From the NCBI GenBank assembly GCA_964561365.1, contig CAZLPF010000005.1, positions 1 through 55,825 of the forward strand: DNA of 55,825 nt, written 5' to 3'. Numbering within the stretch: the first letter of the stretch is position 1; each line of letters begins with the position of its first letter. Positions 1 through 55,825 of this stretch are shown here, piece by piece. The stretch is from an uncultured Candidatus Saccharibacteria bacterium (lineage in GTDB: Bacteria > Patescibacteriota > Doudnabacteria > UBA920). A model generated the notes under the pieces. That model ran no database searches, was not told where the DNA came from, and was given only the letters and a program-made list of their open reading frames with translations. The translations under genes were made by a program, and so were the position numbers.

Positions 1-2
1 AA

Positions 3-455
3 GGCTACGGCCCTTTCGGCACCGCGTTCTTGGTCGAGGCCGCCACCGACAACACGAACCGCACCTACAGCAACGTCCGCCACATTTTCACCAAGCACGG
101 CGGGAGTATCGGCGCCCAGGGGTCGGTGGCCTGGCAGTTTCAAACCAAGGGACAGATTCTGGTAGAACGGGTGGGGGACATGGGCAACCTCGAACTGGCA
201 GCGATCGACGCCGGGGCCGAAGACGTCCGCGAGTCAGCCGAGGGCCTCGAAGTTTACACCACGCCGGAAACGCTCTTAAAAATCCGCGATGCGCTCGCGG
301 CGGCGGGCGCGAGCATCGCCCAAGCTGAGATTATAAAAGAGTCGAGCCAGGGCACAGACCTGACTGAGGATCAGAAACCTAAAGTGGATACTCTCTTCGC
401 CGAACTCGAAAACGATGAAGACGTTATTGCCGTCCACACGTCGGCAAACCTCTAA
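3..455 (+). CDS. yebC: YebC/PmpR family protein, 5'-truncated by window edge
   Basis: GYGPFGTAFLVEAATDNTNRT...FTKHGG and ELENDEDVIAVHTS match the YebC C-terminal half; directly upstream of ruvC. Confidence 0.93.
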   Translation, partial: GYGPFGTAFLVEAATDNTNRTYSNVRHIFTKHGGSIGAQGSVAWQFQTKGQILVERVGDMGNLELAAIDAGAEDVRESAEGLEVYTTPETLLKIRDALAAAGASIAQAEIIKESSQGTDLTEDQKPKVDTLFAELENDEDVIAVHTSANL

Positions 456-459
456 CGGT

Positions 460-951
460 ATGGTTGTTTTGGGAATTGATCCAGGCACGGCGACGACCGG
501 ATTCGCCCTCGTGCGGGTCGCAAAGCAGGGCGCCAGCCCAGAGCCGCTCGAATTCGGCGTCGTAACCACCGACAAATCCTTGCCTGACGCTGAGCGGCTC
601 ACGGTGCTCGCCGGCGACCTGCGCACGCTCATAAAAAAATTCAAGCCGGGTACGGTGGCGGTCGAAAAACTCTATTTTGAAACGAACCAGAAGACGGCCA
701 TGGCCGTTTCCCAGGCGCGGGGCGTCTGCCTGCTCGTCTGTGCCGAAGCAGGCTTGCCGCTCGTCGAGTGCACGCCGCTCCAGGTCAAAAACTTCATTTG
801 CGGCTACGGCAAGGCCGACAAGAAACAGGTTCAGTACGTGGTCCAGCAAACGTTCAAATTGAAGCGCCTGCCCAAACCCGACGATGCGGCCGACGCGCTG
901 GCCATCGCCCTTTACGGCCTCCATTACGCCATGAAAGATAGGCTTAGGTAA
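460..951 (+). CDS. ruvC: Holliday junction resolvase RuvC
   Basis: VLGIDPG, VAVEKLYF, YGKADKKQV, PDDAADALAIA motifs; ATG at 460. Confidence 0.97.
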   Translation: MVVLGIDPGTATTGFALVRVAKQGASPEPLEFGVVTTDKSLPDAERLTVLAGDLRTLIKKFKPGTVAVEKLYFETNQKTAMAVSQARGVCLLVCAEAGLPLVECTPLQVKNFICGYGKADKKQVQYVVQQTFKLKRLPKPDDAADALAIALYGLHYAMKDRLR

Positions 952-1029
952 GCGCGAAACAAGTGCAAACGACCGGCGTATTACTGTTCGGTACCATTTT
1001 CGCCCCCAAAGGGGCTAGAAAGGACCGTT

Positions 1030-1134
1030 ATGTACGCGGAAGACGATACCAAGCAGAATGATGGCGGCATGGGCGATGAAGAAGAGAAGAAAAAGAAAGA
1101 AGACGAGTGGAAGCGTAAGCAGGGATCCCAGTAG
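1030..1134 (+). CDS. Small highly charged hypothetical protein (34 aa)
   Basis: AAGGA about 7 nt before ATG; MYAEDDTKQNDGGMGDEEEKKKKEDEWKRKQGSQ; followed at once by a terminator-like palindrome. Confidence 0.5.
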   Translation: MYAEDDTKQNDGGMGDEEEKKKKEDEWKRKQGSQ

Positions 1135-1135
1135 C

Positions 1136-1177
1136 AAAATCCACCCCGTCCGCCAGCTGGCGGACGGGGTGGATTTT
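1136..1177. terminator. Bidirectional terminator-like perfect 42-bp palindrome
   Basis: AAAATCCACCCCGTCCGCCAG|CTGGCGGACGGGGTGGATTTT between convergent genes. Confidence 0.8.
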
Positions 1178-1185
1178 TATTTCTG

Positions 1186-2373
1186 CTAGCTGATTTTGAG
1201 AAAGCGACGCTTGCCGACCTGGAACCGGTACTCGATTTTTCCGTCGAGCGTGATTGAAAGATTTGCGGCGGCAACCTCGCCGTTGATGCGTACGCCGCTT
1301 TGGTCCAGCAGGCGCCTGGCTTCGGACTTGCTCGGGGCGAGACTCGCGGCGACGAGCGCGTCCGCGACGTTCCAGCTGCCGGCCTTCAGTCGCTTTCGCT
1401 CCACGTCCTCGGGTCCCGACTTTTCGCGAAAAAGTTTGATGAAGCCGGATTGGGCGGCGGCGGCGGCTTTCGCGCCGTGGTAGAGCGCGGTAACTTCGAA
1501 CGCGAGCCGCTCCTTCTGGTCGCGCGGCCGCTCCTGTTGCAAAACCTTTTTTACATCGGCGAGCTCTACGTCGGTCGCGAGCGTAAAGTAGCGCTCGATC
1601 AAACCGTCGGGAATAGACATGATCTTACCGAACATGTCGGTCGCCGAATCGGTCAGGTTCACGACGTTGCCCCACGAAGACGACATTTTCCGGCCGTCGG
1701 TGCCCTCGAGGAGTTCGGTCATTAAAATGTTCTGCGGGCGCTGGCCGTAGGCTTTCTGAATGACGCGTCCGGCCAAGAGGTTGAATTTCTGGTCCGTGCC
1801 GCCGAGCTCGACGTCGGCTTTCACCGCCACCGAATCGTAGCCCTGCATGAGCGGGTAGAGCAGCTCGCGCACGCTGACGCGCTTGCCGGCCTTCATGCGC
1901 CTCGCAATGTTTTCGCGCGCCTCGAACTCGTGGAGGCCGAACAGGTCGGCGAGCCGGCCGACGTCGGCGAAGCCAAGCTTCTTGAGCCACTTCGAGTTGT
2001 AGGAGAGCTCAGCCTTCTTGAGGTCGATAATCTTACCAGCCTGGGCGAAGTAGTCTTTCAGGTTCTTTTTAATCTGGGCCTCCTGGAGCATGGGCCGCTC
2101 GCTGTCTTTGTCCGAGGTGTCGCCAATGAGGCCGGTGAAGTCGCCGACAATAAACACGACCTTGTGGCCGAGCCGCTGGAAGGCCCGGAGCTTGCGGAGG
2201 ACCACCGCGCGGCCGAGGTGGAGGTTCGGGCTCGTGGGGTCAATGCCGAGCTTAACCCGGAGCTTCTTCGTGCCCGTGAGCTGGCGCTCGAGGTCGGTAC
2301 GGTCAATGGCTTCAGCGACGCCTCGGGTCAGAATGCTCCGGACGGCTTCTGCTTTGTTCTGTTTGGGAGGCAT
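1186..2373 (-). CDS. tyrS: Tyrosine-tRNA ligase
   Basis: GIDPTSPNLHLG (HIGH-like), LMQGYD, GGTDQKFN, KMSSS, C-terminal S4 domain. Confidence 0.98.
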   Translation of the reverse strand: MPPKQNKAEAVRSILTRGVAEAIDRTDLERQLTGTKKLRVKLGIDPTSPNLHLGRAVVLRKLRAFQRLGHKVVFIVGDFTGLIGDTSDKDSERPMLQEAQIKKNLKDYFAQAGKIIDLKKAELSYNSKWLKKLGFADVGRLADLFGLHEFEARENIARRMKAGKRVSVRELLYPLMQGYDSVAVKADVELGGTDQKFNLLAGRVIQKAYGQRPQNILMTELLEGTDGRKMSSSWGNVVNLTDSATDMFGKIMSIPDGLIERYFTLATDVELADVKKVLQQERPRDQKERLAFEVTALYHGAKAAAAAQSGFIKLFREKSGPEDVERKRLKAGSWNVADALVAASLAPSKSEARRLLDQSGVRINGEVAAANLSITLDGKIEYRFQVGKRRFLKIS

Positions 2374-2443
2374 GGCGAAATTATAGCGTAGCTAAGGGTA
2401 GAAGCGGTAGCGGCAGGGGCTTTTGGGCGGTATACTGTAGCCC

Positions 2444-5011
2444 ATGAGGATATACACGTACGGCTTCAGCGGCAAGCCGGCCCCGAAGGTAAAAATCCGC
2501 AAAAAGAAGCGAAACTGGACCCGAAAGGTACTCGTCTGGGGTTTCCGGCTCGCCGCGGTGGGTTTTCTGGTAGTCGCGCTCACCGTCCTGTACTTCGCGA
2601 AAGATTTGCCCGACCCCAGCCGCCTGGCCGAGCGAGACGTGGTCGAGTCCACGAAAATTTTCGCCCGCAACGGGGAACTTCTGTACGAGGTCCACGGCGA
2701 TGCCAAGCGCACGGCCGTAAGCCTCGACCAGGTTGCCCCCGCGGCCAAGCAGGCGGTCATCGCCATTGAAGATAAGGACTTCTACCGCCACGGGGGCATC
2801 TCCATCCGCGGCATGCTCCGCTCGGTCCTCCGGCTCGCGCTCAACCTGAACGCGAGCGGCGGCAGCGGCAGCACCCTGACCCAGCAGTTCGTAAAAAACG
2901 CCATTCTCACGAACGAGCGCTCGCCGACCCGAAAGCTCCGCGAAATTATTTTGAGCGTCACGCTCGAGGCCCGCTACTCGAAAAATGAAATCCTCAGCTT
3001 CTACCTGAACGAGATTCCCTGGGGCCGGAACGCCTACGGCGTCGAGGCCGCGGCAGACAGCTACTTCGGCAAGCACGCCGAGGATCTCGACCTCGCCGAG
3101 TCCGCGTACCTCGCGGCCCTCATCCAGTCGCCGACGCGCTACAACCCGTTCGGCCCGAACCGCGCCACCCTGGACGGCCGCAAGGACTACGTCCTGCAGC
3201 TCATGCGGGAGCAGGGCTACATTACCGACGCGCAGAAAACGGAAGCCGCGGCCGAGCAGGTGACATTCCAGCCCGGCAAGGCCACGCTCCGCGCGCCGCA
3301 CTTCACGCTCTGGGTTCAGGACTACCTCGCGGCCCGCTACGGCGAGAAAACGGTGCAGGAGGGCGGCCTCAAAGTCTACACGACGCTCGACATGCGCATG
3401 CAGGAAATTGCCGAGCGGGCGGTGCAGGAGGGCGTCGAAAAGAACAGCAAGAAGTACGGGGCGAGCAACGCCGCGCTCGTCGCCATTGAGCCCGGCACCG
3501 GGCAGATTCTCGCCATGGTCGGCAGCAAGGACTACTTCGGCGACCCCGAACCCGCCGGCTGCACGCCGGGGAAGAACTGCCGCTTTGAGCCGAACGTAAA
3601 CGTCGCCGTTGCCGAGCGGCAGCCCGGCTCGAGCTTCAAACCGTACGTGTACCTGACCGCCTTTTCCAAAGACCACGGTTACGCGCCGGCGACCATGCTC
3701 ACCGACGTCGTGACGAACTTCGGTACCTTCGCCGGCAAATCCTACATCCCCCAGGACTACGACGGTGGGGAGCGGGGACCGGTCTCAATGCGGAAAGCCT
3801 TGGCCGGGAGCCTGAACATTCCCGCGGTAAAAACGCTCGCGCTCGTAGGCGTCGACGACGCGGTCCAGACCGCGCGCAACCTCGGCATAACGAGCCCGCT
3901 GAAAGACTGCGGCCTCTCGCTCGTGCTCGGTGGCTGCGAAGTCCGGCTCGTCGACCACGTCGCGGCCTACAGCAGCATTGCCAACCACGGCACGAGGAAC
4001 GACCGGACCGCCATTTTGAAAGTCGAAGACCGCTCCGGCGCGGTGCTCGAGGAGTACCAGGCCCGCCCGCGCGAGGCGGTAGACCCCGAGGCCGCCTACC
4101 TGCTGACGAGCATAATGACCGACAACGGCGCCCGAACCTACATCTTCGGGCAAAACTCGCCCCTGACGCTAAAAGACCGCCCGGTGGCGGCCAAGACCGG
4201 CACCACGCAGAGCTGGCGCGACGGCTGGACCGTGGGCTTCACCCCGAGCCTGGCTGCGGGCGTCTGGGCGGGCAACAACGACGGCACGCTCATGCACAAG
4301 GGCGCGGACGGCGTGTTCGTTGCGGCGCCGATATGGAACCGCTTCATGGCCGAGGTGCTCGCGAGCACCACGCCCGAGCAGTTCCAGAAACCAGCCGGCA
4401 TCCAAACCGTCACCGTCGACGAGGTTTCGGGCAAGCTGCCGACTGACCTGACCCCGACCACGAAGGGCGAGGTGTTCGCGAGCTACGCCCCCCCGAAAGA
4501 GCACGACGACGTGCACATTGCCGTAAAGATCGACGCGACAACCGGCCAGCCAGCGACCGCGCTCACCCCGCCGGACCAAACCCTCTCGGTCACCTACCAG
4601 GTCATTCACAGCGAACGGCCAGACGACCCGGCCTGGGAGCAGCCGGTGCTCGAGTGGGCCGCCACCCACGGCTTCGGCATCCCCGCGCCGGGTACCGCCA
4701 CCTCCACGGTGGGAACGGCAACCGGCACGCGACCGACGGTGACCTTCCTCTCGCCGAGCCAGGGCGGGAACGTGAGCGTGCTACCCCTAACCGTCTCGGT
4801 GAGCGCGAAGTCCGACCAGCCGATTGCCCGCGTTGACCTCTCGGTCGACGGCCTGTTCTACCAGAGCCTGACCGCGCCGCCGTACCTGTACACGGTCACG
4901 AGAACCTTGAGCCCCGGCCGGCACACGCTCGCTGCCACCGCGGTCAGCGGCGACGGCGGCGTTGGGCAGACGAGCATGCAGTTCACCGTAACCGCGCCCG
5001 AAAACCCCTAG
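2444..5011 (+). CDS. Class A penicillin-binding protein (PBP1A family) with C-terminal Ig-like domain
   Basis: TM anchor, EDKDFYRHGG, GSTLTQQFVKN, RKLRE; transpeptidase SSFK, SLN, KTG; VARVDLSVDG...APPY Ig-like tail. Confidence 0.95.
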   Translation: MRIYTYGFSGKPAPKVKIRKKKRNWTRKVLVWGFRLAAVGFLVVALTVLYFAKDLPDPSRLAERDVVESTKIFARNGELLYEVHGDAKRTAVSLDQVAPAAKQAVIAIEDKDFYRHGGISIRGMLRSVLRLALNLNASGGSGSTLTQQFVKNAILTNERSPTRKLREIILSVTLEARYSKNEILSFYLNEIPWGRNAYGVEAAADSYFGKHAEDLDLAESAYLAALIQSPTRYNPFGPNRATLDGRKDYVLQLMREQGYITDAQKTEAAAEQVTFQPGKATLRAPHFTLWVQDYLAARYGEKTVQEGGLKVYTTLDMRMQEIAERAVQEGVEKNSKKYGASNAALVAIEPGTGQILAMVGSKDYFGDPEPAGCTPGKNCRFEPNVNVAVAERQPGSSFKPYVYLTAFSKDHGYAPATMLTDVVTNFGTFAGKSYIPQDYDGGERGPVSMRKALAGSLNIPAVKTLALVGVDDAVQTARNLGITSPLKDCGLSLVLGGCEVRLVDHVAAYSSIANHGTRNDRTAILKVEDRSGAVLEEYQARPREAVDPEAAYLLTSIMTDNGARTYIFGQNSPLTLKDRPVAAKTGTTQSWRDGWTVGFTPSLAAGVWAGNNDGTLMHKGADGVFVAAPIWNRFMAEVLASTTPEQFQKPAGIQTVTVDEVSGKLPTDLTPTTKGEVFASYAPPKEHDDVHIAVKIDATTGQPATALTPPDQTLSVTYQVIHSERPDDPAWEQPVLEWAATHGFGIPAPGTATSTVGTATGTRPTVTFLSPSQGGNVSVLPLTVSVSAKSDQPIARVDLSVDGLFYQSLTAPPYLYTVTRTLSPGRHTLAATAVSGDGGVGQTSMQFTVTAPENP

Positions 5012-5016
5012 CCGCC

Positions 5017-6201
5017 ATGCCGCTCGCGCCGCTCGCCGCGCTCTTGACCCTGCTCCTCCCGCTCTACGCCTGGCGTTTTTCCCCCGGGGGCCTGCCGCTG
5101 AACGCGCTGCTGCTCGGCGACGCGATCTTCTGCGCCGCGGTCTTTGCGCTCTCGCTGGGGCGCACGGCCTCCGGCCCCGCTAGGTTCAACAAAACCGCGG
5201 CCGGCCTTGGCGCCCTGCTCGTTGCGGCGGCCGGCACGGCCTCGTTTTTCATAAACCACGGCTCGCGCGCCGGCCTCGGCCAGCTCATGGTCCTCGCCCT
5301 CGAGCCCGCGGCAACCTACTTCGCAATCCGCGCTGCGGTCTCCCGCGAACCGCGGACCGAAGCTTGGGTCAGGGCCGCGCTCTACCTGCTCGTGGGCTCA
5401 GCCGGAGCGCTCGCCCTCGTGCAGTACTTCACGCTCCACGGGCTCGACCCCATGTTCTGGGGCAACGCGCTCGAACCCAAGCGCGCCACCGCGTTCTTTG
5501 CCCACCCGAATTTCTACGCGCTGCTGGCAGCCCCGAGCCTCGCCTACCTCCTACCCGACGCCGCCCGCATCTTCACCGAACAAAAAAATAAATTTAGGAT
5601 CGCAAGCGCAGCCGCCTGGCTACTCGGCGCCGCGGGCCTGCTCCTCTCGCTCTCACGCGCGGGCTGGCTCGGCCTCGGCGCCGCGGTCATCGTCTACGGA
5701 ATTGCCGCCGGTAACCGGAACACCAAACGCGCGGTAGGCGCAGCTATCATCGCCGTCGCCGTGGTGGTCGCCGCCGTGCCGAACCTCCGCTGGCGCGTGC
5801 TGCTCCCGTTCTACGGGGAGCGTTCGGCGAGCTCGCGCACCGAGCTCTGGGCCGCGGGCGGCCGGGCTGTTTCCGCGAGCCCGATCTTCGGCCTCGGGCC
5901 CGGGGGCTTCGGCGAGCAATTCAATCGCTACGCGCCCGGTTTTCCCGAACACCACAACCACCCCCACAACGTGGTGCTGGGCGTCTGGCTCGAGCTCGGC
6001 CTCCTCGGGCTGCTCGGCTTCCTGCTGGCCTGCGCAGCCGGCCTCGCAGGCGCCTGGCGCCTGCGCCGCACGAGCTTGCCCGCCCTCGGCGCCGGCCTCG
6101 CCGTCGTCGTCGTGCTCAGCCAGGGCATGCTCGACGGCGCCTACGTGAAGAACGATCTCGCGCTGCTGTTCTGGATGCTGCTCGCCCTGGGCGGCGCCTG
6201 A
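5017..6201 (+). CDS. O-antigen ligase family membrane protein
   Basis: Multi-TM; RATAFFAHPN, SLSRAGW, HNHPHN motifs. Confidence 0.88.
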   Translation: MPLAPLAALLTLLLPLYAWRFSPGGLPLNALLLGDAIFCAAVFALSLGRTASGPARFNKTAAGLGALLVAAAGTASFFINHGSRAGLGQLMVLALEPAATYFAIRAAVSREPRTEAWVRAALYLLVGSAGALALVQYFTLHGLDPMFWGNALEPKRATAFFAHPNFYALLAAPSLAYLLPDAARIFTEQKNKFRIASAAAWLLGAAGLLLSLSRAGWLGLGAAVIVYGIAAGNRNTKRAVGAAIIAVAVVVAAVPNLRWRVLLPFYGERSASSRTELWAAGGRAVSASPIFGLGPGGFGEQFNRYAPGFPEHHNHPHNVVLGVWLELGLLGLLGFLLACAAGLAGAWRLRRTSLPALGAGLAVVVVLSQGMLDGAYVKNDLALLFWMLLALGGA

Positions 6202-6210
6202 TACAAACAG

Positions 6211-6248
6211 TTAAAAATCCTCTCCCGCTTTCAGGAGAGGATTTTTAA
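6211..6248. terminator. Bidirectional intrinsic terminator
   Basis: 15-bp stem TTAAAAATCCTCTCC/GGAGAGGATTTTTAA between convergent genes. Confidence 0.8.
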
Positions 6249-6253
6249 TTCGG

Positions 6254-6724
6254 TTAGCGCTTCGGGCGAATGGTCACGTAGCGGTACGGGTCCTGGCCGA
6301 GGCTCTCGGTTTCGAGGCCGGCGTGGTTCTCGGTCAGGTAGCTGTGAACGTAGCGGCGCTCGTAGCTCGGCATGGGCTTGAGCTTCACCGGCTTACCGGT
6401 CTTCTCGACGTGCTCGGCCGCGGCCTTGGCGGTTTCCTTCAGGTACCACTCGCGCTTGCGGCGGTAGTCGTCGACGTCGATGGTAAAGCGGAACATGGCG
6501 GCTCCGGGCACCCGCTTGCTCGCAATGCCGTGCGCGAGGACCTGGAGGGCGTGGAGCGTCGCGCCCTGGCGGCCAATGAGCAGCCGCGAATCGCGCGCCT
6601 GGACATTGTAGACCGGGCCCATGGTGATGCTGTCTTCGAACTCCACCTCGGCCTCGAGGCCAAGCGAGGCGAGGAGCTCGCCGACGATTTTCTTGACCTC
6701 CTCGGCAACCGGTTGCTGTTCCAT
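6254..6724 (-). CDS. Jag/EloR-like KH-R3H RNA-binding protein (short form)
   Basis: LIGRQGATLHALQ KH motif, DVDDYRRKRE, LKPMPSYERRYVH R3H; downstream of yidC. Confidence 0.9.
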   Translation of the reverse strand: MEQQPVAEEVKKIVGELLASLGLEAEVEFEDSITMGPVYNVQARDSRLLIGRQGATLHALQVLAHGIASKRVPGAAMFRFTIDVDDYRRKREWYLKETAKAAAEHVEKTGKPVKLKPMPSYERRYVHSYLTENHAGLETESLGQDPYRYVTIRPKR

Positions 6725-6797
6725 AAAGGTTGGTTCCGATTAGTGCTCAGGCGTCCGGCAGCTTCCAAAACCGGGGGAAGCGGCGGGGCGCCCGGGT

Positions 6798-7505
6798 CTA
6801 AACGATCTGGGCGGCGGGGGGGCGGTGGGTGCGCTTGATGTAGTACTGCTGGGCGACCGTGAACAGGGTCGTGGCGATCCAGTAGAGCGGCAGCCCGGCG
6901 GGGAGCTTCCAGGCAATGAAGACGCTCACGGCGGGCAGGAGGTACGTGGTCTGGAGCTGAATGGCGCGGGCGGTAGGGTCTTGGGTCTTCGTCTTCGGCA
7001 GCATGAGCCAGCCCTGCCAGAGCTGGGACAGGCCGGCGATAATGGCGAAAATCCAGGACGGCTGCGAAAGGTCGACGAGGTGGAGGAAGCGGGGATCTAG
7101 GTGCCCCGGGTTCGAAACGAACGGGTACAGCCCGGAGAGGTCGCTCTTGAGCGCCTTGCCGAAGACCTGGTAGAGGGCGATGAGCACCGGCAGCTGGACC
7201 AGGAGCGGCAGGCACGAGGACAAGGGGTTGATCTTGTGCTCGCGGTAGAGGTCCATCATGGCCTTGGCCTGGGCCTCGCGGTTGTCTTTGTGCTGCTCGC
7301 GCAGCTGGTCGAGCTTCGGCTGGAGGTCGGACATGGCCTGCTGGCTCTTGAGCGACTTACCGAAACTCGGGGCCAGCGCCAGGCGAATGAGCCCGGTGAT
7401 CAGGATGATGGCAACGCCGACGTCGGGAATGAGGTGGTAGGAACCGACGAGGAGGTTCAGGAGCGGCCGGTAGATGACCTCATTGTAGGCGGTGGTAAGA
7501 AACAC
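6798..7505 (-). CDS. yidC: Membrane protein insertase YidC/Oxa1
   Basis: LQPKLDQLREQHK, NPLSSCLPLLVQLPV, LPAGLPLYW; GTG start. Confidence 0.95.
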   Translation of the reverse strand: MFLTTAYNEVIYRPLLNLLVGSYHLIPDVGVAIILITGLIRLALAPSFGKSLKSQQAMSDLQPKLDQLREQHKDNREAQAKAMMDLYREHKINPLSSCLPLLVQLPVLIALYQVFGKALKSDLSGLYPFVSNPGHLDPRFLHLVDLSQPSWIFAIIAGLSQLWQGWLMLPKTKTQDPTARAIQLQTTYLLPAVSVFIAWKLPAGLPLYWIATTLFTVAQQYYIKRTHRPPAAQIV

Positions 7506-7514
7506 GGAAAAAAG

Positions 7515-7784
7515 TTAGATCGTCAGGGGTACGGGATCGACACTCGGCTCGGCCCAGGGGTGGCAGCGCAGCAGCCGGCCGGCGGCCAGGAGGGAACCAC
7601 TCGCCGCGCCGTGGCGGGAAATAGCGGTTAACGCGTACTGGCTGCAGCTCGGGTAGTGGCGGCAGTACCCGTAAGGGTAGCGGGCCTTCAGCCAGCTGTG
7701 GTCGGGGGACAGCGTGGCTTGGTAGAGGCGGATGAGGGAAACCAGGACCGCCTTCGGGAGCGCTGAAATTTTCGAAAATCTCAT
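7515..7784 (-). CDS. yidD: Membrane protein insertion efficiency factor YidD
   Basis: CRHYPSCSQYA, RLLRCHPW; ATG at 7784. Confidence 0.93.
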   Translation of the reverse strand: MRFSKISALPKAVLVSLIRLYQATLSPDHSWLKARYPYGYCRHYPSCSQYALTAISRHGAASGSLLAAGRLLRCHPWAEPSVDPVPLTI

Positions 7785-7786
7785 TT

Positions 7787-8122
7787 TCACGGTTTTTTTC
7801 GCAAAATGCGGGCGGTCAGATCTTTGAGATCGGCAATAACCGTCTTGTCCTCGGCCTTTCCGCACGGCTGCCGGGCCGCCACGACGTAGTCGCCGGGCGG
7901 GAAACTCAACAGGTTGCGCTTCAGGTGCTCCCGCACAATGCGTTTAATGCGGTTTCGGCGGACTGCCGACTTGGAAACCTTGGTCGAAACCACGACCGCG
8001 AAGCGCGTAACCGGCCCCGGTGAGTAGCGGATGCTGAACGAGCGGTTGAAAAACCCTCGGCCCCTGGCGACCACCCGCTCCACGTCGCCCGACTTACCCA
8101 GCCGGTGGGTTTTTTTCAGCAT
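7787..8122 (-). CDS. rnpA: Ribonuclease P protein component
   Basis: RFAVVVSTKVSKSAVRRNRIKR motif; conserved position after rpmH. Confidence 0.95.
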   Translation of the reverse strand: MLKKTHRLGKSGDVERVVARGRGFFNRSFSIRYSPGPVTRFAVVVSTKVSKSAVRRNRIKRIVREHLKRNLLSFPPGDYVVAARQPCGKAEDKTVIADLKDLTARILRKKP

Positions 8123-8134
8123 CCGATAAAAATA

Positions 8135-8281
8135 CTACTTCTTGCCTACGACGGTCAGGCGCTTGCGGCCCTTTTCCCGGCGTTTCTTGATGACGGTCCT
8201 GCCCGCGCGGGTCCGCATGCGGGCCCGGAAGCCGTGGCGGCGAGCCCGGCGCTTCGTCTTAGGCTGGTACGTTCGTTTCAT
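8135..8281 (-). CDS. rpmH: 50S ribosomal protein L34
   Basis: Read manually (not in ORF track): [48 protein letters not shown]. Confidence 0.97.
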
Positions 8282-8573
8282 GCTCGTTTCTCCGTGCGAC
8301 GGGGGAGCGAAGGTGTTTCAAATTCCGCTTTTTAGCCCTGCGTCTGCAGGGGTAATTGTACGGAAATATTTTCATCCGGTCAATTGCCGGGTGATCCTAA
8401 AAAATGACGCACAGTTTTTGCACAACATATAAACAAGAAGATAAAAAGTCCTCTTAAATAAGAGGTTATTGAGAAAATTTACATGTTGATAAGTGGTTGT
8501 TAGAATACGTTGAGTTCAAGAGCCCTTGGGTCCGTTCGATAGAAAAAACAAGCGTACCGACACCAAAGAACGC
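8282..8573. promoter_or_regulatory. rpmH-dnaA intergenic region with DnaA boxes
   Basis: AT-rich; TTTTGCACA (8416-8424) fits TTWTNCACA; TGTTGATAA (8484-8492) is a one-mismatch box on the minus strand. Confidence 0.6.
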
Positions 8574-9926
8574 ATGAATAATCAGCAGCTCTGGCAAGCC
8601 ATTCTCGGAAGCTTAGAGGTTTCGCTCTCGAAGGCGAACTTCAACACCTGGTTTAAGAACACCGGTATCGTCGACCGCGGCGACACCTACATTATCGTCG
8701 GGGTACCGAGCGCCTTTAGCCGAGACTGGATCGCGGCCAAGTACCACCAGGAAATGCTTAAAAGCTTGAAAGGTATTGCCCCCGAGGTGCACGAGATCCG
8801 TTACCAGCTCGGCACGGCCAGCAAGCCAGCGGGCCAGCCTTCCCAGGGATCGAGCAGCGCTCCGCAGCCCTCGCACCAGCAGTCCGCAACCCCAGCGCAG
8901 CCCACCGTAGCGGGCCTGAACCCGCGCTACACGTTCGACACGCTCGTCATTGGCAAAAACAACGAGCTCGCAAACGCCGCCTGCGTGGCCGTGGCCAAGA
9001 ATCCCGGCAGCCAATACAACCCGCTCTTCCTCTACGGCGGCGTGGGCCTCGGCAAGACGCACCTCATGCAGGCCGTCGGCAACCGGCTGCTCGAAACCAA
9101 CCCACGGGCCCGCGTTCTGTACGCGACGAGCGAAAAATTCACGAACGATTACATCAACTCCATTCAGCAGAAGCGCACCGAGGAGTTCAAACGAGCCTAC
9201 CGCGACATTGACGCGCTGCTCATCGACGACATTCAGTTCCTCGCCGGCAAAGAGGGGACGCAGGAAGAATTCTTTCACACCTTCAACGACCTCCGCGATC
9301 GCGGCCGGCAAATTATCATCACCTCCGACCGCCCCCCGAAGGAGATTCCAGCCGTGGAGCAGCGGCTCATTTCCCGCTTCGAGTGGGGTATGGTCGCCGA
9401 CATCCAGGCCCCGGACCTCGAAACCCGCATGGCAATCTTGCGGACGAAGATGCAGAAGCGGAGCGTTGAGCTCGAAGAGGACATCCTTTTCTACATAGCC
9501 GAGAATATCCAGAGCAACGTCCGCGAGCTCGAGGGGGCCCTAAACCGCCTCGCTGTTTACCAGCAAATGGACAACCGGGCGCTCGTCTTAGACCAAGCTA
9601 AAAGCATTTTAGTCAGTGTGATTGGCGCTAAAAAGCGGGTGACCTCGGTCCGCAAGATTGCAGAAATGGTCGCTGAATTCTACAACGTCAGCTTCGACGA
9701 CCTCATCAAGCAATCGCGCAAGAAAGAGTATGTGAAGCCGCGCCAGGTCGCCATGTACCTCATCCGCCGCGAGCTCGATTCGAGCTTTCCGTCAATTGGA
9801 GAATTCTTCGGCGGACGCGACCACACCACGGTCATGCATGCCGTCGACAAGATCGGGAAAATGGTTGAGCAGAAGAACGGGTTCAAACAAGAGGTGGATC
9901 TCATTATGGATAAGTTGTTCGTGTAG
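8574..9926 (+). CDS. dnaA: Chromosomal replication initiator DnaA
   Basis: [35 protein letters not shown]; ATG at 8574. Confidence 0.99.
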
Positions 9927-10152
9927 CTCGGAGAAACTCTGTAGAACCTGGGTTCAATCACCCACGAAGTGGGGATGAAAGCTGTCACCTACCTCACTTC
10001 CAAAAACAAACAGCTACATACCAACACTTCACCCCCATAGGCACCCACAAGATCAATCCTGTGAACGAGCTCATTCCCTAGTAAAGAACGCGTGTCCCCA
10101 CTGTACCTCCCCTTACTACCATTACTTGTTCTAAATCTGTAACGAAATAGTT
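9927..10152. other. Candidate oriC unwinding region (dnaA-dnaN intergenic)
   Basis: Degenerate DnaA-box-like motifs, a C-rich spacer, then TTA CTA CCA TTA CTT (10113-10127) resembling DnaA-trios. Confidence 0.6.
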
Positions 10153-11253
10153 ATGAAAGTAATCTGCACACAAGAGAACCTCAGGGTGGGGCTCGGGAAG
10201 GTAGCCCGGGTCATTGGTGCGACGAACACGCTTCCGATACTGAGCAACGTGCTCATGCGAGCCGAGAGCGGAATTTTGCGCCTGTCGGCGACAAACCTCG
10301 AGGTTGCGGTGGTAACCGAAGTTCGCTGCAAGGTTGAAGACGAGGGGAGCACCACGGTTTTAGCTAGAACCTTCACCGACCTCGTCAACAACCTTCCGAA
10401 CACGAACGTCAGCCTTGAAACGAGCGGGTTAACGCTCAAACTCGAAGCCGAACACTACCAAACATTCATAAAAACACTGCCAGCTGAAGAGTTTCCGCTC
10501 ATTCCCGAAGTCGAGCCGCGCCTAAAGCTTTCAGTTCCAGCCGTAACGCTCCAGGAAGCTATTGCCGAAGTTTCATTTGCCGCTTCCACGAACCAGACCC
10601 AGCCGGAAATAACCGGAATTCTTTTCTCCATTGAGCGGAAAGTCTTAAAGCTCGTGGGTACTGACCGCTACCGCCTGGCAGAGAAGACCGTGAAGCTGCC
10701 GGGAGACGTCGGCGGCCCGCTCGAGGTCATTGTTCCGCAGCGGACCTGCACTGAACTCTCGCGCATCCTGGGTCCGAAGGATGGCGATGTTGAAATCGTA
10801 TTCGGTGATACCCAGGTCGCGTTTTCGGCATCGGGCACCCGGGTCGTCAGCAGGACCATTGACGGCCAGTACCCACCCTACCAGCAGATCGTCCCCTCCG
10901 AGTTCACCACGACCGTCCTCGTGCCGCGGCAGGCGCTCGTTTCAGCGCTCCGCGCCGGCAGCGTCTTCAGCAGCTCGGCGAGCAGTGTCGTGGTCAGCTT
11001 CGACCCCGACAAGCAGGCCCTCGAGGTCGCCTCCGAATCCGCCGAGCTCGGCTCGAGCCGGGTCGAAATTCCCTCCGAGGTCTCCGGCCAGGCCGGCAAG
11101 CTCCTACTGAACTTCCGGTACCTCCAAGAGTGCCTGTCGGCCACCTCGGCTGAAAAGGTGAAGCTCAAGGTCACTGGCGAGACGTCGGCGGCCATCTTAG
11201 AGCCCGAGGGCGACCCGAGCTACCTCTACCTCGTTATGCCCATCAAGAGCTAA
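10153..11253 (+). CDS. dnaN: DNA polymerase III beta clamp
   Basis: LSATNLE, EEFPLIP, VGTDRYRLA, GQYPPYQQIVP, YLVMPIK. Confidence 0.98.
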   Translation: MKVICTQENLRVGLGKVARVIGATNTLPILSNVLMRAESGILRLSATNLEVAVVTEVRCKVEDEGSTTVLARTFTDLVNNLPNTNVSLETSGLTLKLEAEHYQTFIKTLPAEEFPLIPEVEPRLKLSVPAVTLQEAIAEVSFAASTNQTQPEITGILFSIERKVLKLVGTDRYRLAEKTVKLPGDVGGPLEVIVPQRTCTELSRILGPKDGDVEIVFGDTQVAFSASGTRVVSRTIDGQYPPYQQIVPSEFTTTVLVPRQALVSALRAGSVFSSSASSVVVSFDPDKQALEVASESAELGSSRVEIPSEVSGQAGKLLLNFRYLQECLSATSAEKVKLKVTGETSAAILEPEGDPSYLYLVMPIKS

Positions 11254-11256
11254 CCT

Positions 11257-12348
11257 ATGCGGATTCGCAACATCCAGATTAAGAACTTTCGCAACTATCC
11301 GCACCTAAACATCGACATCACCGGCGACGTGGTGGTGCTGTCGGGCCCGAACGCGGTCGGCAAGACGAACCTGCTCGAGTCCATTTACTTCGCGTCGCTG
11401 TTCAAGTCGTTCCGCGACGACACCGAATTCATTTTCCTCCGCGACTTCACCGATGCGCAGATCCGCATGGTCGTCGACAAGGGCGGTGAAGACCATACCA
11501 TTGAGGTCTTCCTCGAGCGGCGCGACCGCATCTTTGCGAACTTCAGCATCGATGGGGTTAAGAAGCGCCGCCGCGATGCGCAGGGGTTCCTCTCGGTCGT
11601 CATTTTCGACCCGACCGACGTTGACCTGTTTTCGAAGACGCCAGATGCGCGGCGCAAGTACCTGAACATGGTCCTCGCCCAGAAAGACCTCCGCTACCTA
11701 GACGCCCTGACCCAGTACAAGCAGGTGCTCCAGCGGAAAAGCCGGCTGCTCCAGGATACCCGCGCCGGGCTCTCGGGGGGTGAAGATCTGCCGGCCTGGA
11801 ACGAGCAGCTCGTCGAGCTCGGCAGCCAGATTATTACCGAGCGGCGCAAGTTCCTTTCGTTCTTAAACGACAGCATTTCGGAAATTTACGCGAACATTTC
11901 CGGATTCCACCGCCCGGTCGAAGTTTCCTACGAGAGCGTGGCCGGCGAGACGCAGGAGGAAATAGCCGAACAGCTCCGCCAGAAGCTCGCGCTCTACGCC
12001 GAAAAGGAAGCCGCCGCCGCAGCCTGCCTGGTCGGCCCGCACCGCGACGATTTTTCGCTCAAGTCAGACGGCCTCTACCTGTCGCCGTTCTCCTCACGCG
12101 GCGAGCTGCGGAGCCAAGTCCTCGCCATTAAGGTTTTAGAGCTCGAGTACCTCTCCCGCGGCGGCGAGAAGCCCATTCTCCTGCTCGACGATGTGCTCTC
12201 CGAGCTCGACGAAGTCAGGCGGACCTACCTCCTTCGCTACCTCCAGGGAAAGTTTCAGACGTTCATTACCACGACGCACCCGCTCGAAATGCCGGCGCAG
12301 CACATTACCCTCACGCCGGCGGTGCCCGAAGGGCAGGACGAAGCCTGA
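11257..12348 (+). CDS. recF: DNA replication/repair protein RecF
   Basis: NFRNY, GPNAVGKTNLLESI, GPHRDD, LLLDDVLSELD. Confidence 0.96.
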   Translation: MRIRNIQIKNFRNYPHLNIDITGDVVVLSGPNAVGKTNLLESIYFASLFKSFRDDTEFIFLRDFTDAQIRMVVDKGGEDHTIEVFLERRDRIFANFSIDGVKKRRRDAQGFLSVVIFDPTDVDLFSKTPDARRKYLNMVLAQKDLRYLDALTQYKQVLQRKSRLLQDTRAGLSGGEDLPAWNEQLVELGSQIITERRKFLSFLNDSISEIYANISGFHRPVEVSYESVAGETQEEIAEQLRQKLALYAEKEAAAAACLVGPHRDDFSLKSDGLYLSPFSSRGELRSQVLAIKVLELEYLSRGGEKPILLLDDVLSELDEVRRTYLLRYLQGKFQTFITTTHPLEMPAQHITLTPAVPEGQDEA

Positions 12349-12653
12349 TGCGCGGCGGAGGATTTCAGTCCCTCGGCCGCGCGGCCGGGGGCGCGGCGGA
12401 TCGTTTGGGCTTGCAGCAGCGGCTGGCCGCCGAGCTCGTGGCGCGCAGCTGGGGCCGCGCGGCCGAGGCTTTCGTTTCGGGCGCGGCACGGCTGTCGCGC
12501 GCGGTTCGCTTTGAGGCCGGCCGGCTCACGGTAGCCTGCCTCTCCCGCGAGCTCGCCGAACAGCTCCGCCGCTTCACCCGTTCAATCGTCGGGGCCCTGA
12601 ACCGCCAAATTGGGTTCGCGGCCGTGGCCGAGCTTGAATTTGAAACCCTCTAG
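12348..12653 (+). CDS. DciA/DUF721 family protein
   Basis: ~100 aa overlapping the recF stop; GRLTVAC...LAEQL...IVGALN pattern; typical recF-dciA synteny. Confidence 0.7.
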   Translation: MRGGGFQSLGRAAGGAADRLGLQQRLAAELVARSWGRAAEAFVSGAARLSRAVRFEAGRLTVACLSRELAEQLRRFTRSIVGALNRQIGFAAVAELEFETL

Positions 12654-12654
12654 C

Positions 12655-13371
12655 GTGAGTTACTTCCTTTCTCCCGACCTGCTAGAGGCTGCCGGCGAGG
12701 TTCGCCTGACCGGGGCCGAGGCCGCCCACCTCTCCGCCTCGCGGCGGGTCCGCATCGGTGAAGCGGTTGAGCTCCAAGACCCGGCGGGCCGGCGCTTCGT
12801 CTGTGTGGTGACCGCATCCTCGCGCGGCGTTGTTCACCTCGAAGTCCAATCAGAAATTCCTGCGCCGCCCGAGCCGCGCCGCCCGCTCGCGCTGTTCGTC
12901 GCTGCCTCGGCCGAGCAGGCGCTCGACCTCGTGGTGCGCCAGGCTACCGAACTCGGCGCGACCTCGGTCTTTGTCTGGAACGCCGAGCGCTCGCCGGCGC
13001 AGCTGACGGCGCCACGGTTCGAACAGAAGCGGGTGCGGTGGGAACGCATTGCCCGCGAGGCTGCCAAGCAGTCGGGGAGAACTCAGGCGCCCGTGGTATC
13101 GCTAATTGCAGATTTTGAGAAGCTAACCGCCGAGCTGCAGAATTTCGATCACGTGCTCGTGGCCGACCAGGGAGGTACGAGCGGCAAGCCACCGAGCTCT
13201 GGGAGTGTGGCGGTCGTCGTGGGCCCCGAGGGGGGCTTTGGGGAAGACGAGGCACGCGGCCTCGATGAGCTCGAGCACGTGGCGCGGGTGAAGCTCGCCG
13301 GCTACACCCTCCGCGTCGAAACCGCCGTGGCCGCAGCGCTCGCGCTCGTGTCCCACCCCTCAAACGAATAG
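12655..13371 (+). CDS. rsmE: 16S rRNA m3U1498 methyltransferase RsmE
   Basis: HLSASRRV, QATELGAT, EAAKQSGR, VGPEGGF, LRVETA; GTG start at 12655. Confidence 0.94.
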   Translation: MSYFLSPDLLEAAGEVRLTGAEAAHLSASRRVRIGEAVELQDPAGRRFVCVVTASSRGVVHLEVQSEIPAPPEPRRPLALFVAASAEQALDLVVRQATELGATSVFVWNAERSPAQLTAPRFEQKRVRWERIAREAAKQSGRTQAPVVSLIADFEKLTAELQNFDHVLVADQGGTSGKPPSSGSVAVVVGPEGGFGEDEARGLDELEHVARVKLAGYTLRVETAVAAALALVSHPSNE

Positions 13372-13372
13372 G

Positions 13373-13398
13373 AAAAGACCGCCGGTGGGCGGTCTTTT
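13373..13398 (+). terminator. Intrinsic terminator after rsmE
   Basis: AAAAGACCGCC-GGTG-GGCGGTCTTTT. Confidence 0.75.
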
Positions 13399-13457
13399 AA
13401 TGTACATTGGAAGTGTGCCGTTCCTTAGTTTAGAGTAAGAACAACTCACCGTTACCC

Positions 13458-14792
13458 ATGAACGCAACAGATTTTCACAACCACGGCCGCTGGGTCCAGC
13501 CGCCGCTGTCAGGCACCTTCTGGTGCCGCTGGAGCGAGAGCTGGGCGGTGCGGGAGCTCAGCCGGGGCCTGAGGCCCCTGGTCTTTTTAGACGGCCACTC
13601 GTTGACCCCACGCTCCGACGACGCGGTGTTTAGCCGGCTCCTCAGCCGTAACCGCAGCGGCCGCAGGGCCGCGAGCCTCGCCAAAAAAATTGATGCCATT
13701 GGCCGCAGGCTTGAGCGCGCCCACCTCGCGGTCCTCAAGACTTCCCAAGAGCCCGCGGCGCGCCTGCCGGCGCTGTTCCAAACGTACGCAGACGTCGTCG
13801 GTTTGTGGTGGTTCTGTATTCCGCTCGGCCAAGTAATTGAAGCTGAGCTGAGGCGCCGCTACCCGAAGCTTTCGAGTGATGATATTTTTTCGGCCGGCAA
13901 ACCCGTGCGGCAAACCTGGCTTGAGCGGGAAGCTGAAGCTGTCCGGCGCATTGCGGCGCTGCCGAAATCGAAATGGAAAACCGCGGCAACAAAGCACGCG
14001 CAGCATTACGCGTGGATCGGTACCCACCACTGGGGCGGCAAACCCTACTTAGTGGCGCGCTGCCTTCAGAACGTACGCGCGGCAGCCAAACGGGGAGCCG
14101 TTGAGCACGCAAAAAAACCGCGCGTGATTGATCCGGGACTGCTACAGCTCGCCCGCACGGTGAGCTACTGGCGCACGCACAGCGCCGAGCTGACCGCCAA
14201 GGTAGTCTTTGATTGCCGCGGCGCGCTCACCGAGCAGGCGAAGCGCTGGAAGCTCTCGTACGATGACCTTTGCCAACTTACCCACCGCGAGATTGAAGTG
14301 AACCTCGGCCGGCCGGGGTTGCCGGCCGCACTCAAAAAACAGATCTCGGCCCGGCGCAGAGCCTACGGGTGCGTGGTGGGCGCTGCCGGCCGGGAGCGCG
14401 TGTACGTCGGCCGCGCTTACGATCGGATGCAAAAACGCCTCGTCCCTTCCGAGAAGGTTTCGGGGGCCGAAATCCACGGCACCGTGGCCAGCAGCGGCGC
14501 ACCGGTGACCGCGCGTGCTTGCGTCGTGCTCGGTCCGAAACAGTTTAGAGACTTCAGGCGCGGCGACGTGCTCGTGACCAACGAAACTACTCCGGATTTC
14601 GTCATGCTCATGAAGCACGCCTCGGCCGTGGTAACCGACATCGGCGGCATGACCTCACACGCGGCTGTGGTCTGCCGTGAGCTCGGCAAGCCGTGCGTGG
14701 TGAGCACCAGGGTTGCGACCCAGGCCATTAAAACCGGGGACCGGGTCACCGTTGATTCCGTTTCCGGCACCGTAACGATCTTAAAATCCTGA
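13458..14792 (+). CDS. Protein with C-terminal PEP-utilising mobile (phosphohistidine) domain
   Basis: GDVLVTNETTPDF...GGMTSHAAVVCRELGKPCVV; N-terminal part unassigned. Confidence 0.8.
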   Translation: MNATDFHNHGRWVQPPLSGTFWCRWSESWAVRELSRGLRPLVFLDGHSLTPRSDDAVFSRLLSRNRSGRRAASLAKKIDAIGRRLERAHLAVLKTSQEPAARLPALFQTYADVVGLWWFCIPLGQVIEAELRRRYPKLSSDDIFSAGKPVRQTWLEREAEAVRRIAALPKSKWKTAATKHAQHYAWIGTHHWGGKPYLVARCLQNVRAAAKRGAVEHAKKPRVIDPGLLQLARTVSYWRTHSAELTAKVVFDCRGALTEQAKRWKLSYDDLCQLTHREIEVNLGRPGLPAALKKQISARRRAYGCVVGAAGRERVYVGRAYDRMQKRLVPSEKVSGAEIHGTVASSGAPVTARACVVLGPKQFRDFRRGDVLVTNETTPDFVMLMKHASAVVTDIGGMTSHAAVVCRELGKPCVVSTRVATQAIKTGDRVTVDSVSGTVTILKS

Positions 14793-14794
14793 CC

Positions 14795-15793
14795 ATGCCT
14801 GAATTTGGACCTGAGCACTCGGCGGCTGACCGGCGCGAGGGCGAGAAGCCGAGCATCCGCATCATCTTCCGCCGCCACGATCAGAAAATGGTGGAATCCA
14901 CGTCGGGGCCGCGCCTAAACGACGCTACGGTGGGTCTGACGCCGGAAGGTCGGGCGAACGCCGTCCGGAAGGGAAAAGAACTCGGCATTAACCCGGCCAT
15001 GGCCGTACTTGGCGGCTCGGGGCGCAACCGGTCGACCGAAACAGTCCGCCTCATGGCGCAGGCCAATGAGCCTGATATAGATAGCATCGTAGGCCAGCCC
15101 GGTTCTGAAATTGAGCAAGAGGAGGCCTGGGTCGCCGCTCTCAGGGCGCAGGGGTCGCCGGCTGCGGACCGGAAATCGTTCCAGTCAGACGCGCTCGATT
15201 TCCATTTCGACACCCCCGCGGTGAAGGCGGAGTACTACCAGCACTACCTGAAGGAACAAAATCCCGACACGCTCCGGTACATGCGCGAGGAGAGCGACGC
15301 CCTCGTTGAGCGCTACCGCGACACAACCTCGGACAGCTACTCGCGGAACGCCGGCAAGGTTGCCGAGCTCGTGAAGCGCTACCTGAACTTTGCGCCGCGG
15401 TGGGAGCGCATTTACGCAGAAAAGTCGGGCGAGTACTCGGGCAGCGAAATGCAACGGCTGTTCGGCACCCACCAGACCGTGACCGAGCCGTTCCTTATGA
15501 AAATTGCCGACAAGCTCGAGGGGCCGGGGGCTTCAGAAGCACTTTTTCCCGTCGGTGGCGGGCCGGACGGCAGGCTCGGCAACGGCTTTCCGCTGAGCGA
15601 AGGGTTTGAGGCCAGCATCGAAGCTGACCAGGCCGCCCCTGGCGGCGTGCGGATCCGCATTGGGTACCGCGATCGGTCTTGGGATGTGCCGGCATCGCTC
15701 ATTGACGAAATTATCCGCGAACGCGACGAGCTCAATAGCCGTATTCGGCAGACTCCCGCAGAAGATCACGGCGAGCAACAACCACCTGCATAA
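14795..15793 (+). CDS. Histidine phosphatase superfamily-like protein
   Basis: IIFRRHDQK (RHG-like), LTPEGR, RSTET, later GTHQTV. Confidence 0.55.
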   Translation: MPEFGPEHSAADRREGEKPSIRIIFRRHDQKMVESTSGPRLNDATVGLTPEGRANAVRKGKELGINPAMAVLGGSGRNRSTETVRLMAQANEPDIDSIVGQPGSEIEQEEAWVAALRAQGSPAADRKSFQSDALDFHFDTPAVKAEYYQHYLKEQNPDTLRYMREESDALVERYRDTTSDSYSRNAGKVAELVKRYLNFAPRWERIYAEKSGEYSGSEMQRLFGTHQTVTEPFLMKIADKLEGPGASEALFPVGGGPDGRLGNGFPLSEGFEASIEADQAAPGGVRIRIGYRDRSWDVPASLIDEIIRERDELNSRIRQTPAEDHGEQQPPA

Positions 15794-15823
15794 AAAACAG
15801 CCCCGGATCGGGGGTTGTTTTTT
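15791..15823. terminator. Bidirectional intrinsic terminator
   Basis: AAAAAACAGCCCC...GGGGTTGTTTTTT between convergent genes. Confidence 0.75.
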
Positions 15824-16904
15824 AAAGGTACCGTTCGAGCCGTTTCTGTTTCTCGATTTCTTTGATCAAGTCTTTAATCTTCTCACTCTCGTGCTTCGTG
15901 GTCACGAGCAGGGCGTCGCCGGTGTTGACGACCACGACGTCAGAGAGGCCGTAGAGGGCCACGAGCTTCGGTTCGTAATTGTAGACGAGGTTATCTTCGC
16001 CTTCGGCCACGGTGACGTTGCCGAGCGTCAGGTTTTCACCCGAGGCTGATTGGACGTCCTTCAAGATTTTCCAGCTGCCGATGTCGATCCAGTCGAAGTC
16101 GCCGCGGACGGCGAGGAGCTGCTTGCCCGAGAGTTTCACGAAGGCCTCTTGCTCGAGGTCGAACTTCGGCACCTTCGGGTAGAGGCGGGCCACGGCGGCA
16201 CGCTCGCGGCTCGTGCCGAGGTGTGGCTCGATCTGCTTGAGGACGCGGTAGGCGCTCGGCGCGTAGCGGCGGCAGAGCGCGACCACGGTGTCGGCGCGAC
16301 AGACGAAGTAGCCGGTGTTCCAGAGGCAGCGACCGCTCGCGGTCATGGCCGTGGCTTCCTTGGCCGTCGGTTTGCGGATGAAGCGCCGGACCTCGTAGCG
16401 GCCGTTGCCGCGGCGCGGGTCGAGCGGCTTGCCGAGCTCTAAGTGCCCGAAGCCCGGGTGCGGGTACTGCGGGGCCACGCCGATGGCGACGATCGCGCCC
16501 GGGTGCTCACCGACAATCCGCTCGGCTGCCCTGAGCGTTCGGTGGAAGCCGGTGACGTTCTGAATGTGGTGGTCGCTCCAGATGGTGACGAAAGTCGCGT
16601 TCCTATCGCGCTTCAGGAGGCGCATGGCCGAGAGGCAGAGCGCCGGTCCGAGGTCGCGGGCGCAGGGCTCGAGCAGGTAGTTTGATTTCGGCACGCCGGG
16701 CAGCTGGCCGCGGATGGCCGAGGCGTAGCGTTCACCGGTCGAGAGCATTATTTTTTTAGGCGGAAAACCCTTCCGGATGCGCCGGAAGGTGCTCTGGAGC
16801 AGCGTCTGCTTGCCGATGAGCCCGAGGAGCTGCTTCGGTTTCGACTTGCGGGACACCGGCCAGAGGCGGGTGCCGCTGCCGCCGGCCATGATGAGCGCGT
16901 ACAT
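15822..16904 (-). CDS. Mannose-1-phosphate guanylyltransferase (ManC-like)
   Basis: IMAGGSGTRLWPVSRKSKPKQ, WSDHHI, WNTG, WIDIGSW. Confidence 0.93.
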   Translation of the reverse strand: MYALIMAGGSGTRLWPVSRKSKPKQLLGLIGKQTLLQSTFRRIRKGFPPKKIMLSTGERYASAIRGQLPGVPKSNYLLEPCARDLGPALCLSAMRLLKRDRNATFVTIWSDHHIQNVTGFHRTLRAAERIVGEHPGAIVAIGVAPQYPHPGFGHLELGKPLDPRRGNGRYEVRRFIRKPTAKEATAMTASGRCLWNTGYFVCRADTVVALCRRYAPSAYRVLKQIEPHLGTSRERAAVARLYPKVPKFDLEQEAFVKLSGKQLLAVRGDFDWIDIGSWKILKDVQSASGENLTLGNVTVAEGEDNLVYNYEPKLVALYGLSDVVVVNTGDALLVTTKHESEKIKDLIKEIEKQKRLERYL

Positions 16905-16981
16905 GGGTGGTAGGTGGTATGGGGAGAAATAAAACCGGTCGCTGTGACCGGAGGTGCCGCTGGGGCCGCGAACAACGGGGT

Positions 16982-17010
16982 ACTGTACTAAAGATTAACC
17001 CAAATGTCAA
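16982..17010 (-). promoter_or_regulatory. Sigma70-type promoter for the ManC-like gene
   Basis: TTGACA-17 nt-TACAGT on the minus strand. Confidence 0.5.
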
Positions 17011-17543
17011 TCCTTGCGCCGGCGGGGGCCGGGAATGGCGTCGTAGAGATCGAGCACCATCTTTTCAATGCTCGCGGGGTTCGGAACGTTCTCGAAGACG
17101 AAGCGCTCGGTCGCCCCCGCGGTCTGAACCTTCACGTCGCCGTAGTTGAACATGGTGCCGAGCACGCCGGAGACTTCGCTCGACACGTCCTCGATGTTCT
17201 CAATGTGGAGCTCGGCCACGGTGTGGTGGAAGAGCCCGACCTGGTCGATGTCGACGATGCGGAGGTTGGTCACGACCTGGATGTTCAGGTAGTACATAAC
17301 CCAAACAATGAACCCCGACAGCAGCAGGAACAGGTAGCCGAGGCTGACGAGCAGGTTTACGGCCATGCCGGAGCTGCCTTCGAACAGCTGGGGGAAGGCC
17401 TCCGGCCCGAAGCGGAGAATGACGGCGAGGGCGGCGGCGAAGATTGCCCAGATCAGGAACTTGAGCAGCAGCCGGACCCAGTGCTCGCGGACGACCAGGT
17501 AGACCGACTCGTTCTCCTGCTGGCTCGGAAAAATTCGGTGCAC
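17007..17543 (-). CDS. Membrane protein with bacterial PH-like domain
   Basis: VREHW, two TM helices, VVTNLRIVDIDQ, IENIEDV, NYGDVKVQTAG; GTG 1 nt after the upstream stop (TTG at 17564 is an alternative start). Confidence 0.8.
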   Translation of the reverse strand: MHRIFPSQQENESVYLVVREHWVRLLLKFLIWAIFAAALAVILRFGPEAFPQLFEGSSGMAVNLLVSLGYLFLLLSGFIVWVMYYLNIQVVTNLRIVDIDQVGLFHHTVAELHIENIEDVSSEVSGVLGTMFNYGDVKVQTAGATERFVFENVPNPASIEKMVLDLYDAIPGPRRRKD

Positions 17544-17544
17544 G

Positions 17545-17763
17545 TCAGGCGTTTTTAATCGCAATGAGCAGCGCGTACGAGCGCTGCGCGAGGGCGAGGA
17601 AGGCTGCCGAGTAGACGACCGCGACCCCGAGGCTCAGCAGCCGGTCCTTGCCGTACTTCACGAGGATGTAGACGGTGAAGAACGACAGGAAGGCGATGAG
17701 CGCGAGGGCGACGTAGTAGACGCCGGCGAGTATGAGGTAGCCCAGGGTCGGTTGGTCGTACAC
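17545..17763 (-). CDS. Small two-TM membrane protein
   Basis: 72 aa hydrophobic ORF tightly packed in the ruvB operon. Confidence 0.7.
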   Translation of the reverse strand: MYDQPTLGYLILAGVYYVALALIAFLSFFTVYILVKYGKDRLLSLGVAVVYSAAFLALAQRSYALLIAIKNA

Positions 17764-17771
17764 GGTGGTGG

Positions 17772-18839
17772 TCAGATGATGCGCTGCTGGATCGGTCCGC
17801 CCTCGGTCGCGAGGTTCTGCGGGGGAACGAGCCCCAGGTGGCGGTAGGTGGCCTCGAGCGAGACCCGGCCCTTCGGCGTGCGGGCGAGGAGCCCCTGGCG
17901 GATGAGGAACGGCTCAATGACGTCGGTAATGGTGTCTTCCTCTTCGCCGGTAGCGGCGGCGAGCGTCGAGAGCCCCACGGGGCCGCCTGAGAATTTTCCG
18001 ACGAGCGCCTCGAGCACGCGGCGGTCGGTGCGGTCGAGCCCGAGCGCGTCGACCTCGAGGAGGGCGAGCGCGCGCGAGGCAACGTCGTGCGTAATTGTAC
18101 CACCGCCGTGGACCTCGGCGAAGTCGCGCGCGCGGCGGAGTAGCCGGTTGGCGATGCGCGGGGTAAAGCGCGCGCGCTGCGCGAGCTCAGAGGTCGCCGG
18201 GGCCTCGAGGGTTGTGCCGAGGATGCGTCCGGAGCGGCGCAGAATTTCTTCGAGCTCTTCCTGCCCGTAGTACTCGAGGCGGAAACTCGCGCCGAAGCGG
18301 TCGCGGAGCGGCGCGGCAATGAGCCCGAGCCGCGTGGTAGCGCCGATGAGCGTGAAGCGGGGCAGCTCCATGCGAATACTGCGCGCGCCCGGCCCCTTGC
18401 CGAGGACAATGTCGAGGACGCCGTCTTCCATGGCCGGGTAGAGGACCTCTTCGACGATCTTGCTCAGGCGGTGGATTTCGTCTATGAACAGCACGTCGCC
18501 CTCGCTGAGGTTCGTCAGCAGGCTCGCGAGGTCGCCGGCGCGCTCGATGGCCGGCCCCGAGGTAACCCGGATGCCGGCGCCGACCTCGCGGGCGATAATG
18601 TGTGCGAGCGTCGTTTTGCCTAAGCCCGGCGGGCCGTGGAGGAGGAGGTGCTCGAGCGGCTCGCCGCGCATTTTGGCTGCGCCGATCAAGATGCGGAGGT
18701 TCTCTTTCAGCTGCGGCTGGCCGACGTACTCTGAAAGGAGCTGCGGCCGCAGGGTAACTTCAGCGGCGCGGTCTTCGTCTGACGCTTTCGGTCCGAGCGG
18801 TTGTTCGTCTTCGGCCGGCTGGGCAGATTCGATAGCCAT
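17772..18839 (-). CDS. ruvB: Holliday junction branch migration helicase RuvB
   Basis: [43 protein letters not shown]. Confidence 0.99.
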
Positions 18840-20068
18840 CAGTTTACCTTCGCCTGCGGCGTGAACTGCAGCAGGCCGTTCGCGCCCGTGGTGGCGGTGG
18901 GGAACTCCTCAGTCTTGTGGAAGAGCGCCGGCGACTGGTAAACGGACAGGAACGTCGAGGTGCTCGTGGTGCCGTTCTTGGTGACCACCGTGGTCCATCT
19001 CGCCTTCATGGAACCGTCGGATTTGCGGTCGTACTGCACGGGCTTCTGAACGTCCACGAGGCGCGCATCTTTCGTGCCCCAGAGGTCGAAGACGAGCTGG
19101 TCGGCGGCCTCGAAGTGCGGCCAGATCATGAGGTAGCCGGGCGTGTCGTTCTTGTACTTCAAATCCACGACGCCGGGGTAGATGGTCGCGTCGGTGCCCT
19201 GCGGCGCGTAGTACTGAACCGCGTATGCGTGGTTGCGGCGCTGGGTAATGGGCAGCCCCGCGTTGATGGCTCCGCGGAACATGGTTGAGGAAACTTGGCA
19301 GAGGCCGCCGCCGAACTCGGGAACGGTGCCGGTCCTCTTGATGACGAGCTCGGGCAGGAAGCCGTGCTCGCCGTCTACGGGGCCGAGGAATTTGTTGAAG
19401 CTGAACTCTTCGCCGGGAGCGATGAGCACGCCGCGCATCTGCTCGATGCCGACCCGAATGTTGTGGCGGCGGTTGCTCGGGCTGCCGCGGAAGCTCGAGG
19501 TGCCCTGGGCCACGAGCTCGCGGATGCCGAGGTCGTTCGTCTGCGAGAGGAGCAGGTGCGGCGCGCCGGGCGCGGTCGGCACCGTGACCGTAGCCGAGCC
19601 GCTCTCGAAGCCCCCGAGGATGGCCCGTACCGCGCCGGGGCGGTCGATGTTCACGCCGTCCCGGCCGGGGTTGAATTCAACGGCGCGGTTGTTTTCAATT
19701 TTCAGGACCGCATCCGCGCCGGAGATTTCGCTGCCCGCAGCCAGGGCAGAGACGAAACCGTAGATTCTGCCGGGGTTGTAGGGGTAGGTTTTGGCGGGCG
19801 CCGGGGCGCGGAGGTTTCCGGGCGCCGCGCCGGCGTAGGCGGCCAGCGCCGCGCCGGCGTCGAGCGGGGCAGCGGACAGGGGCGCGGACGACCGCAGCGT
19901 GACGGCGCCGGACCACGACTGAACTTCGCCGTCGCTGACGGGAACGTTCACGCCGCCGACGACCAGCGTGAGCCCCGATACCCGGGGCGGGACCTGTGCC
20001 GAAGCCGCTGCCGGCACCAGGAGGGCGACGGCAGCGAGGCTGAGGCTAACTGGCAAAGGTAATTTCAT
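18839..20068 (-). CDS. VanW family exported protein
   Basis: Signal peptide; [41 protein letters not shown]. Confidence 0.9.
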
Positions 20069-20456
20069 GGGTGTGGGGTGGGAGGAGTTCGCGCGCCCGG
20101 TCCGGCCACTCGACGACCGTGATGCTGCCGCGTTCGGCGAGCGCTTCGGGAAGGCCCGCCTGTTCGGCTTCGGCCGGACTCGAAAGGCGGTAGAGGTCGA
20201 AGTGGTAGAGCGTCGCGGGCTTGCCGGTCTTCGGGAGCCGGGCGCGGTAGCGGGTCGCGATGGTGTACGTCGGGCTCGCGATGGGATCGGCTACCCCGAG
20301 GGCGCGGCCGAGCTCTTTCGTGAAGTACGTTTTACCGGCGCCGAGCGGTCCCGAGAGCGCGAGAACCTCACCGCCCGAAAGCGCCGCGGCCAGGGCGTTC
20401 GCCGCCCGCGGAATATCTTTGAAGCGGATCGTCTCGGGGGTGATTTTCGTCTGCAC
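20046..20456 (-). CDS. tsaE: tRNA threonylcarbamoyladenosine biosynthesis ATPase TsaE
   Basis: LSGPLGAGKT, SPTYT, HFDLYRL, VVEWP. Confidence 0.95.
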   Translation of the reverse strand: MQTKITPETIRFKDIPRAANALAAALSGGEVLALSGPLGAGKTYFTKELGRALGVADPIASPTYTIATRYRARLPKTGKPATLYHFDLYRLSSPAEAEQAGLPEALAERGSITVVEWPDRARELLPPHTHEITFAS

Positions 20457-20589
20457 GGGCGCGCCGGTTATAGGCGTATTGTACCGTAGGTTGACTGGGC
20501 GGGCCAGCCTGCGCTACAGTACTGAGCTCGGGTCGCTGCACGCGTGGCGTGTGTGCGGCTCATCTAGAGACCGCAGCTAACATTCCTCC

Positions 20590-21747
20590 GTGGCAGATCT
20601 GGTAACAACCGAAACCCAAACCGTTCCCGCGCCCGCTTCGCCCGAGGCGCAGGCCGCTGAGCTTCTCCGCGCGCCGCGCGTCCTGCTCGCCGTGCCGCCG
20701 CACCCCTCCGACGACGCGCTCTGTGCCGCCCTCGCGCTCGGCGAGCTCGTCCGCGCGCTCGGCGGCAGCGCCGACACCGTTTGCGCTTCGGGTGTGCCCC
20801 GCTACCTCTCGTTCCTTTCAGGTGTCGACGATGTCCGCGCTGAGCTGCAAGATACCGGCACCCTCCAGGTTGTCGTTACCACCACCGAGAAGCCGCTCGC
20901 CGAGGTCAGCTACGACACGGTGGGGGACACGGCCCGCATTCTCCTGAAGTCGGGCGGCGCGCCGTTCGACCCCTCCGACATTAGAATCGTTCAGGCCAGC
21001 CCGTACGCCGCCGCCGTGGTTATCGGCGCCCGCTCGCTCGAAGACTTCGGCGAGCAGATCGGGCGCGTCGCCGATACCTTCTACAGCGTCCCGACCCTCT
21101 CGCTCTCGAACCTGCCCGGCTCGAGCCCGTTCGGGGCCGTGAACGTGCACGACCTGCGTACCGCGTCGGTGTCCGAGCTCGCGCTCCGCGTGTGGCGCAC
21201 CACCGACACGCCTCTCTCGGTTGTCGGCGCGACCTGCCTGCTCGCCGGCGTCCTCTCCGCCACGCGGAGCTTCCGCGACGCGCGCACGAACCCGCAGGCG
21301 TTCACCGCGGCAGCCGAGCTCACCGAAGGCGGGGCCGAGCGTCAAGAAATCGTCCGCCACCTGTTCAAAACGCGCCCGCTGCACGTCGTGCACCTCTGGG
21401 GTCGGGCCGCGGCGCGGCTGAAGGTTTCCGCAGACGGCCGCGCGGCCTACGCGCTCCTCTCGGCCCAGGACCTCGAGCGGTCCGGGGCCAGCGCGGCGGA
21501 CCTGCCCGACGTCGTCCGCGACCTCACTGAGTACCTCGACGGTTACCAGCTCGTGGCCGTGGCCGTCGAGCAGCCGGGCGCGGGCGCGGCCGTAGCCTTC
21601 GCGACGCTCGATTTCGCACGCGCCACCGCCAACCTCGAGGCGGCGGGCGAGCCCCTCGGCCGCAGCGGCGCCTACGAGTTCGGCCTCGCGCAGCTGCCCG
21701 AAGGCACCGGCGCGGAGGAGCGCATCCTCACCGCGGCCGCTGCCTGA
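20590..21747 (+). CDS. DHH/NrnA-like protein with degenerate motifs
   Basis: PSDDALCAALAL, FGAVN, ATCLLAG..TRSF, HLWGRA resemble the DHH/DHHA1 fold; no DHH tripeptide. Confidence 0.65.
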   Translation: MADLVTTETQTVPAPASPEAQAAELLRAPRVLLAVPPHPSDDALCAALALGELVRALGGSADTVCASGVPRYLSFLSGVDDVRAELQDTGTLQVVVTTTEKPLAEVSYDTVGDTARILLKSGGAPFDPSDIRIVQASPYAAAVVIGARSLEDFGEQIGRVADTFYSVPTLSLSNLPGSSPFGAVNVHDLRTASVSELALRVWRTTDTPLSVVGATCLLAGVLSATRSFRDARTNPQAFTAAAELTEGGAERQEIVRHLFKTRPLHVVHLWGRAAARLKVSADGRAAYALLSAQDLERSGASAADLPDVVRDLTEYLDGYQLVAVAVEQPGAGAAVAFATLDFARATANLEAAGEPLGRSGAYEFGLAQLPEGTGAEERILTAAAA

Positions 21748-21834
21748 GCGCCCGGGCCCGTGCTAGAATAGGAGCGCGGGCAGCCCCCTGAATCGAAACC
21801 AAACGCCGCCGCTTTCCGGCGGCTTTCTAAAAAA

Positions 21835-23490
21835 GTGTTCAAGAACACGTTCCAAAAAGCCAGGGTCCAAGATCTCAACCGGACGCTCACCGACGTCAAC
21901 CGGCTCCAGCAGGACCGCGAGGCGCACCTGAAGGCCGACAGCTTCGGCGTGCCGTACATTGACCTCCACAGCTTCCCCGTCGACCTCCAGGTCCTCGCGA
22001 CTTTCACCGAGGCCGATGCCCGGGCCTGCGAGGCCATCGTCTTCCACCGCGATGGCCACGAAATTAAGGTCGGCGCCGTCAATCCGGACAGCGCCCTCTT
22101 GAAAGAACGCCTCCAGCACCTCCCGCCGCGTACGTCGGCGAAGATTTACCTCATTTCCGGCGCTGACTTCGAGCAGGTCATGAAGTACTACTCGAAGGTC
22201 GTAAAGCTGAAAGAGCGGGGCGATGAGGCGGTGCGCGTGGAGACCGAGCGCGACTACGCGGCCGAGTTCGCGCGCCTGAAAGACCCGGCGGCGCAGCGCC
22301 AGCTCTCGTCGACCGAGCTTGCCGAGGTTATCTTCGGCGGCAGCATGTTCTACGAATCGAGCGACATTCACCTCGAGCCCGAGGAAGGTTTCGTGAAGGT
22401 CCGCTACCGCATCGACGGCGTTCTGCAGGACTTCCTGCACCTCGCCTCCGACCTCCACAAGCCGCTCGCGGCCCGCATCAAGGTCCTCTCGCACCTCAAG
22501 CTCAACGTCGCGAACGTGCCCCAGGACGGCCGCGTTACCTTCTTCTACTTAGGCAAGCCTATCGACGTCCGCGTCTCGTCCCTGCCCTCGGCCTACGGCG
22601 AGGAGTTCGTCATGCGCCTGCTCGGCACCGGCGCGGTCTCGCTCAAGCTCGAAGACCTCGGCCTCCGCCCCGAGGCCCGCGCGGTCGCCGACCGCGCGCT
22701 CCAGAGGCCGAACGGCATGGTCATCACCACCGGTCCGACCGGCAGCGGTAAGACAACGACCCTCTACGCGTTCTTAAACCAGCTCAACGAGCCGGGCGTA
22801 AAGATTATTACCCTCGAGGATCCGGTCGAGTACAAGCTCGCCGGCATCGTCCAGACGCCGATCGACCACTCGGTCGACTTCAACTTCGCCAAGGGCCTGC
22901 GCGCCATTCTCCGCCAGGACCCCGACGTCGTTATGGTCGGTGAAATCCGCGACCAGGAAACGGCCGAGGTCGCGGCGCAGGCCGCGCTCACCGGTCACCT
23001 CGTCCTCTCCACGCTCCACACGAACGACAGCTCGGGGGCTATTCCGCGGCTGACGAACATGGGCGTCAAGCCCTTCGTGCTCGCCCCGGCGCTCGCGCTC
23101 ATCATTGCCCAGCGGCTCGTGCGCAAGCTCTGCACGGATTGCCGGGCGCCGGTGGAGCCCGAGCCACAGCTCAAGAAGCTCGCCGAGCAGGCGCTCGCCG
23201 CCATCGCCGATCAGCACAAGGCGCTCGTGCCGAAAAATCTGACCTACTACCACAGCAAGGGCTGCCCAGCCTGCCACAACCTCGGCTACCGCGGCCGCGT
23301 CGGCATCTACGAGATGCTCGAGGTCACCGAAAAAATTCAGGAACTCATCTTCCACGAATCATCTATGTCTGACTTCAAAAAGGTCGCCATCAGCCAGGGC
23401 ATGATCACCATGGCCCAAGATGGGGTCCTAAAAGCCCTCGAAGGCTTGACCGATTTAGAAGAGGTCTTCCGGGTCGCGGGCCAGGACTAG
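21835..23490 (+). CDS. PilB/GspE family secretion ATPase
   Basis: SDIHLEP, PQDGR, GPTGSGKTTTLY, TLEDPVE, LRQDPDVVMVGEIRD, two CxxC, GYRGRVGIYE. Confidence 0.95.
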   Translation: MFKNTFQKARVQDLNRTLTDVNRLQQDREAHLKADSFGVPYIDLHSFPVDLQVLATFTEADARACEAIVFHRDGHEIKVGAVNPDSALLKERLQHLPPRTSAKIYLISGADFEQVMKYYSKVVKLKERGDEAVRVETERDYAAEFARLKDPAAQRQLSSTELAEVIFGGSMFYESSDIHLEPEEGFVKVRYRIDGVLQDFLHLASDLHKPLAARIKVLSHLKLNVANVPQDGRVTFFYLGKPIDVRVSSLPSAYGEEFVMRLLGTGAVSLKLEDLGLRPEARAVADRALQRPNGMVITTGPTGSGKTTTLYAFLNQLNEPGVKIITLEDPVEYKLAGIVQTPIDHSVDFNFAKGLRAILRQDPDVVMVGEIRDQETAEVAAQAALTGHLVLSTLHTNDSSGAIPRLTNMGVKPFVLAPALALIIAQRLVRKLCTDCRAPVEPEPQLKKLAEQALAAIADQHKALVPKNLTYYHSKGCPACHNLGYRGRVGIYEMLEVTEKIQELIFHESSMSDFKKVAISQGMITMAQDGVLKALEGLTDLEEVFRVAGQD

Positions 23491-23502
23491 CGCCTGCCTC
23501 TT

Positions 23503-23531
23503 ACGGCCGCCGAAACGGCGGCTGTTTTTTT
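23503..23531 (+). terminator. Intrinsic terminator after PilB-like gene
   Basis: ACGGCCGCC-GAAAC-GGCGGCTGT followed by a T run. Confidence 0.7.
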
Positions 23532-23589
23532 GCGCCCGCGGGCCCCGCTGGTTCGTGGCGCGGGCATTGAATTATGGTACGATAGCGCC

Positions 23590-26500
23590 ATGAAACAGGC
23601 GCAAGAAATTTTTCGTTCAACGTGGTCGTTCGTTCGTACGCCGCGTGGCCGCCGGGCCCTCGCCGGCGCGGTGCTCGTGCTCGCCGTGCTCGCCGGGTGG
23701 CTGTCGTGGCGCGGCTACGTCGCGCGTCTCGGGCGCGGCGTACCGGCCTACCAGGAGCCGCAGGGGCTCGTGGCTGACAGCGTTTCCAAGAGCGCCGGCA
23801 TTGCCATTTATCTTCCGGCCGAGGTCCACTTCGCCGCCGCCGAGGCCGGCAGCCACCTTTCATTCGAGCCAAAAATTTCCGGCCGCTGGGCCGCTGGCGC
23901 GAGCGACCGCCAGCTCATTTTTCAGCCGTCGGACGACCTCACCGTCGGCTCGTACTACCGCGTGCAGCTCCAGGCCGGCGACGTTCACCTCGCCGAAGAT
24001 TTCTCCGTCGCCGAAGATCCCAAAATTCTCGCCGTCTTCCCCGGCCCCGGCGTCGAGGCTCCGGAGACGAGCGAGATAACCGTAGCCTTCAGCCGCCCGA
24101 TGGTTCCGCTCACCGCGCTCCAGGAAAACCTGGCCGCGAACGTGCCGGTCAGCGTTTCCCCGGCCACGCCGGGGCGGTTCCGCTGGGCGAGCACCCGGAC
24201 GCTCAAGTTCGTTCCCGCCGAACGGCTCAAGCGTTCGAGCACCTACACGGTGAGCGTCGGCCCCGGCCTCGTCTCGGTCGAAGGTCTCCTCGTGGCTCCG
24301 ACGACAACTTCGTTTACCACCCGGCCGCTGCGCTACGAAACGCTCCACCACGCCGGCAACACGCTCTACCGTGAACCCTTCGCCATCCGCTTCAACCAGC
24401 CCGTCGACCTCGGGGAGACTGCCAAGCTCATTTCGGTCGTGGAGGCGGGCAACCGGAAACCCGTTCCCATTGAAGCCGAGTACGGCACCCGCGAGGCCCT
24501 CGCGGGAACCACCGGCAAGACCGCCACCTACCGGGACAAGAGCGTGATCTTCGTCTACCAGCAGCAGGATCGCAACGGCCGCAAGCATTTCTGGGACAGC
24601 GAGACGAGCTACGAGCTCACCGTGCGCGGCGCCGTGCCGCTCGAGGGCGATATCCGCCTGACCGAACCCAGAAGCCTCGGTTTCCAGGTGCCCGGGTTCA
24701 TCGCCTCGGCTGCGGCGGTCTCCAAGCGCTCCGAACTCGCCACGCCAGAGCTGTTTGACCCCGAGGGCACGCTCGCGCTCACCTTCTACGAAGACATAGA
24801 CAAAGACCGCAGCCACCTGAGCGCCCGCGGCCTCAGGGGCGCCACCTACGGCACCCGCTGCAAGGTCGACGGGGACGGCAACGATGTTCGCCTCGGCGAC
24901 GGCTGCGAAGAGGAGACCAACTACAAGCAGCTCATCTTGAGTTTCGATCCCGGCGCCCTCTCGCCCGGCCAAAGCGCCCCCGTTGAGATTGACCGGCTCG
25001 TGAACCGGGACGGCGTAACCCTGAACGCCGGGCCCGTCACCCAGCCGGTAACCGTCTATCCGCCGCTCAAGGTCAGCAGGACCTTCCCCGGACAGAACGA
25101 CGCTGCCGCGAGCCTGACCGGCCTCACCGTTTGTACCAATTCGCCGCTCAAGGACCCAGAAGCTGACCAGCTCGGGAAGTACCTCAATCCGAGCGCGAGT
25201 ATTGGCCGGTGGTTCTGGCACCCGGCCTTCCGGGTTTCCTCTCCTGGGACCGGCATCCGTTGCGGCGTCGGCGAGTTCCAGAACGACATCGGCTACGGTC
25301 TGCAGCCGGAGACGCCCTACCGCCTCGATTTCAATTTTGAGGACCACTTCGGCCAGCGCCTGTCCTACCAGCTGTCCTTCAAGAGCGGGAAGGTTCAGGC
25401 ATCGTCGCGCAGCCTCACGCCGCTCCAGAAAGGCTACAACGTCACCACTCCTTCGCGCACCAAGCTGACGTACGTCTCCCGGAACCTCGAGTACGTGAAC
25501 GTTCACATTTGCAAAACCTCGGCCACGGACATGCTCGGCTACCTGAGGCGCAGCATCGCGCCCACCACGGCCGGGCAAGAGCTCACGTGCGCCGGCGGCT
25601 GGACGAAGCGCGTAGACTTGCCGAAGCGCTACTGGTCAGACAGCTACCTCCAGGTTGACCTGAAAGAGCTCGTGGGCGAAAACGCTTTCGGCTACTACGT
25701 GGTCAGCGTCTCGCACCCCGAGCTCCGCGAGCAGGTCTACAACCAGAAGACCGGCACGACCGAGCCGGGCCGGCCCGTCTACGACCGCGCGTTCGTGAAC
25801 GTTACGAACCTCGCGGCCCAATCGAAGCAGGTCCAGGTCGAACCCGAAAGCGCGGAGCCGGAACGGGCGACAGAGCGGCGGCTCCTGGCCGCCTCCGGCG
25901 GCGACCTGTACTGGGTCACGTACATGGGCAGCCTGGCGCCGGCTGGCGGCGCCACCGTGGTTACCTACGAAGATCGGGACGGCAAGATCGTCCAAACCGG
26001 CAGCGCCAGGACCGACGCCTCGGGCGTGGCCCGCGTCAAGCCCAGCCCCGGCGAGACGCTCGCCGTCGTCAGCCTCGGGCAAGACTCGACCCTCGTCTCG
26101 AGCCAGACCGACCAGTTCCAGTGGGCCTCGTCCTACTCGGGCGGGGACAAAACCTACATCTACACCGACCGATCCATGTACCGCCCTGGCCAGGATGTGT
26201 TCTTGAAGGGCATTTACCGCATCGGCTTCGACGGCACGTACGACGTCTTCCGTGACAAGCCGGTCCCCGTAAAGATTTTCAGCAGCAAGGGCGACCAGGT
26301 TTTCACCCAAGATATCGCCGTCGGCGACCGCGGTACTTTCGACGCCACGTTCCACCTGGCTCCCGACGCGCCGCTCGGTACCTACCGCATTGAAGCCAAG
26401 GGCGGCATGTACACCTTCAGCGTGGAAGAGTACGTACCCTCGGCATTCAAACTCGACGTCTCCTCGGACAAGGACGAGTACGTTGCCGGGGACGACTACG

Positions 26501-29500
26501 CGCTGTCGCTGGACGCGAACTACTACTTCGGCGTGCCGGTCGAGGGCGGCAAGGTCGAGTACGCGGTGCTGGCCCAGGACTACTACTTCGACCGCTACCA
26601 GGACGGCAGCTTCCAGTTCGGCGCGCCGTGGTACTACAACCCGGAAGCTTCCTACGGCGACGCCTTCGTCAGCCGCGGCACCGTGAACCTCGATGCCGGC
26701 GGGAAGGCACGCGTCAGCCAGAAGCTCGATTTCGACAAGCTCTTCAAGTCCGACGCGCGGAGCACGAGCAAGATCTTCGTCGCCCGCATGACCGTGACGA
26801 ACGCCACGGGCCAGTCGGTCTCGACCGAGAAATCGTTCATCGTCCACCGCGGCGACTACTACCTCGGCGTGCGGCTCGAGCGCAACTTTTTCGGCGCCGG
26901 CGAGCAGAACCGCCTCATGCTCAAGTCCGTTGATAACGCCGGCAAAGAGCGCGCGGTGCGCGGGCTGAAGGTCACCGTCAGCAAGGTCACCTGGAACTAC
27001 TTCAAGCGCCAAGAGGTGGACGGGGGCTACTACTACCACAGCGAACGGAAGCTCGAGAAGGTCAAAGAGCTTGACGTCAGCACCGACGACCGCGGGAACT
27101 ACGGCGAGCCGCTGACCCTCGACGCCGAGGGCGAGTACGAGCTGAACGTCAGCGGTACCGACGGCCGCGGCAACCAGGTGACCGCGGTCCAGGACGTCTA
27201 CGTCTACGGTGCGGGTACGGTCACGGTTCGGCCGCTGAACAACGAATCGTTAGATCTCGCCGTCGAGCGCTCGAAGGTCGAGGTCGGGCAGCGGGCGAGC
27301 GTCGTGGTTAAGTCGCCGTTCAAAAAAGCCCGGGCCCTGTTCGCCGTTGAGCGCGGCCGCATTCTGAAGTACGAAATCCTCGACGTGAACCAGAGCTTCT
27401 TCGAGTACGGCTTCACCGTGGACGATTCCTATGCGCCGAACGTCTACCTGACCGTTCTCCTGCTTTCTCCGGATCCGGCGGTGAAGTTCGGCCAAGTTAA
27501 CTTCCAGGTCGGCACCGCAGAGAAGCGCATCGACGTCCAGATACGTCCCGGCAAGAACCACTACCTCCCCGGAGAAACCGTTTCGCTCGACGTGGATACC
27601 AAGGGCAGCAACGGCGAGGGCGTTTCGGCCGAGGTTTCCCTCGCGGTGGCCGACCTGAGCGTCCTCGCGCTCTCGGGCAACCCGAAGAAAGACCCGGTGA
27701 GCTTCTTCTACGACGGCCGCCCCCTGGGCGTGACGACCGCGTCGAACATCAAGAACATTTTGACCGAAGCCGAGATCCCGGCCGGCACCAAGGGCGGCGG
27801 CGGGGGGGAGCCGAACGACCTGGCCAAGAAAAAGCGCGGCCTGTTCAAGGACACGGCCTACTGGAAGGCGAACGTGGTGACCGACGCGCGCGGCCACGCC
27901 CGCGTCGAGTTCGTGCTCCCCGATAACCTCACGACCTGGCAGGTCGAGGGCGTCGGCGTTACGAGAGACACGAAGCTCGGCGTCGGCTACCGCGAGTTCA
28001 CGGCCCAGAAGCAGCTCATGGTCGTGCCGCTCTACCCGCGCTTCTCGCTCCCCGGCGACACCTTCGCGCTCGGCGCTAAGGTCTTCAACCAGACCGGCGA
28101 AGCCCAGTCGCTGAAAGTGAAGCTCGAGAGCAAAACGTTTACCCTGCTCGACGGGACCGAGCGCTCGGTCCGCCTCGCGGCCGGTGAAACCAAAACCGTC
28201 TACTTCAAGGTAAAATCTCCGGAGTCCTTAGACCGCGGCAGCCACTCGTTTACCCTCTCGGCCCGGGGCGGGGGGTACGATGACACCGTCGAGCAGTCGT
28301 TCCCCATCCGCCGCAACGAGACCTACGAAGCCGTGGCCACCTCGAACTACACTACCGAACAGACGAGCTCCGAGTACGTCTGGCTGCCGAAGGGCGTCAC
28401 CGCGGACCGCGGCGGCCTCCAGGTCAAAGCCTCGGCCACGCTGCTCGGGCCCCTCCCCGAAGCCATTGACTACTTCGTCTCGTACCCGTACGGCTGCACC
28501 GAGCAAATGGTCAGCAAGATTGCGGCCGTAGCCGCGGTCAAGCGGCTCGCCAAAGAGCCAGGTTTCGCCGGCACTTTCACGGTTCCGGCGGTGACGCTCG
28601 GCGACGTGACCTACTCGGCCGACGACGTCGTGAGTATCGGCCTGTCTCGGATTCTCGGAAACCAGAACCCGGACGGCGGCTTCGCCTACTACCCGCGCAT
28701 GCAGTCCGACTTCTACCTTACGCTCCAGATCCTGAACGCCTTCCAGGACCTGCGCCGCGCCGGGGTGCCGGTCGACCAGTCTGCCGAGCGCCGGGCCGTG
28801 GACTACGCGTACCAGCGCTACGTCCAGAACCCGAACGCCTTCCAGGATCGCGACACGCTCATCCTCGCCGCCTACACCTTCGCCAATTCTCCCGCCGGCG
28901 CGCAGCAGTTCGCAAACCTCAAGCCCCGCATCGATCAGCTCATCAAGAACAAGCAGTTCATGAACGAGCAGGCCGGCAACGCCGCGCTCGTGCACCTGGC
29001 GCTCCTCGCGGTGCAAAAGTACCCGGCCGACGTCTCGGGCCGCGTGCTCGCTACGCTCGAGGCGCGCGTCAGCATCGATGCGCGCGGTGCATCGCTGAAG
29101 CCCTCGCCGAACGCCTGGCTCTGGGGCTACTACGAGACGCCGGCCAAAGACACGGCCCTGCTCGTGAAAGCCATTACCGCAGCGCGGCGCGAGAGCGTGG
29201 TGACCGACAAGCTCATCCGCTGGCTCATGCAGTCCCGCGCCAAAGACGGCTCCTGGGGCACCACGAACAGTACCGTCGCCACGCTCGACGCCCTCGTCGT
29301 CTACCTCGACTGGAAACGGGAAACGGATTCACGCTTCAGTCTCTCGTTTTCGGTCGACGGCGCAACCGTAACCGCCCGCGACTTCGGCGAGGGGACCGTG
29401 CTCGGTAGCCTCGAGGCCTTCCTCCCGGTCGCCTCGTTCACCCCCGAGCACCTTACGAAGCTCTCGTTTAGGAAGGATAATAAGAACACGCTCCCGAACG

Positions 29501-30150
29501 GCTACTACTCGGACATGGTCCTGCGCTACTACCTGCCCATAGAGCGCATTGCCCCGCGCGACGAAGGTTTCACCATTGAGCGCGAGCTCTACGCGCTCGG
29601 CGACCGCGCCGGCGAACACCCGCTCGAGAAAGCTAAGGTCGGTCAGGTCCTCCGCGGCCACCTCAAGATCGTCGTCACCGAGCCGCGCAACTTCGCGGCC
29701 ATAGAGAGCTTCATTCCGGCCGGCACCGAACTCGTAAACTTCAACCTCGCCACCGAAAATCAGCAGCTCCAGTCGGACGCGGGCGCCCCAGCGGGGCCGA
29801 CGACCGTGGTCGAACCCTCGGGCGTCCTCGGCGGCCTCGGGCGCTGGTTCCGCTCGCTCGGCACGAACCCGGGCGGCAGCGGGGCCACAGGCGGCGACCT
29901 GCCGGACTGGGTCTACTCGCCCGGCGCGGACCAGACGCTGAAACCCCTGCCGATCGACGCCCAAGAGCTCCACGATGACCGCCTCATGCTCTTCACCGGC
30001 TCGCTCCCGCCCGGCGTCTACCAGTACGATTACTTCGTCCGCGCGCTCGTGCCGGGCACCTTCCACGAGCTGCCCGCGGTTGCCTCCGAACTCTACTTCC
30101 CCGAGAATTTCGGCCGAACCCGCGGCGGCATGTTCGAGGTAGTGCCCTAA
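23590..30150 (+). CDS. Bacterial alpha-2-macroglobulin family protein (2186 aa), N-terminal TM anchor and Ig-like domains
   Basis: IYTDRSMYRPGQ, FSVEEY, FKDTAYW, LPDNLTTW, thioester YPYGCTEQ, YQYDYFVRALVPGTF; ATG at 23590. Confidence 0.95.
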   Translation: MKQAQEIFRSTWSFVRTPRGRRALAGAVLVLAVLAGWLSWRGYVARLGRGVPAYQEPQGLVADSVSKSAGIAIYLPAEVHFAAAEAGSHLSFEPKISGRWAAGASDRQLIFQPSDDLTVGSYYRVQLQAGDVHLAEDFSVAEDPKILAVFPGPGVEAPETSEITVAFSRPMVPLTALQENLAANVPVSVSPATPGRFRWASTRTLKFVPAERLKRSSTYTVSVGPGLVSVEGLLVAPTTTSFTTRPLRYETLHHAGNTLYREPFAIRFNQPVDLGETAKLISVVEAGNRKPVPIEAEYGTREALAGTTGKTATYRDKSVIFVYQQQDRNGRKHFWDSETSYELTVRGAVPLEGDIRLTEPRSLGFQVPGFIASAAAVSKRSELATPELFDPEGTLALTFYEDIDKDRSHLSARGLRGATYGTRCKVDGDGNDVRLGDGCEEETNYKQLILSFDPGALSPGQSAPVEIDRLVNRDGVTLNAGPVTQPVTVYPPLKVSRTFPGQNDAAASLTGLTVCTNSPLKDPEADQLGKYLNPSASIGRWFWHPAFRVSSPGTGIRCGVGEFQNDIGYGLQPETPYRLDFNFEDHFGQRLSYQLSFKSGKVQASSRSLTPLQKGYNVTTPSRTKLTYVSRNLEYVNVHICKTSATDMLGYLRRSIAPTTAGQELTCAGGWTKRVDLPKRYWSDSYLQVDLKELVGENAFGYYVVSVSHPELREQVYNQKTGTTEPGRPVYDRAFVNVTNLAAQSKQVQVEPESAEPERATERRLLAASGGDLYWVTYMGSLAPAGGATVVTYEDRDGKIVQTGSARTDASGVARVKPSPGETLAVVSLGQDSTLVSSQTDQFQWASSYSGGDKTYIYTDRSMYRPGQDVFLKGIYRIGFDGTYDVFRDKPVPVKIFSSKGDQVFTQDIAVGDRGTFDATFHLAPDAPLGTYRIEAKGGMYTFSVEEYVPSAFKLDVSSDKDEYVAGDDYALSLDANYYFGVPVEGGKVEYAVLAQDYYFDRYQDGSFQFGAPWYYNPEASYGDAFVSRGTVNLDAGGKARVSQKLDFDKLFKSDARSTSKIFVARMTVTNATGQSVSTEKSFIVHRGDYYLGVRLERNFFGAGEQNRLMLKSVDNAGKERAVRGLKVTVSKVTWNYFKRQEVDGGYYYHSERKLEKVKELDVSTDDRGNYGEPLTLDAEGEYELNVSGTDGRGNQVTAVQDVYVYGAGTVTVRPLNNESLDLAVERSKVEVGQRASVVVKSPFKKARALFAVERGRILKYEILDVNQSFFEYGFTVDDSYAPNVYLTVLLLSPDPAVKFGQVNFQVGTAEKRIDVQIRPGKNHYLPGETVSLDVDTKGSNGEGVSAEVSLAVADLSVLALSGNPKKDPVSFFYDGRPLGVTTASNIKNILTEAEIPAGTKGGGGGEPNDLAKKKRGLFKDTAYWKANVVTDARGHARVEFVLPDNLTTWQVEGVGVTRDTKLGVGYREFTAQKQLMVVPLYPRFSLPGDTFALGAKVFNQTGEAQSLKVKLESKTFTLLDGTERSVRLAAGETKTVYFKVKSPESLDRGSHSFTLSARGGGYDDTVEQSFPIRRNETYEAVATSNYTTEQTSSEYVWLPKGVTADRGGLQVKASATLLGPLPEAIDYFVSYPYGCTEQMVSKIAAVAAVKRLAKEPGFAGTFTVPAVTLGDVTYSADDVVSIGLSRILGNQNPDGGFAYYPRMQSDFYLTLQILNAFQDLRRAGVPVDQSAERRAVDYAYQRYVQNPNAFQDRDTLILAAYTFANSPAGAQQFANLKPRIDQLIKNKQFMNEQAGNAALVHLALLAVQKYPADVSGRVLATLEARVSIDARGASLKPSPNAWLWGYYETPAKDTALLVKAITAARRESVVTDKLIRWLMQSRAKDGSWGTTNSTVATLDALVVYLDWKRETDSRFSLSFSVDGATVTARDFGEGTVLGSLEAFLPVASFTPEHLTKLSFRKDNKNTLPNGYYSDMVLRYYLPIERIAPRDEGFTIERELYALGDRAGEHPLEKAKVGQVLRGHLKIVVTEPRNFAAIESFIPAGTELVNFNLATENQQLQSDAGAPAGPTTVVEPSGVLGGLGRWFRSLGTNPGGSGATGGDLPDWVYSPGADQTLKPLPIDAQELHDDRLMLFTGSLPPGVYQYDYFVRALVPGTFHELPAVASELYFPENFGRTRGGMFEVVP

Positions 30151-30160
30151 CGTTCAAAAT

Positions 30161-30198
30161 AAAACACCCCGTCCGCCAGCTGGCGGACGGGGTGTTTT
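30161..30198. terminator. Bidirectional terminator-like perfect 38-bp palindrome
   Basis: 28-nt core ACCCCGTCCGCCAGCTGGCGGACGGGGT identical to 1143-1170. Confidence 0.8.
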
Positions 30199-30205
30199 TA
30201 AATCG

Positions 30206-32338
30206 CTAGCGATCGTCGCCCTTTACCGTTACGGTAACCTCCGCGCGTTTCCCGTCCGCACCTTCAGCCGCAATGGTGTATGAGCCGGCCTCGCGCGGCT
30301 GCCAGAGTGCGCGCTCACCTTCGCCGACGGCCGCACCGTTCACGCTCCAGCGCACGCTCGCCCGCGCCTCGAGCGGCACGCTCACCGTTCCGGTCAGGAG
30401 AAAGGTGTCGCCCCCGTGCGGGGCGAGAATCACGTTGCTGCCGAGGAGCAGCCCGCGGGCCTGCTCGACGCTATCGCCCTTCAGCCCGAAGTCTTCCGTG
30501 CCGGTTTCGTCCACCACCGCGGTAACGTGGCTGAAGTCGAATGGTGTGCCCTTGCTGTAGGGCGAGGCGTACATGAGCTGCATGACGTCGTGCCAGATGC
30601 GCGCCGCGCCCGAGAGGCCGGTAACCTGGCGCATGGCGGAGCCGTCGCTGTTGCCGACCCAGACGGCGACGAGGAAGTCGGGCGTGTAGCCCACGGTCCA
30701 GCTGTCGTGGTAGTCGCGCGATGTGCCGGTTTTGAGCGCGTAGTTTTTGTACGGCAGGTTCAGGCTGCTCGCCATGCCGAACTGCTCAACCCCGGTATCG
30801 CGGTCGCTCAAAATTTTATTGATGAGCTGCACGGCTGAGCTGCTCGCCACGGTCTCGGGTGCCGTCCGCGCGTCTGCCATGGGCGGCGCGAGGAACGGCG
30901 AACCGTCGCCGGCGCGGTAGACGGTCAGGGGCTTCAAAACCCCGCCGTTCGGAAACAGGCTGAAATAGTAGGCAAGGGTGAGAGGGTCGGCCTCGAGCCC
31001 GCCTAAGGCAATGCTCAGCTCGTAGTTCTCGAGCGGCTGCACGGGCCGGAAGCCGAGGTCGTGCTTGAGGAACCGGTAGAAGGGTTCGAGGCCGACGTAC
31101 TCGAGGACCTGCACGCTCGGCACGTTTAGGCTGTTGCTGAGCGCGCCGTGGAGCGTCACGGTCCCGCGGTAAGTGCCGTCGAAATTTTTCGGGAAAAAAT
31201 CGAAGCCGTTGCCGATTTGGTACTTGAGTTCCCGGTCCTCAACCTTGGTGTATGGACGCGCGCCTTTCTCGAAGGCCTTTACGTACATGAAGGGTTTGGC
31301 CGTCGAGCCTATAGCCCGCGGCTGGACCGCCATGTTGACCTGCGCGCCCGCCTCGCTGCCGCCCGGATCCGGCGAGCCGACGAGCGCGAGGAGCTCGTTC
31401 TCCGGCAGCTTCAGAACTACGACCGCGCCGCCGTGGGCGGTCTCGAGGACCGGGCTCGCGAGGTTCCGCGCGACAATGTCTCGCACCCGCTCGGTGAGGT
31501 CGGCGTCTACCGTGAGCGCGCAGGACCCGGCACACGGCAGGTCGAGGCTCTGCAGCTCGAAGCTCGCCCCGTTCCGCCGGTGCGCCGTAGTTTTTTGGGG
31601 ACGCGCGAGGGCCAGGTCATCTGCGGAAACCCCCACGTTCAGCTGGCCGGCAATTCGGCCGACGCGTTCGAGGTTTCCCGGGGTGCCGACGCCGCTCTTC
31701 GACGGGCTGTTGAGCGTGGCGAGGAGGGCGAGCGTCTGGGCGTCGCTCAGGTTCTCCGGCGGCACGCCGTAGTAGTAGCTCGCCGCCTCGGTCAGGCCTT
31801 GCGCCTGCCCGCCGAAGTAGGCCGAGTTCAGGTACATGGTCAAAATTTCGCGCTTACCGCTCCGCGACTCGAGCGCGAGCGCGTAGGCGAGCTCTTTGAG
31901 CTTGTTCTGAAGGCCGCGCTCCTGCTCGTTGCCGAGCAAGACCTTCACGAGCTGCTGGGTCAGGGTGCTCGAGCCCGTGCCGCGGCCCCGGCGGACGCGG
32001 TAGGAGAGGTCGCGGAGTACGCTCACCGGATTGAATCCGGGGTGGAGGTAAAAGTACCGGTCTTCTTTCTTGAGCAGCAGCTCGGCTACGCGCGCCGGCA
32101 CCGTGCTCGCGAACTGATCGAAGTTGCCGCGGGCGTTTTGCTCCATGCGCAGCACCGTACCGCTGCGGTCCCGAACCACCACCGAGCTCTGGGCCGCGTA
32201 CGACCGCTCGAGCTGCCGAACCAGGAGACCTGAAACGACGTACCAGGCCGCCACAATGCTAACCGCCGCCAGCAGCAGCGCTTTTTTGCGCGTGGCCAGG
32301 CCCAAAACTTTCCGTAACTGTTCGCCTAAATTCTTCAC
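30206..32338 (-). CDS. pbpC: Penicillin-binding protein 1C-like
   Basis: EDRYFYLHPGFNP, STLTQQ, STAK, SLN, KTG, C-terminal beta domain; adjacent to A2M. Confidence 0.88.
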   Translation of the reverse strand: MKNLGEQLRKVLGLATRKKALLLAAVSIVAAWYVVSGLLVRQLERSYAAQSSVVVRDRSGTVLRMEQNARGNFDQFASTVPARVAELLLKKEDRYFYLHPGFNPVSVLRDLSYRVRRGRGTGSSTLTQQLVKVLLGNEQERGLQNKLKELAYALALESRSGKREILTMYLNSAYFGGQAQGLTEAASYYYGVPPENLSDAQTLALLATLNSPSKSGVGTPGNLERVGRIAGQLNVGVSADDLALARPQKTTAHRRNGASFELQSLDLPCAGSCALTVDADLTERVRDIVARNLASPVLETAHGGAVVVLKLPENELLALVGSPDPGGSEAGAQVNMAVQPRAIGSTAKPFMYVKAFEKGARPYTKVEDRELKYQIGNGFDFFPKNFDGTYRGTVTLHGALSNSLNVPSVQVLEYVGLEPFYRFLKHDLGFRPVQPLENYELSIALGGLEADPLTLAYYFSLFPNGGVLKPLTVYRAGDGSPFLAPPMADARTAPETVASSSAVQLINKILSDRDTGVEQFGMASSLNLPYKNYALKTGTSRDYHDSWTVGYTPDFLVAVWVGNSDGSAMRQVTGLSGAARIWHDVMQLMYASPYSKGTPFDFSHVTAVVDETGTEDFGLKGDSVEQARGLLLGSNVILAPHGGDTFLLTGTVSVPLEARASVRWSVNGAAVGEGERALWQPREAGSYTIAAEGADGKRAEVTVTVKGDDR

Positions 32339-32450
32339 CGCCGGTTTTCGTAGGGGAATGAAATATCACCTTCAACTATATAGGTATAGCCAAATTACGT
32401 CTTTGTCATAGAAATTGCCTAAAAAGCTTATATTTATAAGGTTTTTATCA

Positions 32451-32480
32451 TTGACAATAATTCAATAAATGTGTTATAAT
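32451..32480 (+). promoter_or_regulatory. Strong sigma70 promoter for the 32639 gene
   Basis: TTGACA-18 nt-TATAAT with TG extension in an AT-rich patch. Confidence 0.7.
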
Positions 32481-32529
32481 TATATTTAGTTCTTTGGCAA
32501 GCAAAAGGGGGTTCTAAAGAGAAGGAAAC

Positions 32530-32594
32530 GTCCTTCGGGGAAATCTGGCGGCCAACGGTCATGTGCTGTTTGTTGCCAGATTCCCCTGAAGGAC
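32530..32594 (+). promoter_or_regulatory. Long 5'-UTR hairpin
   Basis: GTCCTTCGGGGAAATCTGGCGGC pairs with GTTGCCAGATTCCCCTGAAGGAC; inner AACGG/CTGTT. Confidence 0.6.
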
Positions 32595-32638
32595 TACAAA
32601 GTCCGGATGGTATTCGTTCGCAACAGGAGAAACACAGG

Positions 32639-33826
32639 ATGAAAATCTTTCTGGCGTTCATTACGGCCAGCCTCATTTGGGGCACGGCCTTCGCGCAAGA
32701 GACAACCCGGGAGCGCCTCGCCGCTCTCGACCGCAACGAAGCGGCTGCCAAGCAGCTCGCTGCTACTACCACCAAGACCACGACCAAGAGCGTTGAACGG
32801 AGCGCGATCGTGACTCGGTGCGAGCAACCCCTATACGTCGCCCTCAACGGAAACGAAGGTGTGCGGGCGATCTGTGATGTTGACAACAGCGGCAGCGCAG
32901 ACGCATCGTACTCGTTCTTTCGGCTCCCCGAAGAGTCAGGCAACTACGTGTCTGCACTCGGGACCAACCGGATGGGCAGCGTCATGTTCCTCGCGACCGA
33001 TCAGGGCAGCATTCTCCGTTTGTCAGACACCAACCAAGACGGCGTGGCCGATGAGAAGAGTACTGCCGAGAATCCTGGACTCGCCTATACGGAGCGCATC
33101 CTGCCGCTCGACGGTACGGCGCCGCTCATCTACACAGAGAACGCGCAGGGCGGACGATTCAACCTCTACCGTTTGGAAAGGAATGAAACGGTGGTACAGG
33201 GGGGCGACATCCCCCGCGGCGCACGACGGGTTGCCGGTTCGATTATGATGCGCGACGGCGTGCTCACCATCGACGCCGCTCAAGACATGGTCAGGAAGTA
33301 CGCGCTCAATGGCGTCGGCTACCTTGATAACACCAACTCCCGGAACGAGGTCATCCTCCGCGGCGAACGCATTACGAGCATTGCCTACGACGAACGCGCG
33401 AGCCTCCTGTTCGTACTCATGGCCGGCAACTGCGGCGACATGAACGTTCCGCAGCCGCCCCCCGGCGGCCCGACGCCGCTCCCGAGCGTCGTCAATACGT
33501 GCAGCGCCCCGGTTACCAAAGTCTACCGTCTCACCGGGACTTCACTTCAGCAAGTCGGAGCCATGAGCCACACGCTCCTGAACGTGAGCTACAATCTTTC
33601 CGGGCACCCCATGGCGGCCAGGAACGGCAAGCTCTACGTTACGGTGTTCGGCAATGATCGGGAACGTGGACGCAGCGGGCATCAGATTATTGAGCTGCGT
33701 TACGATCAGGCTACCGGACGCCCAATAGATGTGCCCACGGTATTCGCCGACTCGGTACATCTCGGAGATTACGCTTACCTCAAAGGACTCACGTTCTTCG
33801 ACGGCGGGCCTGCTCCGGTCAACTGA
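32639..33826 (+). CDS. Secreted hypothetical protein (395 aa), beta-rich, with DxNxDG-type motifs
   Basis: RBS CAGGAG; signal peptide MKIFLAFITASLIWGTAFA; DVDNSGSAD and DTNQDGVAD. Confidence 0.75.
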   Translation: MKIFLAFITASLIWGTAFAQETTRERLAALDRNEAAAKQLAATTTKTTTKSVERSAIVTRCEQPLYVALNGNEGVRAICDVDNSGSADASYSFFRLPEESGNYVSALGTNRMGSVMFLATDQGSILRLSDTNQDGVADEKSTAENPGLAYTERILPLDGTAPLIYTENAQGGRFNLYRLERNETVVQGGDIPRGARRVAGSIMMRDGVLTIDAAQDMVRKYALNGVGYLDNTNSRNEVILRGERITSIAYDERASLLFVLMAGNCGDMNVPQPPPGGPTPLPSVVNTCSAPVTKVYRLTGTSLQQVGAMSHTLLNVSYNLSGHPMAARNGKLYVTVFGNDRERGRSGHQIIELRYDQATGRPIDVPTVFADSVHLGDYAYLKGLTFFDGGPAPVN

Positions 33827-33889
33827 CCCACAAACCTTCTCTCCTATCTTCCAGCAGCGAGCCTGTTCCTCCTTCTCGCTGCTGTATCC

Positions 33890-33931
33890 GCCGCCGGCCT
33901 GCGCTCCCCGCAAGCCGGCGGCCTTCTTTTT
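33890..33931 (+). terminator. Intrinsic terminator
   Basis: GCCGCCGGC...GCCGGCGGC + CTTCTTTTT; a second 10-bp hairpin lies at 33852-33884. Confidence 0.65.
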
Positions 33932-34004
33932 ATCTACATTGCCCGACATCATTTTTTGTGCTCTAATGGTTGCAGATACCGAGGGCGTGTCCAGAAACCA
34001 AACC

Positions 34005-34199
34005 ATGAATCCGAACGCTTACCGCAGCCACAAACCGAGGCCGGTGCCGACGCGGCACCGGAGCCTCCAGCACCTGACCGTTTCTTCGCTCGGCGCGGCG
34101 TTCAGCAAGAGGCTCCACCCGGTCGTCTCGCTCTGCCTCGTGCTCATGGTCTCCGCAGCGCTCGTCTCGGTCATTGCCGAACGCCTGAACCATTTTTAG
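34005..34199 (+). CDS. Small single-TM protein (64 aa)
   Basis: Basic N-terminus plus hydrophobic helix, similar to the N-terminus of the next gene. Confidence 0.6.
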   Translation: MNPNAYRSHKPRPVPTRHRSLQHLTVSSLGAAFSKRLHPVVSLCLVLMVSAALVSVIAERLNHF

Positions 34200-34222
34200 C
34201 TCAAGAAGAAATTAATATTTCC

Positions 34223-35695
34223 ATGAAACAGAAGCGGCTAGAACCGAAGCAGCCCGACCCGGTTCGGACCTTGCCGAGCCTCGTAACCTCGGCCATCCAC
34301 GGCGCCGCCCACCGGCGCATTCACCCCATTCTGGCCGTGAGCCTCCTGCTCATGGTCGCGAGCGTGCTCGCGAGCGCCGTGGTTTTCCACGCCGAGCGGT
34401 CGTTCGACCCGGCCGGCGGTGCCCGCGTTCTCGGCACCTCCACGCCGGCACCGCTGACCCTCGTTTCGAACCGGAGCCTCCGCTTGACCGTCGTTCCGGT
34501 GAACTATACCGAGAGCGGTACCTGGACCTACCGCACCGAGTGGCGGCGGACCCTCAACCGCGTCGGTTCGATCCGCATTTCGCTCAAGTCGGATCCGAGC
34601 AACGTGCTGCTCTCCATTCCCCAGGCACCACGCGAGACCATTCCGGCGGTCGAACCCGCGCTCACGCCCGACGTTCGCTACCGCATAGAGTTTTTCTCCC
34701 AGCCGAATTTCCAAGGTCCGCTCCTCGCCCGTAAATTCTTCACCGCCGCTTCGAGACCAGACGAACCCATTGCCATGTGCGACTACGCGGCGCCGCCAGC
34801 CGGCTGCAGCTACGTACGTGGCGACCACTTCAACCCCGTTACGCAGTGCGGCCTCGAACTCCGGTGCGGCGCGTCCTCGACGACTACCTCGACGGAACCG
34901 GTCTTTTGCACCATGGACGCAAAAATCTGTCCCGACGGCAGCGCCGTGGGCCGCCGGGGTCCGAACTGCGAATTCGCCCCGTGCCCGAGTCCGACGGGCA
35001 GCTCAACCCCCGCCTGCGTACCGCGCCCGGCCTGCTTAGACAGCGGCCCGGTCCGCTGCCTCCCGCCGGAACCCGCCGCCGGCTGGTGCGAGCGCCCCAT
35101 CTGCCCCCAAGTTTTGTGCGCAGCTCCGCCAGCGGGCTACCACTATGAGCGGAGCTCTGGCCAAGTCTGCGGTTGCGGACAGCTCGTGCCCGACGCGACG
35201 AGCTCAGAAGACAGCATCACCGTGCTCTCACCGAACGGCGGCGAGAACTGGCTCCGCGGGAGCACCCAGACCATCCGCTGGCGGGGCCCGTCGCCCGTGC
35301 GCATTGAGCTCGTTCCCGGCGAGCCCTGCAACGCGGACGGCCGCCAGTGCCTCATTGCCGATCCGCCGCCAATCCTCATCGCCGCTGCCGCTACCGGAGG
35401 CTCCTACCGGTGGACCGTGAACGATACGAACAGCGCGACCGGCCTAATACTCGCCACGTCGCGCTACAAAATCCGCATTTCTGGTCCCGTTGACCGCTGT
35501 ACGAACTCGGTGCCGGCGCACTGCTACGGGCCGGTAGACGAGAGCAATCAGCCGTTCACCCTGCGCACGGACGGCACCTTCATGAGCTGCGACTACGCGG
35601 CGCCCCCCGCCGGCTGCACCTACCGGTTCGGCGACGAGACCGACCCGACGACCGGTTGCAAGATTCCGACCACCATCTGCACGAGGGGCGAGTAG
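34223..35695 (+). CDS. Membrane-anchored Cys-rich surface protein (490 aa)
   Basis: TM anchor; CDYAAPPAGC twice; CTMDAKICPDGSAVGRRGPNCEFAPCP; ITVLSPNGGENW Ig-like domain. Confidence 0.8.
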   Translation: MKQKRLEPKQPDPVRTLPSLVTSAIHGAAHRRIHPILAVSLLLMVASVLASAVVFHAERSFDPAGGARVLGTSTPAPLTLVSNRSLRLTVVPVNYTESGTWTYRTEWRRTLNRVGSIRISLKSDPSNVLLSIPQAPRETIPAVEPALTPDVRYRIEFFSQPNFQGPLLARKFFTAASRPDEPIAMCDYAAPPAGCSYVRGDHFNPVTQCGLELRCGASSTTTSTEPVFCTMDAKICPDGSAVGRRGPNCEFAPCPSPTGSSTPACVPRPACLDSGPVRCLPPEPAAGWCERPICPQVLCAAPPAGYHYERSSGQVCGCGQLVPDATSSEDSITVLSPNGGENWLRGSTQTIRWRGPSPVRIELVPGEPCNADGRQCLIADPPPILIAAAATGGSYRWTVNDTNSATGLILATSRYKIRISGPVDRCTNSVPAHCYGPVDESNQPFTLRTDGTFMSCDYAAPPAGCTYRFGDETDPTTGCKIPTTICTRGE

Positions 35696-35706
35696 CCCCC
35701 GAGTGC

Positions 35707-35744
35707 AAACCCGTCCCGCGGTACCCGCGGGACGGGTTTTTCTT
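35707..35744 (+). terminator. Intrinsic terminator
   Basis: 15-bp stem AAACCCGTCCCGCGG/CCGCGGGACGGGTTT followed by a T-rich tail. Confidence 0.75.
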
Positions 35745-35771
35745 TGCCCCCATACCGCCTATAATTGAGCC

Positions 35772-38537
35772 ATGCCTCAAAAGCCCCGCTACATGCTCGT
35801 GGACGGCAACGCCCTCATCCACCGCGGTTTCCACGCTCTCCCGAACCTCGCCACCAAGTCCGGCGAACCCACGGGGGCCGTCTACGGCTTCCTCATGATT
35901 TTGCTCAAAGCCATGCAGGAGCTGAAACCGACCCACGTCATTTGCACCTTCGACCTGGCCGGGCCGACCTTCCGCCACGAGCGCTACGCTGAGTACAAGG
36001 CCCACCGGGTCAAGGCGGCCCAGGAACTCTACGACCAGATTCCGCGGGTCAAGGAGGCGGTCCGTGCTCTCGGCATTCCCATTTTTGAAAAGGAAGGTTT
36101 CGAGGCCGATGACGTCATTGGCACGCTCGCGCGCCGGCTCTACGAACAGCGCGGCGGGGCGTGCGAGATCATCATCGTTACCGGCGATCTCGACACGCTC
36201 CAGCTCGTCAACGGCAGCGTGAAGGTCTTCACCATGCGCAAGGGGCTCTCGGACACTGTGCTCTACGACGGTAAGTCCGTGCGCGAGCGCTACGGGCTCC
36301 AGCCTTCGCAGATGGTCGACTACAAGGCCCTCCGCGGCGACCCGTCGGACAACATCAAGGGCGTGAAGGGCATTGGCGAAAAAACGGCGCAAGATTTAAT
36401 CCAGCAGTTCGGCTCAATCGATGAGCTGTACAGCGCCATTGCTTCAGGCAGCAAGAAGCTCGAGAAGATTCGTCCGAAGGTTTTAGAGCTCCTCAGGGCC
36501 GGCGAGCGTGAGGCGCGCGAGTCGTTCATGCTCTCGACCATTGTTACCGACGTGCCCCTCGACGTTGACGTTCCGCCCTACGAGCTCGATCAGGAGCACC
36601 TCAGGCAAACGCTCAAGATTTTTCAGGATTTGGAGTTCAAGAGTTTGCTCGCGAAACTCCCGAAACCAGGGAAGGGGAGCGCCCCGCTCTCGGACGACGG
36701 TGCCCCGGAAACCGCCATTCGCGAGGCGAATAGCGCGAAAAAGTTTAAGCAGGATTACCGGCTCATTGCCTCGGCCGCCGAGCTCGAGCGGGTGGTCAAA
36801 GCGCTCGGCGCGGCTTCCGAGCTCTGCGTCGACACCGAAACTACCGGCCTGCGCGTCCAAGATTCGCGCCTCGTTGGCGTGGGTGTGTGCGCCGAAGAGG
36901 GGGTAGCCTACTACGTTCCAGCTGAGCTCGCGCACAAGTCCGGGAGTTTCAAGCAGCTCCTCGCGCGTACGGATTTGCCGAAGGTCGGCCACAATTTGAA
37001 GTTCGACTTCGCGGTGCTGGCCCAGGCCGGCCTGCCGCTCGGCGGCCTCTCGTTCGACACCATGCTCGCGAGCTACCTGCTCAACGCCGGCAGCCGGCAG
37101 TACAGTCTCGACAGCCTGGCCTTCACTGAGCTCGGTTACCAGATGCAGCCCATTGCCGAGCTCATCGGCGAAGGCAAAGACGAAATTACCATGGACCAGG
37201 TGCCGCCCGAGAAGGTGGCCTGGTACTGCGGGGAAGACGTCGATATCACGTTGCGCCTGAAGCACCTCCTCGAGCCCCGACTGAAAGGCGAAAAGCTCGA
37301 CCAGCTGCTCCGCGACATTGATCTGCCCATCGTGCCCGCGCTCGCGGACATGGAAGCGGCGGGCATCGCGCTCGACGTTCGGCTCATGGCGCGTCTCTCG
37401 GCCGAAGCCGAGGTCGACATTAAACAGCTCGAACGTGACATCTACAAGCTCACGGGGACGGAGTTCAACCTGAACTCTCCGAAGCAGATGAAGGACGTTC
37501 TGTTCGAGAACATGAAGCTCGTGCCCGTGGAGAACCGCCGGACGAAGTCCGGCTTGTCTACGGCGGCCGACGAGCTCGAGAAGATGCGCGACCAGCACCC
37601 GGTCATCGGTAAAATTCTCGAGTACCGCGAGCTCTCGAAGCTGCAGTCAACCTACCTGCTCGCGCTCCCGCAGATGGTCAGTAAAGAAACCGGCCGCATC
37701 CACACGAACTTCAACCAGACCATTGCGGCTACGGGCCGGCTGTCGTCGACCGATCCGAACCTCCAGAACATTCCCGTCCGCGGCGAGGGGCTCGGCAGCA
37801 AGGTTCGCACGGCTTTCGTGGCCGCGCCGGGCTTCGAGCTCCTGTCGCTCGACTACTCCCAGATTGAGCTCCGCGTTGCCGCGCACCTGTCGCTCGACCC
37901 GAAAATGGTCGAGGTCTTCAAGACCGGCCAGGACATTCACGCCCGCACCGCGGCGGAAATTTACGGCGTGCCGCAGGACAAGGTCACCAAGGATATGCGC
38001 CGTGACGCGAAGACGATCAATTTCGGCATTCTCTATGGCGTGTCGAGCTTCGGCCTCTCGAGCCGCGTCCAGGAGATGTCCCGCCAGGACGCTAAGGAGT
38101 TTATCGACCGTTACTTTCAGGCCTACCCCAAGCTCGCCGAGTGCCTCGAGCAAATTAAGCTCCAGGTCCGGGAGGAGGGCTTCGTCCGGAGCGAGACAGG
38201 CCGCATTCGCCGTTTTCCCGAAATCCACTCCTCGCAGTTCGCGGTTCGCCAGTCTGCCGAGCGCGCGGCTGTGAATTTTCCGTTCCAGAGCCTCGCGGCC
38301 GACGTCATTAAGCTCGCCATGATCAAGGTCTTTGCCGAAATTGAGCACGACGCTGATGTGCGCATGCTCCTCCAGGTCCACGACGAACTTTTATTTGAGG
38401 TTCGCGCCGGCACGGCCGCGCGCTACGCGGCGCTCATTCGCCCGCTCATGGAGAACGCGCTGCCGCTGAAGGTGCCGGTCGTGGTCGAGGCGAAGTCCGG
38501 TCCGAACTGGGGCGACATGGTACCGCTAACCACCTGA
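35772..38537 (+). CDS. polA: DNA polymerase I
   Basis: 5'-3' exo (LVDGNALIHR, EADDVIGTL), 3'-5' exo (DTETTG), polymerase (TGRLSSTDPNLQNIP, DYSQIELR, LQVHDELL). Confidence 0.99.
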   Translation: MPQKPRYMLVDGNALIHRGFHALPNLATKSGEPTGAVYGFLMILLKAMQELKPTHVICTFDLAGPTFRHERYAEYKAHRVKAAQELYDQIPRVKEAVRALGIPIFEKEGFEADDVIGTLARRLYEQRGGACEIIIVTGDLDTLQLVNGSVKVFTMRKGLSDTVLYDGKSVRERYGLQPSQMVDYKALRGDPSDNIKGVKGIGEKTAQDLIQQFGSIDELYSAIASGSKKLEKIRPKVLELLRAGEREARESFMLSTIVTDVPLDVDVPPYELDQEHLRQTLKIFQDLEFKSLLAKLPKPGKGSAPLSDDGAPETAIREANSAKKFKQDYRLIASAAELERVVKALGAASELCVDTETTGLRVQDSRLVGVGVCAEEGVAYYVPAELAHKSGSFKQLLARTDLPKVGHNLKFDFAVLAQAGLPLGGLSFDTMLASYLLNAGSRQYSLDSLAFTELGYQMQPIAELIGEGKDEITMDQVPPEKVAWYCGEDVDITLRLKHLLEPRLKGEKLDQLLRDIDLPIVPALADMEAAGIALDVRLMARLSAEAEVDIKQLERDIYKLTGTEFNLNSPKQMKDVLFENMKLVPVENRRTKSGLSTAADELEKMRDQHPVIGKILEYRELSKLQSTYLLALPQMVSKETGRIHTNFNQTIAATGRLSSTDPNLQNIPVRGEGLGSKVRTAFVAAPGFELLSLDYSQIELRVAAHLSLDPKMVEVFKTGQDIHARTAAEIYGVPQDKVTKDMRRDAKTINFGILYGVSSFGLSSRVQEMSRQDAKEFIDRYFQAYPKLAECLEQIKLQVREEGFVRSETGRIRRFPEIHSSQFAVRQSAERAAVNFPFQSLAADVIKLAMIKVFAEIEHDADVRMLLQVHDELLFEVRAGTAARYAALIRPLMENALPLKVPVVVEAKSGPNWGDMVPLTT

Positions 38538-38540
38538 AGC

Positions 38541-39074
38541 ATGGCCGCTGATGAACTGCTCGAAATTTACGACGAGAACGACGAGCCGCTCGGCAAGACC
38601 AAACATCGCGGCGAGGTGCACCGTGACGGTGACTGGCATAGAACCGTGCACGTTTACATCGTGAATGGTTCTGGTGAGCTGCTCGTGCACCTCCGGAGCC
38701 CCTACAAAGATTCCACCCCGAATTGCTGGGATACGAGGTTCGGTGGCCACGTGAAGTCCGGCGTACGCCCGCTCGACGTTGCGGTTTCCGAATTGTTTGA
38801 GGAACTTGGGATTGCGGTTGACCCTGGCGAGCTCGCCGAGCTACCGAAGCAGCGGTACGACGGGGCAACCAACCGTGAACACATCTACCCCTTCATGCTC
38901 GGGAAAGATCTCAATTCTGCCGACTGCCGATTTAATGATGGTGAGGTGGTCGAGGTGCGGTGGTTGAGCCCGGAGCAGATTATTTCTGAAATGGACACTA
39001 CACCGGAACGGTGGGGTGTTATGGTCGATAGTTTCAAAAAAATTGTTCCTCTGTTGAAGCATGGACGAAATTAA
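38541..39074 (+). CDS. NUDIX hydrolase (IDI-like)
   Basis: GDWHRTVHVYI, WDTRFGGHV, AVSELFEELGI, EVVEVRW. Confidence 0.88.
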   Translation: MAADELLEIYDENDEPLGKTKHRGEVHRDGDWHRTVHVYIVNGSGELLVHLRSPYKDSTPNCWDTRFGGHVKSGVRPLDVAVSELFEELGIAVDPGELAELPKQRYDGATNREHIYPFMLGKDLNSADCRFNDGEVVEVRWLSPEQIISEMDTTPERWGVMVDSFKKIVPLLKHGRN

Positions 39075-40056
39075 CAAATCTGAAATTGAGATCTACCGGG
39101 CCCCGGGAGGCCCGGAGCTCGCCATTCGCTTCGAGGGCGAGACGTTTTGGATGAGCCTGCAGCAAATGGCCACGCTGTTCGGCAGGGACAAGTCGGTCAT
39201 CTCGCGGCACATTAAGAACATCTATAAAGACGCAGAGCTAAGCCAAAAGTCAGTTGTTGCATTTTTTGCAACAACTGGGCCGGACGGCAAAACCTACCGC
39301 GTTGAGCACTTCAGCTTGGACATGGCCATTTCCGTCGGGTACCGGGTCAGCTCCCGGCAGGGAACCCAGTTCCGAATTTGGGCAACCCAGCGGCTGAACG
39401 ACTACCTGCTGAAGGGCTACGCCATTAACGAGCGGCGGCTCAAGGAGAGCGGGCAGGTAAAACTCCGCGAGCTCGAGGGCGCCAACCGCCTGCTCCGGAG
39501 CGTTATTGAGTCGCGCAAGGCCGAAGGCTACGAGCGTGAGCTGCTGTCCATTATTACCGACTACACGGCCACGTGGTTGACGCTGCAGCGCTACGATGAG
39601 GGCACGCTCGAGGTCGGCCAGGGCACGCGGCGCAAGGCTGCGCAGCTCAAGTCCGAAGACTTGCGTAAAATCATTTTGAAGTTTAAAGCCCGGCTCATCT
39701 CGCGCGGCGAGGCTGGTTCGCTGTTCGGCCAGGAGACGGGTGGGAGGTTTGAGGCCGCGCTCAAGTCGGTAGATCAGACCTTCGGCGGCAAGGATCTGTA
39801 CGTCTCGCTCGAAGAAAAGGCGGCGCACCTGCTCTACTTCCTCATCAAAGACCACCCGTTCGCCGACGGGAACAAGCGCATCGCCTCGCTCGTCTTTTTA
39901 CTCTACCTGCTCGAGAACCGCCTGCTCATGAGCAAAAAAGGCGAGCGGCGGGTGAATGACTCGACCCTCGCGGCCCTCGCCCTGCTCGTAGCCGAGAGCA
40001 AGCCGGACCAGAGAGATGTTATGTGCGCCCTCGTGGCCAGCTTGCTGACTAGGTAA
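39061..40056 (+). CDS. RhuM-like N-terminal domain fused to Fic/Doc domain
   Basis: FWMSLQQMATLF, SVGYRV, FRIWAT (RhuM); HPFADGNKR (Fic/Doc). Confidence 0.9.
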   Translation: MDEINKSEIEIYRAPGGPELAIRFEGETFWMSLQQMATLFGRDKSVISRHIKNIYKDAELSQKSVVAFFATTGPDGKTYRVEHFSLDMAISVGYRVSSRQGTQFRIWATQRLNDYLLKGYAINERRLKESGQVKLRELEGANRLLRSVIESRKAEGYERELLSIITDYTATWLTLQRYDEGTLEVGQGTRRKAAQLKSEDLRKIILKFKARLISRGEAGSLFGQETGGRFEAALKSVDQTFGGKDLYVSLEEKAAHLLYFLIKDHPFADGNKRIASLVFLLYLLENRLLMSKKGERRVNDSTLAALALLVAESKPDQRDVMCALVASLLTR

Positions 40057-40057
40057 A

Positions 40058-40097
40058 AAATAAAAAAGCTCCGCATCGCTGCGGAGCTTTTTTATTT
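40058..40097. terminator. Bidirectional intrinsic terminator
   Basis: 18-bp stem AAATAAAAAAGCTCCGCA/TGCGGAGCTTTTTTATTT. Confidence 0.85.
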
Positions 40098-40102
40098 CAG
40101 AG

Positions 40103-40372
40103 CTACTTTTTGACGAGCTTGCCAATGGCTTTCGCCATGCGGCTCTTCTTGCGGGAGGCGGTGTTCTTGTGAACCACGCCGCGCTTGGTGGCTTTGTCGA
40201 GAGCGGCCATGGCCTTCTTTAAGGCCTCGGCGGCTTCGCTCGCCTTGCCGGCGGCCACGAGCTTGCGGACTTCCTTGATGGCACTCTTCACCGCGTCCTT
40301 GCGGACGAGGTTGCGGGCGCGGCGGCGGATGTTTTGGCGCATGGCCTTCTGCGCCGACTTGGTGTTGGGCAT
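40103..40372 (-). CDS. rpsT: 30S ribosomal protein S20
   Basis: MPNTKSAQKAMRQ, VVHKNTASRKKSR. Confidence 0.97.
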   Translation of the reverse strand: MPNTKSAQKAMRQNIRRRARNLVRKDAVKSAIKEVRKLVAAGKASEAAEALKKAMAALDKATKRGVVHKNTASRKKSRMAKAIGKLVKK

Positions 40373-40906
40373 TCGTTCGTTACGTTAGTGCGATTTGCTG
40401 TGTGCGCCGAGCGGTGGCGCTGCGAACACGGTGGACGTATTCTAGCGAAACCAACAATAAAAAACAAGAGGATTTTATATACGTGCCTACCCTGAAATTA
40501 GTGCGCCAATCCGTGTCCCGTTAGGCAACGCTTGTAGTAATAATTCCAACTTGCTGTTATGCTAGATTCAATATAAGCGTAGCCGTTTGTAGCCTCTAAC
40601 GAATACAGTTCTCTAATTTTTTAAAGGACGATAACTACACAAATAAAAGGCGAACGTTAGTACACCAACCAGTACGATCATTAGTTATACTTTGAACCAG
40701 TTATGGGTCAGCCAGTGCATAGCTTGACAGTTTATTGATAAGATGATAGAATATTTTGCTATACTAAATGTAGCTTCTGAAGGTTTTGAAAACAGAGTGG
40801 TCCCGCTGGCGGAATTTGTACCCGCAAGTACGGGCAGTACAAAGGTTAACAAGATCATCACGTTTGCTAATTTCGCCACGGAGGGACAACCCTACTTTTG
40901 AAAATC

Positions 40907-40982
40907 AGAACGCCCGTAGGGCGGGGAACTGGCGTTAATAAGTGCCATGGATGGCTCCAGTCCCCCGCCCTACGGGCGTTCT
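40907..40982. repeat. 26-bp inverted repeat (1 mismatch) with 24-nt spacer
   Basis: AGAACGCCCGTAGGGCGGGGAACTGG ... CCAGTCCCCCGCCCTACGGGCGTTCT. Confidence 0.85.
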
Positions 40983-40985
40983 TTT

Positions 40986-41759
40986 TTATTCCGACTCCGC
41001 TTCTTGTGGGCCGGGATTTTTATTTTCTGCTGGATTGTCCTTGGGGAGCGCTTTGTCAGCAAAGGCTTCTAGAGCTTTTTTCAGGGTAAACCAGTCGGCA
41101 TTTAATTGTTCGTCATCAAGTAAACGATTTTTTAGTGTTGCTGGCAAATTTAACACCAACCTGCCATCAGCTACTGGCGTCGGAGAAAAGCCGTGTAAAT
41201 TTTCGGGCAGATGTTCTTCGTGCTTGTGGACCGCAGCCGCAGCTTTAGTTTTTGCGGCTGGCGTTCCGGTTTTCGCCTTCGACTCTCTCTTTCTTGACGC
41301 AACCGTGCCCTCTGGTTTCAGCCCGGCATACTCACAGAGCTTGTAAAAGAATGGTATAGCAGTGGTCGCGATGCGTTTTGACAGGCCGTACTGGGCAACA
41401 AATTCGTTATAAAGATCGACCTGGGGCAAGTTCTGGGGATTATCGACGCTATCGAATAATTTTTTATAAGCTGTCCGCACAATTTTTTCGAATTCAGCTT
41501 TCCTCGCTTCACCCTGTATCCGGAGCTTGGCCATTGCTTCGGTTGGTTGCCCGGCGTCGTTTACTAGGCCCAAGAACTTCAGGGCGTTGAATGCGAGCAA
41601 GGCATCGTTAGGGCTAAACCCCCGGGCAGTAAAGAAAGAAACTGAAACCTCGGTCAGGTTACGGGTGGAAATGAGCTCAATAGTCTGCACGAGCTTTACC
41701 ACGCTGAAATAAGGGGGGGTTATCTGTCTAGGTTTTTGGGGTTCGGTACTTGTAGTCAT
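40986..41759 (-). CDS. DUF5343-like hypothetical protein
   Basis: PPY...GFS...ALKFLGLVNDAGQPT pattern recalled for DUF5343; low GC; TTGACA-17-TATAAC promoter upstream. Confidence 0.6.
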   Translation of the reverse strand: MTTSTEPQKPRQITPPYFSVVKLVQTIELISTRNLTEVSVSFFTARGFSPNDALLAFNALKFLGLVNDAGQPTEAMAKLRIQGEARKAEFEKIVRTAYKKLFDSVDNPQNLPQVDLYNEFVAQYGLSKRIATTAIPFFYKLCEYAGLKPEGTVASRKRESKAKTGTPAAKTKAAAAVHKHEEHLPENLHGFSPTPVADGRLVLNLPATLKNRLLDDEQLNADWFTLKKALEAFADKALPKDNPAENKNPGPQEAESE

Positions 41760-41987
41760 ATAAGTTCATGTTATAGGAATCCCAATTATGTGTCAATACC
41801 CATTTTTATTGGGGTTTTTCACTTCTGGGGTTGTGGCCAAAGACTTCATGGGGATTCTAAAACAAGTACTTGAATTGGTCAATATATCGCGGTGGTTTTT
41901 TATAAATCTTCATTTTTGGCTTACTTATAAGGGATAATATACTTATTCTGACTTAACAACCTTAAACTATCTTGCTTCTATACATTT

Positions 41988-42187
41988 ATGAACACAATAC
42001 AATTCACCAACCTAATAGAGTTTATGCCGTATTTTAAGGACGAGGCCGCCTGCACCCATTATTTCGAGCAAATCCGCTTCGGGACGGGGAATACTGCCCC
42101 CATTGCCGCAACCCTAAAATCTACCGCATGAATGACGGCAAAAGATTCCGTTGCGTCCGTTGCCAAAAGGACTTCACTATATTATAA
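41988..42187 (+). pseudogene. IS1595-family transposase N-terminal remnant (frameshifted, truncated)
   Basis: FKDEAACTHYFEQIRF, then in a shifted frame DGEYCPHCRNPKIYRMNDGKRFRCVRCQKDFTIL* (zinc ribbon). Confidence 0.8.
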
Positions 42188-42268
42188 ATCCCAAAACAAG
42201 GGTTTCGGACCCCCTTGCGCCGGCGGCTCGGTAGGAATAGAGTGCCTTGAATTTCCGGGAGGTAACAT

Positions 42269-42883
42269 ATGTTTTCAGCTTTCAGCGTCGCCGATGCGAT
42301 GCGCGCGGTAATCTTTCACGTGCTAACGGTAGCGGGTCTTTCGTGGTACTGCTACTGCGGCATCGTCCGACGTACAACCACTAACTTCTTTGTCTGGGTT
42401 ACGCTCGCGGCTGTTGGCTGCATTGCAGCCTGGCAGGGTATCGACGTTTTACCCGTCCCGTGGTTCCTGTTCGTCATTATGGCTTTCGTGGTCGTCATGG
42501 TTGAGAACCCAGGCGACCAAAAGGAAGAAATTGAACGAAATCGTGCGTTCGATGTTCCGGTTTGGATCGCGCTGCTGCTCGCGACGGTCGGGCGGTTGTT
42601 CGGACTCAGCGACGCGAACGCCGGGTACTGCCTGCTCGCCGTCGTGGCTTTGGTCGGAATTCGGTTGCTCGTGAAGGTTAGCAGCGGCCCATCCTCTGAG
42701 CCGCTATTGGCCTGGGCCTGCATCGCTTCGGCCGCGGTGTTTAAGACGACATCTGCGTGGTCCTCCTACGATACCGTAGCGCTCGGAGACGTGGTATGGC
42801 TGGCGTTTAGCCTCACCTTGCTACTCGGGGGTCTCGCTGTCCGCGCCGTGTGCTACCTCTCTCTGGCTGGAGTTGCCCGCTGA
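42269..42883 (+). CDS. Multi-TM hypothetical membrane protein
   Basis: RBS GGGAGG; about 6-7 hydrophobic segments. Confidence 0.75.
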   Translation: MFSAFSVADAMRAVIFHVLTVAGLSWYCYCGIVRRTTTNFFVWVTLAAVGCIAAWQGIDVLPVPWFLFVIMAFVVVMVENPGDQKEEIERNRAFDVPVWIALLLATVGRLFGLSDANAGYCLLAVVALVGIRLLVKVSSGPSSEPLLAWACIASAAVFKTTSAWSSYDTVALGDVVWLAFSLTLLLGGLAVRAVCYLSLAGVAR

Positions 42884-42942
42884 AGTGTGCCACACCATAC
42901 TATTTGCCCCGCGCGTTCGTCGAACGCGCGGGGCATGCTGTT

Positions 42943-43389
42943 TTATCGCCGTTTGTAGCGTCGGATCGGTCCGGCGTCCCACTGGGCAGTCAGGCTGAAT
43001 TTGTGGCCGTGGAGTGGGCCGGTAATCCACGAGAGGGTGAATTTTTCGCCGATCCTCAGCCATAAACCCCGCGCTACGGTTTTCCGCGGGCCGAGATTTA
43101 TGACCTGCTGCACCGTGCCAACATCCAGGCGGTGCGGCTTTTCTGTTCCCTCGGCGGGAACGAAAACGGTCAGCGATGACGAACAGCCCGTGAGCGTTCC
43201 CTGCGGCTGGCGTCTGGTATCGTCCCCCGCGCACGGCGCGGCGGTGGCGAGGTGCGGCTGCACCGCCTCCTGCATTCCGTGTGCCGCTGCCCCCCAAACG
43301 AGGGCCTGCTGCGCCGGCTGCGCACCTACAAAACCAGTGAAACAAACAACTGCCGTAACGGCGAGCAATACCCTCGTTAAAATTTTCAT
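42943..43389 (-). CDS. Secreted hypothetical protein (148 aa)
   Basis: Signal peptide MKILTRVLLAVTAVVCFTGFVGA. Confidence 0.65.
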   Translation of the reverse strand: MKILTRVLLAVTAVVCFTGFVGAQPAQQALVWGAAAHGMQEAVQPHLATAAPCAGDDTRRQPQGTLTGCSSSLTVFVPAEGTEKPHRLDVGTVQQVINLGPRKTVARGLWLRIGEKFTLSWITGPLHGHKFSLTAQWDAGPIRRYKRR

Positions 43390-43472
43390 ACGTGAACCCT
43401 ACACCTCGCCCCTGCTTCCGGCAAATGAAAAGGACCCGCGGCGTTGTGTAGCCGCGGATCCTATCGTGCAGT

Positions 43473-44087
43473 TTACCGGACGGTGTAGGCGAGCCCTACC
43501 CCGACGGTTTTTGTGGCGCTCCCCCGAAAGCGAACGGGGATGCCGTACTCGGCGAGAAAGGTCAGCTTGCCGACCGGTACGGCGATGCCGACTGGTACGT
43601 TCAGCACCGGATCGGGCGGCGTGAACAGCTTGCCGGCCGCTTGCCCGAGCGGAACCAGGCTGCTGAGGCCCACGTACGGAGAGTACGCGAACTTCTTTAC
43701 CTTCAGGTCCCAGCTCCCGAGCAGTGCCGCAAAGTAGGTAACCGCGCCGTCCCCCCGCCGGTTTACCGGGACATTCAGGAGCTGAAAAGTCCCCAGGTTT
43801 CCGTACTTCGATTTTATGAAGTTCACGTTGAACCCTGGTGTTGCGGTGAACTGCGTCCGGCCAGTCGTAGTTGTGTGCGTCACGCAACCGTAGGCATCAA
43901 CGCGGTTGTTGATGCCGTACGCCACGCAGCCGTAGCTGAATGCTACCTTCGGCAGGCCTTCGGTCAAAATCAGGTTCGGCCCAATGAAAGCCGTAACTTT
44001 GTCGGTACCCGAGGTCGTCGGGACGTTGAGCGTCTGCGCCTGGAGCGCGGCGGCGAGCATCGCCAAAAAAACCGTTTTCACGAACAT
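43473..44087 (-). CDS. Secreted beta-strand-rich protein (204 aa)
   Basis: Own RBS CAGGAGG, ATG 44087, signal peptide MFVKTVFLAMLAAALQA; alternating polar/hydrophobic strands; in frame with the upstream ORF. Confidence 0.7.
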   Translation of the reverse strand: MFVKTVFLAMLAAALQAQTLNVPTTSGTDKVTAFIGPNLILTEGLPKVAFSYGCVAYGINNRVDAYGCVTHTTTTGRTQFTATPGFNVNFIKSKYGNLGTFQLLNVPVNRRGDGAVTYFAALLGSWDLKVKKFAYSPYVGLSSLVPLGQAAGKLFTPPDPVLNVPVGIAVPVGKLTFLAEYGIPVRFRGSATKTVGVGLAYTVR

Positions 44088-44366
44088 GGTGTGTCCTCCT
44101 GTAACGTTTGGGAATCCAATTCCGGATTTCTGATGCGGCATCAGGCTCCCGGAAAGGGAGGGAAGCGCCCGGTAGAGGTGCTTCCCGAGGTTGGGGTCGA
44201 TGGCTGCTGCGGCGAGGCACAGCAGCAGGGCGATGGCCCACAGCACGAGCGCGTCGTGGAGGGCGGTCATCCGTTGCTGTTCGGTCGTTGCGCGCGTGTA
44301 GCGTACAGCATTCGAGAGAACCGCTGCCGCCATAAATATCCAAGAGAACCCTAGAAATACGAACAT
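44088..44366 (-). CDS. Small two-TM ORF with no stop, reading into the downstream gene
   Basis: RBS TAAGGAGG, ATG 44366; two hydrophobic segments; its 3' part is the repeated intergenic element. Confidence 0.5.
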
Positions 44367-44401
44367 GAGAACCTCCTTATGTGCAGCCTCTTTAGCGCTG
44401 G

Positions 44402-44665
44402 CTAGGCGTCGAGCGCTGGTAACCGCTCGGTGAATTTCTTTCCGCCGATGCGTCGGTAGTCAGCGGCGAGCGCGTCGTACCACCCGGGCAGCGTATTCCG
44501 CTCATCGATGCGACACTCGGTGAGCAGCTGCAGCGCCGCGCGCAGCTCTTGCGACCGGCCTCGGTTCAGGGTGGGGAAGCCGTCCTGTTTGTGGCACCAC
44601 ACCGTGCGGATCGCGTCGAGCAGCTGTTCGTAACCGCTGATTTTCATGCCAATTACCATGTACAT
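44402..44665 (-). CDS. Hypothetical protein (first gene of cassette 1)
   Basis: RBS AAGGAG after a sigma70 promoter; 87 aa. Confidence 0.65.
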   Translation of the reverse strand: MYMVIGMKISGYEQLLDAIRTVWCHKQDGFPTLNRGRSQELRAALQLLTECRIDERNTLPGWYDALAADYRRIGGKKFTERLPALDA

Positions 44666-44692
44666 GCCCTTCTCCTTTTTGTTTGAAGAGAC

Positions 44693-44827
44693 ATAGTACC
44701 ATAAAGAATCATTTAGGTCAATAAGTATGATTATTAAAGTTTAAAAAACTGTTTTATTTAAAAGATAAATTTAGATATACTTATAATAATCAAAAAAATT
44801 GACTAAGCACTTCATTTGCCATACCAT
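44693..44827. promoter_or_regulatory. Divergent sigma70 promoters with palindromic operator candidates (cassette 1)
   Basis: Minus: TTGACC-17-TACTAT. Plus: TTGACT-17-TACCAT. TCA-N7-TGA over both -35 boxes. Confidence 0.7.
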
Positions 44828-44833
44828 TAATGC

Positions 44834-45580
44834 ATGGAATTAACCGACGTTTTGCGTTCCGCCGGTCTCAGCGACAAAGAGGCGGCTGTTTACCTCGCGC
44901 TCCTCGAGCTCGGGCCGTCGACCGCCTACCGCATTGGTCCGAAGGCCAAACTGAAACGGCCGATAACCTACGTTGTTCTGGAGCAGCTACAGCGGCGGGG
45001 GTTGACCTCGGTGGTGCCCCAGGGCGACCGGAAGCTGTACGTCGCTTCAGAGCCGGGCAAGCTCCTCGGCGAGCTTGAGCACAGCCGTGAACTGTACAAG
45101 CGGTTCTTGCCGAACTTCGAAGCGCTCTACCAGAGCACCGAGGGGAAAGAGAAACCCCAGGTGCAGCTCTTTGAGGGTGACGAGGGCATCCGTCACGTCT
45201 ACGACGAGATCCTGAAAGCGCGCGAGGTCAGTTTTTTTGCGACAATCCGCGACTTCATGGAATTTTATCCGGAGTTTGCCGATGAGCTCATCGCGGGCGC
45301 GAACGCCGGCCGCCTGCGCGTGCGAGAAATTTTGAGCCAAAACCCTGCCGATCTCGCCTTCGCCGCGCGGGTTCGCGGAACCGCGAACTATGAGCATCGG
45401 CTCGCGCACGCCGGCAGCGAATTTCTGACGGACAACTGCCTGTTCTCGAACAAGGTGACTTTTTTTGCCTACCAGCCGTTCCGCTTCGCGGTCGTAATCT
45501 CGAGCAAGGCAATCTGCCAGTCCATAACCACGCTGTTCGAGCTGGCTTGGCGGGCCGCCACGCCGCTGGGCGAACGGTAG
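44834..45580 (+). CDS. TrmB-family winged-helix transcriptional regulator
   Basis: GLSDKEAAVYLALLELG...KLKRPITYVVLEQL, VQLFEGDEGI; C-terminal effector-like domain. Confidence 0.88.
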   Translation: MELTDVLRSAGLSDKEAAVYLALLELGPSTAYRIGPKAKLKRPITYVVLEQLQRRGLTSVVPQGDRKLYVASEPGKLLGELEHSRELYKRFLPNFEALYQSTEGKEKPQVQLFEGDEGIRHVYDEILKAREVSFFATIRDFMEFYPEFADELIAGANAGRLRVREILSQNPADLAFAARVRGTANYEHRLAHAGSEFLTDNCLFSNKVTFFAYQPFRFAVVISSKAICQSITTLFELAWRAATPLGER

Positions 45581-45595
45581 TTCGTACCGACCTTC

Positions 45596-45671
45596 TGTAC
45601 CTCCTCTGGGCACCCAACTGACTTGCGGTGCTCGGAGGAAGTGGGGAAGCGCGCGGCTTCCCCGAGGTTGT
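45596..45671 (-). repeat. Repeated intergenic element, copy E (no start codon follows)
   Basis: AACCTCGGGAAGC...GCTTCCCCACTTCC-hairpin-GAGGAGG. Confidence 0.6.
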
Positions 45672-46511
45672 TTATCCACCCGCTCTTTTCCAGGAGTGAG
45701 AGCTACCGAAGTAAGCGGTTCCGCCCTGGTGGAGGGGGTCGTGGATTTCCCCGAAGCGCGGCGTGCAGCCGTCTTTCCCGAGCAGTGGCAGGAATTCGAC
45801 CACGTCGAGCCCCGCGGCAGCGAACGCCCGCAGGTCCCGCCGCGGTCCGCCGCCTTTGTTGTGGGCGTCCGTCGCCGCTTGCCAGCGCCCTCCCGCGAGC
45901 TGGCCTGCGACAGCGTTCAACACGTCCCAGTCTTCTGTTCTCAAGGGGTGGTAGGCCGCGAGCTTCTTTTCAAGGGAGTAGGCGCACTGGTGCGGCCCCT
46001 CCCGCTCCACGAGCTCGCAGAACCACTGGCCGAGTTCGTTCATCCACCAGCTACCGAGCTTGCCGATGCAGGCGGCGACGAACACATCGTCCAGGAGCCA
46101 GTGGTTGATGCGTTCCGCGCCCTGCATCCAGTCTGTTGCTTTGCCCTGGTCCCACACGAGCTCGCGCTCGGTGGTATCGGCTGCGGTGGAGATGAGGAGC
46201 AGGTCTTCGAGCACGAGTGGTTCTTGTATGGCGCCAATCGTCCTCAGCAACTCCTTGCGGCAGCGCAGGAACAGCTCCTTGAGTGACGATTTCTGACGAA
46301 CGCGCTCGGAGCCGCTGTAGATAATGCCGACAGCGTTGGTAACGTCGGCGTCATCGGCGTGGCTCTTCGATGCCCACAGCGCCCGCTGTAGGACGTTGTA
46401 GTCGCGTGCGCTGAGCAGGGCCTCGGTGAGCCGCAGCCGAGCGACGGCATTTGCGAACGGGTAGGGCTCAATTGCCTTCCGCAGAGCTGCGGATTCATTT
46501 TCGTTTTTCAT
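45672..46511 (-). CDS. Hypothetical helical protein (279 aa)
   Basis: RBS CAGGAGG; no recognised motif. Confidence 0.7.
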   Translation of the reverse strand: MKNENESAALRKAIEPYPFANAVARLRLTEALLSARDYNVLQRALWASKSHADDADVTNAVGIIYSGSERVRQKSSLKELFLRCRKELLRTIGAIQEPLVLEDLLLISTAADTTERELVWDQGKATDWMQGAERINHWLLDDVFVAACIGKLGSWWMNELGQWFCELVEREGPHQCAYSLEKKLAAYHPLRTEDWDVLNAVAGQLAGGRWQAATDAHNKGGGPRRDLRAFAAAGLDVVEFLPLLGKDGCTPRFGEIHDPLHQGGTAYFGSSHSWKRAGG

Positions 46512-46623
46512 GTACGTATCCTCCTGGGGTTTCCTGTTTCCAGTCCGCTATGCATTGCGGCCTGGAAAGGGGAGGGAAGCTGGTCTGGGCAGGGTACCGG
46601 GCTTCCCGAGGGTTTGGTGGTCG
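46512..46623 (-). repeat. Repeated intergenic element, copy A
   Basis: CCCTCGGGAAGC...GCTTCCCTCCCCTTTCCAGG...AATGCATAG...CTGGAA...CAGGAGG. Confidence 0.75.
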
Positions 46624-47007
46624 TTAGTCCACGGTGACGTGCTCGAGCGCTCTGTCACCGAGGAGCTCTCGGACCGCGCCAACCAAGACTTTCACGTTCA
46701 GGCAATCGCCGAAGTTCGAGCCCCACCTGCGGAGGCGGAAACTCGCCTGGCCTTTACCGCGAACGGTGGCTTCGACGTCTTCCGGCTTCAGGCCTGCTTC
46801 CTCTACTGCCGCGACGACCGCGGTGACAATCCCAAATACCGGGCCGTAGAGCTGGGCCCCCGAGGGCATCGGGCTTCCGTTGTGGTAGTAGACGATCTGC
46901 AGGCACTCCAAACAGAAGCTCACTTCAACGAGCGCTACTCCGGTTTGGGTGTTTCCGTAGATGTGGCGCACGCGCGCACAGAAACGGTCAATCCTGGTCA
47001 TGGTCAC
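46624..47007 (-). CDS. Hypothetical protein (127 aa)
   Basis: RBS TAGGAGG 8 nt before GTG; contains CLEC. Confidence 0.65.
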   Translation of the reverse strand: MTMTRIDRFCARVRHIYGNTQTGVALVEVSFCLECLQIVYYHNGSPMPSGAQLYGPVFGIVTAVVAAVEEAGLKPEDVEATVRGKGQASFRLRRWGSNFGDCLNVKVLVGAVRELLGDRALEHVTVD

Positions 47008-47097
47008 TTACTGTTCCTCCTATGGTTCCAACGTTCAGCGAGCGAGCGCGTCGTTCGCTAAAAGAGAGAGGGAAGCTAGGCTTCCCTTGCGTTTCCG
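47008..47097 (-). repeat. Repeated intergenic element, copy D
   Basis: GGGAAGC-CTA-GCTTCCC TCTCTCTTTTAGCGA...TCGCTGAA CGTTGGAACC ATAGGAGG. Confidence 0.7.
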
Positions 47098-47388
47098 CTA
47101 TTCGCTAACGTCCGATTCCGGTTCACGGACCTCGTAGTGGGTGCCGGTCGTCGCCATGAGGGTCTGGTAGGCCTGCGCGGCGAGCGAGAGCGAGCCGACG
47201 ATGCTGGCCCGGCTGCTCCGGTTCTTCTCCATGCCGAGCTTGTCGGCGACCTCTTCCCACGTGGCGTGTTTGAATTCGGTCGAAAGCTCACAGTACGCGG
47301 CCACGATGCCCTTCGTCCGCTCGGTCATGTCGAGTTCGTTCGCACCTCGGCGGAGCGCGTCGGGTGAATACTTTTCATAAAGAGCCAT
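47098..47388 (-). CDS. Small hypothetical protein, possible HTH
   Basis: RBS CAGGAGG, ATG 47388; ATWEEVADKLGMEKNRSSRASI resembles an HTH. Confidence 0.65.
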   Translation of the reverse strand: MALYEKYSPDALRRGANELDMTERTKGIVAAYCELSTEFKHATWEEVADKLGMEKNRSSRASIVGSLSLAAQAYQTLMATTGTHYEVREPESDVSE

Positions 47389-47470
47389 GGTTCCTCCTGA
47401 AGGTTCCAACTTCCAGCCCGCTATGCATTTCGAGCTGGAAAAGGGAGGGGAGGTTTTATAAGCTTGCCAG
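47389..47470 (-). repeat. Repeated intergenic element, copy B (lacks first hairpin)
   Basis: CCCCTCCCTTTTCCAGCTCG-AAATGCATAG-CGGGCTGGAAGTTGGAACCTTCAGGAGG. Confidence 0.75.
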
Positions 47471-47490
47471 TTCGTTTTATTTGAAAAGAA

Positions 47491-47626
47491 ATAGTACCAT
47501 AAATGCGTATTAAGGTCAATAATACTGACTTAATAAAACTAAAAATTATCTTTTAAATAAAAGCTTTTTTCTATAATTAAACAATTTGTCAGAAATATTG
47601 ACAGAAAATGAAAATAAGAATATACT
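47491..47626. promoter_or_regulatory. Divergent sigma70 promoters with palindromic operator candidates (cassette 2)
   Basis: Minus: TTGACC-17-TACTAT. Plus: TTGACA-17-TATACT. GGTCA-N7-TGACT and TGTCA-N7-TGACA. Confidence 0.75.
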
Positions 47627-47632
47627 GTAAAT

Positions 47633-48394
47633 ATGGAAATTACTGAGGTTTTGGGACGGGCTGGGCTGGGTGAAAAAGAGGCGAGCGTTTACCTTGCCCT
47701 TTTAGAGCTGGGTACGTCGTCGGTAAACCCAGTTGCCGCAAAAGCCGGCATCAAGCGGCCGACGGCCTACCTCATACTCGACCAACTCAGCCACCAGGGG
47801 CTCGTCAGCGCAGTGCCGCACTCAAAGAAAGTCCTCTATACGGCCGAGAGTCCGGAGCGGATCCTTTCGGAAATGGGCAAGCGCGAGGAGCTGCTCAAGA
47901 GGTTCATGCCGAACCTGCTCGCCCTCTACAACGAGAAGAAAGAAAAGCCGCAGGTGCGGCTGTTCGAGGGGAAGGAAGGCATTGCCAAGGTTTACCAGCA
48001 CATCTACGCGGCCAAGACGGTAAACTTTTTCGGCACCGTGCGCGAGGCGCTCAAGTACGACCCCGAAGACTTGTGGGAGTTCGTTGAGCGTACCCACCGG
48101 GAAGCCATGCACGTGCGCGACCTCCTGTTCCGCACCCCGGAAGACTACGAGTACGCGAAGAAGGCTCGGAACAGCAAGAACTACCAGATCCGTTTTCTGC
48201 CCGAAAGCACGAGGGTCATGACCGACAACGCCATTTTCGGGGACTCCATAGCGTTCTTTTCTTTCCACCCGCAAATTTTTGCGGTGGTCATTGAGAGCCG
48301 CGAGATTGCGGCGGCGGTGCGCTCCCTCTACGAGCTCGCGTGGGCCGGGGCCGAACCGCTCGAGGCGGTGCTCGGGTCGCAGTCCGTCAAATAA
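47633..48394 (+). CDS. TrmB-family winged-helix transcriptional regulator (paralog of 44834)
   Basis: GLGEKEASVYLALLELG...GIKRPTAYLILDQL, KPQVRLFEGKEGI. Confidence 0.88.
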   Translation: MEITEVLGRAGLGEKEASVYLALLELGTSSVNPVAAKAGIKRPTAYLILDQLSHQGLVSAVPHSKKVLYTAESPERILSEMGKREELLKRFMPNLLALYNEKKEKPQVRLFEGKEGIAKVYQHIYAAKTVNFFGTVREALKYDPEDLWEFVERTHREAMHVRDLLFRTPEDYEYAKKARNSKNYQIRFLPESTRVMTDNAIFGDSIAFFSFHPQIFAVVIESREIAAAVRSLYELAWAGAEPLEAVLGSQSVK

Positions 48395-48425
48395 AAATCC
48401 CCGCCACTGGCGGGGATTTTTATTT
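48389..48425. terminator. Bidirectional terminator-like palindrome with CCGCCA-C-TGGCGG core
   Basis: 18-bp perfect arms overlapping both stop codons. Confidence 0.8.
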
Positions 48426-50486
48426 CTTGATTCGCTTCTTACCCGAGAGCTTCGCGAGCTTCTTGACCTCCGCGATGCGGTCGCGGATTTGGGCCGCCGT
48501 TTCAAACTCCAAGTTCCGCGAGGACAGATCCATTTGCTCGCCGAGCTCTTCGAGGTAGAAGCGGACTTCGTCACCCGAGAGCCTCGAGACGTCGACATCG
48601 GCGTGCGCAAAGTACTCGGGTTCTACCGCCGCTTTGCTGCCGGCCAGGCGCGAGTCCTGAATGCGCTTCCGAATAGACTGCGGGGTAATGCCGTGGTCGG
48701 CGTTGTACTGCTCTTGAACTTTGCGCCGCCGGGTCGTTTCGTCTATGGCCGCCTGCATGGACCGGGTAACGCGGTCGGCGTAGAGGACCGCGTGGCCCCC
48801 GAGGTGGCGGGCGGCGCGGCCCATCATTTGCATGAAGAAGGTTTCACTGCGGAGGAACCCCTCTTTGTCGGCGTCGAGTATGGCTACGAGCGAGACTTCG
48901 GGAAGGTCGAGCCCCTCGCGGAGGAGGTTGATGCCGACCAGTACGTCGTAGACCCCGAGGCGCAGGTCGCGGAGAATCTCGAGCCGGTCGAACGTTTCCA
49001 CGTCCGAGTGGATGTAGGCGACCTTGATGTTCGCCTCTTTCAGGTACTCGGTCAGCTCTTCGGCCATGCGCTTGGTCAGCGTGGCAACGAGCACGCGCTC
49101 GTGCGCGGCAATGCGTTCGCGGATGCGTTCGCCGAGGTCGTCGACCTGGTTCTTTATGGGCTTTATCTCAATGGTCGGATCGAGGAGCCCCGTGGGCCGG
49201 ACAATCTGTTCGAGCACGGCCGGGGTTTTCTTGAGGCTCGCCTCGCTCACCGACTTGCCCTTGGCATCGACGTTCTCGGCCAGGCTCTTACGGATTTCGT
49301 ACGGCGCCGGCGTGGCTGAAACGTACACCGCCTGGCCGACCTTGCCCTCGAACTCTGAAAACCTGAGGGGGCGGTTGTCGAGCGCGCTCGGCAGGCGGAA
49401 GCCGTAGTCGACGAGGTTCATTTTCCGCGAGCGGTCGCCCTCGTACATGGCGCCGATCTGCGGAATAGTCTGGTGCGACTCGTCTATGAACAGCAGGAAG
49501 TCGTCGGGGAAGTAGTCAATGAGCGTGGATGGCGGCTCGCCCACGCTTCGGCCGTCGAGGTGCCTCGAGTAGTTCTCAATGCCGGCCACGAAGCCGGTGT
49601 TCGTGAGCATCTCGAGGTCGAAGTTCGTGCGCTGCTCGAGCCGCGCGGCTTCTAAAATTTTCCCTTCGCCCCGCAGCACGTTCAGCCGCTCGGCGAGCTC
49701 TTCGCGGACCTTTTCAGCCGCTTCTTTGAGCTGCTCTTCGGGGGCCACGAAGTGCTTCGCCGGAAAAATGGTGAACCCAGGAAGCTCCTCGAGAATTTTC
49801 CGGCTCACCGCGTCCTGGCGCTCTATTTTTTCAATCTCGTCGCCGAAGAACTCGAGGCGGATGACCGTGTCTTCGGACGAGAGGATAATTTCGACGGTGT
49901 CGCCCTGGGCGCGGAACGTGCCGCGGTGGAGGTCCACGTCGTTGCGCTGGTACTGCAGGTCGGTCAGGCGGCGGAGGAGCTTGTCGCGCTTCACGCTCTG
50001 GCCACGCTTGAGTTCGAAGGACAGGTCGAGGTAGTTGGCCGGGTTGCCGAGGCCGTAGATGCAGGAGACCGAAGCCACAATGAGCACGTCGCGTCGCGAG
50101 AGCAGGGCCTGGGTCGCGGCGTTCCTGAGGCGGTCAATTTCTTCGTTGATTTGCGTTTCCTTTTCAATGTAGGTGTCCGAGCGGGGGATGTAGGCCTCGG
50201 GCTGGTAGTAGTCGTAGTAGGAAACGAAGTAGTGGACCGCGTTATCGGGGAAAAATTCTTGGAACTCGCTCGCGAGCTGGGCGGCGAGCGTTTTGTTGTG
50301 GCAAATGACGAGCGTCGGCTTCTGGAGCTTTTCCACGACGTTGGCCATGGTAAAGGTCTTGCCCGAGCCCGTGACCCCGAGGAGCGTTTGGTGCTTGCGG
50401 CCCGCGGCGAGCGAAGCCACGAGCCCGGTAATGGCCCGCGGCTGATCGCCGGACGGCTCAAACGGTGAAGAAATCTTGAAATCCAT
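48420..50486 (-). CDS. uvrB: Excinuclease ABC subunit B
   Basis: [38 protein letters not shown]-terminal UVR coil. Confidence 0.99.
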
Positions 50487-50524
50487 GTTCTTTCAGTGTA
50501 CCGGTTTTCGTTCGTAAGTTGAAT

Positions 50525-50560
50525 AGAAAGAGAACGAGCCGACCCGGGGGGTCGGCTCGT
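50525..50560 (-). terminator. Intrinsic terminator of the putative large ncRNA
   Basis: ACGAGCCGACCC-loop-GGGTCGGCTCGT followed by TCTCTTTCT on the minus strand. Confidence 0.75.
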
Positions 50561-51217
50561 GGTTCGCGCAGGAGGAGGATGACTAGCGCGGCGGATGAAC
50601 TTGGCAGCAGGTGAGGGGATCACACCCCTCGTTCAGCCGCTCGGGCTGATTCCCGTGGCGGGAAACCTGCTAGAAGGAACCTCCTTAGAACTGGCGGGCA
50701 AACAGCGGGCATCACACAACCCACCTGAGCGGCGGGTTTCCGCCAGACGAAGCCTCGTGTTTGCCCATGAACTTGGAAATGTATCGGGGGACTGCGCTGA
50801 CAACTCGCCCGAAAAAACTACCGCGGTGAAATGAGCGTATGCAGTTTTCTACAGGCCAGGCGGGCCGCTTTCGGCGTAGCGCTAGGGCGGCTGCAGTCCC
50901 CCGACGGAATATTTTACCTCTTCGCCTTCATTCCGTCAATAGGAAAGCGGCGCCCCGGGAGGAGGGGGCGCCGCTTGCTTTCGGAGTCGGAAACGTGGTT
51001 CTGCGGGAAAAATTTCACCGCTGATAGCTTACGCTACATTACCCGCAGTGAACGCGAGCCGCTTCCGTTTCGCGTGGTAGAAACCGCCAGGGAACTACCA
51101 CCTTATTGCATATCCTCCGAAAGATTGTGTAGGCCGAAGGCCCAAAAATTCTGGGCCGGGTGCCCGTAGTACCGAACGGCGTCCGCTCAGCTTACGGGCA
51201 CCCGGACCTCCCCGTTC
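50525..51217 (-). ncRNA. Putative ~690-nt large structured non-coding RNA, class unassigned
   Basis: Flanked by its own promoter and terminator; no credible ORF; more than 12 helices including 12-13 bp perfect stems and long-range domain-closing helices; GNRA-type loops on the minus strand. Confidence 0.75.
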
Positions 51218-51220
51218 CGA

Positions 51221-51272
51221 AACTTTACTTCCATTTAGGGTTTTTGTCAACGCCCGCCCGAACCGGTACAAT
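51221..51272. promoter_or_regulatory. Back-to-back promoters sharing one -35 region (ncRNA and ruvA)
   Basis: Minus: TTGACA(51250-45)-18-TAAAGT. Plus: TTGTCA(51244-49)-17-TACAAT. Confidence 0.65.
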
Positions 51273-51280
51273 CGTTGCGT

Positions 51281-51838
51281 ATGCTCTCGTACCTGAAAGG
51301 CACCGTGCTCGAGAATAACCTCACCTACCTCATCGTGCAAACCGGCGGGGTGGGGTACAAGGTTTTCGTGACGCCCGACCTGCTCGGCAAACAGCGGGGC
51401 GACGAGGTGGCCATGTACACGCACCTGAAAGTCGCCGAGGACGGCCAGAGCCTCTACGGCGTCGCCGACTTCGACTCGCTCAAGCTTTTCGAGCTGCTCA
51501 TTACGGTCTCGGGCGTGGGGCCGAAAGTCGCGCTCGGGGTGCTCTCGGCGCTGCCGGCGGGAACGGTGCGCGACGCCATTGCGAGCCAGGACGCCGGCGT
51601 TTTCACCCGCATCTCGGGCATCGGCAGCAAGACGGCCGAACGGATTATTTTGGACCTCAAGGGCAAGGTCGGGCCGTCTTCGGGCGGTTCTTCCGGCGTG
51701 ACGGGCGAGGTTTTCGACGCGCTCATCGCGCTCGGCTACAACCAGCGCGAGGTTCGCGAAATTGTCGGCAAGCTCGACGGCACCAAGTCGGCCGGCGAGC
51801 AAATCAAGCACGCCCTCCAACTTCTTTCAGGAAAATAA
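51281..51838 (+). CDS. ruvA: Holliday junction branch migration protein RuvA
   Basis: MLSYLKG, GGVGYKV, FELLITVSGVGPK, ISGIGSKTAERIILDL, ALIALGY. Confidence 0.97.
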   Translation: MLSYLKGTVLENNLTYLIVQTGGVGYKVFVTPDLLGKQRGDEVAMYTHLKVAEDGQSLYGVADFDSLKLFELLITVSGVGPKVALGVLSALPAGTVRDAIASQDAGVFTRISGIGSKTAERIILDLKGKVGPSSGGSSGVTGEVFDALIALGYNQREVREIVGKLDGTKSAGEQIKHALQLLSGK

Positions 51839-52867
51839 ATGCAAACTTTCGTGGAATTGGGCGCGGCTGATGCCGGCGAGGTGGCCGGCTTTTTGTCGGC
51901 CAACGGCGGAGCGTTCCACCAGGCGAGCGGCTGGGCGGCCTGGCAGCGGGCGTGGGACAGCAGCCGGGAATCTGTCCGGTACGGCGTCCGCGGCAGCGGC
52001 GGCGAGCTCGTGCTCTACTGCCAGCTGCTCCGCATGCCGCTGCCGCTGGGGTTTTACTACCACTACGCGCCGTACGGACCCGTTACCTCCGCCGCCGCGG
52101 ACGCGGCGACCATAGAGACGTTCACCGGCGGGCTGTGGTCGGTGTTACCCGCGAGCGTCTTTTTTCGCTTCGAACCGCGCAGCACCGACATCGACTGGAA
52201 CCGGTTTGGAAAAAAATCCAAGAACATTCAGCCGGGCCGGACGCTAACGCTGAACATTACGGAAGGCGAAGACGGGCTCCTGGCCGGCATGCACCCGAAG
52301 TGCCGCTACAACGTTGGATTGGCCGGGCGCCACGGCGTGGCCGTTGACTCGGAGTTCGACCCCCAGCCGAACCACGGGCTCTACGCCAAAGAGGCGCTCG
52401 ACCTCATCGTCGGCACGGCCGGGCGGCAGGGCTACCGTACCTTCCCGCGCGCCTACTATGAACGCCTGCTCGACTTTTTTCTGGTGCGACGGCAGGGTGG
52501 GGACGTTAGCGTGCATCTCTACAAAGCTTCGTACCAGAACCAGCTGCTGGCCGCGGCTATTGTCGTGGACTACGCCGGCACCCGCACCTACCTCTTCGGC
52601 GGCTCGTCGTCCGAGCACCGCAGCGTCATGGCCCCGTACCTGCTCCACTGGCGCATGGTGCTAGATGCCAAAGCCTCAGGCCTCAAAACGTACGACTTCG
52701 GCGGGCTGGAGACGGCTTCGGGCACCGAGGAAGGATTTACCCGCTTCAAGCGGGGCTTCGGCGGCAGCGAAGCAGTCTTCGCCGGCGCCTACGACGTGGT
52801 GGCGCGACCGGCTCACTACCGAGCCTACGGTTGGTTGCGGGCGATTAACCGTTCGCTGAATCGATAA
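51839..52867 (+). CDS. FemAB/FemX family peptidoglycan bridge aminoacyltransferase
   Basis: FHQASGW, YAPYGP, HPKCRYNV, YLFGGSS, YDFGG, FKRGFGG. Confidence 0.9.
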   Translation: MQTFVELGAADAGEVAGFLSANGGAFHQASGWAAWQRAWDSSRESVRYGVRGSGGELVLYCQLLRMPLPLGFYYHYAPYGPVTSAAADAATIETFTGGLWSVLPASVFFRFEPRSTDIDWNRFGKKSKNIQPGRTLTLNITEGEDGLLAGMHPKCRYNVGLAGRHGVAVDSEFDPQPNHGLYAKEALDLIVGTAGRQGYRTFPRAYYERLLDFFLVRRQGGDVSVHLYKASYQNQLLAAAIVVDYAGTRTYLFGGSSSEHRSVMAPYLLHWRMVLDAKASGLKTYDFGGLETASGTEEGFTRFKRGFGGSEAVFAGAYDVVARPAHYRAYGWLRAINRSLNR

Positions 52868-52873
52868 ATTTAA

Positions 52874-52901
52874 AAAAAGCCCCGCACGCGCGGGGCTTTT
52901 T
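52874..52901. terminator. Bidirectional intrinsic terminator
   Basis: AAAAAGCCCCGC-ACGC-GCGGGGCTTTTT. Confidence 0.8.
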
Positions 52902-52906
52902 GTCGC

Positions 52907-55501
52907 TTACGTCCTTACGAGGTACTGCCCGTTCTGGAAGTCGACGGTTACCTCGCTGCCGCGTGAGAGTTTCTTTTCCAGAATGAGTTTGGCCACGAAA
53001 CCCTCCACGTGGTCCTGAACGTAGCGCCGCACCGGGCGCGCGCCGAGCAGGGGATCGTAGGCGTTCTTAGCCACGTCGTCGGCCACCGCGTCCGAGAACG
53101 CGACCTTCATGCCCTTCTCGAGGAGCTGTTCGGCCAGGTGCTGGAGCTGCATGCGGGTAATCTGCTTCACCTCGTCGGGCGAGAGCGGCGAGAACAGAAT
53201 AATGCCGTCGAAACGGTTCAGGAGCTCGGGCGCCATGACCTTCAGCAGCGCGCCCCCGAGCAGGTCGGCGCGCATGTCTTCGAGCTTCTTGCCGGCTTTG
53301 ATGCCGGCCTGAATGTCGAGCGCGCCGGCGTTGCTCGTGGCGATGATCATGGAGTGGGTCAGGTCGAGCACCTCGCCGGAGGCCGAGGTCAGGCGGCCGT
53401 CTTCGAGGATTTGCAGGAAGAGGTTGTGGACCTCGTTCGACGCCTTCTCGAACTCGTCGCAGAGCAGCAGGCAGAACGGGTAGGTTTTAATGTGGCGGAC
53501 GAGCGGCGTGTCCTGCGGCGAGCCCTGGGTGCCGATGAGCTTCGCCATTCCCTCGCCGCCACGGTACTCGGACATGTCGAGCCTGAGCAGGTACTCGGCG
53601 CTGCCAAAGTAGCGGACCGAGAGGGCCCGGGCCAGCTCGGTCTTGCCCACGCCGGTGGGGCCGAGGAACAGGAACGAGGCGAGCGGCCGGTTGCCGGAGG
53701 ATAGGCCCGAGCGCGCGCGGCGCAGGGCTTCGGCCACGGCTGCGACGGCCGGTTTCTGGCCAACGACCTGCTCGGCCAAAACCTGCTCGAGGTTCAGGAG
53801 CTTGTCGGTTTCTTCTTCGCCCAAGGTCGCGGTCGGAATGTGGGTGCGCTGGCTCACCACGGCGGCAATATCGTTTTCCGCTATGACGGTGCCCTTGGAC
53901 GCGCGGCTCGCCGCCTCGACGAGCACCGAGATTGCTTTCTCGGGCTGCGCCGGACCGTGGACGTAGGTGTCGGTCAAATCCACCGCCTGCTCGACGGCCG
54001 GGTAGAGGAAGGTCACGCCCTTCTGCGACTCGAGCAGGCTCGCGCGGATGCAGCAGGCGAGCAGCGTTTCGCGCCGGGTCAGGGGTTTTAGCTCAAGGAC
54101 CGTGAACGCCTGGTCGAAGTTCGGCGTTTTGGCAAGAATATCGGACTTTGATTCGATGTTCGAGGTCGCCACGCACGGCAGGCGGACCGAGCCGAGGAAA
54201 TTGACCAGCACGTCGAGCAGCGGGAGGCCGTCGCCGCTGCTGGCGCGCGCGAGCTGCTCCACGTCCTCGAGCACGAGGACGATGTTGCCGGACTTGACCG
54301 CTTCGTGGAGCGCCCCGAGGAGCACCGCGTCGGGCTTGCCCTTGCTGCCCAAAATTCCGGCGACCTCGAGCTTGACGAGCCGGCGGTCCTGGAGCGCGGC
54401 CGGGACCTGCTCGGCGGCCATGGCGTACGCGAGTTCGTTTACGAGCGTGCTGCGGCCGCTCCCCTGGCTGCCGAGGACGAGCACGCCGCGCGACTCGGAG
54501 AGGAGCTTCAGCATTTCGGCGAGGTCGCGGTGGCGGCCGTACGCTACCGGGAGCTGGCCGTACTTGGCGCGTGAGGTCAGATCTTGGCTGTACTGGTCGA
54601 GGTAGGGCGTGGGCACCGCGGTCATGCCGCGGCTCATGCCGCTGTCGGGCTTCGTGCGCGAGAGGCTCCGCAGCAGCTTTACGTCGTCGGATAGTACCTG
54701 AATCTGGAGGAGCCAGGACGCGAGCGTTTCGAGCCGCTCCTGCGAAAGGTTCAGGTTAAAGAAGGTCGCCTTTACGATGTGCTTGTCCGGTACGGTCTCG
54801 GCAATGGTGCACATGAGCACGAGCGGGTCCACGCTCTTCGTCCGCAGCGCAATAGCTTTCTGGAACACTCGGAACGGTAGCTCGTCGAGCAGCCCCTCGG
54901 CTTCGGGCGCGTCCTTGGCGAGCTTCGCGTAGTTGCCGATAACGGCCGCAATGTCCCGCGGCGCTACCCCGAGCCGGAGGAACGCGACCTGGACGACGTT
55001 CGTGTTGCAGAGCGAAAGGAAGAGGTCGGTCGCCGTGGGCGTTTCGTGGCTGCGGGCTTTCGCGAGCGGCAGGCTTTCGTTCCAAGCAATTTTTGCGCTC
55101 TCGGAGAACAGGCTGTAGACGTCCACCTCGCCGCTACCGTCACCGTCGTAGCGGAGGAGGTTGGTGCCGGCGGCGTCTATCTCCTGCTGCTTCGACTTTG
55201 CCCAGAGGTACAAACCGGCAAGAACGCCGGCCCAGAACAGGAGGTTCAGAACCGACCGGTGCAGGAAGAACAGAGAATCGCCGCGCTCGTAGCCGAAGAA
55301 CGCCACGGCCGAGCCCGAGGCCACCGCTACCGCGACCAAGGCCCAGAGCCCGATGCTGAAAGCCTGACCGGTTCGCTTGAGCGAACGTTCGGCCACCGCC
55401 CGCGCGGTGCTGAACGTGCCGGAGAAGGTCAGGAGCCGTCCGCCGAGCTCCGCGGTTTTCGGCCAGCCCCCGGGGGAATTTTTGAAAGACAGTTCGGGCA
55501 T
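52907..55501 (-). CDS. ClpA/ClpB-like two-ring AAA+ ATPase with N-terminal TM helices (864 aa)
   Basis: Start at ATG 55501 (TAATG overlap with the upstream gene); NBD1 GSQGSGRST; NBD2 GPTGVGKTE, RLDMSEY, CDEFEKA, PELLNRFD, GARPVRR. Confidence 0.9.
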   Translation of the reverse strand: MPELSFKNSPGGWPKTAELGGRLLTFSGTFSTARAVAERSLKRTGQAFSIGLWALVAVAVASGSAVAFFGYERGDSLFFLHRSVLNLLFWAGVLAGLYLWAKSKQQEIDAAGTNLLRYDGDGSGEVDVYSLFSESAKIAWNESLPLAKARSHETPTATDLFLSLCNTNVVQVAFLRLGVAPRDIAAVIGNYAKLAKDAPEAEGLLDELPFRVFQKAIALRTKSVDPLVLMCTIAETVPDKHIVKATFFNLNLSQERLETLASWLLQIQVLSDDVKLLRSLSRTKPDSGMSRGMTAVPTPYLDQYSQDLTSRAKYGQLPVAYGRHRDLAEMLKLLSESRGVLVLGSQGSGRSTLVNELAYAMAAEQVPAALQDRRLVKLEVAGILGSKGKPDAVLLGALHEAVKSGNIVLVLEDVEQLARASSGDGLPLLDVLVNFLGSVRLPCVATSNIESKSDILAKTPNFDQAFTVLELKPLTRRETLLACCIRASLLESQKGVTFLYPAVEQAVDLTDTYVHGPAQPEKAISVLVEAASRASKGTVIAENDIAAVVSQRTHIPTATLGEEETDKLLNLEQVLAEQVVGQKPAVAAVAEALRRARSGLSSGNRPLASFLFLGPTGVGKTELARALSVRYFGSAEYLLRLDMSEYRGGEGMAKLIGTQGSPQDTPLVRHIKTYPFCLLLCDEFEKASNEVHNLFLQILEDGRLTSASGEVLDLTHSMIIATSNAGALDIQAGIKAGKKLEDMRADLLGGALLKVMAPELLNRFDGIILFSPLSPDEVKQITRMQLQHLAEQLLEKGMKVAFSDAVADDVAKNAYDPLLGARPVRRYVQDHVEGFVAKLILEKKLSRGSEVTVDFQNGQYLVRT

Positions 55502-55824
55502 TAGCCGACGGGAATGAGCTGGCGGACGAGCAGGAGCACCGAAAGCGGCAGCGCGGCCAGGTAGAGGAGGAACCACGCGGTTACGAAAACCTCGCGGAGG
55601 CTGAAGTAGATGGCCTTGTAGAGGAGCAGTATGACGCGGAGGAAGAAGCCCACGATGATGCCGGCCTTCGTGTAGTCGCCGAACAGCGGCTCGCGGAGAT
55701 GGCGCGCGAACAGCACGAGCCCGGTCTTGTGCAGGCCGTAGCGGGTCTGGCGCCGTAGCCACCCCGACATGACCGAAAGGCCCGTGGTGTACCACCACAG
55801 GGGAAGGGTGACGACGTTGAGCGG
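55501..55824 (-). CDS. Membrane protein, 5'-truncated by window edge
   Basis: PLNVVTLPLWWYTTGL...REPLFGDYTKAGIIVGFFLR; translationally coupled to the Clp gene. Confidence 0.75.
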   Translation of the reverse strand, partial: PLNVVTLPLWWYTTGLSVMSGWLRRQTRYGLHKTGLVLFARHLREPLFGDYTKAGIIVGFFLRVILLLYKAIYFSLREVFVTAWFLLYLAALPLSVLLLVRQLIPVG

Positions 55825-55825
55825 T

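Follow-up and report, generated by a model that had tools for sequence, protein, structure and literature searches.

In the 1.02-Mb genome of an uncultured, ultra-small bacterium (CPR/Patescibacteria), two TrmB-type regulator genes next to uvrB probably represent two copies of a conserved, local, autoregulated repressor module of this Patescibacteria order. They adjoin each other in the window (i.e., the whole 55,825-nt stretch of DNA that was analyzed) as self-contained switches, each a TrmB-type DNA-binding protein with a back-to-back promoter region that contains its two putative binding sites. AT-rich gaps at 44666-44833 (168 bp) and 47410-47632 part each regulator gene from the ORFs on the minus strand, here called cargo. 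The genes and the hairpins at their ends are as follows:

42943-43389, minus strand: c1_148, 148-aa orphan ORF with a signal-peptide-like N-terminus
43431-43462, minus strand: terminator-like hairpin after c1_sec, 12 bp, tail TTTCATTTGC
43473-44087, minus strand: c1_sec, 204-aa secreted protein, predicted 10-12-stranded membrane beta-barrel
44088-44366, minus strand: c1_memb, ORF encoding two hydrophobic helices, preceded by a good SD
44402-44665, minus strand: c1_87, 87-aa orphan, promoter-proximal gene of the first cargo set
44834-45580, plus strand: trmB1, 248-aa TrmBL2-like regulator, grouping with the copies of genus g20
45642-45664, no strand assigned: hairpin in the gap where trmB1 and c2_279 converge, GGGGAAGC-N5-GCTTCCCC
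45672-46511, minus strand: c2_279, 279-aa member of a very rare family seen only in TrmB-divergent operons
46624-47007, minus strand: c2_127, ~127-aa orphan, GTG at 47007, 7 nt after the SD
47098-47388, minus strand: c2_103, 96-aa orphan starting at 47388 (ATG behind AGGAGGA), promoter-proximal gene of the second cargo set
47633-48394, plus strand: trmB2, 253-aa TrmBL2-like regulator, vertical orthologue, 86% identical to the copy in L073
48395-48422, no strand assigned: bidirectional terminator hairpin common to trmB2 and uvrB, read from sequence, AAAAATCCCCGCCACTGGCGGGGATTTTT

Both regulators contain the TrmB winged helix-turn-helix domain PF01978 (E 2.4e-13 and 1.2e-13; 50-51 bits, cut-off 25.6 bits) and are 44% identical to each other. 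An AF2 model (pLDDT 88) comprised a winged helix-turn-helix, a long dimerisation helix and a PLD-like C-terminal domain, and its best fold match was full-length TrmBL2 (5bpd; E 2.5e-14). The same plan characterizes TrmBL2 of Thermococcus kodakarensis (TK0471) and Pyrococcus furiosus (PF0496; PDB 5bpd, 5box, 5bqt), which also resembles the regulators in its length of ~250-264 aa, in missing the C-terminal ~70 residues that hold the sugar-binding site and in its DNA-recognition tyrosine; Tyr46 is invariant here and aligns with DNA-recognition Tyr50 of P. furiosus TrmB (PMC4158304). The C-terminal domain matched the N-subdomain of the TrmB sugar-binding domain (2f5t) as well as PLD nucleases, and both the domain search and the model showed the C-terminal sugar-binding subdomain to be absent. 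An earlier note on this DNA had called these proteins ligand-responsive, which is not borne out for a TrmBL2-sized regulator that is devoid of this subdomain (PMC4158304).

The same note described the two genes as paralogues divergent from sets of small genes. The layout is as stated, but the tree contradicts a recent paralogy: TrmB2 forms one group with the single copy of the closest relatives and TrmB1 another with a different genus (support 100/99 for each). These relatives, L073 and L074, have one module only, in the order rpsT, 225-aa gene, c1_sec homologue, TrmB, uvrB, and by blastn positions 44103-47548 are without a counterpart in L073, boundaries that were read from alignments at only 65-77% identity. 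The best explanation would be that the module beside uvrB is ancestral, where it drives a small beta-barrel-like secreted protein, and that a block of ~3.4 kb was inserted here between c1_sec and its old promoter. Since the block holds a xenologous TrmB1 (same orthologous group, other lineage) along with five orphan ORFs, its insertion would account for the two modules in this genome. All 6 strain SNPs in the trmB genes are synonymous. A third TrmB gene, truncated by the end of contig C30, has an upstream region that is not AT-rich, unlike those of trmB1 and trmB2.

Sequence elements within the two gaps are arranged as follows, where O_L and O_R denote the 17-bp dyads at the cargo and trmB promoters, respectively:

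44681-44732, minus strand: cargo promoter 1; extended -10 TGGTACTAT at 44693-44701, -35 TTGACC at 44716-44721, dyad O_L1 AATCATACTTATTGACC at 44716-44732; predicted start ~44684-44686, then an A-rich leader
44751-44764, no strand assigned: central AT-rich dyad 1, GTTTTATTTAAAAG, halfway between the two operators
44788-44833, plus strand: trmB1 promoter; dyad O_R1 AATCAAAAAAATTGACT at 44788-44804, -35 TTGACT at 44799-44804, -10 TACCAT at 44822-44827
47479-47530, minus strand: cargo promoter 2; extended -10 TGGTACTAT at 47491-47499, -35 TTGACC at 47514-47519, dyad O_L2 AGTCAGTATTATTGACC at 47514-47530; predicted start ~47482-47484, then AAAUAAAAC
47550-47563, no strand assigned: central AT-rich dyad 2, CTTTTAAATAAAAG
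47587-47632, plus strand: trmB2 promoter; dyad O_R2 TGTCAGAAATATTGACA at 47587-47603, -35 TTGACA at 47598-47603, -10 TATACT at 47621-47626

The minus-strand motif noted earlier was present in both cargo promoters, with TTATTGACCT at 44715-44724 and 47513-47522 and TTTATGGTACTAT at 44693-44705 and 47491-47503, followed by TCTCTTCAAA and TCTTTTCAAA, respectively. TTATTGACC reads as the -35 box together with the promoter-proximal half-site of the 17-bp dyad O_L; TTTATGGTACTAT reads as the extended -10, and TCTYTTCAAA as the discriminator across the predicted start site plus the first bases of the A-rich leader. In the whole genome, the full motif and its core TTGACC-N14-TGGTACTAT occur at these two sites only. 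The generic frame TTGAC-N14-TGnTAnnnT occurs at 34 sites; therefore, part of the likeness is the organism's promoter consensus. In most loci 29 nt separate the end of O_R from the ATG, which would put +1 on the A of that codon (44834 for trmB1, 47633 for trmB2); the trmB mRNAs are accordingly predicted to be leaderless. Metatranscriptome contigs include both genes and gaps; this suggests carried-over DNA, and the contigs are therefore uninformative on start sites.

We compared 24 orthologous loci from ~20 genera of relatives named Candidatus Doudnabacteria. In these loci two dyads, TGTCA-N7-TGACA and AGTCA-N7-TGACT (general form, 17 bp: (T/A)GTCA-N7-TGAC(A/T)), span both -35 boxes, with the -35 hexamer embedded. 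Conservation of O_R includes the half-site outside the -35 box, the GTCA half being kept in 24/24 loci and the TGAC half in 23/24, and the distal half-site of O_L retains G, T, C and A in 21, 23, 18 and 20 of the 24. The start-to-start distance between the dyads is 72-74 bp in 23/24. A strict O_R pattern was found in 46/146 genomes of the order, as a single site in 44 of them, while the reversed control pattern gave 2; a TrmB-family gene abuts at least 42 of the 48 strict sites. Within the genome studied here, GTCA-N7-TGAC occurs 8 times, equal to chance expectation, and only the two sites of cassette 2 are intergenic with AT-rich spacers, a distribution that points to a local regulator. Strain variation amounted to 9 substitutions in the 168-bp gap 1, none of them in the dyads, the -10/-35 boxes or the leader. 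The closest relatives, L073 and L074, have a degenerate O_L (CGTTATAACCATTGACT, TGTTACTGTAGTTGACC), and both distal half-sites of cassette 1 are ATCA/TGAT; the case for autoregulation is therefore firmer than that for control at the cargo promoter.

These dyads also resemble a characterized operator. The Thermococcales glycolytic motif (TGM) of archaeal TrmBL1/Tgr, TATCAC-N5-GTGATA (PMC4158304), is likewise a 17-bp dyad of the same spacing, with a near-identical half-site (TATCA vs. TGTCA or AATCA), and TrmBL1/Tgr can also occupy promoters and autoregulate (PMC4158304). However, TrmBL1 has a full effector domain that responds to maltose, maltotriose and fructose, and its regulon comprises many sugar genes with archaeal TATA/BRE promoters; the regulators described here have no sugar subdomain and would act on bacterial sigma-70 promoters at a single locus.

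Considering the position of the sites, we propose that regulator dimers bind O_R at their own promoter and O_L at the cargo promoter, where they would occlude the -35 boxes and so repress both the regulator gene and the divergent genes. Binding is probably cooperative, since the operators lie 73 +/- 1 bp (seven helical turns) apart, and might involve tetramer formation or looping of the DNA over the AT-rich center. Repression would be lifted by some signal, for which the PLD-like domain is a possible sensor. Such a unit would be similar to those of the TetR-tetA type, in which the regulator also lies head-to-head with its target, operators cover both promoters within one short gap and both sides would likewise stay repressed until a signal arrives. 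It differs from them in the TrmB wHTH family of its regulator, in operators phased 73 bp apart rather than adjacent, in a regulator mRNA predicted to be leaderless and in cargo that varies between relatives.

Alternatively, the regulator could coat DNA with weak specificity like TrmBL2, or act as an activator, the dyads being bound by something else or reflecting promoter architecture. Archaeal TrmBL2, which the regulator matches best by fold, is abundant and chromatin-like, with low sequence specificity; it coats coding and intergenic DNA and compacts DNA (PMC4158304). TrmB-like genes are strongly expanded in relatives, reaching 15 per genome of ~1 Mb. Both predicted starts have the third, weakly conserved central dyad ~72-75 bp upstream, where class I activators typically sit. 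Nevertheless, the regulator is bacterial and just 16-18% identical to archaeal TrmBL2, sits in a divergent, apparently autoregulated unit and goes with a single pair of conserved 17-bp dyads in each genome; the ratio of dyad to regulator gene is ~1:1, the strict dyad is single-copy, and its half-site resembles the TGM of the sequence-specific TrmBL1/Tgr. Moreover, both promoters come close to the sigma-70 consensus and have 17-bp spacers plus a TGn extension, so that they can be expected to require repression and not activation; this preference follows from site position and promoter quality alone. Coating or activation thus appears unlikely.

The modules are accompanied by a conserved, uncatalogued two-hairpin leader element, which was detected in 51/146 genomes and has four copies here:

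44112-44189, minus strand: element upstream of the c1_sec SD; R1 match E 1e-16
46529-46610, minus strand: element upstream of c2_279; R1 match E 7.6e-19, hairpin-B loop AAUGCAUA
47024-47089, minus strand: element upstream of c2_127; R1 match E 1.2e-20, hairpin A plus tail CTCTCTTTTA, sole copy scoring as terminator-like
47402-47471, minus strand: partial element without hairpin A, in the ~96-nt 5' UTR of c2_103; R1 match E 4.9e-12, hairpin-B loop AAAUGCAUAG

It might be supposed that these elements are recombination sites at which orphan cassettes are inserted, integron-like, behind a TrmB-controlled promoter. The copies at 44112-44189 and 47402-47471 border the block inserted relative to L073, the element separates unrelated orphan genes here and in both cassettes of another genome (G142), and cargo varies between genera. 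However, no integrase is nearby, the only tyrosine recombinase of the genome being on contig C2, and attC sites are unlike the element, whose linear motifs are conserved and which includes a tract complementary to the SD. Of the strong matches, about half lie away from TrmB genes, mostly directly upstream of an SD and start codon, a placement that fits leader or intercistronic RNA better. We therefore consider gene capture improbable; attenuation, SD sequestration or RNA processing are possible roles of the element.

The promoter likeness could also be a trace of recent duplication or gene conversion on top of the general consensus, with no regulatory meaning. Indeed, the 34-site frame is common in this genome, TTGACC and TACTAT are shared by both promoters and absent from most relatives, as fits common descent or within-genome conversion, and identity between the promoter segments is 72% across 71 nt vs. 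44% for the flanking regulators as proteins. Yet 24 loci from ~20 genera, with flanking genes that share 44-60% identity, preserve the layout, the non-promoter half-sites and the 73-bp phasing, the dyad is single-copy and regulator-linked in 46 genomes, and strain substitutions avoid the elements; we give this reading very little credence.

The earlier note had further likened the post-start tract to boxA, with antitermination through the hairpins as a possible need; on such a reading UCU(C/U)UUCAAA would load NusB/NusE and let RNA polymerase read through the hairpins of the cargo operons. The genome does encode NusB, a pyrimidine-then-A-rich tract near the transcript start is shared with rrn boxA/Nus sites, the tract of cassette 1 (GUCUCUUCAAACA) has CUCUU and ACA in common with boxA, hairpin 47069-47087 (tail CUCUCUUUUA) scores as terminator-like and the pyrimidine-rich element tail UCCCUUUUC makes leaky termination conceivable. 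However, the organism's own boxA is GCTCTTTGACA, found in canonical form (GGCTCTTTGACAGC) in the 16S leader, with ~175 nt between it and the 16S gene; both cassette tracts depart from this sequence, that of cassette 2 fitting at ~5 of 10 positions, and orthologous promoters keep the A-rich GTTAAAACAAAAA or TTTCAAAATAAAA rather than a CUCUUU core. With +1 predicted 7 nt after the -10, UCUCUU would overlap the start site in the discriminator and stay untranscribed, and in cassette 1, L073, L074, L024 and L041 the tract runs directly into the SD with no hairpin downstream; antitermination is thus barely tenable.

As the note had stated, the two cargo sets differ entirely, with no detectable similarity between them. 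In the first set, c1_sec appears to be the ancestral cargo at the locus: homologues (204 aa, 59% identity) adjoin TrmB in L073, L074, L040, L042, L026 and L041, and all matches of its AF2 model (pLDDT 78.6) listed by Foldseek were transmembrane beta-barrels. Its neighbor c1_memb reads into it in frame with no stop between, and the gene caller gives the pair as a 297-aa fusion (P0001) where homologues have 204 aa, and c1_memb itself is only a possible gene. Being behind the terminator-like hairpin, c1_148 may be a separate transcription unit; searches of Pfam, NCBIfam, PADLOC and PHROGs gave it no family assignment, and no similarity was found to the 225-aa protein at the same position in L073. 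In c1_87, strain SNPs were 4 synonymous and 7 non-synonymous. For c2_279, one true homologue (P0125, 45% identity) was found among 1.84 billion representatives, its gene again head-to-head with a TrmB gene (L099), and a distant homologue occurs in G010. The likeness of c2_127 to a cargo protein of G142 was weak (E 0.007 in a very small database). A role in host interaction or defense, which the note had suggested, found no backing, PADLOC, PHROGs, Pfam and NCBIfam searches having given no hits for the cargo.

Across genera, the first divergent gene encodes beta-barrel-like secreted proteins, another secreted family, NMT1-type ABC binding proteins, a 232-240-aa protein with PEP-utilising enzymes, or orphans, and G142 likewise holds two copies of the module, each facing four different small orphans. 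Hence the idea of a modular platform for variable cargo holds in so far as a regulator-control unit is conserved in 24 orthologous loci while the divergent genes change and are not fixed in order; its antitermination component does not. The module thus offers a readable piece of gene control, yet of the familiar repressor-operator kind, and the same switch is found once per genome in dozens of relatives, driving different genes.

The cassettes lie in the window, contig C5 of a 1.02-Mb assembly (38 contigs, 62% G+C), and the cassette stretch is flanked by rpsT (40103-40372) and uvrB (48420-50486). Names on homologues of the window's proteins include Candidatus Doudnabacteria and Patescibacteria group bacterium, and wastewater and activated-sludge runs hold DNA near-identical to the window. 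As the earlier note had described, two TrmB genes each stand opposite minus-strand ORFs, across AT-rich gaps within an otherwise GC-rich region:

44666-44833, gap 1 (cassette 1)
44834-45580, plus strand, trmB1 (cassette 1)
47410-47632, gap 2 (cassette 2)
47633-48394, plus strand, trmB2 (cassette 2)

The minus-strand motif reported earlier was present at both gaps and, in full, nowhere else in the genome. The cargo had been said to differ entirely, and the ORFs of cassette 1 (c1_87, c1_memb, c1_sec and c1_148) and cassette 2 (c2_103, c2_127 and c2_279) are indeed mutually unrelated. The cassette architecture is a real finding and yields a testable circuit. The genome's third TrmB gene is truncated at the end of contig C30 and its upstream region is unlike the cassettes; directly upstream of it, a consensus promoter is followed by non-coding, GC-rich sequence that appears to be structured (C30:6400-6900).

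Both cargo promoters are of the sigma-70 type (TTGACC, 17 nt, TACTAT, with TGG ahead of TACTAT), and TTGAC-N14-TGnTAnnnT, with 34 sites, is this genome's common promoter form. On the plus strand, trmB1 is preceded by TTGACT-17-TACCAT and trmB2 by TTGACA-17-TATACT. Since these promoters end 6 nt ahead of the ATG, the +1 would be the A of the start codon, and the trmB mRNAs are predicted to be leaderless. By the same spacing rule, the cargo transcripts are predicted to start at ~44684-44686 and ~47482-47484.

The tract near these starts had been likened to a boxA antitermination site. The genome's rRNA leader, on contig C6, has a canonical boxA, GGCTCTTTGACAGC, ~175 nt ahead of where the 16S gene begins (C6:454, minus strand), and NusB (PF01029) is encoded on contig C12 (E 5.2e-35). 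The rRNA leader promoter is TTGACA-17-TAACAT, and the 16S gene continues past the contig end. The cassette tracts, GTCTCTTCAAACA and TTCTTTTCAAATA, match the genome's own boxA poorly. Their pyrimidine part precedes the predicted +1; judging from the spacing, it would be the discriminator, and the transcribed part just CAAACAAAAA or CAAAUAAAAC. In relatives, the tract at the predicted cargo start is A-rich (GTTAAAACAAAAA or TTTCAAAATAAAA); CUCUUU is not conserved among them, the conserved core being the A-run, and at several loci the tract continues straight into the Shine-Dalgarno sequence (SD). Because of the poor match, the A-run core and the continuation into the SD, boxA was rejected.

Proteins of ~250 aa resembling TrmB are strongly expanded among relatives (up to 15 per genome), and the orthologous group of TrmB2 is mostly single-copy, with 44-62% identity to TrmB2 between genera. 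The earlier note had proposed looking for TrmB genes with divergent partners in relatives, and one layout was common to all 24 loci examined from the TrmB2 orthologous group. Over the regulator's -35 box lies the dyad TGTCAA-N5-(C/T)TGACA (O_R), with GTCA kept in 24/24 loci and TGAC in 23/24, and these conserved letters include the half-site that does not belong to the promoter. The divergent promoter's -35 box is likewise covered by a dyad, AGTCA-N7-TGACT (O_L), with its distal half conserved in 18-23 of the 24 loci. The start-to-start distance between the dyads is 72-74 bp in 23/24 loci; an extended -10 box and a weaker, central AT-rich dyad, CTTT-N6-AAAG, also belong to the layout. Among 146 genomes of the order, the strict O_R dyad was found in 46, exactly one copy in 44 of these, compared with 2/146 genomes for the reversed control pattern, and at least 18 of 20 further strict-dyad sites have a TrmB-family gene next to them and show this layout too. 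The conserved dyads, which occur at the presumed target promoters and are tied to the regulator gene, are described here as candidate operators. We rejected a larger regulon for this genome: the loose dyad GTCA-N7-TGAC occurs genome-wide at chance frequency and is intergenic at the cassette sites only, the remaining sites being GC-rich and within coding sequence.

Strain variation was also examined. In a related strain, represented by a metatranscriptome contig, all nine substitutions in gap 1 fall outside the dyads, promoter boxes and leader, for which we estimate a probability of ~0.001 under an even spread, and none of the six in the trmB genes changes an amino acid. The 7 non-synonymous and 4 synonymous differences between strains in c1_87 suggest that it is fast-evolving or without protein-level constraint. 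A related strain in run X8 has an in-frame 12-nt insertion at 42960, near the 3' end of c1_148. Contigs from metatranscriptome runs X8, X9, X11 and X13 were low in depth, and since they cover the promoter gaps as well as genes, they are probably DNA carry-over.

A more distant TrmB paralogue (L076, G062:C46) carries TGTCA-N7-TGACA on its own promoter, opposite an unrelated 341-aa gene; it lies 2.8 kb from the orthologous module, so the dyad type is common to paralogues. At six loci (L024, L027, L028, L032, L034 and L035), the trmB ATG is separated from its leaderless-type promoter by 75-140 bp of inserted, repeat-like sequence, for example GGATCCCGG...CCGGGATGACAA, which creates a leader. At L027 (G010) and L034 (G024), in two genera, a 215-232-aa ORF lies between trmB and uvrB, with an N-terminus (NRDYK..YH.[YF]NRGN..Q.IF) that we take to resemble IS200/REP-associated tyrosine transposases.

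Both regulators have the PF01978 N-terminal winged helix-turn-helix (E 2.4e-13 for TrmB1 and 1.2e-13 for TrmB2; 50-51 bits, cut-off 25.6), and among the matches listed for 392 TrmB homologues it was present in every one. Tyr46, invariant in 40 sequences, aligns with Tyr50 of Pyrococcus furiosus TrmB (3qph), the DNA-recognition tyrosine (PMC4158304); the adjacent residue, D51 in TrmB, is Leu here. From 40 sequences, AlphaFold (AF2) predicts for TrmB2 (pLDDT 88) the winged helix, a long dimerisation helix (75-100) and then an alpha/beta domain of PLD-like fold. The model's closest folds were TrmBL2 chains (E 2.5e-14), followed by 3qph, and the modeled C-terminal domain alone resembles both the N-subdomain of the TrmB sugar-binding domain (2f5t_X; rmsd 3.5, 143 columns) and the PLD-type nucleases NucT and Nuc. 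The sequence profile of the regulator meets 3qph and TrmBL2 through the N-terminal part only. TrmBL2 and TrmBL3 lack ~70 C-terminal residues, where the sugar site is located (PMC4158304), and the regulators end at the same place as TrmBL2 (248 aa for TrmB1, 253 aa for TrmB2); the sugar-binding C-terminal subdomain of ~70 residues is absent, with no PF11495 match in either. The NCBIfam TrmB and TrmBL1 equivalogs gave 19-34 bits against cut-offs of 500-650, and PADLOC returned weak winged-helix-type matches only. By domain, modeled fold and recognition residue, TrmB1 and TrmB2 belong to the TrmB family, TrmBL2 architectural type, and fall outside the sugar-sensing TrmB/TrmBL1 subgroup.

In the mechanism that we propose, the regulator would occupy both dyads and cover both -35 boxes, thereby repressing its own gene as well as the cargo. 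The dyads are phased by seven turns, which suggests cooperative binding, and the position of the sites together with near-consensus promoters argues for repression as the sign of regulation. Ligand control through the PLD-like domain is possible; the regulators had been called ligand-responsive, for which no conserved feature of TrmB1 or TrmB2 gave support. The TrmBL1/Tgr operator, TATCAC-N5-GTGATA (PMC4158304), is likewise a 17-bp dyad, whose half-site is one base off the TGTCA found here and equals the ATCA/TGAT half-sites of cassette 1. The TrmB unit would work like divergent repressor units of the TetR-tetA type. Head-to-head units of a repressor and its target are common, and the TrmB module is a variant of this familiar arrangement, involving no new principle. 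A literature search for TrmB with Patescibacteria or the candidate phyla radiation (CPR) found no publication.

A two-hairpin leader or intercistronic element is a second conserved layer of the cassettes. Its copies in the window are as follows, and further copies occur at L077 and L078 of a relative's genome, G142:

44112-44189, minus strand, two-hairpin element
46529-46610, minus strand, two-hairpin element
47024-47089, minus strand, two-hairpin element
47402-47471, minus strand, two-hairpin element

Before each internal cargo cistron stand, in order, hairpin A (GGGAAGC/GCUUCCC), the CU-rich linker UCCCUUUYC, hairpin B, GGAA repeats and an SD; the consensus is a GGGRAG hairpin, the linker, a second hairpin, GAAAAUUGGAAA and the SD. 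G142 has two copies of the module, each opposite four different small orphans, and in both the orphans are separated by the element. In nine copies, 95% of cells pair, compared with 82% in shuffled and 41-67% in slid controls, the structure having been derived from these same nine sequences, and compensatory changes occur at seven pairs. A covariance model detected the element in 51 of 146 genomes of the order; among genomes that had not contributed to the model, E-values were as low as 1e-20. Approximately half of the strong matches lie 0.5-1 kb from a TrmB-family gene, directly after the first cargo gene, and the remainder lie directly upstream of other small genes. The model was far more informative than the exact stem GGGAAGC...GCTTCCC, which was modestly enriched across the order over its reversed control and in part represents common terminator-like hairpins. 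Rfam held no family for the element, whether searched with the whole window (gathering scores) or with 42900-47700 (E <= 1), where only a chance P13 match (E 0.9) appeared.

A single copy of the element looks like an intrinsic terminator, and the element's CCUCC tract can pair with the SD. The earlier note had suggested antitermination through the hairpins, which reading the element as a second layer does not require. As for a comparison with attC sites, structured two-hairpin elements separate ORFs; they also carry conserved linear motifs and the SD-complementary tract and occur as single leaders elsewhere. The adjacent tyrosine-recombinase integrase that would mark an integron-like array was not found, the genome's single PF00589 match being on contig C2, outside the window. 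On contig C4 (16300-16620, minus strand), a long structured 5' UTR past the end of a uvrA-like gene and ahead of a ~270-aa orphan contains a hairpin whose loop, GAUGCAUAG, is also that of the cassette elements. At L099, the SD of the c2_279 homologue is directly preceded by AUGCAUA.

The cargo proteins had no usable match in Pfam, NCBIfam, PADLOC, PHROGs or PDB sequences; the proposed role in defence found no backing, as PADLOC matched none of them. The Foldseek comparison suggested earlier was run for c1_sec (43473-44087), whose model is a 10-12-stranded beta-barrel (pLDDT 78.6). The matches listed were transmembrane beta-barrels with TM-scores of 0.3-0.5, among them NanC/KdgM, OmpX, FapF and the intimin beta-domain. 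Both c1_sec and its relatives are modeled as small, OMP-like transmembrane beta-barrels; the lineage is generally thought to be without an outer membrane. Many relatives have c1_sec homologues or analogous small secreted beta-rich proteins at the same position, and the interval between rpsT and TrmB is filled by several different small secreted beta-rich families. A search for related loci in genome contigs with the c1_sec alignment yielded no confirmed relative. Upstream of c1_sec, an ORF at 44088-44366 has a strong SD, encodes two hydrophobic helices and continues in frame, without a stop, through a hairpin element into c1_sec; gene calling gives one fused product of 297 aa, and the homologues are 204 aa. 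That the cargo is variable was borne out in relatives, where other first genes encode NMT1-type ABC binding proteins, a DUF3865 protein, orphans, and a 232-240-aa protein alongside genes for PEP-utilising enzymes. For c2_279 (45672-46511), a word-based homology search recovered the query alone, and an exhaustive search of 1.84 billion representative proteins gave one true homologue. The family is extremely rare, and all three known members lie in a TrmB-divergent operon (in the window, at L099 and, the distant one, at L027 of G010).

The two regulators had been called paralogous. They are 44% identical and have the PF01978 domain in common; a recent duplication of trmB within the genome was rejected by the tree, which places TrmB2 together with the lone copies found on the two nearest contigs, L073 (86% identity) and L074 (support 100/99), and TrmB1, on a long branch, with genus g20 (support 100/99). 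L073 and L074 have one module, the genes running polA, rpsT, a secreted protein of 225 aa, a c1_sec homologue, TrmB and uvrB. In blastn against L073, one aligned stretch ran from the right half of gap 2 through trmB2 into uvrB (47549-50231) and another covered c1_sec (43475-44102); 44103-47548 had no counterpart. Since the L073 leader, CTTTCAAATAAAAC, matches that of cargo promoter 2, the old cargo promoter now probably drives c2_103, c2_127 and c2_279, and the old cargo gene, c1_sec, probably now follows the promoter acquired with TrmB1. The derived states shared by the two cargo promoters, TTGACC and TACTAT, suggest duplication or conversion within the genome. The TrmB1 clade has the recognition helix I-T/A-Y-V-V-L-E versus T-T/A-Y-L-I-L-D, and outer operator bases changed too; these sequence changes would fit, and do not prove, insulation between the modules.

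It is conceivable, though in our judgment improbable, that the TrmBL2-like regulator, rigid two-operator promoter and two-hairpin leader together form a portable Patescibacteria "landing pad", in which foreign or newly arisen genes, all with the hairpin leader, would be stacked downstream of a promoter held shut by the resident regulator. If so, genes would be acquired already silenced and doubly gated, the dyads gating transcription and the SD-complementary hairpin element gating translation or read-through. Recombination within the conserved control region could then carry whole modules from one lineage to another, and this would account for the arrival of TrmB1.

To our knowledge, almost nothing is known of gene control in CPR/Patescibacteria, and we know of no bacterium of this order that has been grown alone. 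The module gives a testable cis-regulatory code of two 17-bp dyads in fixed phase, sigma-70 promoters of consensus type and a regulator mRNA predicted to have no leader, and the regulator is amenable to expression and testing in E. coli. If the operators work as proposed, the module would be usable as a switchable promoter for CPR genetics. It also flags a regulated set of small, membrane-beta-barrel-like secreted proteins, uptake proteins and lineage-restricted orphans, of which the beta-barrel-like cargo is unexpected in a lineage thought to lack an outer membrane.

Follow-up and report, generated by a model that had tools for sequence, protein, structure and literature searches.

Five copies of a spacer of 75-110 bases, lying between unrelated small genes, were found in the window (the whole stretch of DNA analysed, 55.8 kb), and they represent a real, undescribed structured RNA that probably controls the expression of the next gene, not an integron-type recombination site. 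This reading rests on the repetition of the element, its conservation across lineages, covariation in its second hairpin, strand bias, purifying selection and a lack of promoter-like sequence. More specifically, we give an about even chance to a cis-acting structured spacer of a polycistronic mRNA, composed of a first hairpin (H1), a second hairpin (H2) and a ribosome-binding site for the next ORF. Judged by its sequence, the window is a Patescibacteria chromosome and Doudnabacteria-like.

The first-pass annotation had placed copies in five minus-strand intervals, and homologous sequence is indeed present in all five intergenic intervals (Table 1). The full copies have the same order: H1, a directly abutting H2, 4-17 nt, the strong ribosome-binding site AGGAGG and the start codon. 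Each gene-flanked copy supplies a ribosome-binding site at the correct distance from the start codon. The H1 pattern GGGAAGC-N(3-20)-GCTTCCC occurs four times in the 55.8 kb (copies A, B, C and D) and nowhere else, against an expectation of 0.05. Some details of the earlier description had to be corrected. Copy B, which was said to lack hairpin 1, has one, and the decayed hairpin 1 is that of copy E. Copy E was said to have no gene after it, whereas an ATG at 47388 opens a 96-aa gene there; the copy without a downstream gene is B, which adjoins the 3' end of the convergently transcribed TrmB2. A stop codon had been described before each copy; this fails for copy A, through which the ORF from 44366 continues in frame as far as the next gene, to give a 297-aa ORF.

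Table 1. Positions of the spacer copies, their parts, and the neighbouring promoters and genes.
Feature	Position	Strand	R1 score (bits)	Hairpin 1	Hairpin 2 and following motif	Ribosome-binding site	Description
Copy E	47389..47475	-	71.4	decayed: GGCAAGC 47462-47468, CCTCCCC 47447-47453	extended, 47405-47446; then UUGGAAC	AGGAGG 47393-47398	5' leader of g96; promoter P1 lies upstream
Copy D	47008..47097	-	65.5	47070-47086, then CUCUCUUUU	47034-47062 (UUUAGCGA...UCGCUGAA); GGA 47027-47029	47016-47021	between g96 and g127
Copy C	46512..46623	-	68.4	46574-46607, 20-nt loop	extended, 46532-46573	46520-46525	between g127 and g279
Copy B	45596..45671	-	undetected	45643-45663, GGGGAAGC-cgcgc-GCTTCCCC	CUUCCUCC...GAGGAGG, closing a different hairpin		end of operon 1; partial, diverged
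Copy A	44088..44197	-	57.6	44160-44186	extended, 44115-44159	44095-44100	between g5 and secreted p204
Promoter P1	47491..47519	-					TTGACC-17-TGgTACTAT; divergent from TrmB1
Promoter P2	44693..44721	-					hexamers of P1; divergent from TrmB2; predicted to drive g87, g5, A, p204
TrmB1	47633..48394	+					TrmB-family winged-helix regulator (PF01978, 1.2e-13)
TrmB2	44834..45580	+					TrmB1 paralogue, 44% identity
g96	47098..47388	-					96-aa all-helical protein; dN/dS 0.16; three distant homologues
g127	46624..47007	-					small protein; dN/dS 0.45; no match in family search
g279	45672..46511	-					no detectable homologue; dN/dS 0.22
p204	43473..44087	-					204-aa secreted protein with signal peptide; conserved in relatives
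g5	44198..44366	-					small two-helix membrane ORF with strong ribosome-binding site; no stop before A; dN/dS 0.18

The copies are distributed over two operons, which diverge from two TrmB-type regulators; the homologues of TrmB1 carry the name Candidatus Doudnabacteria. The predicted promoter P1 would drive E, g96, D, g127, C, g279 and B. The two promoters are homologous to each other (72% over 71 nt), and no promoter-like site was found between H1 and the next gene when the window and the relatives' loci were scanned. The downstream genes had been regarded as unrelated orphans. They are unrelated, and g279 is an orphan; however, g96 has distant homologues, and p204 shares 62% identity with its counterparts in L027/L028 and 34% with that in L031. 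In these relatives, p204 is the first gene past the TrmB-divergent promoter.

The copies form a mosaic of shared parts: A and C are alike in H1, C and E in H2, and D and E at the 3' end. Strings like AAAGGGAGGGAAGC occur four times. Copies C and E have 61 nt in common at 80% identity, the loop of hairpin 2 among them, which might suggest functionless leftovers of recent local duplications. This explanation is hardly credible: the genes on either side are not related to one another, change accumulates less rapidly in the elements than at synonymous sites, and homologues in distant lineages carry compensatory changes that contradict it. A single tandem duplication including the genes, which would have undercut the first-pass proposal, also fails to explain the repeats, because the proteins encoded on the flanks are mutually unrelated.

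Five other lineages (GC 41-49%) each have a single homologous copy at the corresponding locus, between TrmB and rpsT. A profile made solely from the window copies recovered those of L134 and L135/L136 (E about 2e-4), and the covariance model R1 recovered those of L029/L030 (32.7 bits, E 2e-7) and L139 (31.9 bits, E 1e-7), in each case without prior training on the copies found; the L133 copy was spotted by eye. On sequence evidence, the element is not private to the window and is conserved at one locus in at least six lineages, so that the absence of further copies and of covariation, which would have spoken against the proposal, does not apply. The relatives' copies adjoin different genes, or none. 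Downstream of the element are p119 (L133-L135), a 98-aa ORF (L139), g96, g127, g279 or p204 (window), or nothing (L029), and the upstream genes are mutually unrelated across lineages. Between lineages, homology extends from about 5 nt ahead of H1 up to the start codon, and the gene replacements are therefore precise to the ORF. A search of Rfam 15 with the window region and the relatives' loci gave zero matches at the gathering threshold or even at E up to 5, the only exceptions being tRNAs in L133.

All copies point the same way and lie at one locus, within the ~55 kb of the window and ~230 kb of relatives (~290 kb searched). This distribution bears on a selfish miniature mobile element (MITE, REP or BIME type), inserted in intergenic DNA and merely tolerated. 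The copies are short, hairpin-rich and multiple in one genome, several have AACC-like strings at both edges, and a Y1 transposase gene is located beside TrmB in L135/L136. However, that gene occurs only there, and no Y1 transposase is encoded in the window; terminal inverted repeats and clear target duplications are absent; and in public genomes, metagenomes and viral contigs, pattern scans found hairpins at chance level only. Purifying selection on the copies, and the correctly spaced ribosome-binding site in each gene-flanked one, are also against mere tolerance. Such an origin is highly improbable, and for the ~290 kb searched the REP/BIME and MITE classes were rejected on the single locus and orientation, the missing terminal repeats and the restricted Y1 gene.

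The one close relative compared was L001, a 96%-identical strain. Only 9 of 485 element positions differ between the two (~2%), and copies A and B are identical (0 of 201). By comparison, synonymous sites have diverged by 0.09-0.29 in the small genes on the flanks and by 0.04-0.055 in housekeeping genes. In copy D, one substitution turns a G·U pair into A-U. By this comparison, the copies are under purifying selection. The gene order and content at the array are the same in L001, and the shuffling of genes between copies that had been anticipated in close relatives was not seen.

The pairing in H2 supports a function as RNA. The pyrimidine tract (UCC-xx-UUUCCAG) serves as the 5' strand of this hairpin, whose 3' strand ends with CUGGAA-xx-GGA; the tract once taken to lie free between the hairpins is thus one strand of an extended H2 (UCC..UUUCCAG:CUGGAA..GGA). 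RNAalifold analysis of an unedited MAFFT alignment gave 18 pairs, 10 of them with compensatory changes, from a set of only about ten independent sequences that were all fetched via TrmB neighbours. Pairing was present in 88% of cells versus 72% in shuffles, none of 500 shuffles reached the observed pairing or covariation, and controls with a slid strand were at most 50% paired. About ten G·U cells are found in the alignment, on the sense strand only, and R1 scored 53-79 bits in sense versus 13-28 bits in antisense orientation. The G·U pairs and model scores favour an element that acts as RNA of the mRNA (minus) strand. The claim that the stems keep pairing while their sequences change is borne out by H2; it does not apply to H1, whose stem is nearly invariant (GGGGAAG/CUUCCCC).

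H1 has the form GGG(G)AAG(C)/(G)CUUCCC(C), with a folding energy of -11 to -22 kcal/mol (-2.3 for the decayed H1 of copy E, as opposed to -14 to -22 in the other copies of the window). It is a GC-rich stem of 7-8 bp, positioned just past the footprint of a terminating ribosome and followed by a pyrimidine run ending in U3-U6. Seven gene-flanked copies have both a stop upstream and an undamaged H1 (B, C, D, L133, L134, L135 and L139): in six of them H1 starts 8-16 nt past the stop, and in L134 ~92 nt past it. From these features H1 looks like an intrinsic (Rho-independent) terminator or attenuator. A terminator scan passed H1 and its tail in D and L135 and failed them in A, C and minus-strand B; the L139 tail UCUUUUUU is terminator-like by eye. 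Copy B also has a terminator-like site on the plus strand (45642-45664, hairpin 1 and then a T-rich tail), which could terminate TrmB2. In most copies, however, the U-tract is broken by C, whereas the clear terminators of this genome have clean U-tracts. Unlike intrinsic terminators, the H1 stem is conserved in sequence across lineages, and its tail doubles as one strand of the next hairpin. H1 is decayed where the upstream gene is absent (E) and kept at operon ends (B and L029); by this pattern, retention of the module is dependent on position.

Conservation of the H1 stem, the hairpin junction and UUGGAA across lineages of 41% to 62% GC, while H2 is free to covary, might alternatively point to an operator. 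A trans-acting RNA-binding protein or small RNA would recognise the invariant parts (the GGGGAAG/CUUCCCC stem, CCCUCCCUUUU and UUGGAA) and co-regulate the translation or stability of the carrier genes. The two GGA motifs, 9-17 nt apart and one of them at the ribosome-binding site, have a layout that may resemble that of CsrA-type sites, in favour of such a factor. Moreover, the H1 loops of L133, L134, L135 and L029 have UUGC(A/G) in common. The window H1 loops, on the other hand, are mutually unrelated, and UCC is the predicted pairing partner of the GGA in UUGGA. No candidate factor was found; g96, the only gene always adjoining the window array, gave no informative match in a fold comparison. 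An operator of this kind is considered unlikely.

The persistence of the element while both neighbours change across lineages keeps alive a weak, homology-driven version of the cassette boundary also proposed in the first-pass annotation, in which unrelated ORFs are swapped, stacked or deleted at the element by homologous exchange or a recombinase. The ORF-precise edges of homology, the mosaic similarity, and the absence of the whole 3.4-kb array from L027 and L028, where the promoter leader runs directly into p204, are consistent with it; whereas ordinary gene turnover around a selected regulatory element gives the same pattern. Integron attC arrays have an IntI-type tyrosine recombinase, attI and Pc, and their sites form a single imperfect hairpin with R'' (RYYYAAC) and R' (GTTRRRY) cores. 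Like attC sites, the present structured repeats part promoterless and mostly unassigned ORFs in one orientation behind a promoter. But Pfam scans of the sizeable ORFs in the 55.8-kb window revealed no integrase, transposase or resolvase. The left ends (CCCCAAC, ACCAAAC and AAACAAC) and right ends (GTTGGAA, ATTGGAT and ACAGGAA) do not consistently match either core consensus, and the element carries the ribosome-binding site of the next gene. Two independent hairpins, G·U pairs in the sense strand only and strand-asymmetric model scores argue against an integron attC site and speak for RNA. With the unchanged gene order in L001 as well, a recombination or cassette boundary is rather improbable.

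The cis-regulatory RNA that had been offered as the other possibility (an attenuator, processing or initiation module) is supported by the locus conservation, H2 covariation, sense-strand signals, purifying selection, and the lack of promoter-like sequence and of Rfam matches. RNase-processed intercistronic sites, such as the T7 early RNase III sites, papBA and malEF, have mapped cleavage and RNA segments of differing stability. Among the intercistronic hairpins reviewed in PMC5927463 are the malE-malF REP 3' hairpin, the puf intercistronic stem-loop and the papBA 5' hairpin (RNase E). As in those systems, stable hairpins conserved between relatives lie between co-transcribed genes, one immediately past the stop of the first gene and the other immediately ahead of the ribosome-binding site of the second, and they would be expected to determine how strongly adjacent cistrons are expressed relative to each other. 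In contrast to those systems, up to five members of one sequence family precede unrelated genes here, the two hairpins abut, and the first stem is sequence-invariant. Another parallel is the start-associated sequences and their extended forms (SAS/ESAS) of Cluster K mycobacteriophages (PMC3203893), where the 13-bp motif GGGATAGGAGCCC occurs at translation starts in 11-19 copies, about half of them with an inverted repeat of variable spacing ahead of them, and is presumed to act in translation initiation. Both are conserved motifs that take in the ribosome-binding region and recur in one orientation just upstream of the starts of unrelated genes. The likeness is in layout only; the window element differs in sequence from the SAS motif. 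Furthermore, SAS/ESAS are from phage genomes, with no second or terminator-like hairpin described there; whereas the present family is chromosomal, confined to one locus and has compensatory changes.

The element may also resemble three-part translational switches (anti-anti-SD : anti-SD : SD) of riboswitch platforms and leader attenuators. The 5' arm of H1 resembles the ribosome-binding site, the 3' arm is complementary to both, and H2 brings the two ends together; for example, the L133 ribosome-binding site GGAAGG is the perfect complement of CUUCC. When the 5' arm was masked in silico, the probability of an unpaired ribosome-binding site fell from 0.20-0.55 to 0.01-0.12 in six of seven copies, which is weak evidence because a pyrimidine arm freed from its purine arm pairs with any purine-rich ribosome-binding site. 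In copy E, the ribosome-binding site is ~99% paired with CCUCC (probability unpaired 0.01). The unconstrained folds of the other copies sequester it no more than shuffled upstream sequence does, and the toggle would therefore need a trigger. Unlike three-part switches, the 'on' fold is thermodynamically dominant in all copies except E, and the element showed no trigger such as a ligand-binding domain or a leader peptide. In RNA thermometers and translational riboswitch platforms, the default fold pairs the ribosome-binding site until a signal releases it; here the default fold does so only in E, and a sequestered alternative appears in the masked folds. If the 3' arm has to pair with either of two partners, this would account for an H1 stem that stays unchanged next to a covarying H2, although the invariance of this stem and of UUGGAA might just as well be due to a protein that binds there. 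The element must have some role besides serving a ribosome-binding site, because L029 and B keep it without a downstream gene.

If a trans-acting factor were involved, the carrier genes would constitute a small post-transcriptional regulon; if cassettes were exchanged, the RNA features would be a portable expression signal travelling with each of them. On the best reading, the cis-acting intercistronic module joins a terminator that leaks, or a 3' hairpin, to a structured leader and a strong ribosome-binding site, with termination or attenuation, RNA protection and an H1/ribosome-binding-site toggle as its inferred activities. H1 would end, attenuate or 3'-protect the upstream message, and in read-through transcripts it would lock its own pyrimidine 3' arm, which is complementary to the ribosome-binding site. 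H2 may be a rigid spacer or a 5' protective structure. Where the 5' arm of H1 is missing, as in copy E directly after the promoter, the pyrimidine arm would fold onto the ribosome-binding site and translation would be held down. The relatives have one copy, and the window lineage would have amplified it to five, before unrelated small genes of two TrmB-flanked operons. Together, H1 and H2 would present an insulated ribosome-binding site to any ORF that follows.

The five-copy intergenic repeat described in the first-pass annotation is real. Within the 55.8 kb, the hairpin 1 pattern, GGGAAGC-N(3-20)-GCTTCCC, is present four times, always in the array (0.05 expected), and copies C and E share 80% identity across 61 nt. 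A profile of the five copies revealed no additional match in the window. The flanking genes encode mutually unrelated proteins, and therefore the similarity is not that of a single tandem duplication including these genes. Two labels had been swapped: copy B, thought to lack hairpin 1, possesses it, and only copy E carries a decayed one (GGCAAGC...CCTCCCC, -2.3 kcal/mol); likewise, the small gene g96 follows E, and it is B that has no gene after it. The stop codon assigned upstream of each copy is missing for A, where the small gene g5 runs in frame through the element into p204. The UCCC(C)UUU tract and second hairpin are present; however, the tract forms the 5' side of an extended hairpin 2. 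The gene g5 has a strong ribosome-binding site, two hydrophobic helices and no stop codon. Together with copy A and p204 it forms one 297-aa ORF, which is also found in the close strain L001 (96% identical); judging from the sequence, either a fusion protein would be made or a stop codon may have been lost.

Pfam scans showed that the window is an ordinary bacterial chromosome, including rnpA-yidC-jag, dnaA-dnaN-recF, ruvABC, polA, uvrB, clpB, femAB and rpsT, and that it also encodes two class A penicillin-binding proteins. The GC content is about 62%, and the promoter regions are sharply AT-rich; neither tRNA genes nor Rfam families were found in the window. Homologues of the divergent winged-helix regulators TrmB1 and TrmB2 are labelled Candidatus Doudnabacteria or Patescibacteria by their sources. 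The array and associated features are listed in the table. The replication-origin region also lies within the window. In several housekeeping genes, a -10-like hexamer (TATACT, TATAAT or TACAAT) lies only 2-6 nt upstream of the predicted start codon and a ribosome-binding site is absent, which suggests that their mRNAs might be leaderless; in contrast, the small-gene arrays use strong AGGAGG sites. A low-GC island (45-50%) adjoins rpsT, with different DNA in its place in L001. It carries a DUF5343 gene matching the candidate defence family PDC-M34A, and the neighbouring RhuM/Fic gene matches the candidate defence family PDC-S23.

Features of the array, of the surrounding window and of the compared loci (L-numbers)
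Feature	Contig	Positions	Strand	Remarks
TrmB1	window	47633-48394	plus	divergent from P1
Promoter P1	window	47491-47519	minus	then copy E, g96, copy D, g127, copy C, g279, copy B
TrmB2	window	44834-45580	plus	3' end adjoins copy B; divergent from P2
Promoter P2	window	44693-44721	minus	hexamers identical to P1; then g87, g5, copy A, p204
g5	window	44198-44366
Copy A	window	44088-44197	minus
p204	window	43473-44087
Clean terminator	window	43431-43462	minus	after p204
Palindrome TTGTCA-N6-TGACA	window	47586-47603
Replication-origin region	window	6254-12348		rnpA, yidC, jag, dnaA, dnaN, recF
Putatively leaderless genes	window	2374-2443, 35696-35771, 51170-51274
Low-GC island	window	40373-42942
RhuM/Fic gene	window	39061-40056
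Analogous small-gene array	L029	13927-15002
GUCCAGAGAGCCCACGGGAC...GGGGUGAUACUCCGGCGGGAGUUG leader	L134	7690-7790	minus
GUCCAGAGAGCCCACGGGAC...GGGGUGAUACUCCGGCGGGAGUUG leader	L137	7752-7860	minus
p215-p250 promoter/leader	L027	9060-9200	minus
p215-p250 promoter/leader	L028		minus
p215-p250 promoter/leader	L134	6562-6700	minus
p215-p250 promoter/leader	L135	6750-6900	minus
p215-p250 promoter/leader	L137	4505-4640	minus
p215-p250 promoter/leader	L139	5475-5600	minus
Y1 transposase gene	L135	8793-9434
Y1 transposase gene	L136	8787-9434

Divergence was assessed against L001, a Logan contig 96-98% identical to the window. The small ORFs showed dN/dS values of 0.12-0.45, and are therefore under purifying selection as proteins. 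Their synonymous divergence was 0.09-0.29, compared with 0.04-0.055 for TrmB1, TrmB2 and uvrB. The five elements differed at 9 of 485 positions, with none of the changes among the 201 positions of A and B; these few changes relative to the synonymous divergence indicate that the elements are constrained. One of the changes converts a G·U into an A-U pair in hairpin 2 of D. The synonymous divergence of p204 (0.29) is several-fold higher than that of its neighbours (0.04-0.17), which points to allelic recombination or to a relaxed constraint on codons in this predicted secreted protein. Searches of Pfam, PHROGs and PADLOC with the small genes returned no match, and a single-sequence AlphaFold model of g96 (pLDDT 73, all-helical) found nothing below E = 1 in Foldseek.

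Homologous loci were compared among relatives. TrmB1 shares 86% identity with its counterpart in L027 and 65% with that in L028, and both contigs have the gene order polA, rpsT, p225, p204, TrmB (divergent from p204) and uvrB, without the element. Their leader CAAATAAAAC-CGGAGGACA...ATG leads directly into the p204 orthologue. In the window, copy E comes after this CAAATAAAAC, whereas the GGAGGACA belonging to p204 lies behind copy A; therefore the entire 3.4 kb is extra relative to L027 and L028. A copy in L134 (GC 44%) was recognised by eye (GGGGAAC-actgcactt-GTTCCCC-TCCCTTTTCCAGC...GCTGCAAATTGGAAAATTAAAGGAGG) and has 17 consecutive bases in common with copy E; the window-only profile also detected it (E = 2e-4), as well as L135/L136. 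The copy in L133 is more diverged. The first-pass annotation had proposed a covariance model, and such a model (R1, built from seven sequences), run on the window and the relatives' loci, found further copies in lineages absent from its training: L029/L030 (32.7 bits, E 2e-7) and L139 (31.9 bits, E 1e-7). Within the fetched TrmB neighbourhoods, every copy is located on the gene strand, in the interval from TrmB to rpsT; no copies were found in L027, L028, L031, L032, L137 or L140. The gene after the element encodes p119, a conserved protein of 119-121 aa, in L133, L134 and L135, and an unrelated, uncalled 98-aa ORF in L139; no gene follows in L029. The genes upstream of the element in these relatives are unrelated to each other.

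Wider searches were also carried out. Exact-pattern scans of species-representative genomes, JGI metagenomes and IMG/VR viral contigs gave chance-level hairpins only, lacking both hairpin 2 and the ribosome-binding site; these patterns had been derived from the window copies, which are GC-rich, and were too stringent to pick up the low-GC relatives. Phage and plasmid collections searched by BLAST with the 3.4-kb array gave no match, nor did Rfam for the element at gathering and permissive thresholds. Dozens of IMG/VR contigs (L033-L130, many from sample 3300045988) share a 22-nt hairpin, GGGAAGC-NNN-GCTTCCCTCYCY, probably a terminator that the members of one phage group have in common. Since this hairpin is not followed by a hairpin 2, it has no relation to the element.

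An earlier hand-made alignment was biased toward structure, and an unedited MAFFT alignment of seven copies was relied on instead. From this alignment RNAalifold predicted hairpin 2 as one long helix of 18 pairs, 10 of them with compensatory changes, in which a UCC-GGA pairing closes a small internal loop on the stem. Pair counting showed that 88% of cells are paired, compared with 72% in shuffles; none of 500 shuffles attained the observed pairing or covariation, and slid-strand controls reached at most 50% pairing. About 10 cells are G·U pairs, which are A·C mismatches on the opposite strand, and R1 scored 53-79 bits in the sense and 13-28 bits in the antisense direction. Thus hairpin 2 is an RNA structure in the mRNA sense. 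A role as TrmB operator was rejected, as the stem sequence varies with compensation; the operator is likely the other palindrome, TGTCA-N6-8-TGACA, in the promoter regions.

In contrast to hairpin 2, the stem of hairpin 1 is almost invariant: GGGGAAG/CUUCCCC in most lineages, GGGAAGC/GCUUCCC in the window, and GGGGAAC/GUUCCCC, a flipped apical pair, in L134 and L135. The loop is free in the window copies (3, 5, 13 and 20 nt). The hairpin starts 8-16 nt past the stop codon where one is present, except in L134 (about 92 nt), has folding energies of -11 to -22 kcal/mol, and is followed by a UC(C/U)(C/U)UUU(U) tract. A terminator scan flagged hairpin 1 in D and L135; the tail in L139 is UCUUUUUU. 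Scans found no promoter-like site between hairpin 1 and the next gene, so that an internal promoter was rejected and the downstream genes would depend on read-through. No consistent candidate for a competing antiterminator was found upstream of hairpin 1. Hairpin 1 is decayed where the upstream gene is absent (E), and retained at operon ends (B, L029); retention of the element's parts according to position is well supported.

Sequestration of the ribosome-binding site by the pyrimidine tract as a common default state was rejected, since it is true of E alone. In unconstrained partition-function folds, the probability of an unpaired site was 0.01 in E, whereas site pairing in the other copies was no different from that of shuffled-upstream controls. 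When the 5' arm of hairpin 1 was masked, this probability dropped to 0.01-0.12 in six of the seven copies: the freed 3' arm (CUUCC) pairs with GGAGG, and the rod continues hairpin 2. Copy E, without the 5' arm, adopts the closed form, and its 3' arm is a perfect CCUCC; the ribosome-binding site of L133 (GGAAGG) is the perfect complement of CUUCC. The 3' arm might pair alternately with its own 5' arm or with the ribosome-binding site, and binding to two partners would explain why the stem of hairpin 1 is frozen and hairpin 2 covaries. Such a modelled toggle is suggestive only, because any freed pyrimidine run will pair with a purine-rich ribosome-binding site, and the toggle would need a trigger. 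The evidence supports well a selected, cis-acting, sense-strand RNA module composed of a terminator-like hairpin, the covarying hairpin 2 and a strong ribosome-binding site, in agreement with the earlier suggestion of an undescribed cis-regulatory RNA. It represents a new family of structured RNA that is lineage-restricted and whose mechanism we infer.

A recombination or cassette boundary had been offered as the alternative. Both neighbours of the element vary between lineages with breakpoints at the element edges, and the window copies resemble one another in a mosaic fashion; this makes homologous exchange between copies a plausible by-product, though on the whole an unlikely one. However, the window encodes no recombinase, the element has two hairpins rather than the one of an integron attC and lacks the core sites, and the gene order in L001 is identical; an integron-like boundary thus found no support. 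That the element serves as the junction unit of a gene-capture system by which Doudnabacteria take up genes without an integrase is quite improbable. As such a conserved RNA and DNA module, at a TrmB-controlled hotspot beside rpsT, it would let copy-copy recombination swap and stack unrelated small ORFs precisely, from start to stop codon, each newcomer gaining a terminator/insulator and a ribosome-binding site at once. Returning to the RNA family, its closest counterparts in function are the hairpins that protect intercistronic regions of malEF, puf and pap (PMC5927463), and its nearest layout analogue is the repeated start-associated sequences of Cluster K mycobacteriophages, which carry inverted-repeat extensions (PMC3203893); the element is a member of neither.

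Other elements were observed at the TrmB loci. In the TrmB1 promoter, the palindrome TTGTCA-N6-TGACA overlaps the -35 hexamer, and TGTCAAttttt(c)TGACA precedes TrmB in all relatives read (L027, L028, L029, L031, L133, L135 and L137); it is probably a TrmB autoregulatory operator. In L029, a Doudnabacteria genome of 868 kb, the analogous small-gene array carries three copies of an unrelated intergenic repeat of its own: a GC-rich hairpin after the stop and then a 31-nt AU-rich palindrome (CCTTAGTAAA...TTTACTAAGG); the G·U pairs in these copies are on the gene strand. Two lineages share a near-identical leader of about 90 nt, GUCCAGAGAGCCCACGGGAC...GGGGUGAUACUCCGGCGGGAGUUG, downstream of the TrmB-divergent promoter, although the genes after it are unrelated; this leader matched nothing in Rfam and may be a further structured RNA. 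Upstream of rpsT, the conserved p215-p250 secreted-protein gene is served by a separate promoter within the palindrome TGTCAAG-N10-12-CTTGACA; next comes a hairpin in the leader that has a U-run (CCGCT...AGCGGgTTTTTT) and looks like an attenuator. A Y1 (IS200/IS605-type) transposase gene lies between TrmB and uvrB in one lineage only.

Patescibacteria have tiny genomes and few regulators, and to our knowledge almost no regulatory RNA has been characterised by experiment in them. The element is a compact, covariation-supported RNA motif at a variable locus that is flanked by TrmB and encodes small proteins of unknown function; in one lineage it is re-used as a plug-in spacer ahead of unrelated genes. 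It would also be a natural insulator part, combining a terminator with a ribosome-binding site, and R1 can be used for mapping the family across Patescibacteria genomes. Should the element prove to control termination, message stability or translation, it would reveal how genes are tuned within operons in Patescibacteria, and also how newly acquired ORFs gain expression.

Follow-up and report, generated by a model that had tools for sequence, protein, structure and literature searches.

The window, a 55,825-nt stretch of DNA from a CPR bacterium, contains a gap of 790 bases between uvrB (48420-50486, minus strand) and ruvA (ATG at 51281, plus strand). This gap holds real, well-conserved non-coding RNA genes that lie outside every catalogued family. 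An earlier note on this DNA had proposed a stand-alone minus-strand RNA gene of about 690 nt (50525-51217) with no recognisable class; the stand-alone, structured, non-coding locus of no known class stands, whereas a single giant RNA of 690 nt is not supported, and the gap content looks like two tandem RNAs built on a remodelled tRNA operon. The locus is read toward uvrB, is strongly structured in a strand-specific manner, and is under purifying selection.

The outer minus-strand promoter (P_A, TTGACA-17-TAAAGT, 51222..51250) has the hexamers reported before, with a spacer of 17 nt instead of 18. Its -35 box overlaps that of a divergent ruvA promoter (TTGTCA-17-TACAAT, 51244-51272, plus strand). 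At the other end of the region, the previously described intrinsic terminator (T_B, 50525..50560, minus strand) is indeed present, with a 12-bp stem (50560..50534), a CCC loop, and the tail UCUCUUUCU. It is followed by a weak promoter belonging to uvrB itself (TTCAAC-17-TACACT, 50487..50523, minus strand, as read from the sequence), the -10 box of which lies 8 nt before the ATG at 50486. Because this promoter ends 8 nt before the start codon, the uvrB mRNA is leaderless and lies outside the RNA; uvrB in relatives and many ORFs in the window likewise have their -10 box 6-8 nt upstream of the ATG.

Folding of the minus strand from 50525 to 51217 gave a minimum free energy (MFE) of -333.5 kcal/mol versus -267.5 ± 5.8 kcal/mol for shuffled sequences (z -11.5), and the plus strand of the same region gave a z of -4.7. 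After GC correction, the minus-strand region is the most stable of 738 segments of 693 nt in the 55.8-kb window (-2.8 SD). All eight helices listed in the earlier note occur on the minus strand with perfect Watson-Crick pairing (7-13 bp each), and several hairpins carry the stable tetraloops UUCG, GUAA, or GAAA. A search of the whole window with Rfam 15 returned no match at the gathering score, and the RNA belongs to no known class. The absence of tmRNA, RNase P, and intron signatures, already remarked upon, was borne out by Rfam (gathering score and E ≤ 10) and by ARAGORN: the tmRNA, RNase P RNA, SRP RNA, and 6S RNA models did not match, and ARAGORN called no tmRNA. Models of GOLLD, ROOL, OLE, raiA, and HEARO were not listed at E ≤ 10 over 50300-51400. 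We rejected a riboswitch, intron, or large-RNA identity (no Rfam match at the gathering score or E ≤ 10), a TIGR/CRISPR-type array (no tandem interspaced repeats; TRF found no tandem repeats, only short two-copy direct repeats), and a mobile or phage origin (no match in a sensitive blastn search against 50,697 phage and 72,556 plasmid records). Full-text literature searches returned no description of CPR non-coding RNAs at the ruvA-uvrB locus and, to our knowledge, almost nothing is known about the regulatory or structural RNAs of CPR/Patescibacteria.

Inside the region lies a terminator-like hairpin (T_A, 50945..50976, minus strand) with a 12-bp GC-rich stem. Its 8-nt loop, CUCCUCCC, includes CCUCCUCC at 50965-50958, and its tail, UUUCCUAUU, is as U-rich as those of other terminators in the window. 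Directly 3' of this hairpin sits an internal promoter (P_B, TTGACG-17-TAAAAT, 50911..50939, minus strand, 10/12 matches), from which transcription is predicted to begin at about 50904, where the 12-bp closing helix of domain B1 has its first base. This promoter-like site, on the same strand as P_A, had been overlooked in the earlier note. CUAUUGACG, the junction that follows T_A, has its counterpart in CUAUUCAAC behind T_B, both terminators being followed by a -35-like hexamer at an equal offset. Three promoter-like sites were found versus 0.3 expected in shuffles; P_B could be a chance match, about 0.06 being expected on that strand according to our estimate from the shuffle rate. The gap of one relative, L001, also has an internal promoter (12/12 matches). 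Because T_A and then P_B occur within it, the region is divided into two parts, unit A of ~280 nt and unit B of ~380 nt, which look like two tandem transcription units in this genome, all RNA ends being predicted. A GC-rich terminator appears to close each unit, and a hairpin loop at the terminator or just upstream of it presents a CCUCCUCC tract.

Unit A (50936..51215, minus strand, predicted ends) comprises a 13-bp hairpin (51205-51156) and a domain closed by CUUUCGGAG/CUCCGAAAG (51123-51115 with 50986-50978), along with helices at 51101-51074 and 51048-51001, the latter enclosing UAGC-GUAA-GCUA; it also includes a UUCG-capped hairpin. A Shine-Dalgarno (SD)-like GGAGGAU is located at 51118-51112, and the same motif is found at an equal offset in the relative L091, as well as in L099 and L001.

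Unit B, also on the minus strand, begins with B1 (50774..50904), a ~97-nt multibranch domain closed by a 12-bp helix (50904-50893 with 50795-50784) and followed by the single-stranded tail UACAUUUCCA and then AGUUCAU. B2 (50692..50766) forms a long hairpin, with GGGCAAACA/UGUUUGCCC as its 9-bp closing helix; it holds a T-arm-like hairpin with the loop UUGUGUGAUG, and its 3' side continues into G-CCA (50695-50692), then GUUCU. B2 is a paralogue of B3, the two being connected by direct repeats D1 and D4 with a 92-nt spacing, and the linker before B3 contains an SD-like AAGGAGG (50680..50686). B3 (50602..50671) had been described as a four-way junction of three hairpins; the junction is present, and we read it as a tRNA-shaped cloverleaf ending in GCCA, which is also its MFE structure (-38.1 kcal/mol). 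It consists of a 7-bp acceptor (AGCAGGU/ACCUGCU, 50671-50665 with 50612-50606), a D-like arm (4 bp, 3-nt loop CCA), an anticodon-like arm (5-6 bp; its loop has 5 nt in the MFE and 7 nt, with C at position 33, as drawn by ARAGORN), and a T-like arm (6 bp, loop UGUGAU), followed by G-CCA (50605-50602) and AGUUCAU. The B4 trailer (50561..50601) contains a CGCGC/GCGCG hairpin (50590-50586 with 50569-50565) with the 16-nt loop UAGUCAUCCUCCUCCU, and the clade-conserved 8-mer UCCUCCUG at 50576-50569.

B3 has the cloverleaf, 7-bp acceptor stem, discriminator base, and CCA of a tRNA, but it lacks a 7-nt anticodon loop with U33, the D-loop G18G19, and the T-loop T-Psi-C, and it carries none of the tRNA identity nucleotides. 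ARAGORN at default settings found no tRNA or tmRNA in the region; it called B3 only at 80-85% of the threshold, which is noise level (109 and 35 calls in the window, respectively), and the Rfam tRNA model RF00005 (cut-off 29 bits) did not match B3. A true tRNA was rejected on these grounds, and the tRNA slots of the gap are probably occupied by two paralogous tRNA-shaped modules, B2 and B3, that are incapable of decoding. GCCA stands exactly after 2 of the 9 helices of at least 7 bp (the eight helices above and the terminator; P about 1e-3), and CCA(A)GUU(C/A) occurs 3 times in the gap versus 0.09 expected (P 1.3e-4). Junctions of this type also follow the true tRNAs of the relatives L087 and L088.

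The earlier note had pointed to the uvrB-ruvA intergenic regions of related genomes as a source of homologs; syntenic relatives were found, but their gaps could not be aligned with that of the window. The layout of uvrB (minus strand), gap, and ruvA (plus strand)-FemAB, together with a conserved RNA promoter, is present in L001, L081/L082, L087, L088, L091, L094, L098, and L099, and every relative has the back-to-back TTGACAA/TTGTCAA promoter pair. The gap RNA is the local form of a ruvA-uvrB RNA locus across a Doudnabacteria-like CPR clade. In every case, the start of this locus is a promoter back-to-back with that of ruvA, and its end is a terminator immediately ahead of the leaderless uvrB promoter. 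The relatives' gaps, of 278 to 1085 nt, share no core that could be aligned, and searches against them with blastn-short and nhmmer revealed only a shared 15-nt promoter block and a shared 16-nt block, AAUCNUUCGGAGGAU. Sequences are identical within each lineage, and the alignable sets contain at most 2 distinct sequences. A metagenome scan using RuvA as the query yielded only two distant loci, a genome scan using UvrB yielded one clade member with a large gap (L001), and L002 and L008 are other CPR loci having the ruvA-uvrB layout with small gaps.

The relatives' locus shows a modular organization, with a leader, a tRNA or tRNA-like element, and a trailer, and not a conserved large fold. True tRNAs are located in the gaps of L087, L088 (tRNA-Arg and tRNA-Asn), and L099, and aberrant tRNAs in that of L094. 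In L081/L082, G-CCA also comes after hairpins H1 and H3, and H3 has a T-arm-like hairpin that differs in sequence between the two with its pairing kept. Taken together, the loci seem to trace an evolutionary path that leads from true tRNAs, by way of aberrant ones, to tRNA-shaped modules. The ancestral design was probably a leader, tRNA(s), and a trailer, an order still visible in the relatives.

Contigs with 99% identity to this DNA are present in the Logan run DRR685536 and in JGI 3300045378. Within the species, the RNA shows 3 substitutions in 693 nt relative to strain L083, versus 69 in 3665 nt of coding sequence (Fisher p 0.0018), and 0 in 661 nt relative to strain L084, versus 11 in 548 nt of ruvA (p 1.6e-4). 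Because it carries fewer substitutions than the flanking genes in these two near-identical strains, with a substitution density at least 4-fold below that of the flanking coding DNA, the RNA is under purifying selection.

The whole region could in principle be one ~690-nt "ornate" RNA that folds as a single particle, the internal hairpin and the promoter-like hexamers being parts of its fold. We consider this unlikely. The outer promoter and terminator do bracket the whole region, which has a very high helix density with several stable tetraloops and is conserved within the species in its entirety, and read-through of T_A is possible. Nevertheless, a terminator-like hairpin and a promoter stand exactly at the A/B boundary, and units A and B each fold independently (unit A alone, MFE -141.5, z -6.3; unit B alone, z -6.7), which counts against one ~690-nt RNA; the centroid contains no long-range A-B pairs other than 3 bp joining the two transcript ends. 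GOLLD and ROOL associate with tRNA genes, and the present locus resembles them and OLE, with which it had been compared, in overall span, in helix and junction density, and in this association. The comparison is not supported, given that no Rfam large-RNA model (GOLLD, ROOL, OLE, or similar) matches even at E ≤ 10, that the region has internal transcription signals, and that the syntenic relatives, of such different gap lengths, lack a conserved large core.

The 8-mer UCCUCCUG is the only sequence conserved across the clade and is displayed beside the last terminator. Six gaps, from five lineages, contain a single TCCTCCTG each, next to the last terminator in every case, and none of 78 control regions upstream of uvrB contains it. 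Another module of hairpin plus terminator, with the loop CCUGUUCCUCCUU, is located at 33852-33935 in a 3' UTR without a nearby tRNA; its hairpin (33852-33884) spans 33 nt with a 13-nt loop. The CU-rich hairpins show weak Rfam matches to three families of anti-SD sRNAs, CcsR1, ar14, and mmgR. In the window, the best weak match is CcsR1 at T_A (E 0.02), with a score of 21 bits that is far under the cut-off of 65.3; scores are likewise sub-threshold in L001 (34.6 vs 58.8 bits) and L091 (28.9 vs 41 bits).

Cuckoo RNAs, the alphaproteobacterial family of alpha-r14, NfeR1, CcsR1-4, and RSs0680 (compare mmgR), are composed of 2-4 adjacent hairpins, each with CCUCCUCCC in its loop, and have no multiloops (PMC4615179). 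The UCCUCCUG module resembles the anti-SD loops of these cuckoo/CcsR sRNAs: its hairpins of ~26-34 nt present an anti-SD-like CCUCCUCC(C) tract in their loops, the intrinsic terminator is either formed by the last hairpin or adjacent to it, copies lie in different genomic "nests" (two in the gap, one in the 3' UTR at 33852-33935), and the stems vary around a fixed loop motif. With respect to the size of cuckoo hairpin modules (24-50 nt, loop of 9-27 nt), B4 (26 nt, 16-nt loop) and the 33852-33884 module fall within the range, whereas T_A is 32 nt long but has a loop of only 8 nt. Membership in the family fails: the Rfam score is low, and each unit has a single CCUCCUCC-loop hairpin, the two being ~390 nt apart, where cuckoo RNAs have 2-4 side by side; these hairpins are also preceded by large multibranch and tRNA-like domains, whereas cuckoo RNAs lack multiloops. 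Further differences are the host, a CPR bacterium in which SD-led genes are almost absent, and the conserved core, UCCUCCUG.

Other sRNAs derive from the spacers of tRNA operons, e.g., the 3'ETS of glyW-cysT-leuZ in E. coli. The CU-rich module of L087, L088, and L099 is similarly a 3' external spacer, located between the last tRNA and the operon terminator; in the window, by contrast, non-decoding tRNA-shaped modules replace the tRNAs, and the sequences are not related. Elements that resemble tRNAs and serve in processing or mimicry include t-elements of plant mitochondria and the mascRNA of MALAT1. The bacterial YrlA/Y RNAs belong to this group as well (PMC4201824). The modules of the window share with such mimics an acceptor-like helix, a T-arm-like hairpin, a 3' (R)CCA, the lack of a decoding anticodon loop, and a position inside a longer transcript, but their loops differ in size and sequence from those of known mimics; with regard to Y RNAs, no Rfam model matched, and no long Ro-binding stem was identified in the window RNA.

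From these features, we infer a function for the gap RNAs. In B2 and B3, the acceptor-like helix, the T-arm-like hairpin, and the 3' GCCA are retained; because these are the features that tRNA-maturation enzymes read, the modules are most likely processing or stabilising punctuation, and would most likely lead to the release of the flanking RNAs. Bacterial RNase P cleavage is described as dependent on a 3' RCCA (PMC12710915). The putative effector is UCCUCCUG in a hairpin loop beside the terminator, which most likely base-pairs with GGAGG-type purine tracts, the possible partners being rare SD-bearing mRNAs or the GGAGGAU/AAGGAGG motifs of the same locus; by analogy, it would act as anti-SD-loop sRNAs of the cuckoo/alpha-r14/CcsR type do. 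Two candidate sites for UCCUCCUG are the SD of the ORF at 45672-46511 and CAGGAGGA at 47399-47392, and no conserved target site was found in the relatives' neighbouring genes. The pool of anti-SD targets is small because the genome, which is mostly leaderless, has very few SD-bearing genes.

We hold the full model of two units, tRNA-shaped punctuation modules, and a UCCUCCUG effector with slightly less than even confidence. Its most specific form, a clade-wide and undescribed "tRNA-punctuated" RNA operon in which the modules serve solely as signals for RNase P and 3'-end processing, a structured precursor is cleaved into stable CCA-tailed RNAs, and a released UCCUCCUG-loop effector selectively engages the few GGAGG-bearing RNAs of a genome with almost no other SD sequences, is possible but doubtful. 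If the model is true, tRNA-derived elements were recruited in bacteria as RNA-processing punctuation, and an anti-SD-type sRNA module arose outside the alphaproteobacteria in a lineage with mostly leaderless translation; if it fails, what remains is a well-defined structured RNA, as yet unclassified, that deserves a covariance model. The locus offers good handles for study, being syntenic and easy to find, with clear transcription signals, selection, and one short clade-conserved motif.

The CU-rich trailer and the GGAG-rich leader could instead form a processing stalk enclosing the tRNA or tRNA-like module, like the leader-trailer helices of rRNA operons, making the RNA a pure maturation scaffold with no function in trans. 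In L088, the leader-trailer duplex around tRNA-Arg/tRNA-Asn, including the CU motif, has an energy of -41 kcal/mol that 0.3% of shuffles equal, the duplex of L099 has -20.8 kcal/mol (3.7% of shuffles), and the MFE of unit B pairs AGGAGG (50685-50680) with CCUCCU (50578-50573) around B3. We nevertheless find this reading rather improbable: such pairing is no better than in shuffles in the window (13% do as well) and is not significant in L087, both motifs are conserved in sequence amid divergence even though partners that pair only mutually would be free to co-vary, and another copy of the CU-loop module lies in the 3' UTR mentioned above, away from any tRNA. There is only a slim chance that the locus is a decaying relic of a tRNA operon, structured by descent and having no present function, as might be suggested by the true or aberrant tRNAs in the same slot of relatives and by the loss of all identity nucleotides in B3, since every stem is perfect, the promoters and terminators are intact, and substitutions are so much sparser than in the flanking genes. 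A 5' leader or attenuator acting in cis on uvrB would agree with the orientation of the RNA directly upstream of this gene and with the conserved synteny, but it is very improbable: a strong terminator stands before uvrB, the gene has its own -10 box close to the ATG and no SD, so a read-through transcript would be untranslatable for uvrB, and whole tRNA genes occur in the relatives' gaps. Small protein-coding genes hidden in the gap can practically be dismissed because, in line with the previous remark that no credible ORF exists, the longest minus-strand ORF inside it has 56 aa, and the plus-strand ORFs (112 and 79 aa), one of which is called as a gene on the JGI contig L084, have no Pfam match and are antisense to the best-folding strand, with no ORF conserved in the relatives' gaps and, on the RNA strand, neither SD-like motif followed by a start codon at a distance of 5-10 nt. 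A 210-aa out-of-frame minus-strand ORF over uvrB extends to the end of the terminator.

We read the 794-nt gap between the divergent genes uvrB (48420-50486, minus strand, identified by tblastn matches and named homologues) and ruvA (ATG at 51281, plus strand, 100% identical to a JGI protein with RuvA Pfam domains) as best explained by a tandem pair of RNAs derived from an operon of leader, tRNA and trailer, rather than by a single ornate giant. Assignment to the CPR is sound: the closest UvrB, at 74% identity, comes from a Candidatus Doudnabacteria MAG, and homologues of RuvA carry the names Patescibacteria, Doudnabacteria or Paceibacterales.

An earlier note had placed a stand-alone structured RNA of no recognisable class on the minus strand of this gap (50525-51217), and most of its description held. 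All eight helices that it had drawn were recovered as perfect Watson-Crick pairings of 7-13 bp, and the terminator it described is present, a 12-bp stem (50560..50534) with the tail UCUCUUUCU. The minus-strand promoter is also present (TTGACA-17-TAAAGT, 51250..51222), with a spacer of 17 nt instead of the 18 claimed. None of the gap's ORFs matches a Pfam domain. The minus strand folds at -333.5 kcal/mol versus -267.5 ± 5.8 kcal/mol for dinucleotide shuffles (z -11.5); the plus strand reaches a z of just -4.7, as expected from G-U pairing in a minus-strand RNA. Among 738 GC-corrected 693-nt windows this stretch is the most stable (-2.8 SD), the signal being weaker (-1 to -2.8 SD) with arbitrary 300-nt windows, which cut across domains. 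Rfam gave no family at cut-off anywhere in the window and only chance-level matches to the locus in permissive scans, and neither tRNA nor tmRNA was detected. We found no tandem repeats in the locus, and nothing similar to it in phage and plasmid collections.

Two contigs of the same species from other samples, L083 and L084, allowed a comparison between strains. Between L083 and the window, FemAB and ClpB diverge by 2.1-2.2%, and uvrB and ruvA by 1.1%; the 693-nt RNA has only 3 substitutions, compared with 69 across 3665 coding nucleotides (Fisher p 0.0018). L084 shows none in 661 nt of RNA, compared with 11 across 548 nt of ruvA (p 1.6e-4). Of the three substitutions in L083, one replaces a G-C pair by G-U, one falls at an unpaired position and one opens the terminal pair of a helix (B2, described below). 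The RNA is therefore under stronger constraint than the protein-coding genes beside it. The locus was confirmed as real, under selection and without a known family.

The note's likening of the whole region to one large ornate RNA was not upheld, as an internal terminator-like hairpin and a promoter split it. A promoter scan found a second same-strand site (TTGACG-17-TAAAAT, 50939..50911) directly 3' of a 12-bp hairpin (50976-50945) whose tail, UUUCCUAUU, is as U-rich as other terminator tails of the genome, e.g. UUUCUAAAAAA and UGUUUUU. Transcription from this site is predicted to start at ~50904, where the 12-bp helix that closes the next domain has its first base. A -35-like hexamer lies at an equal offset beyond each terminator: CUAUUGACG follows the first, and CUAUUCAAC, part of uvrB's own promoter (TTCAAC-17-TACACT, 8 nt upstream of the uvrB ATG), follows the second. 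The two parts, A and B, fold independently (z -6.3 and -6.7, respectively), and the full-length centroid has no pairs between them, only 3 bp connecting the two transcript ends. Taken together, these features are therefore best read as a unit A from ~51215 to 50936 and a unit B from ~50904 to 50525, both with predicted ends and with read-through possible.

Unit B contains two tRNA-shaped modules. The four-way junction that the note had described (B3, 50671-50602) is present, and its minimum free energy (MFE) structure is a tRNA-shaped cloverleaf: a 7-bp acceptor stem followed by G-CCA, a 4-bp D-like arm with a 3-nt loop, an anticodon-like arm of 5-6 bp with a 5-nt loop, and a 6-bp T-like arm with the loop UGUGAU, which abuts the acceptor 3' strand. 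As a tRNA, B3 was rejected: the Rfam tRNA model gave no match even at E<=10 (206-nt query), and ARAGORN reported it only at a threshold giving 109 calls in the window. B2 (50766-50692), the hairpin just before it, is a paralogue of B3 and likewise ends in helix, G, CCA; direct repeats at 92-nt spacing, GUGUGAU(G/C)CCC and ...CCCGCCA segments, join the two. GCCA comes exactly after 2 of the 9 helices that reach 7 bp or more (the note's eight and the terminator; P about 1e-3). The window gap has three CCA|(A)GUU(C/A) junctions versus 0.09 expected (P 1.3e-4), matching the 3' junctions of true tRNAs in related loci (CCA|GUUCU in L087, CCA|GUUAU in L088). Bacterial RNase P recognises a helix with a 3' RCCA in minimal substrates, and its dependence on RCCA is described in PMC12710915. 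Modules of the B2/B3 type would be retained tRNA "top halves" serving as processing or stabilising punctuation.

Relatives were retrieved via RuvA and UvrB homologues and their contigs, and the arrangement uvrB(-)/gap/ruvA(+)-FemAB is conserved among the clade loci. Gap lengths are 278 nt (L091), 367 nt (L082), 389 nt (L081), 558 nt (contig of P0124), 565 nt (L099), 597 nt (L098), 696 nt (L088), 745 nt (L094), 794 nt (window) and 1085 nt (L001); CPR genomes at greater distance have shorter ones, of 70 nt (L002, Saccharibacteria) and 270 nt (L008). Each clade gap opens with a promoter pair with overlapping -35 boxes on opposite strands (TTGACAA/TTGTCAA), which makes transcription in the direction of uvrB an ancestral trait of the gap. 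Past the promoter the window gap cannot be aligned with those of its relatives, with the exception of AAUCNUUCGGAGGAU, a stretch of 16 nt that L091 has at an identical offset. Within the limits set on the search, the relatives retrieved for the window RNA itself were either near-identical or non-alignable.

Gap contents are modular: a structured leader, tRNA genes in some lineages, and a trailer ending in a terminator. True tRNAs are Thr in L087, Arg and Asn in L088 and Val in L099-L102. L094 (2283-2433, minus strand) has two aberrant tRNA-like genes (Rfam 31.5 and 30.4 bits versus a cut-off of 29), missed by ARAGORN at default settings, one with an oversized D-loop and neither encoding CCA. 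L081 and L082 are 82-87% identical across the gap and have in common a ~300-nt RNA (z -4.2 and -5.0) with two compensatory pairs. Two more long hairpins in these loci, H1 and H3, are followed by G-CCA, and H3 has beside its acceptor 3' strand a T-arm-like hairpin whose stem is GCAG/CUGC versus GCGGG/CCCGC in the pair, with pairing preserved. In L094, a long near-perfect GGGAGGGG/CCCCTCCC-rich inverted repeat (1756-1863) between the RNA terminator and uvrB accounts for spurious microRNA-family matches on both strands.

The sole sequence common across lineages is a CU-rich tract adjoining the final terminator. Its 8-mer TCCTCCTG occurs exactly once per gap in the window, L081, L082, L001, L094 and L098, always beside the last terminator, and is absent from all 78 regions upstream of uvrB taken from other bacteria as controls; degenerate versions occur in L099, L087, L088 and L091. 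In the window it forms the 3' part of the 16-nt loop of a 5-bp hairpin (B4, 50590-50565) immediately upstream of the terminator, and the loop of the unit A terminator is CUCCUCCC. CCTCCTCC has 7 copies in the whole window, 2 in the 700-nt RNA region and 5 inside ORFs. The layout of 50590-50525(-) recurs as a third copy at 33827-33935 (plus strand), in the 3' UTR of an ORF without Pfam match (32561-33826): a 10-bp hairpin with the 13-nt loop CCUGUUCCUCCUU, then a terminator hairpin and U tail (z -8.5). This instance of the two-hairpin design may be a 3'-UTR-borne copy of the putative sRNA module.

CU-rich hairpins from three of the clade loci weakly match CcsR1, ar14 and mmgR, three alphaproteobacterial anti-SD sRNA families. 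Cuckoo RNAs, as defined in PMC4615179, have 2-4 adjacent hairpins with CCUCCUCCC in the loops and no multiloops. The hairpins satisfy the cuckoo module size rules, but the RNAs fail both the family definition and the covariance-model cut-offs and were rejected as members; they may nevertheless work in the cuckoo manner, in which case the CU-loop would act as the effector. A rival explanation is that the CU trailer pairs with the leader as a "processing stalk" around tRNAs, and leader-trailer duplexes that include the CU motif support it in L088 (-41 kcal/mol, p 0.003) and L099 (-20.8 kcal/mol, p 0.04). In the window, however, the equivalent pairing is just 6 bp and no better than shuffles.

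For an anti-SD-like CU-loop, candidate partners are few. The genome is unusual in that most ORFs have no Shine-Dalgarno; many, including uvrB and ruvA, have a TATAAT-like -10 box 6-8 nt upstream of the ATG, implying leaderless mRNAs. Start codons are frequently preceded by CC. GGAGG-type sites are rare in the genome, and clear ones occur in the window only at ORFs 42269-42883, 43473-44366 and 45672-46511. CAGGAGGA, the exact complement of UCCUCCUG, lies at 46526-46519, as the SD of ORF 45672-46511, and at 47399-47392, just within ORF 47098-47409, both in a lower-GC island. Duplexes of these sites with the B4 loop are predicted at -14.6 and -19.4 kcal/mol, making them candidate partners. SD-like tracts also occur inside the locus (GGAGGAU, 51118-51112; AAGGAGG, 50686-50680), with similar ones in L091, L099 and L001.

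The lower-GC stretch spans ~40300-47750, falling to 35-40% over 47300-47750, and may be an island of acquired DNA. It contains large gaps (40373-40985, 41760-42268), SD-led ORFs of which most have no Pfam match, a DUF5343 protein, a second TrmB-like regulator and, near 40930-40990, a long perfect inverted repeat.

On the other side of the locus, a FemAB-family gene (51839-52867 in the window) lies 3' of ruvA in every clade locus, directly after it except in L094-L097, where one ORF intervenes. FemAB-family peptidyltransferases use aminoacyl-tRNA, and the gene therefore neighbours a locus of tRNAs and tRNA-like RNAs. In the 99% identical strain L083 (1635-3720 versus window 51839-52906), the ruvA-FemAB spacer is 167 nt and two additional small ORFs, absent from the window, lie between FemAB and ClpB; the RNA gap is 99.4% identical despite these differences. 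L103, from the same JGI sample that contains the window's species, has a truncated uvrB-like ORF (687-1277; 196 aa, 83% identity to the window UvrB N-terminus) and then unrelated ORFs. In their -10 regions, uvrB (50495-50504) and ruvA (51263-51272) have CCGGTACA(C/A)T in common, which may be a shared operator or extended -10 of the two DNA-repair genes.
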